Below are positions 1 to 64,000 of a stretch of 64,000 bases of DNA, piece after piece. The position numbers and the translations under genes were made by a program. The DNA is from Moniliella sp. 'wahieum' (Eukaryota): contig RSEE01000022.1 of the NCBI GenBank assembly GCA_003971905.1, positions 372,001-436,000 on the forward strand, read 5' to 3'. Each line of letters begins with the position of its first letter. Positions within the stretch are counted from its first letter, which is position 1. The notes beneath the pieces were generated by a model. It was not told the origin of the DNA and made no database searches. It saw only the letters and a list, made by a program, of their open reading frames with translations.

Positions 1-821
1 AGGATGGGTTTGATGATGCTTTCTCCGACTTGGCTCCGCCGCCTCAGGCAACCGCAACTCCAGCTCATGCTCCTGCTTTGGCCCCAGCCGCTGCGACGAG
101 GATGACGATTCGTCCGAGGACGATGAAGGTCCCGAAGACCTGGATCGCCCCCGTACTGTGCCCCGATGGGACGCCGCCAACTCTCGTCGTGTGCCGCCCG
201 CTGTACCTGGGCGTGCACCGCGGCGCCAGCGGCCGCACCGCCAACCTCGTCCCTGAACGACTTTGACTCGGCCTTTGCCGGCTTTGGCCCACCTGCCCCG
301 CCCCCCGCCGACAGGAGCGGCTAAGGCGGCCGCCTCGGCCGATCCGTTTGAACCAGACTTTAGCTTTGCCCCCAGTTTTGCTCCCGTCACTAGCACGGCG
401 GCAACCGCGTCCAAGCCGACCCCCTCTGCCCCCAGCTCTAAAGCGCCTGACTTTTTCCCCGGGTTTGACAATTCGTTTGGCTCGGCCGCGCCTGCCCCCA
501 CTCGGGCACCAGCGCCCCCCACCTCGTACAGTAACAGCGCATTTGATGATGCTTTTGGTGTCTCCTCTGCACCCGCTGCACCCCCGCTGCGCCGCCATCC
601 TTTGCCCCGGCACCTGCAGCTGCACCTGCACCCGCACCCGCACCCGCACCCGCACCCGCACCCGCGCCTGCAGCTGCAGTAAAGCCGCCCAGCCGGACGA
701 CGCGCGTCCAGTGAAGCAGTTGACTGCAATGGGCTTCCCACGGACCAAGGTACTGGCTGCGCTGGAGGCAAGCAACTACCGTGTGGACCGCGCACTGGAA
801 CGTTTGTTGGCCAACGCTTAA
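1..821 (+). CDS. 3' end of an Ede1/Eps15-like endocytic adaptor with a C-terminal UBA domain (partial, frameshifted)
   Basis: C-terminal VKQLTAMGFPRTKVLAALEASNYRVDRALERLL (MGF...A-L UBA motif) ending at TAA 819-821; upstream Pro/Ala-rich sequence with DPF and FDDAF motifs. Confidence 0.7.
620..670 (+). repeat. (GCACCC)n hexamer microsatellite within the coding region (Ala-Pro repeat)
   Basis: gcacctgcacccgcacccgcacccgcacccgcacccgcacccgc read directly. Confidence 0.9.
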
Positions 822-1316
822 AGGCCCACCAAACGCTGCATGTCGCCGTTTTACGGCCGTCCTTCTTCCCCTGTGCCGTCCTGCTTGTCTGCTTGTCTTC
901 CTTTTCCTTTCCTGGCTGTGTCTCTGGATCTTTTTTTTCTTGCTTGGGGACACGAATGCACTCTTTCTTTTGGTCTGGATGCGTATTGGTAACGAGGCTG
1001 ATCCCAAGCGCAGCTGGCCAGAGTAAAAGGCAGTCTGGCGCGCAGATTGGCGTGCGCCGGCCATGCGCCTGTCCTACACAATAGCTAGCACCGCGCGGCC
1101 GAATCATGGAATGATCAAGGTTGCCATTCAACTATCACGAGGAACTTTTAACTCTGAGCCGGTGAACGAACAGACAAGCGTCTGTGTCGCTGGCGAGATT
1201 CATACTAGGGAAAATTGACAGTGAAGGAAGTTTTGGTTGTGTCGTTCGTCATGGCCCGAAGGGCAAGGAGAGAGCGAAGGAGGGGCCAGAGGGGAGGGGA
1301 GGAAAATCGGCACTGT

Positions 1317-4300
1317 TCAAGCCCACGTGAGCGAGACGGTCTGGTTCGCCGGGAAAGTGTAGTGCACGTTGGTCACGTTGAGCAGACGACGCTGCGAGTC
1401 AAACGAGAAGGTCGCGTTGTGCTGGGCAAACGAGACCGTCTTGGGTGCGTGGGCCAGGTTGAGCAAGACAATGTTGGTAAGTGCCTGGGCGGGCTGGAAC
1501 TGGGAGCCCGGAGCGAGGCTCAAGTCGATCTGGTGCTTGTTGTTCTGGTTGTTGGACTGGACCAGGAGCGTCGAGTTGGTCGAGTAGGGCGCAGGTGTCG
1601 TTCCATCGTCCAGGTAGAACGAGGACGAGACGGAACTGTGCTGGTCGAGGTTGACGATCAGGCCGTAGGGTTGCTGAGCGGTGGCGTTGGTGGTGTACTG
1701 GGGGTGTTGGTGCGTGAGCAACGCACGGGCCGGACGGAGGTGAACGTTGATGTCGTTCAGTGCAGCCGGGACGGGAACCAGCTTGTTGGACTGGACCGAC
1801 AGAGGCTGGTAGGTAAAGATGTTGTACCACGTGCCCTGGGCATCCGGGAAGACGCCCTTGGCTTGGGTTGCGTTCGGCTCAAACACCGGCGTAACAAGCA
1901 ACGTGTCGCCCCAAAGGAATTGACGTGCATCCGACGTGTCGCGCGCAACGTCAAACACGTGCGGGAAGTCGTACCACAAAGCGCGCAAAGCCGGGGTTCC
2001 CTCGATCGACGCCATCGCCATTAGCGAGTAGAGCGTGGGAAGAAGCTCGTACCGCTTTGCAAACATCTTCCTAGCGGTCGCGGCCGACTCATCCCAGCGG
2101 TAGGGCTCTTGAGATAGCCCCCTCCGTGTTGTGCACCCGGAAGAAGGGAGAGAAAGCGCCAACTTGCAGCCAGCGCGTCAAAATCTCAGCGTCCGTGTTG
2201 CGGTTGAAACCACCGACATCCGCGCCCACATGGCTAAACCCAAACATGGAGAGGAAAGCATGCCTGGAACAATGGAAATGAGGAGGGTCAGTACCAACAG
2301 AAAAGAAGGAAAGGGAGTGGGTAGAACGGTCAACAGGGTCGCCAAAGAAGAAGAAAAAGCCACGTACCATCAATTGACTCGGCCAAGCCAGCACCAGCAG
2401 TGTAGGTCTCGTTTCCCGACAGGATCTTCCAAATCGAATAGTTGTCACCCAACCAGTGGCCAGTGTACTTGTTTGCGCCAGGATAGGTGGAGCGGGAAAT
2501 GAGGAACGGACGTTTGTCGGGCCGCAACTTGGCCACGGCATTGTGAACGTGCATTTCCATCATCGATCCGTCAAGGTTGTGCACGTCGTACATGACACGA
2601 GTGCCGTCTACCCCGGTAGTTTTCATTGCCACCGTCTTCTTGTCGAGATTCAGCTGCAGTGGACTCTCCATGTAATGAAGACCGTTGTGAATCGCGTAGG
2701 GTGGGTTGCTGAGGTACCGAGTCGTGGCATTCTCATACTCAAAGTCGGGCTCGTCAGGGCCAAACGCTGGATTGAACAGTTGGTCGGCCGTGTCGAGACC
2801 AGGGGGTCCATACGCATTGTTCTGCACCGGTCCAGGGGCGTAGGTGCTGGTGCCATTGATGGTGAGGTTGCCCGAGGAACCCCAGGTAAGGTTGTTGTAC
2901 CCTTGCGGCCAGCCTGCAACACTGGTCGAGGGGATGTGGTTGGGCGTGTCGGAGAGGTTAGTCTTGGGTCGGCAGCATTTCCAGGAATAAAGGAGCTCTG
3001 CTCGTTCATGTCCAACCACAGCCCCGAGAAGGGTACCAAACTAGAAAAGTTGGCAATCACCTCGTCCCACCATTGCGTTGCATTGGGTGCTTGGTGGTCC
3101 ACGAAGAGCGCGTAGCCAGGCCACACCTCACCGACGTACAACGTGTCGTTGTCCGGGTTCTTGAGGAAGACATTGAGCTCACGACCGCGCGTGGCGGGCC
3201 AGTATTCGTCCGTGTCATTCGTTGGCGCATCCGGAATAGCTGCGTCGAGAATAGGAATGTAGTGTTGGCCCTGGGCGTTGAGCTCGCGCACAAAGTCACC
3301 CAGGTCTGCAAAATTGGGGCTGACGGTAAAGTCGCGGAAGGAGTGCATGTAGTCAATGTCGTTCCACATGGTCTCGAGCGGGATTCCAGCCTGTTTCATT
3401 GCCGTGACCACCTCCCGGGTGTCATTTACCGAGTGGTAGCCCCAACGACACATATGGAAACCCAAACTCCACAGGGGTGGCAGCAACGGTGTTCCGATGA
3501 AGTTGATGTACTGCTGAATGGCCGTTGTAGCACTGTTGTTCGAATCGCTGTTCTTGTTGTTCTTGTTCTTGTTCTTGTTGTGCTGGGGCGCCTCAACACT
3601 CTCAGCGTCACCAGAGAAGAAACGGAAGTCCAGCGTTCCTCCAATGGCACGGTACTGAATCACGCCTGCACGCAGAAGTACATCGAGACCAGCCGTACTC
3701 TGAAGGTACACACCGTGGGTGCGCAAGCGGCCATCGTTGCCCTTGCGTGCCTCGATGTAGACAGGATGGTATCCGTACATGTTGCTGTTCACGGGCGTTC
3801 CGGCATCGTGAGTGAAAAACGTCTGCAGCGTGTTTTCGGGTCGCGCGCAAGGAGCCAGTCACGTATTCGCCCAGTCCATACAGAGAAGCGTCTTTGGGTA
3901 GCGCCGAAGAAAGCTGAAGATATTGGTTCTCAAACACCATTGGGTGGGCTGGCATGGCCGTCGAGTTGCGCTTGCCGTTCACGCTGGTATCGTTCATCGG
4001 TTCCGTGTAAGTAGGCAAGTTGGCGTGACGCGTATCAAAGATCACTTCGCCAGTGGACGCGCGCTCAATCCACCACTCCCACGGGGTTGAGTTGGAGCTG
4101 TATTGGAAACGAAGATCATTTTGTGCAAGCGGGTAGCCGTGGTCAATCGAGTCGTCCGGGCGATCGAAAAGCAGACCATTGGGGAGCTGGTACTGCTTCT
4201 TGTCCGTGTCGTAGATGTGCACGTGCAGTTGGTGCTTCTTTTCACTGACCACCGCGACAGTGAGGTTTTCAATGTCAAACCCGAAAGCGTGGCATGCCTC

Positions 4301-4525
4301 TCCGGCCAACTGAAGCTGAGCTTCCAAGCCGTACTGGGTCGTGCGCGGCGTCCCAACCAGCTTGTATCCTGGGCAGGAGGTCACGTCGAACGAGGGTTTG
4401 ATGCTCGAGGCATTGGTGTCGCGACGCAACTGTTCCTCAAACAGATCTGTTGCAGCCCATGGAAAGGCACGGACCACGCCCGCAGCCAAGGCGGACGCAG
4501 CGAGCGCCGAAACAGAGAGCTTCAT
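1317..4525 (-). CDS. Secreted glycoside hydrolase family 31 alpha-glucosidase (one intron at 2264-2367, several frameshifts)
   Basis: Signal peptide MKLSVSALAASALAAGVVRA; GH31 motifs YGLGE, WSLGFHMCRWGY, WNDIDYM, GLWLDMNE (nucleophile), HWLGDN (acid/base), GADVGGF, FSPFFRVHN; GTACGT...CCAG intron. Confidence 0.95.
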
Positions 4526-5936
4526 GAGTGAAGAAGGAAACTGTGCGAAGGAGGGGGTCAGATCCACGCTATTCAACGTTGGGAGGAGTGAGCCGGTGCG
4601 CACGTACAAGCTCCTTTCTGGTGCTTGCGGATAAAAAGGTGGCCAAAAAGTCGAGGCGTAAAGGGGAGGGCGAGATGGAGGGCCAAAGAGCGCTCAGCCC
4701 AGCCGCCTGATGTATATACCTGTGGGGTATTGTCCGGCCGGAGCTTGCCGGCAGTCGGTGGGGGCGCGTGCACTATCCTGGAAGGCCCGTGCACGGGGGG
4801 ACGTGTTGGGCAGGCACAGCGGCTGGGGGCATGGCGGCTGTCGGGGGGTCGATCGGATGATTTTGTGGGGCTGCTATGCAGCGGTGGGGGCGGCAGAAAC
4901 ACACCAGGCAGGAGGCAACACTGCAGACCCACCTGCCTATGTATCTGCGCTTGGCGTGTCGCAGCAGCAGCGCCCAGCAGGAGCCCACTGTCCCTCCCTC
5001 CAGAGACGCTGGCAGGAACGAGTTAGCCGGTTGCCGGTTATGCCGGTTATGACCGACCCAGAGCGATGATCACGCTGCTGGCTGGGAACCAGCAGCTCTC
5101 TTTCTGTCTGTTTGTGGTGGGCTCGCGGGGATTTCGGCAGCGCCTCTCAACGGCTCAACGCCCAACGTTCAACCGCATTTGTTAGCAGACAGGGGCGCGG
5201 CTTTGGGTGTGCAGCGGCGGGCCAGGCGGGGCATGGAAGGCCATGGAATATGGATGGCCAGATGACCACTAGTGATGCAGATGCATGATGGGTGACTGAG
5301 TGACTGGTACTCATTTGACGCGTGACGCTCGGCAAAACGTCGGCGGAACTACCCCCACACCCTCCGCACGAGCCCTATGTCTGAGTTCCCCCGCTGGACT
5401 CTCGCGCCGCACAGCGCCAGTATTCCGGGACTTGGCGTTAGCCTGAGCCGAGAAGCTCGCACTAGCCCACCCATACAGTGGGTGCAGCTGGTGCGCCGAT
5501 GCGCGGATGCGCCGATGGGTCGATTGGCCGATGCCGTAAGGGAATGTCGTATGCATTACTCCACATTCTCCCACTCGTCTTTTTCTAACTCCGTGCGTAG
5601 CCGTGCTCGTGAACCTTCTGCGGCACCTAGTACCTCCTTCCGCGCCCCTGCCCATCGCGCTCATCTGCATCATCAATGATTACCTTCATAAGATAATGCT
5701 TCGTGATACCCGGGACAGGCGCGTGTTTTCTCCTTCACTTCACACCTCACACCCGGGGAACTCTATCGGGCAACACACACAGTTATGCAGTAAACTCATC
5801 CACAGAGGGTGTACGCTGAGCCTCAGCGCTGATGCGCTGATGGCACAGTATTAGTAGAGAGACTTCATTTGGATTTTGAGAATGGAGTGCGATGCATGAT
5901 GCGCCATTTTCACGTGTGTTCTCCAAAGCTGTCGCC

Positions 5937-6117
5937 TGTCATAGTTTGGCTGATCTCGCTCCCATTTCCAATTTCTTCGTCTCGAGCATCTCGCTCCTTC
6001 CCTGTTCCTTCCACTTCGCACCATGTCCTCTGTTCTTGCTTCTTCCCCACGAACGATTGCCACACCCCTTGGCCTAGTCTGATCCTGGTCTCCCTCGCCT
6101 TAGCCCCGACTGTGACA
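5937..6117 (+). repeat. 5' LTR (181 bp)
   Basis: tgtcatag...ctgtgaca; matches 9341-9520 apart from one T in a T-run. Confidence 0.95.
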
Positions 6118-6119
6118 TT

Positions 6120-6128
6120 ATCGTTCGT
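6120..6128 (+). promoter_or_regulatory. Primer-binding site complementary to an internal LTR 9-mer (Tf1-type self-priming)
   Basis: ATCGTTCGT lies 2 nt after the 5' LTR; its reverse complement ACGAACGAT is at 6049-6057; no TGG tRNA-type PBS is present. Confidence 0.75.
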
Positions 6129-6158
6129 CTAACCGTCAACAGGCGAGCCCGACCAGAG

Positions 6159-7460
6159 ATGTCCTCGATCCACGACAACCCCCTGACCCCAGTAACCCTA
6201 GCGCGCCGCAACCCATCGCGCGGCGCGGCCCGATCCGACCCCCGTCCGACCCCCCCTCTGACGCTCCGTTCGACGACGATGGCCCGGAGTGGTTCCACCC
6301 GGCTGGCCCCTCTGGACCCCCCATGCAGCTCCGTCTGTTGCGCCCGCGCCCCGGGGTATACATTGCCTGCCTCCGACCTGTCCGGGCTGGGCCTCGAGGC
6401 CGCTCAGCGCCGGGTCGATGAGGCCCGCAGAATGCGCCAGCTTCTGTTGACGGAGGCCCGGGAAACTCAGGCCTACATTGCAGCCCAGGAGGACCAGCGC
6501 CGCGCTTTCGAGGCTGAGCAAGAGGGAAGCGCCGTGAGCACCGCCTCCGTCAGCGGCGGGAGGAGGCGGCGCTCGCCGCGGAAGAGGCCCGGTTGGCCGC
6601 CTCGGTACGGGAGGCTCAGACTGGCGTGGTGTCCTCGGCCCCCGCCCCCGCTCCCGCCCCTGGGCCTTATGGTGATCTGACCGCCATCCCGAACAAGGCG
6701 TCGGAAGAGCCGAAGATGTTCGAGCCCGCTCGTTTCCACCCGTCGTCTGGTGCGAACCCCACATCTCGTGACCGGGTCCAGGCCCAGCACGTCGTCACCT
6801 CCTTCGAGATTTACGCGCGCGTCGCCCTCACGCATATGGGCGCGGCGGCATGGATTGACCGCTTCATGGGCCTGCTGCAGGGGGAGGCCCTCACTTGGGT
6901 CGAGCAGTTCGGTTCGGAGGTGGCCCTCCCCCTGGAGGCGCGCACCACACCCGCCCTCCAGTCTTGGCCTGCGTTTCGCGCAGCTTTCCTGGAGCAGTGG
7001 GGCGAGCGCAACCCGGCGCTGAAGGCGTTTGAGGAGTTTGGTCGTCTTCGGCAGACGGGATCTGCAGCGGACTATTCCGCTACGTTCACGGTTCTGCTGC
7101 GTCGCTGGAACCCCAACGCGTCGGATGAGGACGCTACTATTGCTTTCTGTACGGCTTGAAGCCGCGGGTGCGTGACGCAATCGCCTCCCGCGGCGAGTCG
7201 GCTCACTTGGGACGGATCAGTTTCGAACAACTGCGCACAGCGGCCATTGACATCGACCAATCGCAATCGCTGGGCGCTCATGGTACCGCAATCTCCCCGG
7301 GATCGGGCGGCAATCATTGGTTTCGGCCCTCGTCGCCCGAAGCGGAGCCCATGGACCTCAGCGCAGTCACCGCCACCGCTGAAGCGGCGGCCCGGCGCAC
7401 CGAGCGCCGCGCTCAAGGTGCAGTGCCGTGATCACCATATGCCTTCCACGACTGTACCCG
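6159..7460 (+). CDS. Retrotransposon Gag (frameshifted across ORFs at 6159, 6593 and 7156)
   Basis: LLQGEALTWVEQ, SWPAFRAAFLEQWG, LRQTGSAADYSATF, LKPRVRDAI and EPMDLS match the Ty3/gypsy capsid (Retrotrans_gag) pattern. Confidence 0.85.
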
Positions 7461-7463
7461 GCC

Positions 7464-7600
7464 ACAGCCCCAACTGCCGCCCAAGCCCCAAGCCCAGCCC
7501 AGCCCCAACTCCCGCCCAAGCCCCAACTCCCGCCCAAGCCCCAAGCCCAGCCCCAGCCCCAAGCCCAGCCCCAGCCCCAAGACCAGCCCAAGACCAAGAC
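7464..7600 (+). repeat. Tandem low-complexity repeat (cccaag/cccagc/cccaactcccgcccaag units; PQAQ/PQLPPK)
   Basis: Repeated 6-nt and 18-nt units read directly between gag and integrase. Confidence 0.85.
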
Positions 7601-7829
7601 TACGCACCAGCACCAGCACTCGCCCGGGCCCCGGCCCAAGTCCACCTCCTCATCTAACCCCATCTCGCCCCCCTCTGTCAACTCGATTCCTTTTCCCTCC
7701 TCGGTTCCCTCCCGGCCCGCTGGCGCGGCACCTCAAGTACTGGCGGAGCCCATGTCCGAACGTTCTGCCGCCGCCCTCAAGCTCATGGCGGCGGACCCCG
7801 ATACACCGGTGGTGGAGCGAGTGTCTGCC

Positions 7830-9330
7830 GACGAGATTCGACAGCGCATCCGCCAACTCGTGCCTCGTGACCCTCGTTGGTCCCTTGCTACGGCTCCAAG
7901 CCCACCTCGCCATGCTTTGACGGTCCGCGACGGTCTTTTGTGGCACGGAAACCAGGTCTACGTCCCGGCGACCGGCCGATCCGCGCTGCCATTCTCCACC
8001 AAGCCCACGACTCGGCATTGGCGGGCCATGAAGGGCGCGACAAGACGTTGGCCCGTGTCCGCGCTCAATATTGGTGGCCCCGCCTGTCAGCCGACGTGTG
8101 GGCCTACGTGCGCTCGTGCGACCGCTGCCAACGGACCAAAGCGCCTTGCCACCAACCCGCCGGACCCCTTCAGCCCCTTTCCCCTCCCCAAGGCCCGTGG
8201 ACCCACTTGACGATGGACCACATTACCCAGCTTCCCCGATCCAATGGTTACGACGCGATTCTGGTGGTGGTGGATCGTTTTACACCAAAATGGGTCACTT
8301 CATTCCCGCCCACACGACGGACACTGCGCCCCAGCTCGCACGCCAGTTTGTACACCATGTCTTTCGCTACCATGGCCTTCCCCGGGATCTGGTGAGTGAT
8401 CGGGGACCGACCTTCACAAGCCACTTCTGGCAAGCCTTGTGTGCCGACTTGGGCATCAAGTCGAGCCTCAGCACCGCGTCCCACCCCCAGACGGACGGCC
8501 AGACTGAGCGCCTCAACCAGATCCTCGAACAGTACCTCCGCTGCTACCTCGACGAGCAGCAGTCCAACTGGTTCGACCTCCTCCCCACGGCCGAATTCGC
8601 CTACAACTCGTCCTCCCACTCAAGCACCCACCAGTCCCCCTTTGTCCTCACCTATGGTTACTCTCCCCGGGGGGAGTTGGAGCCCTCCACTTCGCCCGTG
8701 CCCGCTGCTGCGTCATATCTGGAGGATCTGCGTTCGGCCCAGGCGGTGGCCCACCGCACGCTCGCCGCGGCCCAAGCACGCTACAAGCATTATGCCGACC
8801 AGCAGCGCACCGAGGCGGCTTCCTTCACTGCTGGCCAGCCTGTCTTGGTCCGTCGGGACGGGTATGTGCCCAGCCAGCGGCCTTCTGACGGCCCCGACTC
8901 GCTACCTCGGCCCCTTCCCCATTGTCCGTGCCGTGGGCCGCGCCGCGTACCAGGTCCGCCTCCCCGACTACCTACACCTCCATGACGTGTTCCATGTGTC
9001 CCGCTTGCGAGCCTACACCCTTGGTGACGTGGTCCCTGCCCGCTTGATCGAGCCCCCGCCTCTCTCCCCGAGTATGCTGATGATGGTGCGGTTCATCACG
9101 AGGTCGAACATGTTCTCGACTCTCGCCGCAAGGGTCGTGGAGGCCGCATTGAGTACTTTGTTCACTTCCGGGGCTATCCTGTCCACGAGAGGTGGGTACC
9201 CGCTGCGGACATGTCTCATGACGCCGAGCCAGTGGTCCGTTTCCACGCCCTCTACCCCGATAAGCCTGTCTCCCATGCCCGCCGACTCGCCCTCTCTCGC
9301 CTCCGTCGCCGCCCGGGAGATGAGGTCTGA
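7830..9330 (+). CDS. Ty3/gypsy integrase with HHCC zinc finger, DDE core, GPY/F module and C-terminal chromodomain (frameshifted)
   Basis: AHDSALAGHEG...CDRCQ; LTMDHIT, VSDRGPTF, QTDGQTERLN; YLGPFPIV; HEVEHVLDSRRKGRGGRIEYFVHFRGY...RWVP; stop TGA 9328-9330. Confidence 0.92.
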
Positions 9331-9340
9331 AAGGGGGCAA
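9317..9340 (+). promoter_or_regulatory. Polypurine tract (plus-strand primer)
   Basis: gagatgaggtctgaaagggggcaa immediately precedes the 3' LTR. Confidence 0.75.
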
Positions 9341-9520
9341 TGTCATAGTTGGCTGATCTCGCTCCCATTTCCAATTTCTTCGTCTCGAGCATCTCGCTCC
9401 TTCCCTGTTCCTTCCACTTCGCACCATGTCCTCTGTTCTTGCTTCTTCCCCACGAACGATTGCCACACCCCTTGGCCTAGTCTGATCCTGGTCTCCCTCG
9501 CCTTAGCCCCGACTGTGACA
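9341..9520 (+). repeat. 3' LTR (180 bp)
   Basis: Direct repeat of 5937-6117, followed by TCGCC. Confidence 0.95.
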
Positions 9521-11363
9521 TCGCCGCTGGGGATGACAAGCTAAACATCTGTGACGCTCTGAGGAACAGGAGATATAGTAACTAGCAACTTTTGTAACAA
9601 AAGCCCCATTTCAGCAGGAGGGACGCTAATAGAGCATTGACTAAGTGCCAGTGGTTTCCCCTGGTTCCCCGCTGGCCGCGGAAGACACACAAACTCAAGA
9701 GAAGTTTTGCTGCCGTTGTTTTGCTCATCTCACTTTCAGGTAGATCTACCACTACACTCCTCAGATGCCATTGAATGATACAGCAGCTCTCAGATCTCAC
9801 GCCTCTCCTAAAAAACCTCATCTGTTACTCTATGCGAAGAGGTCTGGCTTCATAAAGACTAGAGACGTTTAGACCATTTCACAAGAAAATATCCTTCTCT
9901 TACCCCCTCCTGCCTTGTCCCACCCTCCTGATAATAAGCCACAGAGAGTCTATATAAATCTTGGAACTGAGGGTTTCACCGAGCGCACAAGTCAGCCCTT
10001 GAATGCGAGATGATCGATGAGGCCGTGGCCTCACCGGCCTCACCTGAGGTCTGTGCCTCAGATCTCAGACCCGGGGGACCGCCTCCTGAGACACGATTGT
10101 ATGATATTTTCTCTGTTCTTCAAGCTTCATTAAAACGTTTAACGTTTAACCATTGTCAATAAGGCCATTCACGCGGAGCACTCTGTGCGCTGATGCGCTG
10201 GTACCTGAGGCCTGATGAGTCAATGAGGCCATGATGTATGAGCATGAGGCCAGTCAGTCTCTATAATCACACGTGTAATAGTTGGTCTCTGACATTTCGT
10301 GCGTCTGCATCGTGGTTATAGTTACGCTGTTTTCGCACAAAGTATCAGACCTTAGATCTAAGATCTTATGAGATCGAGGGCATAAGCGCCACATGAGCCA
10401 AAATTCCTGTTTAGGTAGACCAGCGTGGTGGTTGTTCACTGTTGCCACCGTGACATAAAAATGACCGCGAAATGTGACATGATATGGGGCATGTGGGGGG
10501 ATGTGGTATGTGGCATGAGATGGACCCGCGATACAACTAGGATGATATAGCTATATTGCCAATCCACGCACGCATTTCCTTTTTGTCTACCGCATGTCCT
10601 CCCCCTTCTCAACACCAGCACACCACTTCCTTCCTCCGCTCTCTAGCTCGATTTGATACTTGAAGCAATATCCCGCGCGGGTTGAATTGTACCTCCTGGA
10701 GATTAATCGGCGCGGTTCAAGCACCAGGATTGTATCCTTTTCTCCGTCTCTCTACAAAAAAACGCCCCACACGCGGGTGGTTTTCACCAGATGTCGAACG
10801 AGAGCCGAACGAGAGGGAGGGAGGGCTTCGTCGTCCGGCCGCACCAGCTTCCATCAATATGCAACAGATACGTCCAAAACAAAGTACTAGACCCACAACA
10901 TAATAATGTGTCAGGATGCATCTCAATCATTATAAGGTTCAAGCTGGTCATGGCACATCGACCACAGTATATATAAACGTACACGAGCTGTAACATGTGA
11001 ATACAGTTCTGATGGACCACGGCTTGTTCTTGAATTGTGCTTTTGTGAATGAAGCTGCATGATGGTAGTTGACATGCGACAGACCCAACAGCCCCACCAA
11101 GACCGGATGCGGACGAGGCGATGAAGAACGGGCACGGCAGAGCTGCCGTGGTGGAACAAACTACACCCTCCTCCCTATGGTTGTTGGCTTGGAATAATGA
11201 ATGCCTGGTGATATACTACTGTAATGATATGCAGCCATCAAACAGTCATATACGGAAAACATGTTCATAGTATGATGGCTGGAACAAAAGATTCATCACA
11301 TACGCAACCTATATACATTCTTCGTTTGATCCACTGGACTCGAGCGCCATACTTCCTCTCTTT

Positions 11364-13708
11364 TTAAAAGGGGACAGCAAAGAGAGTGGTAGCCGTCGAG
11401 CTGTTCTCAATCCCAGTCGACGATGCGCTGGCCGAGGAATCGGGAGTCATGCTGCTTTTTGGCGCACCCATTTTTGGCGACGGGGTGGGAGAAGCCAACA
11501 CGACTTTCGACGAGACAGACGCATCCGCCGACGATGAAGCGCTGGACGACGGGGAGAGGAGCGCCAGGGAGCTCGCTGCATCAGCCGTTGAGGAGACGGT
11601 AGGGGTAGGCACCACTGTCGATGAAGGCTCGAGCTGCGACGAAGCAGGCAAGGACTCCGACGACGAAGGGCTGACGCTAGAGCTGGGCTTGGCCGGCTTC
11701 ACGTAGGAAGAAGATGGAGCGGCAGAAGCTTGGTCTGATTCCGACGAGGACTCCGACGACGAAGGGCTGACGCTAGAGCTGGGCTTGGCCGGCTTCACAT
11801 AGGAAGAAGTTGGAGTGGCAGAAGCTTGGTCTGATACCGACGAAGGCACAGAAGTACCCTTATCCGCCTTGCTCTCCGACCACGACTTACTCGCATGGCC
11901 TGACCAATCCGATCCCGCCGACGACGAGGCGACCGAAGAGGAGACGGGCATCCAAGACGAGGCCGATTCCCACCCCGTAGGTGAGGAAGAACTGGCGACC
12001 CAAGAAGACGAGCTGTGCGCACTTGGTACTACGCTAGACGAGGGGTAGTCGGAAGCTTGAACCGAGGACGAGTTAGCAGAGGCGTGGGCGTGTTGCGCCT
12101 CCGACGGCAAAGCCGACGCGGTGGGAAGACTGCTGCTCGCGTCGGAAAGGCTCTGGCTCACACTGGATGCAACCGGGATCGAAGCGTTCACGCTAGGGTA
12201 CACCTGGACGGTAGAGCCGTCGGTCACCGTCACCGTCACGGTAGGACTCGGAGCCGAGTAATGACTGTGCCGGGTTGGCGTGAGCGTGGCAAGGGAAGAT
12301 GAAGCGACGCTAGACGAGTCGGTGAGCGAGTTCCACTTGTAACTTGTCGAAGACGCGGTTGGGGTAGCCGAGCTGGAGGCCGGGGCGGGTTCCCCGCTCG
12401 GGCTGGCAGAAGGCGAGGAGACCGACTGATGGGTAGCCACAGATGCGGACGGTGTGCCCGTCTGGCCTGACGAAGACCCGCTTGAACAGTGAGGAATCCG
12501 AAGAGGCGGTTCTGCTGCGGCCGGGACAAAGGTCAAGTCGAGGAATTTGGTTTGCGACACGGAAAAGCTCTGTGCCTCATGGTTGGTCACCAACCCTCAA
12601 TACTGGTAGAGTTGGGGAGGTTCGAAGCCTGGGAACCAAGCAATTGGTTCTGCTGCCGAGCTCCATCGGTAGCGTTCTTGGCGGGCTTGCCCCAGCTGCC
12701 TGTAGTAACCGAACCGGCGTGCTCCTGGACGAAGAGAGGCAGCAACTGGCCGGAAAGAGGTGAATACTGGAACCGCTGGCTTGACGGTTCTCCCACATAG
12801 CCGGGAGAGTATGTGCAGGGCTCGAGGTGCAGCGGTGCAGGCGGTATCGTGGCGAAAGTGGCACACCAGTTCTGGGCCGTCGCCGTCGCATTCAGCAAGG
12901 GCACAACAACATTGACCGTGATCGTGTCGAGTGCTGTATCCGCCACAGCCGAGCTCGCTCCGCTTGCCGATGACGGCAATCATCTCACCCAGCAATTGCT
13001 GCTCGGTCGCATCCGTAGGGACCAAATACAGGAGCGTGCGCTCGAACTTGCTGGCTTGGAGCGTATAGTTGGTCACAGTGGCATCCAAGAGAGCAAGATC
13101 ATGCGCCTCCTTGGTCGTAATGTTCTGACTCGCCAGGGTAGCATTGGACTGAGCAAGGCTGGTATTGTAGACCGTGTGCAAGACAATGTTTCCGATAATT
13201 TGGTCCTTACTGGGAGTTCCAGCAGGCTGACCACGGGAGGGAGCATCATTGTACGTGTCGTGCGCAACAGTGACATACCCGGGAATTGAGCTTGGACCAG
13301 CCAAAGAGCCATCCCGCTTGCAGTTAGAAGTCTGTACAGGATAGGGGGAAATGGGTCAGTATGTCACGACCGGTAGGATGTAGGCTGAGTGTGGGGCCGA
13401 GTGCGGGAGTGAAGACATACCATGCTCACTTTCGACCTCTTCTGTTGGCGGGAAGAGTTGGGGCGATGGGGCTTGCGGGCAGAGAAGCGCTGCTCACCGG
13501 GGCCACTGGGGCCTTGGGCGCGAGCCCAACCGGGTTGAGCCGCCTTGAAAGGGTGAGCAGGGGCTGCACCGCGGGGTTGAGAGTACTTTCGCTGTTGCAG
13601 GTCGCGGCCGAGGTTGGAGTTGACAGGATAGGCCTCAACGGCGGGGCTGCTGCCAACCAGGGCAAGCAGTCCCGTCAGGGCTGCAAAGGCGGGCGAAAGG
13701 ACGACCAT
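11364..13708 (-). CDS. Secreted protein with a small Cys-containing domain and a long Ser/Thr-rich tail (intron 13332-13420, frameshifts)
   Basis: Signal peptide MVVLSPAFAALTGLLALVGSSPAVEA; in-frame GTATGT...TACAG intron; WCATF...LHLEPC...SQRFQY segment; about 400 aa Ser-rich C-terminus. Confidence 0.7.
11651..11843. repeat. Two-copy 96-bp tandem duplication (32 aa) in the Ser-rich tail
   Basis: aggactccgacgacgaagggctgacgctagagctgggc... begins at both 11651 and 11747. Confidence 0.9.
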
Positions 13709-15283
13709 TCTGGGTTAAGGTTGCAAAAGCGACAATAAGAGGGGTGGGGGCGGAAGGGTAAGGTATGCGCGGGGGTCACCAGGACTCGAGGCAGACGAGA
13801 GGATGGGGAGCACAGCCAGCTGTGATGGGAAAGAAGAGAGCACCAGGCTCAGGGCAAGGGGGTGGCAGTGAGTTGGTTTGCAAAGCACAGATGGAGGTGG
13901 GGGAAAGAGAAAGGGACACACCTGCCCAACCGCAGCTGTGTTGTTATATACTGTCCGTGCGGATAGGAGCAGGGCAAGGACCAGTGCGACCAGATCCGCT
14001 GCATCTACCAACACCAACAGCCGCGCTGAGCTGCCCGCTGAGGCAACGCGGCCCCGACGCATAGAGTCTACGCGAGCATGTCGGGGATTGGAGAGATTAT
14101 GATTGATCGATTACCGCGGCCAATTGCCCTGGGCGGTCTGATCGATCTGATCGATGACCGTTGTTCTGTGTTTCCTCAGAGAGCGCCTACTCAGTCACTC
14201 AGTACTCAGTGTATACTGCAGTCATAGTCAGTAGTACTCAATACTCAGTTGATGCAGGCGATACAGATCATTGATCATCTAACAGAAACCATCAACACCA
14301 TCGACACCATCAAAACCACGGCTAATAAACTAGGCTTTTGGGCCGGGGGTGGGTGGCTGTATGTTCCAGGCACTAGGTAGGTACAACTGTTCCTAGCTTC
14401 GGTCAAATTCAAATGTAGACCCCAACCTTCCTCTGACGCGTCTGACGCCCGCGCATACGCACGACACTGGTGCAGTGGCCCTGTCTCCCGGCAACCCGGC
14501 GCCATGGGGTTGCAAATTGCACGGCCAAGCCAGGGCGTTGTCTGCGGTGCCGGCTTGGCTCTGCGCTAGAAACGGAAGGTCTTTCTCGGCAAGGCCATAC
14601 ATTCCACCTTCAGCGTTGCTACTCTCGCATGTCGGTCAGTACTCTGTACTCATGTACTGAGTACTCAGTCTGAGATCGGAGCTGAGACGCTGAGGAGTCG
14701 CTAACTGACAGGGACAGAGGACCCTGGGTGGGCGCGTCACACGTCACCAGGGACGCGGCAGGGGGCGGCACTACACTGTCTACCTTCCTCTTGCGGCAAT
14801 GCGCGCTTCTTCTTTGCCAAGCACCCAGTCCAGCTGCCTGCTCTGCGGTGGCACCAGTCACACTCACTACGAGTCACTACGAGTAGTCAGCAGGCTACCC
14901 GCCATCGCAAGGTGACATTCCCATCTACGCACCCACCTTCTCTCTCTGCCACCCTCCCCCACAAGTCCTATGCCAGCGTGCGTCAGCGCATCAGCAGCAG
15001 CTCGGCACTACTACGCCATACTCGCGCATCCCAGGTTGCAGTATCATGCACACCACCATATCACATTGCATGTCGGCGCCCACAGGCGCCCACCAGACGG
15101 ACCATCGCTTCATACTCAGATTTCAGATCTTCAGATCTCATCAGTCATCCCAAACACCTCGCGCCCCCGCTCGGCTCGGCGCTCACACGCTCACCCCACA
15201 GTGGCCACCCGGACCGACGGAAGGCCGAAGACTTGAAGCTTCCTTGAAGAGCTTGAAGCTTGAAGCTTGACATGTGACAGCGC

Positions 15284-18200
15284 TCATGCGCGCATAGGGG
15301 TGTGGTCGACCACCCTAATGCGATCTTGGAGCGAAGCTGGGATCTCGTCTTGCCTGTGCAGCTTCCCACGCAGCGCCATGAGCTGCGTCACCTCTGCGTC
15401 CGAATAGGCAATGTCCGATGGGCGCTCCTGCAAACCTCCCCTTTCAAACAAGTCGCTTTGGCCGTTTTTGAGTGCCTTCTCCAGCTCCTCCAGCGGGAAC
15501 GCATCCAGCCTCCGTACCATATCAGGCTTGGCAAGCTCCGTCTGCACCCATGAGTGCAAATGCGACTCGGCACTCTCGTTCGTCACAAGGTTGAGGACCA
15601 GCAGCGACTAGCATACCAAAACGTGTGAGAGAATAATTCAGAGCACGATCACTCCCAAGCAGAAGAGGACGTACCTTTTGTTGCCCAAAGCGCCAAACGT
15701 AGCCAAGGTTGAACCAATTGGTCATGGGCACCAAGTCTTGTCCGAAAAACTAAAGGCCACAACAGGTAAGCGACGCGCCTAAGGGCACCACAAAGGGGGA
15801 TGGAAAGACTAAGACGTACGATCACTGTGTCGGCAGCAAGCAAGTTCAAGTTCGCCGATCCTACCCGTGAGTGAAGGAGGAGCACTGACTCTGCTGCCTT
15901 CTCCTGATTCCAAGTTTGTTGGGCAAGTTCAATGTCCTCCTTGCTCGACTGACGGTCGATACGAAGGTAGTTGTAATGCATCACGAGCAAGAGCTCTTCA
16001 ATGACGTCCAGGTCCATCGCTAGTGACGGGACAATCACGCACCGGTGTCCCGTCGCGGCTAGTTCGCTCAGAAGCTGAGTCAGGAGCGTCAACTTGGCAC
16101 TGCCTTGCAGCAATTGGGAAATGGAGGGGTTTAGATCGTGGTTCCTGTTCAAGTACTTGTCTCCGCACAGGAACGTGTTTTGGCACACCCTCAACAGCTC
16201 CAAGAGAATGGACAGCATGCCCTCTCTGGCGACTCTGGGCTTAGCCCGCGCTGCCGGCGCACATAGGGCCTGGATATTACTCAAATTCCGACACAGAATG
16301 TTATGGTATAAGACCTTCTGGGGTGCTGCCAGCGCTCGATACCACCAGCTCCGTCACTCGCAATCCTTCTTCTGCCAACAGTTCGATTCGGCCCCGACGA
16401 AGCCAGTAAGGCTGAAGTTCTTGTTCCATCTCCATCCGCCCGGGTACGTCCTCAAGTGCGGCAGACCGACCTGGTGTATCGGTGGTATGAATCGTGTTGA
16501 ATACGTTGGCCAAGAGAGATGGGGATAAGGCAGTGTCAGAGAAGAAGATTCCTCTCGAGGAGAGGATCTGTTCCATGTCCTTGCTGCGCTCGAGATCAGT
16601 ACAGGCGGAAGCGTGGAAAACGATCAGTTCCCAATGTTGGACCCGTTGGTTCAACATCTTCAGCAACATGATCGCTTGCATCTGCCACCACCACCTCCGC
16701 TTTGAGGTCAGTCAGGCCAGGTACGGAGGCAATTGTCGATGCGGATGGGTGGAAAAGCTCATAGGCCTCTAGAACATTGTGGTCCCCTTCAATGCCGACA
16801 GTGTTGGCAGAAGGAAGCCACATACGAAATGCGCGAACCCAATGCGCGATGGTGTGCCTTGGAACAAGGAGGAGGAACGGAGAAGCTTCGCGGACGCTGA
16901 AGAGCCAAGAGATGAACTGAACAATCTCAGCTGTCTTTCCCATCCCCGAATCGTCCGTAAGGATCACAGGGCGCATTTGGGCCCAAAGGTTCATCATCTT
17001 GCGAACCGTCTCTTGTTGATATGGTGCCAGAACGCCCTCAGCATTCGCAACTTGCAAACTCGCTTCAGACTCAGTAATGGCTCTGCTTTTTCCTGACCGG
17101 GGCTTCGAACAAGAACGTCACGAGCGTTGAGGTGGCCGTAGTAGGCATCCAGGAGGCTGGCGCGGTATGCTTCATCTTCCAGACTTGCTTGAGTCACTTC
17201 GACCCACGATGCATCTCCATAGTCTAGTCCAACCCATTTGACAAGCGCCCACGCCACGTGCGTTATCGTCTTGCTCGCCTCGGACGGATTTAGCATTTGG
17301 GTGCCATCCAGCTGAGCAATGTGAATCAAGCCACGGATCGAGCGGGGGGGGATGCCTGCCGGACATTCACGTAGCACATTCAGCGACTTTTCCGTCATAC
17401 GCACCCCAATCTCTGCCAACTCGTTCGAAGGGAGGATAGAGGCACGATAGTAAATATCGAGGATGCGCTCAGGGACCATCCAGCTGGCTGGAATGCGTTC
17501 CGCTGCAGACGGATCCGGTCCTGGCCGTTTCTTGCCCACCTGGCTTGAAATTGAGATTGATCGGGTGGAACGGGTGGAACGGGAGAACGGTAATGCACCC
17601 ACGGCTCATTTGGGTTGTGTTCGAGTTGCTCCCACTTGTCGGCATCCGCAATCGCTGTATACTGAGCGCGAGTCCAGTGACGGATGTTGGGAATAGCCCG
17701 GGGTTGACTTGGGGAAAATGGCTGGCTCTTGGTGCTAAACGATTTGAGCAAGGTGGGAAAGACCCGCTCCAGCCATATGCGCGGCACCCAAGCCGTCGAA
17801 CGCCACGACTCATTGGTGAACTTGACGAGGTATTCATGTGTGAGTAACTCGAGTTTCCCGTGCTCAACGCCATGGTTCATGGCGCGAACCTTTTCTGCAT
17901 TTTGAGGGCTGGCTGGGCGCCATGCCAAGATCTTCTCCACCTGAGGCCACTGGAAACAGTCAGGGCAGTTCCAATGCTCCAAGATCTGGACGCGGAACGA
18001 AGCGGCATATTCAGTTCCAGGGGCGTTGTGGTAAGCGGTAACGAGACACTCATAGTGCGCAAATCGCCTGCACCTGATACACCGGAACACAGGCCGAGCA
18101 TAGTCTCCCAGCTCTGACACGTCGTCATCGCTCTCCTGGCCCCACTTTTCATCCGCCTCTTGGGAAGAACGACCAACGGGGTCCAAACCACAGATGTAAC

Positions 18201-18903
18201 ACAGCGCCGGCTCTTCGTAGCACGTCATGCAGGGAATGTCCTCGCGGACCATGCTAGCAGGAAGTTCGGTTAAAACGGGTGGTCTACGACCCTTGGGAGC
18301 CATTTCTGCATTCTCCTCATTGATATCACTCAGAATGCTGGCCTGGCGGTCCTTGGAGAGGCACTTGAAATGGAGGGCGGCGGTGCACTCGGTACAGCGC
18401 AGCCAGGCCCCAGAGAGGCAATGGAGAACTGGCTGGCGGCGGTGGCGGAGGAAGGCATAGTGAATGATTGGTTGACACCATTGCTGAGCATTTGGTATTG
18501 CGAGGCAGGCGGGGGGGCAGCTTGCACACCTGGCAACTGGCAGACGGGACGGGGGAGGGGGGTCAGTAATTGCAACGGCGGAAGCGGGCGGCGCGGCGAC
18601 AACAGTGACAGCCATGACAGAGGCGGTAAAGAAAATAGGGATGGAGATAGATGCCTTTCAACACGCACGATGGCCAGTGGTTATCAATGGTACGCAAATT
18701 TGACGCATAGGTCTGCAGCCCCTGTTCGACGTCGGCATGACTCCCCGGCACTGGAGGGCCATGTAGGCCTGTCGGATGAAGGCCTCCATGTTGGCTGAGA
18801 TGAGCAGTTCTGTCTTGGGCTGAAGGCCGCCAGAAACTTCAACTGTCTCAGAAGTGTTCCCAGCATCGACGTGCTTGCGCTTGCTGGGCCCGGCGGCGGA
18901 CAT
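15284..18903 (-). CDS. Mit1/CHD3-like protein: PHD-type zinc fingers, double chromodomain, and a SNF2-like helicase fold with degenerate catalytic motifs (introns 15608-15674 and 15750-15819; start uncertain)
   Basis: CTECTAALHFKC, CIRCRRFAHYEC...WNCPDC; VEKILAWRP...EYLVKF; ALVKWVGLDYGDASW; LAPYQ, ILTDDSGMGKT, LQPYWLRR, SAKLTLL, NLNLLAADTVI, RFGQQK. Confidence 0.88.
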
Positions 18904-20061
18904 GGTGGTGGTGTTGTTTCGGGGTGTGGTGGTGTTTGGCTCGGGATGGCGGTCATGCATCGTAACGCGTCATGGCGAGCATGGACGAAGCGCTTTGTGT
19001 CCATTCGAGTTTTAATTTCAATTTCTATCTTCCTCCAAAAGCGGGTTGCAGTGTCATTTACCCCACACTTCTATGCTGGTTTGGGTGCTTCAGGGGGGAC
19101 GCAGCCGGACAGGCATTGTAGTATTGTGGTGACGACCCGTCAGGGCGACGTGGATTCCCTAGGGAGACGACCCTCTGTGAAGTTGGCCCTAGGCCACTAT
19201 CTTGTCCTCACACCTATTCTTTCCTTGGTACTCCTGTGTTTGCTTCTCCCATGTTTTTTCGCCACACGATCTCAACGCCGCCTTTGCCTCTCTCTCATCT
19301 CTCTCGATATACTCCGATCATATATATCTCTCGTTTTCATACGTCCGAAGCATTATATCTGGGGTCATATCTCTGTTGATAGACTCCCCGGGATCAACGT
19401 TACCAACATTACGGTAATATTCAATGTTGAGGGGATGGGACATTCAACGTTCCGTAAAGTACTCATCAGACTGAGAATAGTGAGTGCTATGATCGAGAGT
19501 TCTTGCAGCGTTTTTCTGTGAATGTATACACTGGCCCGGTTTCATATGGGTCAGGTAGTATAACCACCCCGACGGTCCATAACGCATAGCGCGTAACGTT
19601 CCATATATTAATCCGTCGCTTCATATGGTCCCCCTGTTTCTTGCACGTATGGAGAGCATGGAGGAGCTCGTTATACATCTTGGGGTACTCTCTGTGGAGG
19701 TAATAACCCGGTGACGTTGACACAGATTTACACACAATCATGTTCCAATGCATAAGATAGAGATTATGATGAAGTCGTTATTGTTGACATGATCAAGGCG
19801 ATCCCTCTGTTAATTATCCAAAGACATTAGTGATGGGTCCTATAGGCCTAAAAGTCAGTTCGCTAAGAATAAGTGTATTCCAACGTCAATCAGCGCGACC
19901 AGGCTCTTGCTTGTACTGTGGTGGCTCAGCTGTGGAAAACCCATCTGTGCTGCAATGGGCCCTATGAGTATATAGCACCTAACATTTGCTTACTTGCAAA
20001 CAATTCGTACACATTATAGTATCCTGCAATGCTGTGCGGGACGTACAAACTCGACAGACAT

Positions 20062-21420
20062 TCAGGCTCTGCTATCGAAGATAGCCGTAACGGAAGATTG
20101 GCAACTTCCTTGCTCTCCCCACCAGGCAGGAGTGGAGGAAGGCATGGCGCATATGTCGGCCCCGACCCTTGACTTGTGCCTTGACCTTGGCCTTGGCTTT
20201 GACTTTGAAGAAGATGCCCCACTCGGTACAGGTGCCGACGTTACAGAGCCTGCGGGTGCATCTTCCTCCGGAGCCAGTGACATGGTGGCCCGGTAGCGGG
20301 CAGCTAAAAGTGCTGGCATTGGAGTGCTCGGCGCCATTCCCGGATAATTCATTCCGGACCCAGTCATGCCGGCCAGTAAGGTGCACCAAAAGTTCTTGAG
20401 ACGACCAGCCAGTCAGTTGTCCCTCCCATGGACTAGAGCCCCAAGCGGGTAGGCCTTGAGCGACGGATATGGGGGAAGTTATGGCTGCTTCGGCGGCAGC
20501 GGAGGCAAGCGCGGAGGAATCGGTAACTGCAGGCGGTGGAGCGGGAACCGAAATGGTGGGAGACGCACTCTCTTGCTTGATGGAAGAAGTGGGAGGATCC
20601 AGGGGACCCCGAATCACCACGTTCGTCTTTGCTGCTTTTGCGTCGCAATGCAACGGACGAACGTTTGCGCGGACGCTTGGGAGGAGGTTTGCGCAAGTCG
20701 GGTAACGTGGGTAAAGACCGGCGACCATCAGAATGGACCGGGGCCAGAGAGGCCTCGGGAGGAAGCTCGGAGTGAGCCTGAAGTGTTTCTAGAACATCGT
20801 GTCCATCATTGTCGTTAGAGTGGGGGTCCCAGGCCTGAGCGAGCGCCGCTCAACCGGGTTAAACACAAATTGCTCTAGTTCCCGGCGGACATTGTGTGTG
20901 CGCCGAGGAAGCCGCCCATGCCATCCGCCGCAATATGTGATGCGATCACACCAAGCATGACCCGCAATTTGGCATTTTCGAGCATCAGCCGTCGCAGCAG
21001 CCACCGCAGCCGATTAAGTTGGGTCGCCGGGTCGGAGGAAAGGAGCTCAACACGGCACTCGAGGGCACGAATGTACTCCTGCTTGCGTTGACGGAATTCG
21101 CGCTGCGCCAATCGATTCTGGGTCTTGCGTGTCAAGGCAGCATCACCGGCGGGCACAAATGAGTGGGTCGAGACCGAAGTGGAGGTCTGGGCAGCCAAAG
21201 CCTCCAGCGAAGGGTCGACCTTCATGGATGGGTTAGCGGCCAGCGGTGATTGGGGATGGCCGGCTAGGCTATGCTGGTGGGAATGGACATGCTTGGATCG
21301 GCGGCTGGACATGGCATGCTGTGCTGCGGCAGCGTAGCCGGTCTGGCGATCCTGTGCAGAGAAGGTGCCGTCGTCGAGATCGAGGTCCTCGTCGAGCGGG
21401 TCGAGGCTTCCCAAGGGCAT
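20062..21420 (-). CDS. bZIP transcription factor (AP-1/Yap-like basic region); 3' end uncertain
   Basis: RKTQNRLAQREFRQRKQEYIRALECRVELL followed by a leucine-zipper-like helix. Confidence 0.8.
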
Positions 21421-22038
21421 AACGGCAGGGGCAGTGGCCGTGGCAATTAGCGTGGGGGCAGTGGTTGGAGGTGAAGAAGCAACCAGCAGCAGCGACAGCG
21501 CCCGCAACGGCAGGAGGGGGGCGGGGGGTGGGGGGTGAATGGGCACTCAGCTGAGCGTGAGACGGTGGGCGTTGCGCCACGGTGGGGGCGGCAGCGGGGA
21601 GGCAGCTGCTGCTGCTGGGCTCGCCGGATGGTGCTTAAGGAACTGGCTGGCGCGGATCGGAAACACGGCCACAGCACCGCACCCGATAAGTGATGGCGCG
21701 AGCCGACACTGCCCCGCCCACCCCCCGCTGCGGGCAGATGCCATCACCGTGCATCACCGTGCCACCGCCTCACCGTGCATCCCCGCCGCACTAGGGTTGG
21801 CCGCTATGTCCGACCGGCACGGCGCCAGTGGCCGATGGCTGTCTGGTCCGGCCCGCCGCGCCGGTGGGCTGCACTAGGCCGTACTCGGCTTGCAGTGGCT
21901 TGTGGGGCTCGCAGCGGCCGGGGCGCTCGGGCGGAATGCAGGCGCCGTTCCGCCTGCGCCACGTCGAGCCCCGGCGGCCGTCTGTTCGGCCACCACGGCG
22001 CATCACCACCACCACCCTCCCATCGCCCCCCTCGCCCC

Positions 22039-25000
22039 ATGGAGCCCGCTGCAACCGACCGCGCGGCGGCCGCAGCGCGTGCCCGCAAGCAGCTTGCCAA
22101 GCGCCGCAAGGCCGCCCATGCTGCCTCCGCTGTCGCCCCCGTGTCCGAATCGGCCGAGCCCAGCGCCCCGCCCAGTTCGCTGCGCCTCCTTCCGCCCCCC
22201 GCGTGGCCCGCCGCGTGGCCCCCCGCACCTGTCTCCCGACCCAGCTCCGGAGCGACTGCTCCAGAACCCGCTCCCCTGCTCCCGTCGCTGCGCTCTTGCG
22301 CCCCCTTCGAATCCTGCCCCACGCCGGGCCACGCGCGCACCGCCTCAGCTGTCCCCACCGCCGGTCTCGTTCCACCTGCCCCGCTGGCAGCGCCTGCGGC
22401 CACGCGCTCCAACCGTCTGTCTGGGTTTTTCTCTGCTATGGGCAGCATCGCCACCGACGTTGCTGCCGATGTCGCCCATTCGCTGCTCCGGCCGCCCAGC
22501 CGAAGATGCCAAGCCACCCCCCGCTTCTGCGCCGGCGCCCCCCGCCGATTCACCGGCCAAGGCGTTGCCTGCTCTTCAAACGGGGGGACGTGAGCTCTCT
22601 CTTTGGACAAGCCCCTGGCATGACCTCGCTCAGTCTGCTGGAAGCGCTTCCTTCTTTGGATCTGCCGCTCCGTCAGCTAATCCCCCTGTTGGCTCTCCTT
22701 CAAAACATCTTGAAAATGACCCCGAACCCCCTACTTCCATTGCGCCGGCGTCAAGCGAGATTCCAGAGGAGAATCCGGCTTCTGGGAATGAGCCAGCTCC
22801 ATCTCAAGAGGAAGGGCAGGTTCAGCCGTCCGAGGAAGAGGTGCAGTACGCGCCGGTCCAGTATGACGAGCAAGGAAACGCGTACGATGCTAATGGCCAA
22901 CCTCTTGCCATTGAGTACGACGAGCAGGGTCAGCCCTTTTACCCCTACGTGCAGTACGACGAGGAAGGGCAGGCATATGCACCTATCTATGCTCTGGCCG
23001 AGCCTGCCCCCGAGCCTGAGTACTACCCTGTCCAGTTTGATGAACAGGGTCTGGCGTACGATTACGAAGGCCAACCTCTCCCAATGGAGTACGACGAGCA
23101 GGGACAAGGATTTTACCCCCAGATCCAGTACGATGAGCAAGGGCAGGCCTTTTATCCCCATGTCCGCTATGATTACCCCCTGCAGTCTGGCGAAAACGGT
23201 ATGGCATACGATGCCAATAGCCAGGGTTTGGACCCCAACGGGCATACCAGCAGGAGGGCAGTATGCGGATACGTATGGCGAAACCGCCGTCACGGCTGAG
23301 TCCGAGGATGTTCCTCAAAGCCAGGTGGATTCCGCGCAGGTCAATGATGCGTTTGTTCAAGAGGACACCTGAACCCGGAGGGATTTGAGGCAGCGCCGTA
23401 TGAAGAGGGACACAACTTGGCCCAGGTGGATACGCCCCCAACAGATGGACATGGCCTCTCCCCTGTTCCAGAGAATGGGGTGCCTGGTGAGGAGCAGCTA
23501 CCGGAGCCGCCCACGGAGCAGGATCCCAGTACACTCTTTGCCCCCCCACCACAAATGGCTGGCACGAGAACGATCCCAACACCGCCTTGCTTCCCACAGA
23601 AGCGGGACCTCCCTCGGTTCAAGACGCAACCGCACTTGAACCGGCAGGCGAAGTAGTCCAAGTCCCCAGTTCCCTCTTTGGCCCACCGGAGCAAACCTAC
23701 GAGCTGAACGATTTGTCTGGCGCCCATGCGTCGGATAACACGTCTGCTCCGACAAAGGAACAGAATGTACCTCCTTCTGCGGCGGAGCCAAGTCAGGATG
23801 TGGCTGGGCCTGAATCACAGACTCTTCTCCAGCCCGAACCTGAACTGACTCCAACCGCGCAAGAAGAGCCCCAGGCGGATCCCCAGGCTAGCGACCTTTT
23901 TGGAGCCAATACGCAAGAGCAATCCTCGTGGCTGGCTGATTCAACAGATTCTCCCTCTTCCTGAACAAGCCCAATGACGGGGGTTTGGTGCCTTTTGCTG
24001 CCCCGAAGGAGACGGAGCCTGCGGTAGTCTCCGATCCCAGTTCCCTGTCCCAGGTTTCACAACCGGCAACAGAGCCAGCCAAGCCCGCAGCTGAGCCCGA
24101 GTCGAACCTCGTCTAAGTCTCCACCGGCAGGCGTCCAAAGTCACACGTCCATGCCCAGTGGTGATGTCAGTTCGCTGTTTGCCTCGGGGGCGACTTGTTC
24201 GCCCCCCAGGGAGCCAGCAAGCCTTCATGGCCGTCGCCTCCAGCGAAACCGTTCCAAGGCCCGTCTGATGCACATGTCCAGGCCCCGCAAGCGTTACTCT
24301 CCCCGCCCGTGCCGGAGCCGCAGGCATCGCAAGAAGAACCTCCTGCGGCAGCTGATCTGTTTGGCTCTGGATCTTTCACGTTGTCTCCTGCGGAGCCGGC
24401 CCAATCTGTGAAACAGTCTACTTCTCCTTCTCTGAATGCTCTACAGCCAACGCGGTCCGTGGTGCCACCGCCGTCCTTGGTTCATGAGGAGCCTTCTGTT
24501 GCCGGTACTACTGAACCCCCCCACAAGGAGGGCACGGATGTTGCTGCGCAGTTGGCTGAGGCGCAGTCCCAGCTGGCCGACCTGCAGACTCAGTTGCCAT
24601 CAGGCGCAACTTGCTGCCGATGCGGACAACAAAGTGGCTCAGGCGCAACAAGAACGAGACGAGGCGCGAGACGAGTTGGTGCGGATCAAAGAAGCACAGC
24701 AGACTGAACTTGTCACGGCGAGCACGACTGCCACCCAGCGGGCCCAGCAGGATCTGGACCAGATCAAGGCGCAACTTGTTTCCGTCGAGGGTGAACGGGA
24801 CTCGGCTCGGGCCGAGTTGGCCTGCGTCAGCCAAGGTGGTTGAGTTGAGTGCGGCAGGCGCCCAGGCCGAAGCAGTCCATGCGACGACGACTACCGAGCT
24901 GAGCAGTCTTTGGCCCGCCATGCAGAGTTGGAATCCGCCTTGGCTGAGACCCAGGACCGCTTGACGCGTACCGAAGCCGATCTAAGTTTGTCTCGGGAAA

Positions 25001-26150
25001 AAATTGCGGGCCTTGAAGCCCAAGTCGAGTCGCTCACCTCATCCCAGACCCAATTGCAATCTCAAGCTGATGCTGGCGCTGAGAAGGGGGACTTGCTCAA
25101 TGAAACGCAAGCTCAGGTGGACCAGCTACGCGCCGAGTTGCAGAATGTCCGGGACAAGCTGGCTGCTGCTGAGGCTGAGACGGAGGAACATCGCGTTGCG
25201 ACAAAGAAGGCGACGGAGCAGTTGGAAGCGCTTGTTGCGTCCCATGCTCAGGACAAGCAAGAGTGGGCAAGCAAGGAAGCCTCCTATGCCGAGGACCTCA
25301 AGCTGCACCTCAACCGTCTTACCCAGGCCGAGAAGGAGGCGGAAGAGCACAAGGCACGTGCCACCCAAGTGGAACAGGACATGGCTGAGCAGACGCGCCT
25401 TGCCCTGGAGAAGGCACAGGGGGAGGCGCCCAGCGTCACGATGCCCGATGTGGCGGCGCAGCTAGCCGAGGCCAAAGCACTGGCCGAGGATCGCGCACTC
25501 TTGGTTGCTCAACTGCAGCAGGAACTGGAGGGAGAGGGCCAGCAGCGTCAAGAGCGAGAGGAGGCGCATGCCGCCGCTTTGGCTCAGGCACAGGCAGACA
25601 CTGAGGAGGCACAGCAGGAAATGCAAGAGCTGCGCGATCGTCTGGCCGAGCTGGAGATGGACGATGTGCGGGCCGAGATGGAGGAGATGGTGGAGGACCA
25701 TAAGCGAGCGCTGCAAGTGGCCGAGGCGGAGATCGAGCAGCTCCAGGTGGCTTTGCGTGCTGAACGCGAGCGCGAGCGTGTCCGTGACGCTCCTTTCGCT
25801 CCTGAGGTTCGCCCCCACCACCGAGGAGCGCAACAGCCTCCCCCGCTGCTGGGCGCGGGGTAGGCCCGCTGCCCAAACAGCGCCGGGGGCTGCATGCCAT
25901 CACCGACCCCGTCGACCTCTCGGCGAAACAACGCCATCGGCGGGCCGAGAGCCTAAGTATGCTGAAGGCGCGCATTGGTGAAGAGGCACCGTTGACGGTG
26001 CCCGCTGTGACACTATCGCCGCCGGCTGGCGAGCCCAAGGGCAGCACCCTTGTTACGCCTTCTACCCTTGCTATGGCTCCAGGTTCGGTGTCTGGGGCGG
26101 ACGCATTCCACTACTGCAGCGCATGTGTGGGCGATCTGATCATCGTCTAG
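22039..26150 (+). CDS. Large acidic, golgin-like coiled-coil protein with a YDEQG repeat block (frameshifted)
   Basis: N-terminal DRAAAAARARKQLAKRRK, YDExGQ repeats, long E/Q/A heptad region at 24540-25780, C-terminal CSACVGDLIIV; GM130/Bug1-like architecture is an inference. Confidence 0.65.
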
Positions 26151-26398
26151 CCTCCTCGATCTTTCACGTATCCAAAAGCCTTGAAAAGGATGAGAGTAAC
26201 CAATGCCGCGGTACTGTCGGACATAGACAGAGCAGGCCCGCGGGATGACTGGCACAGAGATTCATAGCTGGTGGGGGAGGGGGGAGGGCAGGGGACTAAC
26301 AAGAGACAGGCAAAACTGGGTCACGGCCTTTGTCGCGGGTGCCACTTATATACGTCGATGGAGATACGCCATTGATTGAACGGTACGGTTCACGCTGT

Positions 26399-29300
26399 TC
26401 ACTTCAGACGATCGTGGATTTGGCGCAGGGCATCGTATGCAGCTTGCCGCCGATGGCGCTGGCCCGCTTGCTTCTGCATTGCACTTGCCTGCTCCTGCGC
26501 AAGGACAAGCAGAGGAAGGGCAAGCCGCGGCAGCGGCGCAGTGAATACCGAAGGAGCCGCTGGCAAGGCCAGGACGAAAGCTTGTAAAGAAACACAAGCT
26601 GGCTGCCAGGCACATACTCCGTTCCCGTACCCTGCGCCTCGCCCGACTCGGGGGCAGGGCATTGGCGGGACGGATATGATGGTAGGACATGTGCATGTTT
26701 CGGATCCGTCCAAGTGTGTCGGGGTCGTCTTGAAGTTGGCCAAGGGGGAAATAGTGGGTGATGAAGAGCGTCATGGGGCAACGCTCGGGTGGGAGGGTCA
26801 TCAGGTACTTCAATGTAGCATATGCAATCGCCATGCCATCATCCGTACTGGTCCCCCGTCCCAACTCGTCCATTACCACGAGAACGGTTGGTCGAGGTTC
26901 GCAAGATTTCACCCGTTTCCTCCAGTTCCGTTTGGAATGTACTGCGCCCAGCCGCCAAGTCGTCCGACGCGCCCATCCTGGTGAGAATGGAGTCAAAGAG
27001 CGAAATCTCAGCTCCTTCAGCAGGAACGGCCGCACCAACCTGGGCTAAGAGCACACACAGTGCCATCGCCCGCACGGTGCTGGATTTCCCTCCCATGTTG
27101 GAGCCAGTAATGAGAAGTGCCTTCGTTCCTTCTCCCTCCACGGCATCCGACCCACCTGACCCTCCTCCCAGTTCAATTGAGTTCGGAACATAGTCATCAT
27201 CCATCAGTACCGCGCTCATGGGATGTCGGAAATTCTTGAGGCGCAAGGTGCTCGGCTGCTCCTCAGTGGAGGGAACCATCGTCGGGCGCGACCACCGGGC
27301 AAGGAGGCAAGGGGGCTAAACTAGACAATGCATCGAGGCGGGCCAAAGCCTGGACCGAGTCGCGAAGAGCGACAAAGGTCTCAGCGTTACCGGTCAAGTC
27401 GTTAACAAAGAGCTTGTATGCTGTATTGGCCTGGTCGGCAAGCGTCTCCTTGAGCTGGTTGCGAGTTTGAAGGAGTTCGAGGATCCGAGGTGTTTGGAAT
27501 CGCACCACTTTGGTCGTTCCATTGATGCGAGACCAAGATGCCGGTACACGGCTGACGTTGGCTTTGGTCACCTCAATGAGAAACTCCTTGTCGGCACAAG
27601 TCGCATACTGTAAGTTGGGGCGCTTAAGCATTGTCCGCAACTCCTTCAAGTGGTTGTCAAGATCCTTTTCGTTGACCTGGATCAAGGCTTGCGTCTCGAT
27701 CAGCTCCTCTCGCCAATCTCGGCCATTACTGCGGGAATTTGATCCAAATCAAAAAGACCGACCTTGTCAGACTTCAAAGCGGCCGGCACCTTAATGGCTT
27801 TCAGCGCTCTGTCCAGTACGTGGAGTGGCTTCGAGAGTTGTAGGATACTCTCCTTCAGTAGGGGCGTTGAAAGGGGCACCTCACCAGGCGAAGTAAATGA
27901 AAACTGGGTCGCGACCCGATGCAAAGCCAGAAGCAGTCGCGCCAGTTCTGCCGGTGGGCACGCCCATAGCTCACTCGGGCCAGGCCCTTCTCCAAGTCTG
28001 GCAAGCCGGAAAGAAGGCCAAGAGCGGTAGACAAGGTTGCGCTGCTGCTCATCTTGTCGGCCACTTCCTGCACTGCATCCGCACGTGCTTCCAACTCAAA
28101 TATATCACAGAGTGGACGGGAGAGCCATTCGCGAAGTCGCCGCTTGCCCATCCCCGACCGGCAGCGATCTACCAACCAGATCAGGGACCCTCGGATCCGA
28201 CTGGCCTTGGTCAAACCACTTGCTGAGCTCTCTAGCACTTCGAGATTGGTGAGCGTGCCAGATGTTAAAAGCATGGTGGTACGATCAGCAAAGCTGCGCA
28301 CACGGAACGCACGCTGGAAGAGAGCGTTCAACCCAAAGGATTGAAGATGCTCGATACTCGCCGCTAAACTTTGGACCGTCAGACGAGGCAGGCCATGCAC
28401 AACCGCCGCTCCCTCGCCCACTTTCTCGCCGCTCCCTTCCCGGACGAGATCGTATCCGTCGCAAGGTTAAGGCCGCATTGTATTCCGGCACTGACCGCAT
28501 CCGTTCCACGCGCACAACTTGCCCATCCGATGTTCCGCGAGATGCATAATACTTCAACACCTGCTCAGTGCGATGAGTGAGCGTGGGTGGAAGAAGGAGT
28601 TCCAAGGGACTGAAGTGGGCGAGACGCGTGTCAAGCTCCGAACGAAGGCCCGCATCGTCAAACTCGTCCCACACAATGTCTCCGGTCGAGACAAAGCTGG
28701 CCACAATGCCAATTCTCGTCTTCTCGGCATCCCCTTCCCCCTCGATGGGGCGCTCCACAATCGCTACTAGCTGTGGTGGGTGGCGTTGCTCATGGGCTGG
28801 GCCTCAGTCGACGTCTTAGCACCGTTCTCATCGAAGTTCATGTCATCCACCCAGGTACTGGCGGTGTAGACCGCAGTCACGTCGCGCTCGAACAACTTCG
28901 ACGCATTGGAGGAGGCCCTTGAGCGCCCTCGTCTCCAATTGGGTGACAACCCCCACCTTCAGTCCAGCATGAATCAAGGTACGAATGGACCAGCAACTTA
29001 GACGGGCTGACTACCGCCGATGTCATGTTGCGGTCAGTGAAGCATGCCTGGACATCGGACACACATGTCAGGCACAAGTCGAGCAAGCAAAGTACACACA
29101 CACATACCACATTGAGCAACCGACTTGCCACCTTGGCGTCCTCGCCAAAGAATTTGTAGCGGTAGCCAAGTTCGACCATCAAGACGACGCCTGGGTACCG
29201 CCTCTTCAGATCGAGGATCTGTTCCTCCAACTCAGTATAGGGCAGGCCAGAAGGACCAATCGCTTTAGCAGCTTTGGCAGTTTTAGCCTTAGTCTTGCCC

Positions 29301-29914
29301 TGTGAGGGGGCACTTTTGAAGTTGCCTTTCCACGTGCGGGTGTCGCGGCGAACCGGGCGAAGTTCGAGGAGGAGGCCACAGGGGCATCCTCGTCGCTCAG
29401 CTCAGCGGTGTCCCCCTTGTGCCGTTTGGGGGGGTTCAACTCATCATCGGGGGACGAGGCGGCACGCTTAACTCCACTTGACCAGCCTGTTCTTCTTCGG
29501 CGTCGGGGAGAAAAAGGGGTTCTTGGGGCTGACGCACGCCGTTGTCGCCAGCGAATCCGATCATCCGGTGGCGGATCTTGTCACGCTTAGCTTGGTCTTG
29601 CGCTGAGAGGGAGATGGCATCGGGCTGAGCAGCATCCTCAGAGGAAAAGCGGGCGAGGCGGGCGGAAGAAGCAGATGAAGAAGCAGCCGTACGCTGGGAG
29701 GTGTTGGCGCTGGTTTTGGGTCTGGCGCTAGCGTTGGCCATGGAGGGGGGATCTGGGCGTGGGGGGCGAGGGGGAACGGCAGGCGCAGCGGTTGGGCACT
29801 CATCGCCAGACGAAGTGTCATCGACCAGGACGGTCGACGGCCTTGCTGGCGCACTTGCTGAAGCCCCGGCTGGCGAGGAGCGGGGCGCCCAAAGAAGGAC
29901 TCGAGCGAGCGCAT
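26399..29914 (-). CDS. MSH3: DNA mismatch repair protein MutS homolog 3 (frameshifted, with intron)
   Basis: N-terminal PIP-like SLESFF; LEEQILDLKRRYPGVVLMVELGYRYKFFGEDA (MSH3-type mismatch domain); ITGSNMGGKS, RMGASDDL..GRSTF, MDELGRGTST, TLFITHY. Confidence 0.93.
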
Positions 29915-30369
29915 CGTCGCGCTGGCGGGAGCGCGGGCGTGGCGGAGAGGTGCGACAGCCGAGGACGAGCGACGTGTTCGGCGTGTTCTGGCCCCAACCC
30001 AACACGAAGCAACGCGCCGCTGCCCGCTTCCCGCCGCCCAAATTGAAACGTAATAGGGGGACTCTGAAAGCTGAATGGGGCTTTTGGCAGCGCACGTTTT
30101 GCACCGAGTAGATGGATCACTCGCAAAGCTGCCTCGACGGCCCATCAAGTGCGCCTTCCCCTCGTCGCACTGCTGGCCGCGCCACATGTGGCACCATTCA
30201 CCATCCACTATCTTCAGTCTCCATGCGCACCATCATCACCCAGTCGGCAGTATGCATTGCCACATTAGGACACACACGTAATTGTTGTGCAAATACTCGG
30301 TATGCTGTGCTCATCGCCAAATTCGAGAGGTGACCGGGCTGCGTTGTGCATCGTGGCGACCTCTCCTAG

Positions 30370-31374
30370 CTATAGCTTGACCCCTTCAAATACCGAGATG
30401 CCATCCTTGTCAAAGTGTAACACAGCCTGCTCATCCTCCATCCACACCGTGTCGCCTTTGGTCTCGCGCGAGGGCGGGCATCGTCGCTCCAATCGCCGTT
30501 GCCACGCTCGGTCGGGTTGTCAGGCAAGTGGTCAAAGTCCCAATTGCGTTCCACACCCTGGCTTAGGTGGTGAGCCGAGCCGTTGAGCAGCAAACGTACC
30601 GCGATCCAGCAGTCGAGGGTGTAGTAATGGGCGCCTCGGGTCCGACAAGCTCGAGAGCGTACTGGCCTCGAGCGGGACGTACAGAGATAACGATGCAGTA
30701 CCTGCGCCCACCGAGAACCCCGACCACCTGGGCCCATGTCCTGGTCCAAATGGCGCGACCAAGCGCAATAATTGGGGCGGCATGGCAGCAAATCAGCACT
30801 CGCTTGATTCCAAGTTTCTCACACCGGGATTCCAGCAATTGGAAGACACGCTTCATCCGAGTGTACAGCTGCTCAGTTGACTCACCCAACGGAGATGCAT
30901 ACAGTAGCGGCGTCCATTCATGGCTCAACGTCCCGGGCGGGAAAAGATCCTCCACATCTTCAATGCGAGGCGGGAAAGGGTGATGCCCCGACTCGGGTGG
31001 GAAGGCTGGCGGGTACCACTCGGCTAAACCAGGCTCAGGCATGATGGGCATCTTAAGTTTCTGGGCGGTAGGGAAAGCAGTTTGCAGGCAGCGATAATAA
31101 AGAGACGAAACGATCAGTTGCGGACGCTCCTGTTCAGGAAGAGACGCAAACCACTGTCCCATCTCCTCAGCTTGTTCCTGTGGGCGCACGATGAAGACGG
31201 AAAGGTAAGTTTAAGACCGAGGCTAGCATGGCCAATGCCAAATCATGGGGATTCGTACGCACAGTTCCATGGGCAGTGAGAACTGGATCACGGGGCGCCC
31301 GTGAGTGGGAAAAGCTCCTTTCCCTGCCAGTTCATTCGGAATCCATGGCGCGCAACGTAAACCCGATCCAACAT
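30370..31374 (-). CDS. Histidine phosphatase / phosphoglycerate mutase family protein (Tfc7/tau55-like)
   Basis: MLDRVYVARHGFRMNW (RHG motif), SSLYYRCLQTA, EPGLAEWY, LICCHAAPIIALGR, NGSAHHLSQGVERNWDF. Confidence 0.88.
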
Positions 31375-33608
31375 GATTAATGGCGGCCTTGGGATCGAGC
31401 TCGAGTGGTGGTGGGCTCGAACCCGCCCAGCCAACAAAAGCCAGGCTGATATACGACACCAATTCAAACAGCATCACGTGAAAGTGCAACCCTACCATGT
31501 AATGTACCGGCTCCCATGGAAGCGTTGAATCACAGATCACCGGAGGGGGGGGGGTGAGCAACCCTATGTGGCAAAACCACCCCATCCCTCTTGTGCTCTT
31601 AACTAAACACCTCTCCATACCTCCGTGTCGCTCTGAGTGCCTGGTTCGATGCTCAGGACTACTAGTCCAGAATGTGGCTTGTGAAGTTCACGGGGGAACG
31701 CATTCAATAATCAAGTGTTTTGGTTTGGAAGAGTCGACAAAAATAGTAGCCTCATCGAAAACAGAGAGAGAAAGAAATGCACCGTTTGATTTTTGTTACA
31801 GTCGGTACGTTCAACGTGCGCTGCATGTGTACAATCAAGCATGGGGCGTCCCATGCCCGGCACGTTCCACCCAGTGCATCGCATTTGAGGTACCACCGCT
31901 TTACCTTTGCCGGGAAGAGGGCATCTTACAAAGAAATCATGCGATTTGCAGAGCTTTTAAAACAGAGACCGGGGCAAAGAACCCCAGGCCCCGGCGCCTA
32001 TAGTACTAGGCTCGCTCATCTGTAGTGTGCTACAGGCTCGTTCTAATGCAACCAGGAAGGGATGATATGTGTATTATGGTTAGGTCAGACTGGACTCTCT
32101 GGCTCCTGTCATTCCCTTCCAAAGCGAATACAGCCCCAATGGATATAGGAATGAAAGTATGTATATAGGATCAGGAGACCTGTGCACGATACGAAAACCC
32201 ATCGACACCACTATTACCTTTTACGTCTCCCCAACCTTTTTGCCTTCTGGAGTATACATTTCCTCACGTTTACTTCTAGGTGTGGGTGTTGGGCACACCC
32301 TATCCTGTTCTTGCTCCTGAATTAAGAGTCATTTTTCTTCCGTCATTGGGGCTTAGCTGTTTACTCATACCCATGATATGGTTGTGTCAACAAGCCTGAA
32401 TCGAGCCCCCTACTTGGCGTGTTGGGGAAGTTATGTGCCTCAACGTGATTTTTGGTCATGGTAAGCACACGTGCCTGCATCGAAACGGTCCATTGGGCAG
32501 TAACAATTGTGGACCTTGTCCATGACCGTCAAGCAGTGCCCTTCTTCTATCATTCTATTCCTGAAGTACATATCGACAGAGAGCTGTGAGCGGTAATGCC
32601 TCCAGTACGCTGGCTGTGCTTCACTTCTGTCTTCAACGGTCCACCATCCGTGGCATGCTCTCCGGTATAGGAAAACGATTTGTAACTGCAGGCTTCTCCT
32701 CATAGAAATACTGCGCTGTTGTATATGCCCACGCCTCCCCGGACGCTTTACAAACGCACACACCAAACCTGGGCGGGCATCCGTTTTTCTCTCCCTCTCC
32801 CTCCTGATTGATGTGATCGTTCCTACGTGATTCGGCCATATGATAATTGATTGTTCTCCCCGAAGTTACTCTATTCGTCCCAATCTCTCGCCTGTTTCAT
32901 AGGTTTTTTTATGTTGGGCTACATAAACCGTGTGCAAAACCATAGTACCTCTGCAGCTGAGTGTTTTGCTTCTTCGTGCACAGACACTTCCATGTGGTGG
33001 CGCAGGAGGAGCGACCCAGACGCTGCGGCGCGCAATGAGCAGAACCGAGGTTACGAGTGGAGAGGGAGAGCAGATTGGTGGAGAGGAGACAGGAGGCCAC
33101 GGAGGAAGGGAGGACAGAGCGCGCGCAGCGCAGTTTACCTGTGCCACAGGTTCTGTGCTTTTGGGCCACCCAGCAGGCTAGGAATGTGCCCGTCGCCCAC
33201 CCCAGGACCGACGCAAGCCGGTACACTGCTCCTGTGCCAGTGTGTGATATGGTCAGTACCCATATGTAGCACCAATCACCGATTAGGCATACGCTCGATT
33301 ACGCTTACAGCTTACAGGCCAGATTGGCATCATGCATCGCACACCATGCATCATGCGTCGTATCGGCAGCACATCCCACAGAGCCGTGCTCTGCCGCGCC
33401 TCGGCATTCAGGTGCTCAGGTGTTCAGGCACGGTTATCGTCCCCGCTCCAAGCTTGAAGCTACAAGCTTCAAAGCTTCACCGGTCGCCCCACCCCATCAC
33501 CACATTTCCACCCCCATCTCCACCACCATCGCTACGGTCATTACGGGCACCGATACTGGGACGCACGTCTGAACTATGTTGATCACTACATCGCCTCCGC
33601 CCTCCCTA

Positions 33609-35187
33609 ATGTCGACCGGGACACCCTCCCGGTCTAGTGCGCTGGCCTCGCCCTTGACGATTGCCATCCATGGAGGTGCGGGGACAATCACGACCGACAT
33701 CCCTCCAGCCCTGCAGAGCGCTTATCGTGAGTGCCTACGCGTTTCTCTTCGGGCGGGATGGGCCGTATTGGAGGCAGGTGGGACATCGCTGGACGCGGTG
33801 TGCGCCTCTGTCAAGGTACTCGAAGACAGGTATGTCCTCGCCCGGCCACTGCCGTAGGCTATCCACTGACTTGAGCTTCGCTTCCCTAAGCTCATTGTTT
33901 AACGCGGCAAAAGGTGCAGTCTTCACCAAAGGGGGCAAGGTTGAGTGCGAGGCTAGTGTGATGGTCACAGGTCCCTTGCGTCCCGGGAAACCAGCTCCGG
34001 TTTGCCCTCGCTGATGCATGGAAATGCTTGGTTCGAGCGTGGCTGTCCGGCTAACGAGGCCCCCGTACCTCCCCAAAGGTGAGAAGGCTCGGCTAGCTGG
34101 CATGGACCCCGATCTGGCTGGTGATCAAGGATTTGAGACGTCGGGCATTCCCTCCACCCGCCGGTGCGCAGCAGCTACGTTGGTGACGCAGACCAAGAAC
34201 CCTATTCTCCTCGCTAGAACCCTCTACCTACTACCGGACGAGGCTCCTCATGCACTCTTGTCGGGTACCGAGGCCGAGAAGATTGGCTGGGGCCGGGGAC
34301 GGTCAAAGTGGACCCCAAATACTATTGGACGCGGAAACGTTGGCTCGAACACCGTCGCGGACTGGGTTTACCCGACGATGACGAGGAAGGCGATGGTCTG
34401 GATGTGCCGCCGGCGTACGCCCCCGATCCATTTACTGAGCCTCTTGCACCCCGCCCCGATGGTGACTTGGAACAGGACCATGACGTGCTCACTGCTTTCC
34501 AGGAAGAGAACGATTTTCTTGATCTGCCCAAAGGTACGGTGGGCGCTTGTGCCATCGATGCTGCTGGACGGCTGGCGGTGGCTACCAGCACGGGAGGCAA
34601 AACCAACAAGTCAGATGGACGTATTGGAGACACGCCGTCCGTTGGTGCCGGGTTTTGGGCCGAACGTTTCGCCTTCGAAAAGGCGGCGCAAAGCGAGGAG
34701 CCCGAGGAGTCATATAACTGCTGCTCTGTTCGTTGAACTTTTCCTTGGGTGATGGCAGCAAATCGGATGGGCTTTCCAACTACTCCAAGTCGGGTTCAAG
34801 CATCCCGTCGACCGGGGTCGCTCTGAGCGGCACAGGGGACGGCGATTATTTCTTGCGCGGGTCATTTGCTTCGCTGGTGGCTCACAGGATGCGTTTCCTG
34901 GGTGAATCAGCAGCTGTGGCGGGCAAAAAGCTGTGGATGAGCTAGGGTCTATTGATGGTACGTCTATCGCGATATGCGCGTACCCTTTGCATAATGTGGA
35001 TGACAACTTCGACTAACTGTGCATTGTCTTCTTTTCTTAAGGCGTCGGAGGGGCGATTGTGCTGGACCAAACTGGGCAAGTCACGTTCCCGATGAATTCC
35101 AACACAATGAACCGGGGAGTCATGACCAACACGAAGGGCCATGTTCGTCCGCGTGTTGCTCTCTTCCAGAACGAGTCCCTGGCCTGA
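33609..35187 (+). CDS. Asparaginase-2 / isoaspartyl peptidase (Ntn-hydrolase), with introns and frameshifts
   Basis: [12 protein letters not shown]...[23 protein letters not shown] (catalytic Thr), [21 protein letters not shown]. Confidence 0.92.
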
Positions 35188-35882
35188 AAATACTATACAT
35201 CTACGCCGCTATCACCTGGCGGTGTATCTGTCGGTGTGGGCCATGGGTATACATTTTGCTATGCGTATTGCTCATTGAATGTTACACAATGGTACGATCG
35301 GTCTCTTTTGCATTGTCGACAGCCGCGTTCGATACTGTGTCGTACTTATTGTTCATGTAGACAAGCAGATGGGCATCATGCGGAGCACGAGTATGATGGA
35401 GGGCGGTAAGGCCCCAGGGAAACAAAACAATAGCGTGAGATGTTATAGCTCAGAATACTTCTATGCGGTGCTGTGCTGTGCTATCTCGCTGCTTCGACTG
35501 TTATGCAGAGACGGTAGATGGACATAGCATGAGCGTGGACATGTTGCTGCTGAATTGGTGAGCGGCTTAGGAGACGATGAAGGCGAAACGGAATGGCAGG
35601 GAGTAGGCGCCATCTCCCCCAAACGGCGAAATGCGAGGACCTGCGGTGCGCACCGCGTTTCGCCATGCAATTATGCACGGCCACTAGTAGGAGACCATTG
35701 AAACTGTCTGCAGGCCTAGTCGCGATCACCGTTCACGCGTCACGGTCACTCGTCCTTGCCACTTGTCGCCTGCTGTGCGTCAGTACTAGTTTCATTTGGC
35801 TGGGGCTGGGCCAAATGACGCAAGCCACAACTATGAGGTTTTGAGCAGCTGCCACCATCTCCGGCATCGCTACGTCTCGGTG

Positions 35883-36750
35883 ATGCCATCAATCTCTCCA
35901 CGAAGAAGCCTCCGTGTGCGCCTAAAGCGCCCATCTGCACACAAGAATCATAATGTGGATTCAGAGAGCAGTGACGACAGCCGCGACGAAAGCTACCAGC
36001 CCCCCAGCCCCAGAAGCAAACGCCCAAGATCCCCGGCCAGCTCGGAGGAGCCAGAAGAGGCATCATCTTCTCGCCACCGTCGTCGCTCTCCGCCCGTTCC
36101 TGTTTCCGCCCCATCCACTTCCAGCCGTGATCAAGAATATCCTTCCGATGACCCGAGATGATGATGATCGCCCCACAACCTCGGAGACCCGTGGTCCGCC
36201 CGGCGGCTCTGAACCACTCCGAAGATGACCGCTTTGCCTCATTGCACCGCCGGGCCCAGGCTCCAGCAGAAAGCCAGTCTGGATGGAACACCACTGCTCC
36301 CGCAGCGTACTGCTAATGATAATTCATCCCGATCGTCAGCTCGTATTCGGATGCGGGATGCGCAAAGCGCTCGCAAGCGGAGATGGAGACCAACTTGGCA
36401 TGGGCCACGGAGCTTGGTGCTGAGGATGAAGAGCCTACAGAGGAAATTCAAATTCAGGCACCCGAACCCACTTCGTCGGCACGATCGAACCGCTCTGCTC
36501 ATCCAGGCAGGAACAAGTTGGATCAGCTATGGCAGCAAACATTAGGTGCCAAAGGCAGACGTGGCGGACATGGAACATCGGCTCGGCCCGCATCTGGTCC
36601 TGTGGGCAGGAACAAGAATCTGCAGGAGGGGCTAGCCAGCATCTTCTCGAAGCTCAGGAACTCCGCCAAGCTGAAATTGATGCCAAGAAAGCCTGGGCTT
36701 CTTTCCACGCCCGCAAAGCTGGAGAGGCTTCCAGTACTAAACGGAGACTA
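35883..36750 (+). CDS. Hypothetical low-complexity Ser/Arg/Asp-rich protein (may be separate from, or fused to, the IMPACT gene)
   Basis: Coding-like ORFs 35796-36161, 36225-36545 and 36383 onward; no recognisable domain. Confidence 0.4.
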
Positions 36751-36807
36751 TACCTGCCGCCCATCGCATTCGGATCCCACTCCTGGTCAACTGATCGTCC
36801 GGTACAC

Positions 36808-37631
36808 ATGTCTGACTCCCCACCACCGCCAGCTACCGTTAGCAAAGAAACTCACTCGCTCGCGTCCTGGTTGGGCTTGGCTCCTAAGGAATCGGAGCTG
36901 CCAGAACCTGTCTCGTGCGATTCGGCGCAGCTGGTGGATCGGGATTCCCTTTTCGTGGGATTCGTCTACCCTCTCGAGAGCTCTCGTCCGGCCGAGGTGG
37001 CAGCTGTTCTCAACCATCTCACGCATCGTGTTCACCCCCATGTCCCCATCAACCTGCTCCCGCCTGCCTTGCGGGTTGCTCCTGCCAGCAAACGTGGTGC
37101 GTCACATGACATGTACGCCCTACGGGTGTTGCAGTTGCGCCCTGGAAGGACAGGAGACAATGGATCGGCAGATTATTCGGTTATCGAGGAGACTGAGGAC
37201 GACGGAGAAAAGTGGGGCGCTCAAAAAGTTCTGATGGCGATGCGAGAGCAAGGGATTGTGGATGCCATCTGCATTGTGTCCCGTTGGTATGGCGGGGTCA
37301 TGCTCGGCCCCGATCGCTTCGCTCATATCCACAATGTGGCCACGCATGCACTGCAGGCGTTCCGTGTGCAAGAACAAATCGGACCGATTGTGGCACAATT
37401 GGTGGAACTGGACCAGGAATTGGATTCCCTTCGGGGACAGTTGGCCAAGGCGAGAGGGAACCCGGCTCCCGCTGCAGCAGCCCCGGCTACAGCAGCCAAA
37501 TATGGTCATGTACAAGCTCTTGATCAGCCCAGCGACTTCTCACCGCACGACAGGCGGCGGTGCGTGCTCAAAGGCGAGTATTAACTCAAGTTCGGGACAA
37601 GATCAAGGCAGTGCCAGAATCATCCACATAA
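36808..37631 (+). CDS. IMPACT family (UPF0029/YigZ-like domain) protein
   Basis: DRDSLFVG, ASHDMYALR, EDDGEKWGA, VSRWYGGVMLGPDRFAHI; after a frameshift the C-terminus reads QRLLTARQ...ST* ending at 37631. Confidence 0.88.
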
Positions 37632-37824
37632 TATAGCTCACCGAGGATCATATTCTGCACCTTGCTTATATACTTCTACGTCCAATGCGAGGACGCCCAA
37701 CCCGAATGCAGAGGAAGTTGTAGGCCGAGAATTCGCATGGTTCGGGTTCGCTACAACAGGAGGGGAGCGGGAGGGGGCAATATCTTGCGGCAGTGAACAG
37801 AGGATGGTTGGAAACATACTAGGC

Positions 37825-40174
37825 CTAGAGCTTAGATTTGCAGCAGGCTGCCTCCGCGTTGGCCCGAACCGAGGCCGGGTCGTCGGTTGGACGAATGTCC
37901 ATTGCCGGGTTGCGAGGGAAAAAGAAGCTGGGCTTGAAGTAGAACGACACTTCATCCGATGGCATGACGGGGAAGCTGGAGGACAAGCACGCAGGTCAGA
38001 AAGATGAACAAGCAACGAGATAAGGAGTGGGAGAACTCACTCTTCTGCCCGGGGCAAGTGGGTGATGCCGGTAGTGAAGAAGAGGACGATGTCCTTGTTA
38101 CGAATGGATTCCGTGCCATCGCCCACCCAAGCCTCGACCGTGTCTGCGGGGGTCTTGGTGGTCTGTACCACGTGTTTGCCGGCAGGGTACAAGCGGCCTT
38201 CCTCGTAGGGCACCGTCCAGAGTGCATGCTTTGCGAACGGAGCGCGGGTCGCGACGAGACTGTCGTGGTGAGCAAGAAGCTTGGGCTGCTGAGGGATCAC
38301 CAGCTTGAATCCCACCGGCTTGTTGTTGGCGTAGTGCTTTTTGTTCTCATTGACAATCACCCAGCCACGCTCTGAGTCGGCATCGGCATCACGCACCCCG
38401 TCGCCCGTCGTCTCAAACGTGGTCTGAGGGGCAATGTAGGCGTTGCCAGCCCAGTTGCGCGGGTGACCCGTGGGGTAGGGTGACGACTCGACGTGTTGTT
38501 CCACCACACTGTTAAGTGGGCCATCGATGTGAGGGTCGATGCGGACGCTTAAATGGGATACGGGGTTAGCCACTGAAAATCATGTCTGGAAAGAGGTGCG
38601 TACCTGAACAGATGCTGGTGGTACTGGGCGTTGATACGGGGTGCCACTTCATTGCCATATGTAGTAGTCTCACCGGGGCCGAGAGGCGAAAGGTTAAGAA
38701 TACCCGTAAGGTTAAGCTTGCAACCCCATGTACCATCGAGGAAGAACTCCCACGAAGCCTAAAAAAAACAATGATTAGCAGGGAAGTCTCAAGGGCATGG
38801 GCCTCGTGCGGAGGAGCAAAGTTGAAGTTTGGCCTTACCTTGTATTCGTAGTTCGCCACAGTGTAACGGAAGAGATAACGAGCTTACGTTGACGCACAGT
38901 TGCCCGCAAGCCGTTAGGGCGGAAGTCGGCGTGGGTCCAGGCAGTGCCAGCGTCCTCCTCATGGATGCAAATTGCGTTTTGGACTGTGCGCACCGAGCCA
39001 TCGTGCTGCACAAGGTGGCCATCCATGTACTCGATGCTACCCAGACAGTCACATCCCAACGAAAGTGAGTTGGACAACATTCCCAGCCCATATTCGCCAA
39101 CATCGAATGCAAACTTCTTGTACCACGGGTAATCAGGGTGGGAGTACGGAACAACCATTTCCGCCAACGAGGCCCGGTAGAACAAAGGCCGCTCTTCCGG
39201 GTTCTTGAGGCTGGCACCGGGGGCTTCCGAATCCTTGTAAGAAATCGTCGAAAGCACAATCCCCTCTCGCGGATGGAAGCCAACGTGGATCTTCCACTTC
39301 TGCCATTCCAAAATGTTGCCCGTGCGGACGAAGGATACACCTTCGGGTTGAACGACCTGCAGGGGTTTCAGATCATCACGGAACCCGTTGGGGGCCGAGC
39401 CATCCGGCGTCTGGACCATCTTGGGGTGCCACTCGTGCTTTTTGCGTGGGGGGCCGTAACGGGGACGCAAGGCCGGGTCCGGCTTGGTAAACCCAGGGGG
39501 GGAGGGGCGCTGGTGGCGGAGGTCGAGAGCTCACGGTTGGGCCCTTGCGTACGCATAGGAGGGTAGTCAATCGCCAGAACCTCGCCAGTGTTACTGTCCA
39601 AGACAGGCGCAAAGTCAAGCGGGTGGGCGTAGTGGTTGTCGTCCGGGCTGCCAAAGCGTGCGTAACAGTAGGCTTCTTGCAAACGGCGGCCAGGGAAGCG
39701 CGTGTCCCAGCCAACCGACCAGCCATCGGCATACAATTGATGGGGCTCAACGCCAATCTCCTTGAGTGCCTCAATTACCTTAGGCGACTTGCGAAGGTTG
39801 TCCTCCGCTACCTCAAGCTCTTGGACGGTGATTGCGGGTTGCACACCTTCAGGGAGAAGGATGACATCGACCACGGTCGGTTGAGGTGCCGATGGAGGAA
39901 GAGTGACGTACAACTCGTACGCACGACCACCAACAGCATCAATCACGTGCACCTCCACCTGGCGTTCAATCTTTGTCTTTGGCTTCTCCGCTGGACCGCC
40001 GGGCCAACGGATGTGTTCGATCACGGCGTTCTTCTCAGGCTCCTTGAGATAGACGTTGGTGATCTTGAACGCCTTGAGGCCCAGCTTCTCAACAGCATGG
40101 GTCTTGACGACGGCACCAGCAGCCGCAATCTCCTCAGGTGTGGGCGGATCAAGCGGATGGAAGGGGAGCGACAT
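37825..40174 (-). CDS. Peroxisomal copper amine oxidase (TPQ enzyme), with introns and frameshifts
   Basis: HPLDPPT, NHYAHPL, QPEGVSF, WQKW, AFDVGEYG, LGCDCLG, ICIHEED, TVANYEY (TPQ Tyr), HQHLF and THLPR (Cu ligands); C-terminal SKL PTS1 before TAG. Confidence 0.95.
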
Positions 40175-40358
40175 AATGGCGCACTGAGCAGAGGGTGTGG
40201 CGGGGGGGGGTTGATGGTGAAAACAGCGCAGTGTAAGACGGCACCAGCAGGGGCACTTAAATAGAGTGCTTGCGGAGCCAACTATGTGGAAGAAGTGCAC
40301 CCGCGGCCTGTTCTGATTTGCCTGTGTCTCCTCAAAACCCCAAACGGACCCGTGCACA

Positions 40359-40975
40359 GATACTGACTGATAGATATCCCCAATCATTAACCAGGGTGCG
40401 GTTCAGGCACCACAGAGCGCACCGCCATGTCAGATCACAGAGAGCAAGTCCGTTCACAACAGAAGAAACCAAAGCCGACTGGTCCAAAAGCCACCACTGT
40501 AGGGCAGCACGCAGAGCAGGCTAAGTCCGATGGAGCTGCCTCTGTCAGCGATCAGGCTGATCACAACCAGCACGGCTTATCGATATCAATATCAGCTCCA
40601 GCCAGTATTCAATGCCCAGCGCCCATCCAGCACCACGCAACCCTAGCTGGCCTGGCGCCACTGAGCAGCCCACTGACGCCGTGCTGGGCAGCGCGCTTAG
40701 GCGCTTAGGGGTCAGTCAATTTAATTGTTAGTCTAAGCGCGCTTACACGGGCCTGCTGCTGCTTAATGTTTAGGGGCGTGCACTGGGCCTGTGCCCGTTG
40801 CATCCTGTCTCTGGCCTCATGCATCATGCATCAATGACACCCCGCGTCACGCGTCACGCGTCAAGCTTCAAATTTCAAACTTGAGCTTGAGATGCGAGAT
40901 GCTCTGGCGATGATCGATGACGCGATGACGTGTCAACGTCGCCTCGCGTCGCATATCATCCTGACATGTGATAAG
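40359..40975. promoter_or_regulatory. GATA motifs in the divergent amine oxidase / formaldehyde dehydrogenase promoter
   Basis: GATAAG at 40576-40581 (minus) and 40970-40975 (plus); further GATA cores at 40359-40376 and 40582-40593. Confidence 0.4.
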
Positions 40976-41268
40976 AATATGCCGTGGATCAATTGTGGTT
41001 TTCCAAGTCTCAGTACTGAGACTCAGTACTCAGTACTTGTGCTCAGTTCTAGTCAGTGGGCAGCCGTGTACTGGGCTGTACAGTGGCTGTACCCGCACGC
41101 CTCCAGCCTGCTCTCACCTCCAGCACCAACTGTCGCGTGCCCCCCTCCCCCCCCCCCCAATCCCCCTCTTAAAGCAGTCCCACTTTCACCGCCCACCTCC
41201 CACCCCAACGCCAACAACCCACCGTCTCTTCTTCGCCACCCACACCTACATTCACATCACACCCGACC

Positions 41269-42496
<1,228 letters not shown>

Positions 42497-42833
42497 GTCT
42501 TTGCTAGTGCCTTGCACACTTCTCTTCTGTCGCTAGCATTGCACTCATACCATTTCCTTTTTGCTTATTGTAGGACTCCCCTCCCATAAGCTCCAAAACT
42601 TATAGAACCTGGATAAATCTCACTGTCAGTACTATTCTTTTCATCATTCGTCCAAGGGAAGGAGTAGTCAACGAAATATCAACAGAATAGCGAGCGAGAA
42701 TAACGTCAACGATACGTCGTCTTCTCACACCGGCTCGCCCTCCTATCGTGTATGTTGTGTAATGGAAGTATATAGTTGAAAGGATCCGAAAAGGGGAAGG
42801 ATGCAGCAAATGTTATTCATTGGATTGGAAGAA

Positions 42834-45800
42834 TCAAGGCTTGCTCTTCGACTCCCTTGCCGGCTGCGGGGTCATCGAGGAATGGCCGTTAGTATGCGTT
42901 GGATCCGTGTAGCCCTGGGGTAACCGAGCAGAGCCCGGGTTCTGTTGATTTTGGTGACTTGCCAGGGCGGCGGCGCGGACTTGGGCTTCGTAGTACTGGG
43001 CATAGTAGTTGTGGTATGCGGCATTGTACGCTTCCTGGCTAGGGTACACGCCATACTGGTGTTGCCCAAGACCCACGGCCGAAGGAGCGACACCATACGT
43101 TTGCTCGTACCACTCGGCATAGGCTTGGTGAGACACAGGCGTATCCGCACCTCCCGTTGCCCCACCTGCCGCTGCTGGGGAGGCCAGTACGGTGTTGGTA
43201 GAGTGTGTGCGCGACAGAGATGGGGAGCGAGGATTGCCACTCTGGTTCACTTTGCCGGGTCCATGCGTCCTCCCGTGTCGCCTCCCTGGCACTTGGAGTC
43301 GGCGAAGGAACGGGGTCGCGCACCTCCTCTGCTGGCTAAAGAGCCACGCCTCCTGCCCTTGTGCGTGCGAGCGTGAAATGGGCGGAGAGGCGACCTCAGG
43401 TGCGCTTCCGAGTCGGTGGATGAGATCGAATTGCTGATTGCAGCTCTTCCTTCTCATGTGTCTTGCCGTGTCCGCCGTTTCGTTCCGTACTCGAGAGAGT
43501 CGACGACAAGAGTGTGTTCCTTGCCGAAGCAGTCGCGTCGGACGCTTCCGAGAGGGATCCGGGACTGTCACCAAGAGGCGTTCTGGCTGCCCCAAAGGGT
43601 TCCCCAGCACTGACGAGCATACGCGACCGGCGCGTTGCCTGCATTTCAGGTGAGGGGGACGGAGCTGTGGCTCGGGCATATTGGGCATAGGCGGGGTCGT
43701 TGTGGACACTGTACCCCCGCAACCTTGGCCGAGACGCTGTCCGGCAGTTGGCTCATCGGGGCGGTTGATTGCAGGTGATGTGTAGGGGTTTGTTCCCGTG
43801 TCATCCTTTCGGACGAAGCAGGTACATCTGTGTCCATCGGTACGGGGACAGGGACGTCCTATTGGTCCCTGGAGGCTGCAGGTGCCCGTAGCTGCCGGGG
43901 GCAGTGTAAGGGAACGATTGACGAGTAGCCTGATGGTCAGGTAGACCATTCCCGACAATCCCAGACCAGCGTACTCTGTTCGAGGCTGGTCCGCCAGCGT
44001 ATCTGCATGTGAGGGAGAGGCAGAGTAGACCGAAGCGTCGGAAGGAGAAGGCGGAGCCAAAGGGCTCTGGAACATAGGGGATGATGTAGGGACAGCGGAA
44101 TACCCCTTCATGTCCAGACCTCCAAACGATCGGGGAGGCTCGTGCAGTGTCATAGCTGGTGACGCTTGGTAGCTGGACAGGTCTTTCGAGTGTTGCTGGG
44201 GCGAGTCGAGGCTGAAATTCGAGCTGTAATCCAACATGCAGGCGCCTCCTTAGGGTTTGTATCGTCATCGCCCATTGGACCAATGGTAGCTGCGCTGGCG
44301 GTAGAAGAACGTTTGGCAGCCCCCGTTTTGGTGAACGTAGGTGTATCTTCGCTGTGCCCGTATTCGTAGCTGTAGCCATAGCCTGCGTCCAGGATCTTTG
44401 TTTCTCCCTAGACGCAGTCTTGTTGGGCTGAGCTTGAGGGATCCACGGAGCCAGAATCATTAGCGAAACGCACCCTTGGTCGATCGGAGGCGGCATATTC
44501 GCCAGAAGGGGAGGGGGAAGAAGCCAACAATCCTTCTCGACTGGGCGTCATTTCGCTTTGGTACCCTCAACGCCTCGACCAGCTCCTAACCAGATGCCAA
44601 CTCAGCAGCCTTGGTGGCGATAGAGCGGGCGTGCTTGTCTGCATATCCGTCATGTCCCGGTGGACCTTCGAATTGCCCCGCTTTTTGCGTACACAGAACA
44701 ATGCCAATATGCCCGCACAGATGGTGAGGATGGCGAGGCCAACTCCCCCTCCAATAGCAATCACGATAACATCCGCCATACTCAAATGGTTGGAGTTACC
44801 GTCGTCAACTGTTCCGGTGAAGCCGGCCCCCTTGTGGTTTTTATCGGTTGAATTACCCGAACCAAGGGAGGTCCCGAATTTGGAGCAAAGCGAGGGATGG
44901 CCATCGTCCGCGCCGAGTACCACGTTCAGGTTCGCCACCACGACGGAGGAGTCAGGTACAGTGATCGAAAGGGAACCATCGTCGCCAACCTGAAACGACT
45001 TCTGTTGGGATGAAGAAGTTGTGTTTACCAGTTGGGGCTGCCGTCCCCACTGGACTCATACTCCATACCGTTCCAGGTGGTGTTGGTGGTGCTGGCGGCG
45101 TAGGCAGCATTCAAAGAAGAAACGAAAAAGGTCTTTCCCTTGTAGTACGGTAAGGACAGATTAAATGTAACTGTGGGCGCACTTTGGCGACGGTGTTTTC
45201 CACGGTTCAAGAAAGAATGTGAATGAGAGCGGCGCTGGGGCGGGCGTAAGTCGCATTTGGCCGAAGGGGTTCGTGTTCAAAAGCACCACGGCCTGAAGGG
45301 TGTTGTGGCGATACACCCCATAAGCAGCCAGGCGCGTAGTGTAGGAGTCAGGCACTCCGGTAAGGGGGATGGCAGCGAAATTGGTGTTGCACCCTGTTCC
45401 TAGAAGCTGCGCCAGTGCGGCAAATGCATAATAGGATGAACGGACATGGGGGCCCACGCCATTTTGCTCGTTGGGTTGCCAGGGAGAGCCATAGGAGTTG
45501 TCGGTCATGTGGATCTGCGTGCTGGCAACGCCGACGGTGGAAGCAAAAGAAAGTAGTTCATTGTCCATAGTGTATTAGCTTATGAGCCATCAAGTCAGTA
45601 TGATACGCCTGAACAGGTTGGACCGCGTCTCAACGTACCGAAGTATCGCTAATGCCTTGTATGCCTGTGGACCCACGACCCCATTTCTCGCACAAAGTAA
45701 GGCTTTCCAGAGGCATTGCCTGTTTGGCTTGATTGGTCCACTCCGTGTACTGTTGAGTCATAGCTGGCAAACTCAGCAACGGTCGATGGTCAAGTTCCAA

Positions 45801-46724
45801 TTCGACACTCCTACATAGTCTGAAGAGGGATGAAGACGGGTCAGTTCATATGCTGCATACGGCAAGAAAAGAAAACGCACAAAAGTAGTCGTGCTGGGAC
45901 CAGCCCTTGAGGTACTGGCCATTGTCGGTGGCAACACCAGTCCTCATCAAATCGATGATGCGGTAGGCATGACCGGTCTTGGTTGCCGTTGTGGCAGTGC
46001 TCGCTGCCTCAAACATGTCTGTTGGCAAGCCTTGGGCTTGAGCACTTGTTTGTAAACCGCATCGGCACGGAAAAACCACTCGCTGCCGTAGTCCGCCGTT
46101 GTCCAGGAACTGTTACGATACTTGTTCACGATGTACAATCCGGTTCGTTTCCCACTTCGAGTGAATGAATCTGCACATTTTTGATGTAAGCGAAAAGAGA
46201 CTGCGCTTGGGCAACAATGTGAGTCAGCGCGTCTTGGTTGTTGTACGCCAGGTTGAGGCCAAAAGTGATGGGTGTGTTCTTGGGGAAATTATCGAGAGCA
46301 GCGTAGTAGCCAGGACCGTAGGTCCAGCTGTCGGTTTTGCTGCCTGGATTGCCTTGCCCGTGGCATTGGGATTAGGAACGATTCCAAGTGACGTATTGGT
46401 CCCATCGTAGAGCATATTGTCGCCCGAGTTGCCCCCGACACGAATATGGGGTGGAACGCCCATATAGTTGGCAATATTGGTCAAGAGCTGGTTGGAGAGA
46501 CGGTTGGGTGTGGTGATGCCGGTGAAAGAAAGTAGGTTGCTGGGCTCAATACCCACGCCCATGTAGGTTCCATCAAGCACAGTCGACACACCATTGCCCA
46601 TTCCGCCGATGGTATTCAAAGGCGAGAGCGAAACCTGGGCCTGAGCTGGGGCGGTGAGGAGAAGCGTGTTGACGACCGCAGCGGCGGTGGCAGCCAGGGT
46701 AAGGCACCGACGGCGGAAACGCAT
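42834..46724 (-). CDS. Type I membrane protein with an extracellular glycoside hydrolase family 79-like domain and a long low-complexity cytoplasmic tail
   Basis: Signal peptide; GVGIEP, PPHIRVGGNSGD, GNEPD (acid/base), SQHDY, REMGS (nucleophile region), PHVRSSYYA, RLAAYGVY; TM helix VIVIAIGGGVGLAILTICAGILALFCV followed by RKKR. Confidence 0.8.
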
Positions 46725-46767
46725 TTGTCGAGGAGAATGGGAGTAGAAACTCCCTTGTTGGTGTCAA

Positions 46768-46810
46768 AAGAGGGTGGGGGGGGGTGGGGGGGGGGGGGGG
46801 GGGGGGGAGG
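46768..46810 (+). repeat. Poly-G tract upstream of the GH79 gene
   Basis: About 40 nt of nearly pure G. Confidence 0.8.
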
Positions 46811-49800
46811 TGCGCAGGGGATGGATGGGGAGAAGGGAAAGAGAGAAAAGTGGCGGCAGGACATCCCGACCCGCTGTGATCGCTGATCGCTGATGGCGTG
46901 TATCATTATTCATTCCTGATGTGGGAATGGTGCTCGCAGCGTCTCGTGCCTGCCTCTGCGTCCTGGTTGTCGCAGACTGCATTCCAGCTCCGAAAGGCCA
47001 GGGCACCCAAGGGCCACCACGGCGGCCCAGAGACAGAGCAGGACAGAACCCTAACATACCCCAACCCTTTCCCAGGCAGACGCTCGCGGACAGGGCCCAT
47101 ATCCTTGCTAGGTGATGAGCCGCTGAGCGGCGGAGCGCTGACGCATGATGCATGACGCTTGACGCGTGACGTGCATGACGGGTGCCTGAGTCGGCAGCGA
47201 TCGATGATGCAATTGCGTGGTGCCTGAGCAAGAGCGCGCTGATCGCGCCGATCAGCTGCCAGAGCGGAGGGGCAGGAGTGCAGTGTCACATGCAGGTGGC
47301 ACCCTGTCCCTGTCTATGTCTGACAGGCGCAGTCCCAACCCAGACGGCATGCAGCGCATTGCACAGCAAAGTGCTTCGGCTGCCGCTGGACGTGCAGCGG
47401 CACGCACTCTGCCGGCGTCTTTCCCCGCTGGCTTGGTAGCGGCAGCGCTTGGCCGAACGGCACCACGCCACACTGGCCCGAAGCTGGTCGCTGATCCTCC
47501 GCCCTCGCTGCACGGGGTTGCACATTGGCTGCACTGAGGCTTTTGGCCTGTGGCTTGAGGGCCTGAGGCTGCCGGTAGGCAGCGGTGTGTTTGTTCGGGA
47601 CCTGCATGGGACTTGCATGGCACCTGGCAGATCCATGCCGCGCCAGCGTGTCCAGGGTCCAGCAGGGCACAGCCAAGCAGGACTGCATCGTCCAAGCGCT
47701 GTTTCCCCGCACTGTACGCTCCGCCGCCCCGGCACCTCCCCACACAGGCGAGAACTGAGCGCAGGAGGGTTAACGCGCTAAGGGTTACACGTCAACCACC
47801 GGACGCTGCCGTCTCGATAGCTATTACAGTAGAGGTGACTTGGAGTTACATGGGCATCGCACCCACCCCTTGCCGGGACTGGCAATATAGTACGTTTTTC
47901 CATGCTGATCCACTGCCTGGTGATACATGCTTGCTGAGCTGGGCGCTGGGCGCTGAGCGCTGGAGCCCAATGGGATCTGAGATCTCACTGAGATCTGAGT
48001 TCTGATAGTCGATAGAGCTTAGAGCTTAGAGGCTCTCTTGCGAAATGCTCTGACATGCTCTCCTCTTTTGCTCTCGCTGGCTGGACCGAACGTTGGCCAC
48101 ATCTGAGATCTGAGCTGCACATCGGCTATTTTATTCTCTGTGCACCACACCTCCTACAGAGAGTCTCAACCTCTGGTTGTGGCCATTGCTGAGAGAGACT
48201 CAGCCCTTGGCAGAAATGTATATAGATGCTGGTCGATTGTCGTCGCGTCGATGAAGCTTGAAGCTTGAAGCATCAGACCGTTCATTGATTATTGTTTGTG
48301 TGCCTTTTTGGTACCCCCAACACACAAGACATGTGGCTATAGTGATGGTTAACACTGACTGTGTGCAATGGTTGCTGCGGGTGCCATTAAAACATGTTCT
48401 GACTCTGATTATATAGTTTTGTTCGTACAGCAACTACAGAAGCTTGAGAGCACAGCTTGAGATCAACTATTGCATTATTCATGTGCCAGAGCTCAAACCC
48501 AGCAATCAGTCAACGTTACTGATATGTGCTTTGAGAAGTAACTTAACGTGAGTGTTGAACGAGTTGGCAAGACACAATGTTGGCCTAGGGAGCCGTACGG
48601 GCAGAAGGATGAGGAGAAGGTGATGGATTATCGATTATCGATTAGTAGAGCCAAAGTTGGGTCTCGGTACAGAGGCATCGATCCAGGAGGCCGGACTAGG
48701 CACATGGCCAGTGAGTCACACAGGAGAGAGTGTAGCGCACAGGGACAGTGACACGCTGGGACACCAGCGTGGAAGCCGATGGAACCGAGACGAACCTTGT
48801 CTACCGACTGGGAGCCGGAGGATCACATCCATCACAGACAGTCAATACACAAAATCGAAAATACCCCAGATTTTTAAAAGGATCCGATGCTTCTCCACAT
48901 ACACTCTCTTCTACGGGCTTAGCGGATCTAAGGCCGTCTCTTCCTAACATGGCGTTCTTCTGACAGTTCTTTACTGTATACGGGGGCCTCAGGTCGCAGA
49001 GGACGGGTGCGTAACGCGTAATTTCTAATGGTTGTGTGATTTCGTTGCCACCACAAAGCTGGCCCGCCATAAAAGACTTCTCGGTACAGTTCGTAGTCAC
49101 AGTTACTTCTTGGCAGTCAGTATACTGTCATCGCCCCCTCATGCCAGTCCTCATGGCTCACATGCCTATCAACACACCGACGCTCACTTGTGTCCACAAC
49201 CGGACTCCACCCGGATCGGAAAGCAAAGGAGCCAGAGAGATTCGGAGCTTCTCGCGACACCATTGGCGTCCTGATTAATGATTGGATGGGCACGAGCCAA
49301 CCGAGCTGTATAACAGAAGAGTATTGTCACAGGCCTAGCTAGCGATGCTGGCGATGGTCGATGGAGATGGCATTCAAGAGCTAAGGAGAGCTAGAGCTAT
49401 GGGCCTTGATAGGCTCCTGGCCTGGAGGCCAGTGGAAACCCGTGGAAGGGTCGGAACTCACTGCCCCGGTGCACTGTGTGGATCGGGCCACGTGTCACTG
49501 AAGGCCGATGGGCTCTAGACCACTGGTGGTCAACAAGTATTTCATGCCGGATGAGCAAGCGGCTGGTATATAGCTTCTTTATTCCTTTTATCTGGAGTGT
49601 TGCAAATGCTATTAGTACACAGCGCTGTCGTGAGGTCGATTACAGGGAGAGCAATAGACTCCACGAGTATTATGATCTATCGACCAGATACTTGCCGTGG
49701 TAGGATTTGATCACTTAACGGTGTATATCAGATCGCCGTTTCGTGGGTAGATGTACATGCGATAGAAGCATAGACTTGTGAGATACATGACAACCAAACC

Positions 49801-49891
49801 GAAACGTAGAGGAATGGCCGGGCAGGATGGGGGTGCCACGAGGATGGAAACAGGAGGGAATGGGGTGGGGTCAAGAACAGAGAAAAAAACA

Positions 49892-51580
49892 TCAAAGGTA
49901 CTTGTGCCAGCGGGAGCGAAGAACAAAAAGGAGTAAAGTGGCAATCAATGTGGTGACGGCCGCCACCGAGAAGGAGAGAGAGCAAGCGCGGCCAGCGCGG
50001 CAGATGGCCGGCGGTGAGCCTTCCTCGAACACATCCAAATATCCCAGGGGAAGAGGCCGCTTGGCAACCGCATCGGAAACCGTGGCGTACAGCATGGGGA
50101 ACCCAAATGACCCTAAAGCACTAGCGTAAGAGAGTAGCCCCCATGAGCGGCCAAATGTCGACAGGCCAAACGCTGATGCAACGATCGAAGGCACCAGCGT
50201 GAACGTGGATCCGTAAAGGAACCCGACCGCAGCTGCCAGACAAAGCAGGCCATGAAGCGTGCTCAGTCCCACAGCGGCAAAGGTAAACATGAGGGTAAGG
50301 CTGCCTGTAGCCGCGACCAGGAGCGTTACCCGAGAAATCCTGACGCGCAAGAGAGCGTACTTGATCCGAGCGAGTGTGCCCTGGGGAACCTCTCGCTCCT
50401 CCACTGCCCGTGCAGGGCTCACGGCATCGGCTACCACACCGGCCAACAGACGGGATGCTGTGTTGGTCATGGCAAGAAGAGAGATGACGCGAGAGCGCCA
50501 GCGAAGCTCGTCGCGTGCCACCCCGGGCACGTCCGCCAAATCGCCCAGGTTGGTCTTGTGGGGGTAAAGGGCAGCGACCATGGACCCCACATTTGACATG
50601 ACCATCTCTCCAGCACCCACTGCTGTAACGAGGATGAGGGCCAAAATCCAAACCGAGGGAGAGAAGATAAAGTCACGCAGACTCTCCGAACGTGGTGTGA
50701 GCATTGACGTGCTAGACCGCACACTCCATCCACTTGCCCCTGCCGGATCGAGCATGGAGCTCTCCGGGTCAGAAATCGGGTTGTTCCCTGGATTCGAAAT
50801 GGAAGAGACAAGAGGCGTCCGTTCGTTCGCCTCGTCGCCTTGCGCAGCAATCCGGGCCTGTTCAGCGGCAGCCCGAGCCCGAGCCTGATATTGCTCGTGC
50901 CGCACCCCTTGCCCATGCGCTTGCTTGGTCTCCTGCTCATCCACCTTTGGAGCCGAGAGCATGCCCCAAGCAGCAATCACGTTGGATCCGCCCAATACCA
51001 CAGCAAGGAAGGTAAGGAAGCGGGTGGTGTCCAGGTCACCGGTGTTGGCGTCGACAAAGAACCGCTCGCCGACGGCAGTGAGGAACATGGAGCTCAAACT
51101 GAAGAGCGTAAGAGGAAGAGCAATTGCCAGACCAGGCTGTTGAGGCCAGACTCGCGTAGCCGCAGTCATAGATCCAAAATACGCCGCTCCCACACCGGCA
51201 CCAACAAGAGCAAAACACATGCCGAGGTAGATTGTCGGCCCCAACCCCAGTGGCGCTCGAACCACCGACGCACCGATGCCATCTCCGCCCTGAGCCGGTG
51301 CACGTTGTGCCATCAGGCTGTACCCCAGGCCAAAAAGCACACTGGCGCCGACGCTTAGTGGAGCAGGACCAAATTGGTCGGCAACAGCGCCCCAACCAGC
51401 TGCGCTCAGATATTCGCCTAGCACGGTGGCGGACCAGAGGATGTTAGTCTGCTTGAGGTCCAGTGCAAAGTCCGCCATGAGCGAAGGGCCGATGAGGGGG
51501 AAGCAAAACAAGCTACCCGCTGTCAACGCATTGATCGCGACGCTGGCAATGACCAGCGCTCGACGGGGTTGGGTCAACAT
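49892..51580 (-). CDS. MCH1: MFS transporter, MCH1/nodulin-like
   Basis: Uninterrupted ORF with about 12 hydrophobic segments; AGSLFCFPL, WGAVADQFGP, GLAIALPLTLFSLSS, GAGEMVMSNVGSMV, SRLLAGVVAD, FGLSTFGRSWG. Confidence 0.85.
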   Translation of the reverse strand: MLTQPRRALVIASVAINALTAGSLFCFPLIGPSLMADFALDLKQTNILWSATVLGEYLSAAGWGAVADQFGPAPLSVGASVLFGLGYSLMAQRAPAQGGDGIGASVVRAPLGLGPTIYLGMCFALVGAGVGAAYFGSMTAATRVWPQQPGLAIALPLTLFSLSSMFLTAVGERFFVDANTGDLDTTRFLTFLAVVLGGSNVIAAWGMLSAPKVDEQETKQAHGQGVRHEQYQARARAAAEQARIAAQGDEANERTPLVSSISNPGNNPISDPESSMLDPAGASGWSVRSSTSMLTPRSESLRDFIFSPSVWILALILVTAVGAGEMVMSNVGSMVAALYPHKTNLGDLADVPGVARDELRWRSRVISLLAMTNTASRLLAGVVADAVSPARAVEEREVPQGTLARIKYALLRVRISRVTLLVAATGSLTLMFTFAAVGLSTLHGLLCLAAAVGFLYGSTFTLVPSIVASAFGLSTFGRSWGLLSYASALGSFGFPMLYATVSDAVAKRPLPLGYLDVFEEGSPPAICRAGRACSLSFSVAAVTTLIATLLLFVLRSRWHKYL

Positions 51581-54574
51581 GGTGTGTTGGCCGGGGGATG
51601 CAAGTTGGAAGTGCCGAGAGGGCTGCAATATGTGTGTAGGTCACGCCGCTGGCCGTGGGTGCGGGTGGAGCACGTGGTGGTGGTGAGGACGATGGGAGAT
51701 TGAGAGGGAGAGGGCAGCGGTTGTTGCTCGCTGGGCGCACCACCTGGGCGGAGGGTCTGGGGGAGTGGACAGGGGGCTGATTAGGATACTGTGCTGCATG
51801 CTATACAGGGGCATTGTGGTTACCGGCGGCTACCGGTGGGATCTGAGACCAATCAACGTTGCCCGGATCTTCTTCCGCTATCTAAGATCTAAGATCTAAT
51901 CGCAGCCACACAGGCAGACCGACGTCACACTGGCGCCATGCGGTACACGTGACCATTCCTTGATTCCCTCCTCGTGGCAAACTGGGTTCCATCTGGGATC
52001 TCACATGCGCATGATCGATGTCGATGGCATCCCAGCCACGCTCGAATCGGGAGAAGAGTGCCCCCCAGTGCGGCGCTCAGGCCCTCCGGTTGAGCCGTGT
52101 CGTGTCATCATGTCATCGATCTCATCGATCATCCATCATGCGTCTGCTTCAGGACCTCGTGCTCACGCGCTCACGCCTCCACGCGGCCCGGATGTGCGTC
52201 CTCTGCTGAGGTAACCCGATAACGTGTAAGTAACGCGCAACGCGTATAACGCGTAGCCGCCGCCTGACTGGCCGATGCGGCAAAGCAATAGCAATCACTG
52301 CACCACTCCCGCCATCGCCGCTCCACGCCCCTCTGTTCTCCACAACATCAGTCATCGACGTCATCAATCATATTGGGCCGAATGGCAATGACCCGGACAG
52401 CATATCTGCCCACACGCTCCACATCATATAGAGAGAGAGGTGCTTTCACCTTTATAAACAGCGCTGTGTTGTCCTTCAGCTGTGTTTCGTCTCACACGAC
52501 CTTAATGCTCGCTTGAAGTATGAGAGCAAATCAATCACGGGGGCCGTGTTCAGGCAAAGCAGGTTCATCATCCTCATCGGCCTCATTCATCATCACATTG
52601 CCAGGTTATCCCGCGGTTACTATATAGCTTTCCTGCCCATTCTGGCTTTGAGTGAGAGGCTTGTGCTATAGTGACCGTGGGGCAGATCAATGGAGAGAGC
52701 TCTGCTAAAATACTAGGATCTGAAGCCTGATGGGGAAAGCAAAAGGAGACGGACCTTTTGGCTAAAAACGCACGAGAGGAAAGCACGTGAAACGGGCCGT
52801 ATATGTTGGGGCCTAATACTGAAAGCGATGGGGAAAGTTGCGGTGGTAATGGGGTGATGGGTTCTTTCCATTGCTGGGGTGCATTTCTCTCTCCCAAGCG
52901 GGGAGACCGAGGGGCAGGGACTGAGGTGACAAGGGGAAAATGTCGAAATGATCAAGGCTCGTCTCCACAACGGTGCACAGTACCAGTAGCAAAGTCCACA
53001 GACGCTCAACAAACCCACCGTGTTTACAAGTACTCGAGGCCACCGCTTGCAACCAGTGTCTCGTCCAGCTACGTAATTGAGCCCCACGAAAAAGGCTTAC
53101 AGTCCACGGCTCTGACCCCGGGTGGCAAGCGCTGCCAGTCTTGGGCTAGGTTTTGACTGTGGTCAGATGTTTGGCGTTGGCACGCAATCGGGGTAGAGGG
53201 CTGTTATTACGGTTCGCATATCGGTATTAGGGAACATATACTCTTGGTACGTGGCAGTACGAGAGTCGAGACGTTCAACTCTCGATAATCTCCTTGTATA
53301 TGACAGAGAAAAGAGGAACACAAGCTGCTAGTAACCCCAATTCACCATCGTATAGCTTTCGAGTAGAGCCGAAGTACTACCCTTTCGGGAAGTGGCATTT
53401 TTTCAAGCCAACACTCCCTCTGACAGGAGCCAAAAGAGATAACAGCATAAAACGATCAGAAAAGTCTCAAGCATTGACCTCCCACGTCGTCTCATCGGGG
53501 CCCGTCGAGACTCCATACATATGAAATGCGTTCAGACCGGCTGTTCTAGCCGGGTTCTACCCTTCGTATAATGACACTGCCGGATTGAAAACGGCATTCT
53601 ATAGTCAGCAACGCCGAAAAATATGCCACTTTCCATGTGGGCAAAGTGCGACCAAACAAATCTATACTGACGCTGGGGTTTTTGCTGGGCCATGCCGCGC
53701 TAGCGTTCTACTGTTTTGGTTTGTATTATGAACTTCACATCACAGCAACGCTAGGATGAGCGAATGATATGTCAAAACGGGATTCTTTGCCATGCGGAAA
53801 CGAGCGATGAAAAGGCATCAAGTGCAAAAGCGGAGGAGACGGCGCGATTGGTTAACCTCTTCCCCCCGCACTTCCTGGACAAAGACCATTTGTCTAAGCG
53901 AAGGAAGGGAGCAGATATAAAGAGCTAGTAACGGTGGTGTCGGTAGAGTAATACCCATGCTGTGGTACCGTGGATTGACGGGAAAGTATCGAATCCATGT
54001 AGTTAGCACGGGGCGACTATTACAAGTCGCTTTGTATAGCCCCCTCCACTCCCTTATGGTCGCTCTCGCTCCTCGGTTTCTCTTCCTATCACTACTCAAC
54101 TCTATGTTGACCCGGATTTTCGGCCTATCTACAAAACCCACACAATAATCGTCATTTCTTCTCCCCTCGCGGTCGTCTAAAATCCAAAACACTACACATG
54201 TGGTTTCGACCCAGTTTCTCGCCTTGTTTCTCGTCTCGGGTTCGCTTCATCCTTGACCCTCGCCTCGTCTCTTACCTTGTACCTCTTGTGCTTGGTCCTC
54301 ACTTCTTCCTTGGCTCATTTCCCCTTTTCACTGTAATAGACCAGTTAGTCTTTCCTTTGCCCCCCCCCTTTCATCTTCTCTAAAGCCTCTCTGTCTGTTC
54401 TTATATAGGGACTTTGGATCTGAAACGCGTTCAGTCCTCCGTGAGTCTTGTCTCCAATGGGTAGGGAAGGTCTCCGTCTGGGGATCCAGCAACCCCGTTA
54501 CACTCCTTTCTTTTCCTCCATTTCTCGCGTTTCCTGACACGCAACGGTTGAAACAGTTGTTGCCTTCACCTCTC

Positions 54575-54756
54575 TTTCAAACTTTGGCTAATCTCGCTCC
54601 CATTTTCAATTTCTTCGTCCCTACCGTCTCGCTCCTTCCCTGCTCTTTCGCTTCGCACCATGCCCTCTGCTCTTGCTTCCTCCCCACGAACGATTGCTAT
54701 ATCCCTTTGCCTAGTCTCGACTCTGGTCTCCCTCGCATTTTACCCCGATTATGACA
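54575..54756 (+). mobile_element. Diverged solo LTR of the family at 5937-9520
   Basis: Aligns end to end with the LTR (about 84% identity by manual alignment); ends in TGACA; flanks CTCTC/CACTC form a 4-of-5 degenerate TSD. Confidence 0.88.
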
Positions 54757-56432
54757 CACTCTCGTACTCATTCCTCCCACATACGTCGCCAAACCCGAAG
54801 TCAGGTTTCAAGCTATATAGGTTCAAGCTGCCCGTGCCCCTGTCGCTTTCTATTTGTTGTTCTGGTTGGTATTCATCCCTATATCTACACTCAGTGAATT
54901 CCAGCATTTACGGAAGTTATACCACGGACAAAGAAAAGCTATGCGCCTATATATCACAGAAGGCCTATCAGGCTCTTGCATACACTCGGTGGATGCTTGC
55001 TGGTGCCAACCCAATAAGAGATCAGTTCGATCAGTGGAGCTGCTAGCAGGTCGGGACCCTCTGGCTCCCTCCTCCGTTCGCTTCCAACCCGAATGCAGTG
55101 CGAGTGTGGATACGGATGAGCGTGGGAGACACGGTGAGCGACGACGGACAAGGATCGACGGCACGTCCTTAGTCTTTTTGCCATGCAAATTTCAGTATTC
55201 CAGTAGTCAATACTTCGATGGCCTCGATGGTCACCGGTGAGTGGTGAGCCGCTGATCGATGATCGATGATCGTGATCGACGATCCTGGTTTGGCCAGTTG
55301 CCCCGTTTGGACGATGGAGGCGATGCGATCAACAGATGAGGTGGCTTCGAAAGGCTACACTGGCTGAGTCTAAACGCGTAAGTGCTACGTGTTAAGTCCT
55401 AGTTACTCGGTACTTTCATGCATCATGCAACAACGGTATAATCCTCAAGGTACTCAGTACGTTCAGTTGAGTACCGAGTATTTCCTGCAAGAGGTATGGG
55501 TATGTGTCCATCACCTGGGTTTGATGCATGTGATGGTTCCGAGATGGATTGCACGTTGCGCACAGACGTGTCGGAGTCGGGGGAAGACAAGGAGAACCAA
55601 ATACCCAAGGGCGCAAATGGAGGGCAAACATGCCTAGAAAGGGAAAGACAAGAAGGATTGCCAGATTACCTCGATTACCTAAGAGGCCTATGGCACCCCT
55701 TTTTGTATTCCCGAGGCACTAGGCCCTCGTGGTTCTAGACCGGTCTCGAAGTGCATTGCCGGTTGGGAGATGGATGGAATAACCCTAGCACGGAGCGCGC
55801 GCGCACACCGTTTGGCCCTACACACTGCTGCTACTGTCGTCCGCGAGCTCTTTTTTTTGGCGGCGAGGTCGCCGACAGCAAGGGGGCAGTGCAGCGACAG
55901 CCGCAAGGCACAGGCAGAGCACAGACAGAGCACAGGCTCTCTGGGCTCGGGCGGCGCGAGAGCAACTGGCCTGGTGCTGGGTGGGTTGGGGCTGCGCAAG
56001 AGGGCGAGCGGCAGGCGAGGCGGGGCAGGAGGGCAGTGCCAGCAGAGGTGATGGGGTGGTGGAATTCCGCTGCCCATTTGCAGGCGGCGGGCAACAGTGG
56101 CCGGATGCCGGCGGCGGGCGGTGGACGCGACCAGTCAGCGATCTGCAAGCGGCGTGGACGGTGGGCGGCGCGGCGCCAGTGTGGGTGGGTGCTGAGCACG
56201 GCGGGAGCGTGGCTGACGGCGTGGTCCGACGGCCACTGCAGTGCTGCGGTGCTCGGCTGCTGCTGTGCTGCTGCTGCTGCTTTTCGCTGCCATTGGCTCC
56301 TCCCCGCCTCTCCGACCTCAGCCCGCTCAGCGTGCTTTGCCCATCGAAGCCCGAGCCTGCGTCTGAGCATCTGCGTCCAAGCGAGCTGCCACGCCTTGCC
56401 GTTGCTCCCGCCTCTGCCTCCGCCTCGCCGCC

Positions 56433-58572
56433 ATGCCGCCGACCGCGTCTGACCAGCGCCGCTCGCCGCCGCCGACCCCGCCCGTTCGTCGCTCGGGCGC
56501 TCCCCCGACCACCCGCGCCCCCCGCGTGCTGGCCGACCCCCAGGATGGCTCGCGCATCGAACACCGCGTCGCCGACGTCGCAGCCGTCCCCAGGTGCACG
56601 ACTCTCACCAGGTGTACGGCCCCTTTGCAGCGCGCAGTAATGACGACGTGCTCCAGGTGAAGCGCATTCTTCAGCAGTCTCGCCGCCGCCGGCGTCGCTC
56701 TGTTGACCGGCCCGCTCTTGCCGATTCACCAGCCCCCTTGCTCCCGTCCCCGCCCTTTCCCAACCATTCCTCCGTCGCCAGTCCTCGTCCCAAGATGCGT
56801 GCTGGGTGGGCAACGACGTGCTCAGCTGCTACCCCGTTGCCGGCACTGATGTCGTCCAGGGGGAATGGTCCAAGTTCATCTGGAACTCCAATTATCCTCG
56901 CTTCCAGCAGATTGGCGCCGTTGACATCTACCTCTTTCGTGACGATGGCGATGTATTGCAGACCAGCTGGTCCAGCGTCGACAACAATCTGGGCCGCATT
57001 TCCTTCAGCCCAAACGATCTCTGGTGGCAAAATATGCCCAAAGCCGCTACTATCCAACCTAACCAGAACATCTCATGGCCATTTTACTTTGTCATCACTG
57101 CTTCGGGTCTTGGCACAGAGAGCGGCATGAGCCGTCTTGCCACATGGTCGGCAATCCGTAAGTTGCCCATTTATTTTCTGTACCCTACGCGAGGCATAGC
57201 TGACCTTCATTTTCCCTTCGCAGAGACCGCACTGCCCTCATCAATCGCATCTCAGCGTTCCGCATCCTCGGCTTCGCTTGCGTCTGCCTCTTCCGCCTCG
57301 CTTGCCTCAGCCTCGCTCTCCTCTGCGTCGTTGGCGTCTTTATCTTCCGCTTCGGTGGCTTCCATGTCATCCGGATACTTGTCGTCCCTCTCTGTGGCAT
57401 CCGTATCGGCAGCGTCATCAGCGTCCGTCGCGTCAGCGTCTATCGCCTCTCGCACAGCTACGTTGACGGGGACGGCTCTATCGTCCTACCTCTCTGGCGT
57501 TTCCGCATCGTCTGAGACTGCATCTGTTGTTTCATCGATCAGCGAGTCGATCGAGTCATCCTTGCGCAGTGAGGGCTTCACGGGGACTCAGACTGGGGTA
57601 GCCACGTTAACCACTACCCTCTCTAATGGTCAGATTATTACGGCTAACTGCCAACGCTGAGGCTAACGGGGGAGCACTTAATGGATTGGCGGGATCTAAC
57701 CATCTCCCTGCCTATGCCATTGCTTTGATTTGCGTATTCGGGTCGCTTGCATTGCTTCTCGCTCTGGCTGGCGCCTATCTGGTGTCACGCCGGTGGAGGC
57801 GCAAACATGCCGTGGCCATGGGCGGTGCAGGAGCTGTACAAAACAGTATGCGCTCGACATCGCCCATGCTCGGCGCTGCAAGTGCGCAAGCATGTCTGAC
57901 GAGTCCCGTTCGCCCGTCAGCCTCGGTCCCCTGTCATCCCTGCAGTGGGGCCAGGGGGCGAAGATTCGGCTGGGATAGCAGCCGCTGGTCTTGGGGCAGG
58001 TGCAGCTGCTTCCAGTGCAACAAATGCTGGCGCCGCAGGCGGGGAACCTCACCCCACCTTCTCGGTCGGATGAGGCAAGCAGGATGGCGGATGCGTTCCG
58101 TAACGCGCTCCGTCAACCTTCGTTTGCCGGATCAGAGGATCCAACCAACGCATCCACTTCCCACTTGCTTCCCGCTCTTGCAACCGGGGCAGCAGCAGGT
58201 GCAGGGGCGGGGGCGATGGCCCGCAATGCCAGCAGCGTCAGCGCCAAACGACCTTCGTCCATTGCGACGGGTACATCACCCGCAGTGGGCGGCGACAGTG
58301 TGAATGCACTACCTTCACCGGCACTCCTCTCTGCAAGGCAGGCCTCGGGCGCCGGCTCCCCCATCATACGACATTACGGAGATGGGTCGGAGCACGATGG
58401 TCAATCTGTGGTTGACCATTCTGGGGGAGGATCAGAAGAGATGGGATCAAACCACCCAATAGGCCAGCGCCCTACATTGGCTCAACTCTTACGCCAAGAG
58501 CTGGCACGTGATGGGATGGAGATGCACGATGTCGGCCGTTCAAGGCCGACGTTTAACGAGGATGAAGAATAG
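56433..58572 (+). CDS. Ser-rich single-pass membrane protein (cell-surface sensor-like architecture); start uncertain
   Basis: Globular segment CYPVAG...FIWNSNYP...VDIYLF...WW...FYFVI, Ser/Ala-rich stalk, TM AYAIALICVFGSLALLLALAGAYLV then SRRWRRK, tail EASRMADAFRNALRQP. Confidence 0.7.
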
Positions 58573-59377
58573 CGGCTCTTTTCCTCCGTGTCCCGGTCCA
58601 AGGGCATCGTTCGCACTTGGTACCACACTCTTTCTTGATTTATCCCCTTCTCGTCGACCACTTTGACACGATACCCCTTCCCCGTCTCTCTCGGTCTTTC
58701 CCCGGCTCTTCCTCTGTAACTGTCCTCAGGGTGTGCGAAGTGTGCCACGTTGTCGGTCAGGGCTTCAGTCAGGTACCAGCTCTGCCTCAGGCATCTCCCC
58801 TTCACGGCTCGTGGTTCTTCCACTTCCCCATTCCCACCCTCCTTCCGGCGACAACCGCCCCCCGCCCCCCTCGCTCCTACCGTGCGCAAGACTGCCTGCT
58901 CCCATCTCCCTTTGCTTTCTTTGCCATTCTCGCCTCCTACCCTCTTCAATCCTTTTTATGCCTCTTCTCTTTTTGTTTGATCATCCCCTTCATGTCCCCC
59001 ACCCCTTGACCTTTCTTCATGCTTCATCCCCCTTGTTATACGATGTCTCCACTGTGTGCCACACGCCGGTGGAGCGTCCTCGCCGTCAGTCCTCTGTGCC
59101 CATTCATCTATTCCATCTCACCGATGTCTTTCGTGTTTCCTAGGGTGGCGCCTATAGCGCATGCAGGATCGTGCTGGCCAATGCAACTTTGGGCGTCCTT
59201 GTTCACCCGCCGAGGCAAAAGGCACCTGCATCAATGGGCCATGATACACTCGGCCAGCCGTTGCATGTAATTTCAGCTCTTCCCCCCAGGTTATAAAGGG
59301 TGTCTGTGAAGGTGCCATTTCCCATCTTCTTGACCCGTACCGTCCGTGGTGGAAACCAACCAGTGAGGTAAGTTCCC

Positions 59378-60778
59378 TTATACATCGAACATCGCATCCT
59401 GCGGGTTCGCCTTGAAGTGAGCAATCCACTCCTTCTCCGCGCTCGAGCCCTTGGGCACAACAAAGAACGAAAGGCGTCCGTGTTTGAGAACCAAGCCGTC
59501 GCGCTTGCTCTCCACCGCATCGTCCTTGGCAGCCGAGTCAATCGCTTCGCGAAGTGAGCGCTGCAGACCCAACCGCAACGCGCGCCGTGCTTTGTCACTA
59601 CATACACGTTCACCTCCGACACAGTGTAGCCCGTGCCCCATTCCGGGTGGGACGGTCCACCTTGGCCCGGGGGAGGGAGCAAGGCCCCGATCCCATCCCC
59701 AATCGTCGCATCCTCGTCCCAAACGGGCAAGAGCTCGCTCTGCCCCACACCGGGATAGAGCACCAAAACAGGCAATTGCAGAGGCGTTCGGACCATATCC
59801 GGTCCTGCCCAGTCCTGCGGTCGAGACAGCGGCACAGCGTCCAACTGCTTCATTGCTTCAGGGTTAAACGACGGACCGGGCACGTCCCCGTCACCCTGAG
59901 GCACAGGCGGGACAACGATCAGTCCACGTGCGGTCAAGGCACGCAACAGCGCAGCAGACGTCATCTTCGTCCTCCGTTCCCGCTCTTTTTTCTCGGCCTC
60001 TTTCCTCTCGGCGGCCTGAACAAGCTCCAGGGCCTTCTTTCTGAGCTGCAAAGCTCTTTGTTGTTCGGGTTGACCTTCAGGCCTTGGTCGGCAGTGGCGA
60101 GAGCATCACTGCCCTTACCCAGCGCGACCTGGGCCCGTGTTTGCGGTAGTACGCCTTCTCGTTCTTGGAGTCATAGGAAAGAGCAGCGTCAGTGTCAAGA
60201 ATGACTTGACGGAAATTCCTCAACTCCAGGTTGCATGCGGCGCGATTGAGCAAAAGGGACTGTTTGATGGTGCCGTCCGGGGGTTTGGCCTGCAGGCCTT
60301 GAGTGTAAAACGAAGCGGCCTCGCGGAATCGTTTGCCCTTGAAGTACTCATTGCCCTGATCTTTGAAGTTGGAGGCAATCTCCTCGGGCGTACCGGCATG
60401 CGCCAAGTTCTGCAACGCTTCCAATGCCACATCCGACGTTTCCCGCCCGGGATCCGCCGCCTTGTCCTGCTCACTGGGCAAGTCGTGCATGAACAATGGC
60501 ACATTGTCCAGCGACGCCAGCTTGTCTTCTACTGACATCTTGGGCGGAAAGTTGGGATTGGGGTAGTCCTTGCCCCTGCCCAGGCGCGACCTGCGCGGCA
60601 TGTTGGTGCGACGCAAGCAGCTCATCAAAGTTGCGTTGGCCGGTGGTCCGCTCGTCCTTGGCAGGGGCAGGGGCAGGCGCGGGCACGGAAGGCTCAGACA
60701 GCTCCTCAATCTAAGGTGTCTGGGTCAGTGGTGTCCAACGAAGAAGACAGAGGGTAACAAGAACGCACCACAGCCATG
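59378..60778 (-). CDS. CNS1: TPR-domain Hsp70/Hsp90 co-chaperone Cns1/TTC4 (start approximate)
   Basis: LDNVPLFM, ALEALQNL...PEEIASNFKDQGNEYFK, LLLNRAACNLELRNF, NEKAYYR, LQLPVLVLYP (wheel domain). Confidence 0.88.
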
Positions 60779-61518
60779 TCAAAAGACAACCGAGGTGGTG
60801 ATGACTTTCGTTCGTCCACAGCCCGGCGCAACAGAAACAGAAAAATTAAAAAGGGGAGGCCTCCAGGCCCCAAATCAGAAATGTTGAACGTTTGGTGGCC
60901 TACTTCGACCTTCAAGCGATCGGTCACTGATCAAACTAATCGATCACGCTTCAATCATCAAGTTTCAGGTTTTCAAGCCGACCTACCAGTGAGGCCAATA
61001 ATGAGTCGTACCGACGAGTGCATGAGGCCCGAGGGCCTCAGGGGACATGCACTCAGCTTTCCTTATAGCTACCAGCGGTCGATAGCATGGCCGTGTAGAG
61101 TAGAAACCCAGCGTTGGATTATCTAGCTTTACTCAACTAGCAGTCCAGTCTCTGGTGCGAACCACACGATACGGCATCCACCCAGCAGCAGAAAAGGCAA
61201 GCCGAAGAGGTCCGGGGGATGACTATATCATACGTGAATGAAACGAGGCTCGTATGGCAGGGGGATCATCAGAGGCACTGTCGCATATGCATGCAGATCA
61301 AGCGCGCCACCATCGTAGTGTCGCAAAAGGAAACAAATCGGGGTATGATGCGAAGGGAATCACAGGCAGGAAAACGTGATGAGCACAAAGTGAGGGAGGG
61401 GGGGGGGGACGCAGCGGGAAGGGTATCCGCGAACCCACAAAATGTACATGAGATGGCGTTCAGAGAGGAGATGTGCATAAAGCCTGGGAAGGAAAAATAA
61501 GGTAAGTGGTAAACAGGC

Positions 61519-62517
61519 TTACAGGATATACATCCTCATTCTCAGTTCTGTCAGGAGGGCGATGCCAAACTGGACGAGAAGCATGACATGGGTAAAGTAG
61601 TCCCCCATTTGATTGAGCACAGGCGGGTCCCCGGTCCGCACCCGCTCGATCGTAAGCACAGCTACCATACCATCTTGCCAGTGGCCGTGATTGATTGCTT
61701 GGCTGCCCGGATCAAGAAGTCCTGGAACATAGGCGACAGTAGCGTTCCATTCCCAGTTGCGGAAACTCCCGCCAGCAAGGGAAGCATTCACGAGCAAGTC
61801 GCGCCCATGGTTGTACCCGTTCTTGCGAATTTTGTGTTTGTGTACCAAATTGCGCTCGGACGATACAGCCAGGAACCAGGCGCCAGTCGAGGCCAGGGGC
61901 CGTACTGCTTCCACACTGTTTCTAGATTAGCATGGTCCCAAACAAAAAGAGGAAAGATGCGCGTACTACGGAAATGGTTTCCACCAGTGATGCTTTCTCG
62001 GCAAGAGCCGACGAACCTCCCAGCATCCCAGTGGGACACTTGTCGGTACTCAAACCGTTCAGGAGTCATTCCGTGCCCATCACCCACGTCGGCATGCATG
62101 GGCGCGCCAATGTGCAAATTGAAGCATTCAAAGCTATACCCAATCGAGCGGGCATAGTCCCGAAACCCAGCGTCGGACAAGACATAAGGGTCTGATCGCC
62201 CTGACACGATCAGGTTAATGGGCTCCCTCATCCCATTCTCGACGAGAAGGAGCATGCTCCCTCCATAGATCGATGGGTCGGACCAGCCGCCCAAATTGTG
62301 GAGCCCATTGTTGTACGATAATCGGGAAGGGTGATAACGATAAAAGGGGACCGGCACTTGTGGGTCAGTCGAGTTTGTTGCATCAGTGAAGTGTGTGGCA
62401 AGCAGAGACATGGCAGGATAAGCCAGTGCGAGCGGCAGCCAGGCACAGAGAGACAGAAAGCAGCATATGGCCCAAGAGCACGACATGGGTATTGGGAGAG
62501 GAGGTGGCCTGGCCATA
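61519..62517 (-). CDS. Uncharacterised secreted or membrane-anchored protein (introns; ends approximate)
   Basis: Hydrophobic N-terminus; globular motifs GWSDP..YGGSML, EPINLIVSGRSDP, SIGYSFECFNLH, GSCRESITGGNHFR, TGAWFLAVS, NGYNHGRD, DGMVAVLTI. Confidence 0.7.
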
Positions 62518-63419
62518 CGCGCGTCTGCTGGGTCTCTCTCTCTCAGTGCCCAGGTTGAGCTGAGGCAGCACAGAGTCGGTGCGGGCGCCAATGGCGAGGG
62601 TGGTGGAGAAGGCACAGAAAACAAGCCGACGCCCATTCGGAGATGTGGGCGGTGGCACAGGCTACGAGACTGGACCCTGACCGCGAGCGCGCTAGCCCCT
62701 CTCTTGTGCCGACTTGGGAGAACCAATACGCGCCGACTGCCGTAGTTCGCCTTCGCCGCCCGGGTGCTCAATCCCACACTGCGCAGGCACAGCGGCAGTG
62801 CACCTCACCACCTTCTCCCTCCGTGGCGCAACCCCCGGCGCCCACCCAATTTGCCCCACAACCAGCCATCGGCGCAGCAGGGGAGGCACAACAGCCAGCA
62901 TTGACCTAATATACCTACTTCTATGAGCCACAGCAATTCCACGTCTTTGGTCCCACTACCCCCATTACGATTCCTGCCACCACCATCCTCTGAATCCTTG
63001 CCACTGTATAGTCAGCCAATGGCCTGCTAGTCCGATCTACCCCCTTTCCAATATGCCAAGAAAAAGATACCGTATACGAGAGGAAAGGCCGGTTGCCCGT
63101 GTTTTTTAAGTGTTTTAACAAGCGCAATTCAACGGGATCGGCGCGAAACAAAAAGAGCTGATAGATCCACAGACCTCGGCAGTCTCACCACAACAGCAAA
63201 AAGTAGGAGGCTCATCAGGCGAAAACGAGAGAAAGGCTTTGCTACTGGGTGTATGTGTATATGGTCGCTCCGTAGCATCTTGAGCAAGATTGCTAGGGAA
63301 GGGGAAAAAGAGTGAGAGTGGGGAACCATTTCAACCCACCAAGAAGCTCCGTTTAAAGAGCACAGTCCGTTCTCCGCACTTGTGGCAGAAAAGGATGGTA
63401 TATAGAGCTCAGGCTTCAA

Positions 63420-64000
63420 TCATTTCGTGGCAAGAGCCGCATGTGGGTTCTCAGGGCGGCGAAAGTTCACCGACTTGCGCACCAGGAGGGAGTAGACACG
63501 AAGATCCTTTGCTGTAACGGGTGGGTAACGCATGCTCATCACGGCCTCCACCACCCTACCCGCACTCCAGTGTGAGGGGCAAGCAGCACACTGCGCCGGT
63601 GGGAGAAGAGATCAAACCCAGCTTTGCCATGGTACGACCCATACCCCGAAGGGCCTGTCCCTCCAAATGGCAGCTCGCTGATGGCGAATTGGATCAGCAC
63701 GTCCCCCACAACTGCTGTTCCCGAGCGAGTGGTAGACAAGATTTGGTTGGCGATTTTCTTGTTGCCGAACACATAGAGTGTCAATGGCTGATCACGCGCA
63801 TTGATAAAATCGATGCCAGCCTGCACATTGGGCACTGAAACGACAGGCAATATAGGGCCAAAGAGTTCTGCTTGCATCAGTTCATCATCCTCAGTGACAT
63901 CAGTCACGACTGTGGGCTCAATGAACTTGGCCTCCACATCCGTTTCCCCACCAATAACGACTGTGCCCTTCGTTTGGGACAACACCTTGGCCAAGCGGCT
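63420..64000 (-). CDS. Aldehyde dehydrogenase, ALDH3/fatty aldehyde dehydrogenase-like (3' part only)
   Basis: ELFGPILP, PLTLYVF, LPFGGTGPSGYGSYHGKAGFDLFSHRRS; after a frameshift MRYPPVT...ATK*. Confidence 0.92.

What the first reader, a model, noticed from the sequence alone, without database searches (positions are those of the whole stretch)
5937..9520. Recently inserted RT-less chromovirus: Gag followed directly by integrase
Seen: a 3584-bp element with LTRs identical except for one T-run indel, a perfect TCGCC TSD, a PBS and a PPT. After gag come only about 400 bp of repeat and linker, then an integrase retaining HHCC, DDE, GPY/F and a chromodomain. No D[ST]G protease, YxDD reverse transcriptase or RNase H motif is present, and there is no room for them. 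Established: Ty3/gypsy pol order is PR-RT-RH-IN, and commonly described non-autonomous LTR elements retain no ORF or only gag. Inference: a parasitic element that keeps its own capsid and targeting integrase while borrowing PR/RT/RH from a helper. It could instead be a one-off internal deletion.
Basis: partly seen in the sequence, partly recalled or inferred. Interest (0 to 1): 0.8.

Follow-up and report, generated by a model that had tools for sequence, protein, structure and literature searches.

The report
Helper-dependent fungal retrotransposon family
A fungal jumping gene that has lost its copying enzymes has still spread to twelve sites by borrowing them from full-length relatives in the same genome, and the integrase gene it keeps is probably a leftover rather than a working part.

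Summary
The element is real and not a one-off. The genome holds 12 copies (3.58-3.75 kb) at different target sites. All share the same two deletions relative to 10 long relatives with the same LTR, PBS and PPT. Deletion 1 (~504 nt) removes the Gag zinc knuckle and protease; deletion 2 (~1.7 kb) removes RT and RNase H. The 12 form one clade at the junctions, but 8 carry tracts of one helper subfamily, which fits co-packaging with the helper. So 'non-autonomous family with a helper' holds. 'Keeps its own working integrase' is doubtful. Gag and integrase are not one ORF: gag stops 4 codons past junction 1 in 12 of 12, integrase lies in the +1 frame, and the parent's likely shift site was deleted. 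Integrase changes private to the short family are near neutral (N:S 20:9; helpers 7:23; p=0.0006). Against this, catalytic residues are intact and the core has fewer changes. The 'PBS' is a Tf1/sushi self-priming site. Partial precedents: mouse IAP 1Δ1, sugar-beet TRIM-62. This scan noted the family before, on two other copies in this genome.

The parts
5932..5936 (+). left target-site duplication TCGCC
5937..6117 (+). 5' LTR, TG..CA, 181 nt; about 98% identical to helper LTRs
6049..6057 (+). [quoted passage not shown]
   Evidence: 0 of 2000 shuffles; same pair in sister family B; transcription start inferred, not mapped
6120..6128 (+). primer-binding site of self-priming (Tf1/sushi) type, no TGG
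6159..7431 (+). gag, capsid part kept, zinc knuckle lost; stops 4 codons after junction 1; 5 small private indels in this copy
7415..7421 (+). junction 1: 7-nt microhomology; ~504 nt (CCHC, gag stop region, protease) missing
7422..7713 (+). parent's PR-RT linker with Pro/Gln repeat of 18-nt period (7458-7617); ATG in the IN frame at 7439
7710..7719 (+). junction 2: imperfect 9-10-nt microhomology; ~1.7 kb (RT, RNase H) missing; codon phase kept
7714..9330 (+). complete integrase (HHCC, DDE, GPY/F-SH3, chromodomain), +1 frame relative to gag; 5 small private indels in this copy
9329..9337 (+). polypurine tract
9341..9520 (+). 3' LTR, 180 nt
9521..9525 (+). right target-site duplication TCGCC

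Best explanation
A young non-autonomous family of a Tf1/sushi-type chromovirus in a smut-like basidiomycete. One ancestor lost CCHC+PR and RT+RH by two microhomology deletions (shown: one origin; inferred: RT template switching). Its RNA keeps all cis signals (LTR, self-primer/PBS, PPT), enters particles made by the full-length helpers, and is copied and integrated by helper enzymes (shown: spread and sequence exchange with a helper subfamily; inferred: co-packaging). It may still make a knuckle-less Gag (weak evidence). The integrase gene is carried along as a whole but probably untranslated relic under relaxed selection, because the parent's gag-to-pol recoding site most likely lay in deletion 1 (inferred).
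For: 12 copies, 12 different flanks, perfect 5-bp TSD in 10 of 12, LTR pairs with 0 substitutions in 10 and 1 in 2. Identical junctions in 12 of 12, no single-deletion copy. Short copies are one clade on the junction flanks (SH-aLRT 100) but not in gag codons 120-300 (AU p=0.001) or IN codons 315-538 (p=0.028), where the 8 S1 copies group with helper subfamily B; a 33-nt gag duplication is shared by 4 S1 and 3 B copies. Helper pol is +1 to gag, with the stop context conserved in 3 families and lying inside deletion 1. IN N:S is 20:9 in short-private changes and 7:23 among helpers, Fisher p=0.0006; neutrality not rejected for short, p 0.32-0.49. R144C, F188C (9 of 12) and Y254S put in residues found in 0-2% of 88-89 homologs. 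Gag short-private N:S 16:13, omega 0.45-0.53, p 0.03-0.06 against neutral.
Against: None of 38 IN columns conserved in >=90% of homologs has a shared change (chance of this 0.21). No shared stop or frameshift in IN (chance of no stop 0.38; indels not modelled). Only 4 of 21 missense changes fall in the zinc finger plus core, p=0.023. The changes looked milder than random (P=0.0014), which fell to P=0.08-0.12 once query bias was removed. Both deletions keep codon phase (1 in 9 by chance), and the +1 frame is open ~118 codons upstream of the helper gag stop, so a shift site upstream of junction 1 is not excluded. Short gag versus short IN is not significant (p=0.42), so 'Gag kept, IN relaxed' is not shown as a contrast. 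Changes were not polarised in the count, and some are shared with older relatives. Ectopic gene conversion could also make the mosaics.
Confidence: 0.6

Rival explanations
1. One reading: the short RNA makes Gag plus a low level of integrase-chromodomain, by a +1 shift in the retained overlap or at the new CCG-UGA stop, or by re-initiation at the ATG 7 nt after the stop. The protein helps its own RNA in cis, as the IAP 1Δ1 fusion does, and helper PR/RT do the rest.
For: Both junctions keep phase and fall at domain borders. All HHCC/DDE residues are kept. The core is depleted of missense changes, p=0.023. S1 regained helper sequence for the IN C-terminus and chromodomain. A cis-acting fusion is described for IAP 1Δ1 (PMC6466679, passage).
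Against: omega 0.77-0.92 against 0.11-0.13. The four core changes are as bad as random ones. The conserved stop context is deleted. The ATG after the stop is absent in at least L042.
Confidence: 0.2
2. Pure cis parasite: neither Gag nor IN matters, and both ORFs survive only because the family is young (2-3% from its helpers).
For: Short-to-helper distance is 0.024-0.035 per site. Gag constraint is marginal (p 0.03-0.06) and Gag lacks its RNA-binding knuckle.
Against: Gag omega about 0.5, not different from helpers (p=0.56); no frameshift shared by most copies in 416 gag codons.
Confidence: 0.18
3. One-off deletion or assembly collapse.
For: The assembly has many small indel errors; no contig of run X1 was listed as joining across either deletion.
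Against: 12 loci on 11 contigs with their own flanks and linked private SNPs; a contig of public run X1 carries 5 alleles found in 11-12 of 12 short and 0 of 10 long copies.
Confidence: 0.02

Closest known systems
Mouse IAP 1Δ1 (PMC6466679 and PMC7411935, passages)
   Same: Amplified non-autonomous subtype with one shared internal deletion in gag-pol, living beside full-length helpers and needing their proteins in trans.
   Different: 1Δ1 has one 1.9-kb deletion that makes an in-frame gag-pol fusion acting in cis. Here there are two deletions, all of PR/RT/RH is gone, and gag and IN are out of frame; no function is shown.
Sugar-beet TRIM-62 and TRIM-66 (PMC13570524, passages and supplement rows)
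   Same: Non-autonomous chromovirus families of about 3.7-4 kb (43 and 3 copies) with a named autonomous partner, keeping GAG and INT sequence; no RT listed in their summary rows.
   Different: They keep PROT, and the TRIM-62 copy rows seen list only part of INT; they are tRNA-Met primed plant CRM elements. Here PR and the knuckle are lost and IN-chromodomain is complete.
TR-GAG elements and wheat RLG_Quinta/RLG_Sabrina (PMC11302176, abstract and passages)
   Same: Gag-bearing non-autonomous partner sharing LTR ends, PBS and PPT with its helper.
   Different: They lack INT. Quinta is 28-35 million years old with a diverged Gag; this family is 2-3% from its helper and its Gag has no zinc knuckle.
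Tf1/sushi chromoviruses (bioRxiv 10.1101/2022.12.06.519325, passages)
   Same: Ty3/gypsy order, chromodomain integrase, self-priming PBS; nearest solved structure is Ty3 IN (E 6e-62).
   Different: The short family has no RT. The helper has pol in the +1 frame, whereas that paper says non-fission-yeast Tf1/sushi elements mostly use -1 shifts.

Membership tests
Non-autonomous LTR retrotransposon family with autonomous partner | several independent insertions of the same defective structure, with TSDs | tested here: met
   12 loci, 10 of 12 perfect 5-bp TSD
Non-autonomous LTR retrotransposon family with autonomous partner | partner with same LTR ends, PBS, PPT and a full enzyme set | tested here: met
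   10 long copies, 7 unrearranged; domains
Non-autonomous LTR retrotransposon family with autonomous partner | mobilisation in trans shown directly | not testable with these tools
   only indirect: mosaic with helper subfamily B
Tf1/sushi chromovirus | gag-PR-RT-RH-IN order (in the parent) | tested here: met
Tf1/sushi chromovirus | chromodomain at IN C-terminus | tested here: met
   PF00385 above cut-off
Tf1/sushi chromovirus | self-priming PBS complementary to R | tested here: met
   transcript start not mapped
Tf1/sushi chromovirus | placement in the clade by RT-IN tree with named references | not tested
   no named reference set was aligned
TR-GAG | gag (with or without PR) retained, enzymes absent | tested here: not met
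   complete IN is present; it may still work like one if IN is silent
IAP 1Δ1-like cis-acting fusion element | deletion creates an in-frame gag-pol fusion ORF | tested here: not met
   gag stop 4 codons after junction 1 in 12 of 12
IAP 1Δ1-like cis-acting fusion element | retained pol part translated and needed in cis | tested here: inconclusive
   selection tests mixed, leaning relaxed

The most novel reading that the evidence does not exclude
A semi-autonomous fungal chromovirus that supplies its own knuckle-less capsid and its own chromodomain integrase through a new recoding or re-initiation site, and borrows only PR, RT and RH, refreshing its integrase C-terminus by recombination with the helper.
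Probability: 0.2. Interest if true: 0.7.

Novelty: new variant of a known kind. Interest (0 to 1): 0.42.

Why it matters
It is a clean snapshot of a parasite-of-a-parasite forming. The exact deletions, both helper subfamilies and the recombination tracts sit in one genome, and the defective form (12 copies) matches its helpers (10) in number. It allows a direct test of whether retained coding domains in non-autonomous elements work in cis or are just decaying; here integrase leans to decay. I found no fungal case of this layout in 9 paper searches, but the library lacks most subscription papers. The helper's conserved +1 gag-pol phase may be a recoding signal worth its own study.

Tried and rejected
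Splicing as the gag-pol joining mechanism: a 58-nt GT..AG stretch over the knuckle would join the frames in family A, but no such donor exists in 6 of 6 family-B copies, and L049/L053 lack that donor; rejected. Deletion 1 as a spliced-out intron: it can be written GT..AG, but 7-nt microhomology explains it, and deletion 2 has no such ends; not favoured, not excluded. Shared gag frameshift near codon 54: run length 7 in 9 of 12 short copies, so an error pattern. 'Short IN changes are milder than random': largely an artefact of using a short copy as query. C174 copy as a single-deletion intermediate: it has a different deletion and is decayed. No RNA holder listed. Run X1 lists no joint at either junction, 18 pieces were not shown, and X2 laid nothing; contig depth was not used as copy number. 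Protein search: 0 of 89 hits combine a gag and an integrase Pfam without RT; 11 lack RT and none of these has gag (only 8000 candidates of 558-1777 aa scored). No related genomes are held for this organism, so other strains were not examined. No fold or complex prediction was run.

Full report
1. Observation. The window shows a 3584-nt LTR element at 5937-9520, LTRs of 181 and 180 nt differing by one T, TCGCC on both sides, and a purine tract before the 3' LTR. Of 10 frames scanned, Pfam found gag, Integrase_H2C2, rve, SH3_Tf2-1 and Chromo, and no PR, RT or RH. The host is a fungus: a neighbouring transporter is 46% identical to one of Tilletiaria anomala. The genome is 69.5 Mb in 223 contigs.

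2. It is a family with a helper. A genome search gave short and long relatives. Twelve short copies (L001-L010, L042, L043; 3584-3751 nt) have 12 different flanks, a perfect 5-bp TSD in 10 (L009 and L010 imperfect), and LTR pairs with 0 substitutions in 10 and 1 in 2. Ten long copies (L031-L040) share LTR and PPT; 7 are unrearranged at about 5.77 kb, and L031, L039 and L040 have altered ends. A long copy carries CCHC, protease, RT and RNase H. Junction probes found exactly 12 loci spanning junction 1 (33 of 33 candidates scored) and the same 12 spanning junction 2 (36 of 36); none has one deletion only. LTR counts are lower bounds (40 of 444 candidates scored). The trees and counts use these 22 copies; older, truncated and family-B copies served only as outgroups.

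3. Anatomy. Deletion 1 is 504 nt in 4 of 10 long copies (range 499-506), lies at a 7-nt repeat, and removes the knuckle, the gag stop region and PR. Deletion 2 is 1707 nt by modal 60-nt steps (single copies 1691-1706), lies at an imperfect 9-10-nt repeat, and removes RT and RH, ending a few codons after the RH C-terminal motif. Both keep codon phase. The repeat between them is the parent's PR-RT linker. The PBS has no TGG; its 9-nt complement lies at LTR nt 113 (0 of 2000 shuffles; 1-2 of 2000 in two family-B copies; not significant in L068), and the region folds into a long hairpin. This matches the self-priming described for Tf1/sushi chromoviruses (bioRxiv 10.1101/2022.12.06.519325, passages).

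4. Origin and exchange. There are two short subgroups (S1, 8 copies; S2, 4 including the window copy) and two long ones (A, 6; B, 4). On the junction flanks all 12 short copies are one side of a branch (SH-aLRT 100), so the double deletion arose once. In gag codons 120-300 and IN codons 315-538 that grouping is rejected (AU p=0.0012 and 0.028), with S1 nested among B. A 33-nt gag duplication is shared by 4 S1 and 3 B copies. Recombination during reverse transcription between defective and autonomous members is described (PMC6894440, passages). Co-packaging is my inference; gene conversion is not excluded.

5. Is integrase made? In the helpers pol is +1 to gag: the protease motif is 205 nt from the knuckle in 3 of 3 family-A copies that gave a motif call and 214 nt in 6 of 6 family-B copies. 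Contigs of run X1 cover this stretch without a frame-changing gap. The gag stop context is the same in A and B and similar in L071, and lies inside deletion 1; the true shift site is not known, and the +1 frame is open about 118 codons upstream. In the short copies gag stops 4 codons past junction 1 in 12 of 12, with an IN-frame ATG 7 nt later in most. So gag-IN is not one ORF. The 1015-aa frame in L042 joins them only through a private indel. Indels in both genes are mostly 1-2 nt and deletion-biased, and none that shifts the frame is shared by most copies.

6. Selection. Alleles in at least 2 short and no long copy give IN N:S 20:9 (omega 0.77-0.92; neutrality p 0.32-0.49), against 7:23 among helpers (0.11-0.13); Fisher p=0.0006. 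For gag the figures are 16:13 (0.45-0.53; p 0.03-0.06) against 8:11; p=0.56. Short gag versus short IN gives p=0.42. These counts are unpolarised, and several alleles also occur in older relatives. Against 89 homologs, R144C, F188C and Y254S (L042 numbering) are rare residues, though Ty3 has Asn at 254 and foamy virus Pro at 150. Results against decay: all 38 highly conserved columns are kept (chance 0.21); missense changes are sparse in the core (4 of 21, p=0.023); there is no shared stop (chance 0.38). A mildness test gave P=0.0014 but 0.08-0.12 after removing query bias, and 0.75-0.77 for the four core changes. I read this as relaxed, probably absent, selection on IN, with real doubt.

7. 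Outside support. One public DNA run (X1, food metagenome contigs, 0.39 of words) holds the family. One contig carries 5 alleles seen in 11-12 of 12 short and 0 of 10 long copies. It lists no joint at the junctions, and its independence from the assembly is not established.

8. Mechanism. Shown: structure, copy number, single origin, exchange with helper B, frame layout. Inferred: template-switch deletions; transcription from the LTR; self-priming; packaging in helper particles; helper RT and IN doing the work; possible contribution of a knuckle-less Gag. Odds: IN relic 0.6, IN used in cis 0.2, both ORFs idle 0.18, artefact 0.02.

9. Comparison and novelty. Non-autonomous families keeping coding remnants are well known. 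The sugar-beet survey lists 15 of 115 families with some pol domain (PMC13570524, passages), including TRIM-62 and TRIM-66 with GAG, PROT and INT (supplement rows; 32 of 113 'INT' places seen). Quinta keeps Gag only (PMC11302176, abstract and passages). IAP 1Δ1 has a cis-acting fusion (PMC6466679, PMC7411935, passages). PMC13469084 and PMC2864245 (passages) added nothing decisive. Nine searches showed no fungal gag-plus-complete-IN family; bioRxiv supplements are closed and subscription papers are missing. Two earlier scan notes describe elements of 3664 and 3751 nt in this genome, the lengths of L009 and L043, as defective copies. I agree on helper dependence; the copy count shows a spreading family, not single accidents. 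Verdict: new variant of a known kind, interest 0.42.

Noticed in passing
L033, L032, L039, L059-L064, L071 (gag-pol junction): Pol lies in the +1 frame of gag in families A and B, and gag ends in xCT GTC followed by TGA or TAG in three families; there is no Met before the protease motif, so a +1 recoding event is likely. Tf1/sushi elements are reported to use mostly -1 shifts.
   Followed up: partly
L039, L040, L044, L062 (5' ends): Four copies have a 5' LTR that stops near nt 103-109, just before the self-primer, and is joined to internal sequence; L039 and L040 still have perfect TSDs. This suggests a recurrent aberrant strand transfer at the U3/R border.
   Followed up: partly
L084:4157-4369, L086:507-810: LTR plus 11 nt of PBS followed by an inverted LTR piece, at two loci; 11 of the 13 other LTR hits examined were solo LTRs.
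   Followed up: no
L031:343-525: Long copy whose 3' end is replaced by an inverted LTR.
   Followed up: no
window 7458-7617 and homologous linkers: The Pro/Gln linker is 304-471 nt in short copies and 283-316 nt in long ones: the repeat has expanded in the short family.
   Followed up: partly
L059-L064: Sister family B (76% in RT) with the same PBS; five near-full-length copies and one differently deleted copy (L062). No search for a short derivative family of B was run.
   Followed up: partly
window 54577-54756: Older single LTR of this family, about 85% identical.
   Followed up: no
window 49892-51640: MFS transporter gene; best named hit Tilletiaria anomala at 46%, the basis for calling the host smut-like.
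   Followed up: partly
window 11651-11843: 97-nt tandem duplication (96% identical) inside a Ser-rich ORF.
   Followed up: no

Follow-up and report, generated by a model that had tools for sequence, protein, structure and literature searches.

The non-coding DNA of the window, the whole 64-kb stretch analysed here, carries arrays in which a fixed TNA trinucleotide alternates with 4-bp palindromes, and one grammar fits them: a 7-base word, ab-TNA-cd, is duplicated directly, and the joint between the copies either is clean or contains an inverted repeat of the inner end of one of them. We give an even chance to the reading that these arrays are the excision scars of a cut-and-paste element with a 7-bp TNA-centred target duplication and hairpin-closed flanks. 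This reading builds on the grammar, its statistics and the restriction of the arrays to non-coding DNA, from which we infer the hairpins and a DNA transposon as the agent.

The window is eukaryotic DNA with a GC content per kilobase of 46 to 68%, mostly 52 to 62%, and its genes are broken up across several reading frames. Its sole mobile element is a short Ty3/gypsy-like retroelement. The heptamer region at 40813-41040 sits in a divergent intergenic stretch of about 1.1 kb, the gene sides being taken from Pfam matches. The genes used for orientation are:

about 40174, minus strand: start of a copper amine oxidase (Pfam match; start placed from the translation)
41298, plus strand: start of a zinc alcohol dehydrogenase (Pfam match; start placed from the sequence)
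49895-51640, minus strand: transporter of 582 residues (database relatives)

The best named relatives of the transporter are from Tilletiaria anomala (46% identity) and Ceraceosorus (40%), with seven proteins over threshold; this places the organism among the basidiomycetes, close to the Exobasidiomycetes, its own proteins being absent from that database. Coding DNA was masked with a codon model trained on Pfam-supported frames, which assigned 29,996 bases to coding and 34,004 to non-coding DNA; this mask is rough, and the non-coding class includes some genuine coding DNA. Array statistics were compared with dinucleotide shuffles, 30 of the whole window for period-7 runs and 100 of the non-coding segments for TNA counts. 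The array loci, to which no strand is assigned, are given below with the analysis in which each was found; the four strings that the first-pass annotation had quoted from the region of the finding are all where it had placed them.

5036..5051: GGTTATG + CC + GGTTATG, a full 7-mer with a 2-base inverted filler (filler scan)
10009..10044: GA-TGA-TCGA-TGA, then CCTCACC + GG + CCTCACC (grammar and filler scans)
10118..10150: CT-TCA-AGCT-TCA, then an AACGTTT array of 2.4 copies (period-7 runs, grammar scan)
14137..14157: TCTGATC + GA + TCTGATC, then GA-TGA (filler scan)
14197..14210: ACTCAGT x2, an odd palindrome in exact tandem (period-7 runs)
14432..14447: TCTGACG + CG + TCTGACG (filler scan)
15232..15279: CTTGAAG x4 in full and a partial CTTGA, then TGA-CATG-TGA-CA (grammar and filler scans)
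40695..40709: GCTTAGG + C + GCTTAGG, central TTA, 1-base inverted filler (period-7 runs, filler scan)
40813..40833: GGCC-TCA-TGCA-TCA-TGCA-TCA, with a TCATGCA array at 40817-40833 (sequence, period-7 runs)
40843..40892: CGTCACG copies, then TCA-AGCT-TCA-AATT-TCA-AA, then CTTGAG x2 (sequence, junction analysis)
40909..40930: GA-TGA-TCGA-TGA-CGCG-A-TGA-CG, left core TCGA from the flank GA (junction and filler scans)
40962..40971: bare TGA-CATG-TGA 10-mer, match run 3, of a class that is at chance (match-run count)
41008..41037: TCTCAGT + ACTGAGA (all 7 bases inverted, N complemented) + CTCAGT-AC-TCAGT-AC-T (grammar scan)
47976..47993: TCTGAGA + TCTCA (5 inverted bases, N complemented) + CTGAGA (grammar scan)
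48250..48270: GA-TGA-AGCT-TGA-AGCT-TGA-AG, core from the downstream flank AG (grammar scan)
48626..48646: GATTATC array of 2.7 copies, spacer TTA (period-7 runs)
51881..51901: TCTAAGA array of 2.9 copies, spacer TAA (period-7 runs)
52103..52133: TGTCATC + A + TGTCATC, then TCA-TCGA arrays (grammar and filler scans)
55020..55035: GATCAGT + TC + GATCAGT (filler scan)
55251..55277: TGATCGA array of 2.9 copies (period-7 runs)
55664..55679: GATTACC + TC + GATTACC (filler scan)

The period of seven is evident in a count that assumes nothing about sequence content: the whole window contains 27 exact period-7 runs with two copies or more, and its 30 dinucleotide shuffles contain 3.3 +/- 1.6. Moreover, period 7 takes up 26 of the 108 rows of Tandem Repeats Finder, and direct 6-mer repeats in non-coding DNA reach their maximum at lag 7 (152 against 10). 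In the 33.8 kb of non-coding DNA used for these counts, TNA-P4-TNA, where P4 is a 4-bp palindrome, occurs 51 times, against 4.7 +/- 2.3 in 100 shuffles. The form P4-TNA-P4 occurs 43 times against 5.6 in the same DNA, 19 times with identical cores (0.5 in shuffles) and 24 times with differing cores (5.1). There is no excess in non-coding DNA of TNA-N4-TNA with a non-palindromic core (84 against ~76, 100 shuffles), and the other dyad spacers are at chance there (P4-ANT-P4 7 against 5.8, P4-CNG-P4 9 against 9.9, P4-GNC-P4 11 against 10.1). Coding DNA is also at chance, with 3 TNA-P4-TNA against 3.1 and 1 P4-TNA-P4 against 3.9. These counts contradict all three outcomes that the first-pass annotation had named as telling against it, namely no excess over shuffled DNA, palindromic cores no commoner than other 4-mers in the register, and an equal density in coding DNA; both the palindromic core and the TNA spacer are specifically required.

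When all 32 strand-paired spacers were scanned, TCA/TGA came top (37 against 3.5, z 18), followed by CTA/TAG (9 against 2.3) and TAA/TTA (6 against 1.9), with the remainder close to chance. ATG/CAT (11 against 4.2) was rejected as a spacer, four of its 11 cases being the TCATGCA array in a shifted register. The spacer was also considered as a stop codon (TGA, TAA, TAG) and this was rejected, the TAG cases being scattered and the TAGAGCT array being GCTTAGA x2 with a central TTA. The N of P4-TNA-P4 is mostly C or G (37 of 43), and at least 13 different cores occur under the one spacer rule. A general excess of palindromes, tried as a cause, was not found; enrichment is confined to 6-mers that begin with A and end with T (158 against 97) and to odd palindromes of 7 bases with TNA in the middle (156 against 105). 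In the window the arrays are not fragments of larger dispersed repeats. As a negative control, 13 unrelated metagenome loci showed no excess (22 against ~27); they were found through the neighbouring copper amine oxidase and are distant relatives, with 31 to 66% identity over short stretches.

The idea that the core switches while the register is kept was upheld in part. Junctions between differing cores are clearly in excess, as given above, but 14 of the 24 are isolated, seven have an array on one side only and just three lie inside true multi-core arrays, so that interchangeable cores are rarer than the best example suggests.

The commonest form of the duplication is TNAcd + d'c' + TNAcd, which makes a 4-bp palindrome and adds exactly 7 bases. 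The N of adjacent spacers is the same in 40 of 51 cases, complementary in seven and otherwise in four; thus, the spacer is repeated directly and not inverted, and fold-back or inverted duplication was rejected for this reason. The symmetry axes every 3.5 bp that had been proposed for the arrays hold only in those with a single core and, by the same count, are not supported as a general rule. TNA pairs with the same N are enriched at lags 7 (88 against 23), 8 (35 against 24), 9 (39 against 24), 14 and 15 and not at lags 3 (22 against 26), 5 and 6, and pairs with complementary N are enriched at no lag.

The extent of the duplicated word is given by the period-7 match runs. With palindromic cores, runs of 3, 4, 5, 6 and 7 bases number 4, 1, 10, 6 and 3, and with non-palindromic cores 16, 12, 7, 7 and 1. 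The palindromic series shows that the base form is neither a 10-mer with chance extension nor two full copies. It is a 12-mer of 1.7 copies, in which a 5-base direct repeat is joined by a 2-base filler inverted from the adjacent cd; the tail of 10:6:3 fits this 12-mer with chance extension (0.53, 0.29 and 0.12 in our arithmetic). In an unbiased scan for copy, filler and copy, the 5+2 class with inverted filler was found 15 times against 2.5 +/- 1.7, nine of the 15 being of the TNA type; the template of its filler is invariably the end that lies farther from TNA. This asymmetry has no explanation in a duplication of 5 bp with 2 inverted bases, which was rejected. The asymmetry vanishes if the duplicated word has 7 bases with TNA at its centre and the filler replaces the first two bases of the second copy.

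Such a 7-base word predicts that full central-TNA 7-mers should also occur with the filler simply inserted between them. This prediction was drawn from the lag-7 data before it was checked, the grammar being both derived and tested on the same 64 kb. Indeed, exact central-TNA 7-mers repeated across 1 to 4 filler bases were found at 15 loci, and at 14 of these the filler repeats one of the ends beside it in inverted form (5 of 6 with 1 base, 7 of 7 with 2 bases, 1 of 1 with 3 and 1 of 1 with 4). By our parse, five of the seven loci with a 2-base filler, which stand at lag 9, are unreadable as a 5-base copy with a longer filler. Moreover, at three loci with longer inverted tracts (4, 5 and 7 bases) the central N has given way to its complement, as expected of a genuine inverted copy.

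A scan with the whole grammar gave 127 matches for a central TNA against 1.7, with much smaller numbers for ANT (3 against 1.4), CNG (13 against 4.8) and GNC (11 against 4.1). The matches merge into 41 loci of 836 bases in all, of which 39 are in non-coding DNA; the two in coding DNA are weak and belong to the least informative class of the grammar. The density is about 1.1 loci per kb of non-coding DNA, and the loci cover about 2.5% of the intergenic DNA. One class dominates, with 2 bases inverted and 2 lost (43 against 0.25), and exact tandem 7-mers with a clean joint number 22 against 0.13. The lags seen are 7, 8, 9 and 11, and there is one case of filler on both sides (21742, 1+2 bases). 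No product with both overhangs kept was found in the grammar scan, and TNATNA, which removal of both would leave, shows no enrichment.

The first-pass annotation had read the cores as interchangeable; a free alphabet of cores is not supported, each core being made from the two bases that flank the original TNA. Cores match their flanking dinucleotides at 15232-15279 and 40909-40930, for example; in the latter, GATGACG + C + GATGACG follows at lag 8. The best worked example is 15232..15279, whose joints are CTTC (4 inverted bases), AG (2 inverted bases) and none; read from its sequence, the whole stretch can be derived from the single site CT-TGA-CA. At 40843..40892, the clearest multi-core array of the first-pass annotation, the left core CGCG agrees with CG in the upstream flank and the last core AATT with AA in the downstream flank; the middle core AGCT, next to which stands AACT, hints at a passage from one event to another. 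The grammar accounts for the main features of the arrays. The register is maintained because the added length is 7, and the spacer is constant within one array because N is copied. The core is palindromic automatically because it is built from the dinucleotide beside the original TNA, and one original site can bear two different cores because an event on the opposite strand draws on the dinucleotide that lies upstream. Finally, as d'c'TNAcd is an odd palindrome whose inverted filler equals the bases replaced, later events or slippage yield exact tandem copies.

A fixed-length direct duplication centred on a short symmetric word is the residue of staggered target cleavage, which points to a transposase, and inverted copies of inner ends with loss on the opposite side are the residue of off-centre hairpin opening, which points to hairpins. 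The structure fits the suggestion, already made in the first-pass annotation, of hairpin or inverted-duplication scars of the transposon-footprint kind. In the mechanism that we propose, staggered breaks of 7 bases centred on TNA would have occurred repeatedly at sites ab-TNA-cd, as in cut-and-paste integration, and integration would leave the 7-mer in two direct copies. On exit of the element hairpins would seal the flanking ends, as happens with hAT, Transib and Mutator elements. A hairpin opened a couple of bases off its tip would extend one end by its own last bases in inverted form (P nucleotides), with matching bases lost from the opposite end. The main product would be ab-TNA-cd-d'c'-TNA-cd or its mirror ab-TNA-b'a'-ab-TNA-cd, longer by 7 bases, with the same N repeated directly and a new 4-bp palindrome from the flanking dinucleotide. 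The dominant class would arise when both hairpins are opened two bases from the tip, one overhang being kept and the other clipped. The new 7-mer d'c'TNAcd being an odd palindrome, more events or slippage would breed true and give tandem arrays, and events on either side of one original site would give two different cores in register.

The stronger statement, that a very active and so far undescribed hairpin-forming DNA transposon whose target is 7 bp long and centred on TNA, or else a nuclease descended from such an element, has left more than one intergenic scar per kb in this fungal lineage, and that these scars have become self-renewing palindromic heptamer arrays, is put forward tentatively, at somewhat short of even chances. 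Several observations speak against the excision reading. The roughly 1.1 loci per kb seen here lie far above the density known for transposon footprints elsewhere, one product class dominates much more than among Ac/Ds footprints, two minor products that excision should give are missing, and T and A stand at other positions than in the hAT target. By our rough arithmetic there are about 50 visible events on 1,467 non-coding TNA sites, which, roughly, demands no implausible rate of transposition. No DNA transposase was found in 372 ORFs of the window (222 of at least 110 aa, and 150 of the 186 shorter ones, from non-coding regions), which says little about the element because the window has only 64 kb. 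A search of the same 64 kb for elements bounded by inverted termini and by duplications outside them turned up no convincing case; a TCA-flanked inverted pair at 14202-14664 was rejected as an element, being two GTACTCA arrays in opposite orientation. Comparison of a solo LTR with intact LTRs showed no 7-base indels.

The same break-and-repair grammar could come from a host process, in which, for example, a domesticated transposase or another nuclease would cut 7 bases apart at TNA, with fill-in and then either turn-around synthesis or the processing of hairpins. The grammar itself agrees with this as well as with a transposon, the fit to the sequence being equal, and both the highly uniform product spectrum and a window free of DNA transposons speak for it. 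However, integration and excision yield duplication and inverted filler without a new enzyme, and the absence of an element from a mere 64 kb tells little. We know of no host nuclease with a 7-base cut at TNA, and regard this explanation as unlikely.

Structure-driven slippage is another explanation, and a rather unlikely one. Heptamers that are odd palindromes would form small hairpins with a 5-bp stem and a TNA loop, and would slip and expand more than other words. There are exact tandem copies of up to 3 units, the region of the finding folds better as single-stranded DNA than its shuffles (z -3.45, 1 of 200 shuffles as good), and near-copies with one substitution are enriched (40 against 9.1, both strands counted). 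However, slippage leaves unexplained why the base form has 1.7 copies rather than 2 and why inverted-copy fillers of 1 to 4 bases lie between full 7-mers. Odd palindromes with ANT, CNG or GNC, which should behave alike, are not enriched, perfect 6-bp palindromic units in tandem are rare (the single case being CTGCAG x2), and entirely different palindromes stand in register (28 against 5.5, both strands counted). Ordinary slippage of a single unit, which the first-pass annotation had doubted, is contradicted by the 1.7-copy base form and by the lack of enrichment of non-palindromic cores.

The arrays might instead be selected cis-elements, that is, binding sites arrayed in promoters for dimeric proteins that recognise A-NNNN-T hexamers or TSA repeats, an explanation to which we attach little probability. 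Three start codons, as placed from translations, have arrays at 250 to 750 bases on their upstream side, and AGCTTGA (11 loci) and GATCTGA (13 loci) are near the top of the over-represented 7-mers, beside TATA-like words. Some of the hexamers, such as ACGCGT and GATCGA, presumably resemble known fungal sites. However, arrays occur throughout the intergenic regions, including presumed 3' flanks and far-upstream DNA (9790-11000 and 47146-49734, orientations inferred), and they carry their 13 or more cores under one spacer rule. Moreover, the neighbouring dinucleotide predicts the core, and binding has no need of an inverted-copy filler rule. The arrays may nevertheless serve as binding sites by later use.

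Footprints of a 3-bp TNA target duplication, as suggested in the first-pass annotation, would yield TNA-palindrome-TNA with the same N and period 7 if the 4-bp palindrome were made of the two terminal bases of each inverted end, but they are hardly credible here: lag 3 is not enriched and the duplicated word has 7 bases with TNA central, bare 10-mers are at chance (4 with a match run of 3, against 4.7 in shuffles for any N), the flank of an array matches the core far above 1 in 16 by the run lengths, at least 13 families with different termini would be needed, and full 7-mers with 1- to 4-base fillers cannot be produced.

If the arrays are excision scars, about 2.5% of the intergenic DNA would be a readable record of one mutational process with a precise rule. 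Excision scars would then seed and extend short tandem repeats, and would make 6-bp palindromes of the type bound by dimeric regulators, which may feed promoter evolution; this would be a new birth route both for short tandem repeats and for palindromic promoter words. The signature, nnTNAnn duplicated with inverted filler, offers a means to trace the responsible element and to date its activity across Ustilaginomycotina. If no such element exists, the same signature would point to an unknown break-and-repair activity.

Among known systems, the hAT-type footprints (Ac/Ds) come near to what is seen here. In both, the target word stays behind in two direct copies, one of which has its inner end repeated in inverted form at the joint while the other is short of some bases, and long inverted tracts occur now and then. 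Canonical hAT elements, such as Ac/Ds, have an 8-bp duplication with a preference for nTnnnnAn, and this pattern was not found in the arrays, whose word is of 7 bases with TNA central, T being the third base and A the fifth. Hairpins on the flanking DNA are made by hAT, Transib and MULE transposases (PMC5499845). The footprints that Ac/Ds leaves in a fungus consist either of short deletions or of inserted palindromic P nucleotides (PMC5873905). The palindromes here are centred between bases, whereas those of Ac/Ds have at their centre the complement of the base that adjoins the element, and one product class dominates here, whereas Ac/Ds footprints are more varied (PMC5873905). Moreover, the scars recur at one site to give arrays, at about 1 per kb of intergenic DNA, in a window without the element.

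Duplications of 7 bp are described for hAT7 elements in rust fungi and for Kyakuja in Laccaria (PMC12730594). These share with the arrays the length of the duplication and the phylum, and hAT7 belongs to a hairpin-forming superfamily. However, they are reported from other subphyla, and the window holds neither a copy nor a transposase of theirs.

With PIF/Harbinger elements the arrays share a target centred on a T-N-A trinucleotide. The PIF/Harbinger target is TWA with an extended palindrome centred on it. The duplication of these elements is of 3 bp (PMC12730594), whereas the duplicated word here is of 7 bases, with no enrichment at lag 3 and with N mostly C or G; a 3-bp direct duplication was not found at the scars, where match runs centre on 5 to 7 bases. 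Mariner-type footprints of the form TA-TSA-TA were rejected because the flanks are inverted and not direct. The Tc1/mariner footprint consists of 2 to 3 bases from either end of the element, enclosed by a duplicated TA, and in the window there is no TA periodicity and the cores vary and derive from the flanks.

Slippage microsatellites resemble the arrays in their short head-to-tail copies, their restriction to non-coding DNA and their one-substitution variants. They differ from the arrays in that here content is tightly constrained, the base form has 1.7 copies and fillers are inverted; in slippage any unit can expand, starting from at least two copies, and non-palindromic cores in the non-coding DNA have not expanded. 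Repeat surveys of smut fungi are not known to go beyond 6-base units, so that 7-base units fall outside them, and in the literature searched we found no description of such heptamer arrays.

The P nucleotides of V(D)J coding joints, made by RAG with the chemistry of Transib, are templated from the flanking DNA end. The arrays likewise have short palindromic additions templated by the flanking end; the hairpin pathway is common to RAG and the transposases named above (PMC5499845). Unlike those of V(D)J joints, the additions in the arrays are coupled to a 7-base direct duplication, with no recombination signal or immune locus here. As the element itself was not seen, the arrays are not placed in any named transposon family. 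The chemistry is known; the new features are a target of 7 bases centred on TNA, the density, the self-renewing arrays and the rule that the core is made from its flank.

Point mutation after duplication is a source of some of the variety among the cores, the 4-bp words set between TNA spacers in the heptamer arrays, since those of the second tract below (CGCG, CGCA, TGCA and CGTG) are connected by single CpG-type transitions.

47938-47963, GCGC in alternation with TGG and TGA, with units of the GCTGGGC type
47139-47180, run TGACGCA TGATGCA TGACGCT TGACGCG TGACGTG

The first tract looks like an array in which TGA spacers have decayed to TGG through transitions.

Arrays are not spread evenly over DNA called non-coding by the codon-model mask, a rough class with some real coding DNA in it. 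None was found in three stretches so called (52492-54242, 23498-24467 and 62460-63422), and the neighbouring intergenic DNA holds 4 to 8 chains per kb. They could be genes that escaped recognition, DNA of younger age, or regions that are somehow protected. Arrays are also absent from the first of two related elements:

5946-9521, short Ty3/gypsy-like LTR retroelement (about 3.6 kb)
54574-54760, solo LTR of the same family

The retroelement has a 5-bp target duplication, TCGCC, and two LTRs with TG..CA termini that do not differ across the 173 bases compared. Pfam matches to gag, the integrase zinc-binding domain and a Tf2-type SH3 domain lie in different frames, with an integrase core match below cut-off, while neither reverse transcriptase nor protease was found by Pfam. 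It is thus probably an internally deleted copy that was inserted recently. The solo LTR shows 86 to 88% identity to the intact LTRs and, compared with them, no 7-base indels.

Other repeats and long homopolymer tracts are present in the window:

7457-7619, GCCCCA-like 18-base repeat array within the retroelement
11651-11843, tandem duplication of 96 bases (95% match), within a long ORF on the minus strand that lacks a Pfam match
41140-41166, C-rich homopolymer tract with a run of some 19 bases, shortly upstream of where the zinc alcohol dehydrogenase gene starts
46772-46807, G homopolymer (run of 36)

The 18-base array accounts for the lag-18 peak of repeat scans. The two homopolymer tracts form an inverted repeat with 5.6 kb between them, a pairing due to composition only. 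Other genes in the window are:

26349-29401, minus, MutS-family mismatch-repair homologue in which the five MutS domains are all present, in pieces
16599-18657, minus, SNF2/chromodomain remodeller
20878-21546, minus, bZIP factor
45028-45276, minus, glycosyl hydrolase 79 fragment

Across all non-coding DNA in the window, over-representation among 7-mers is strongest for TATA-like words, and array words rank behind CTATATA (15 occurrences at 13 loci) and GTATATA (13 at 12). TGACG words, abundant in the run at 47139-47180, resemble bZIP half-sites.
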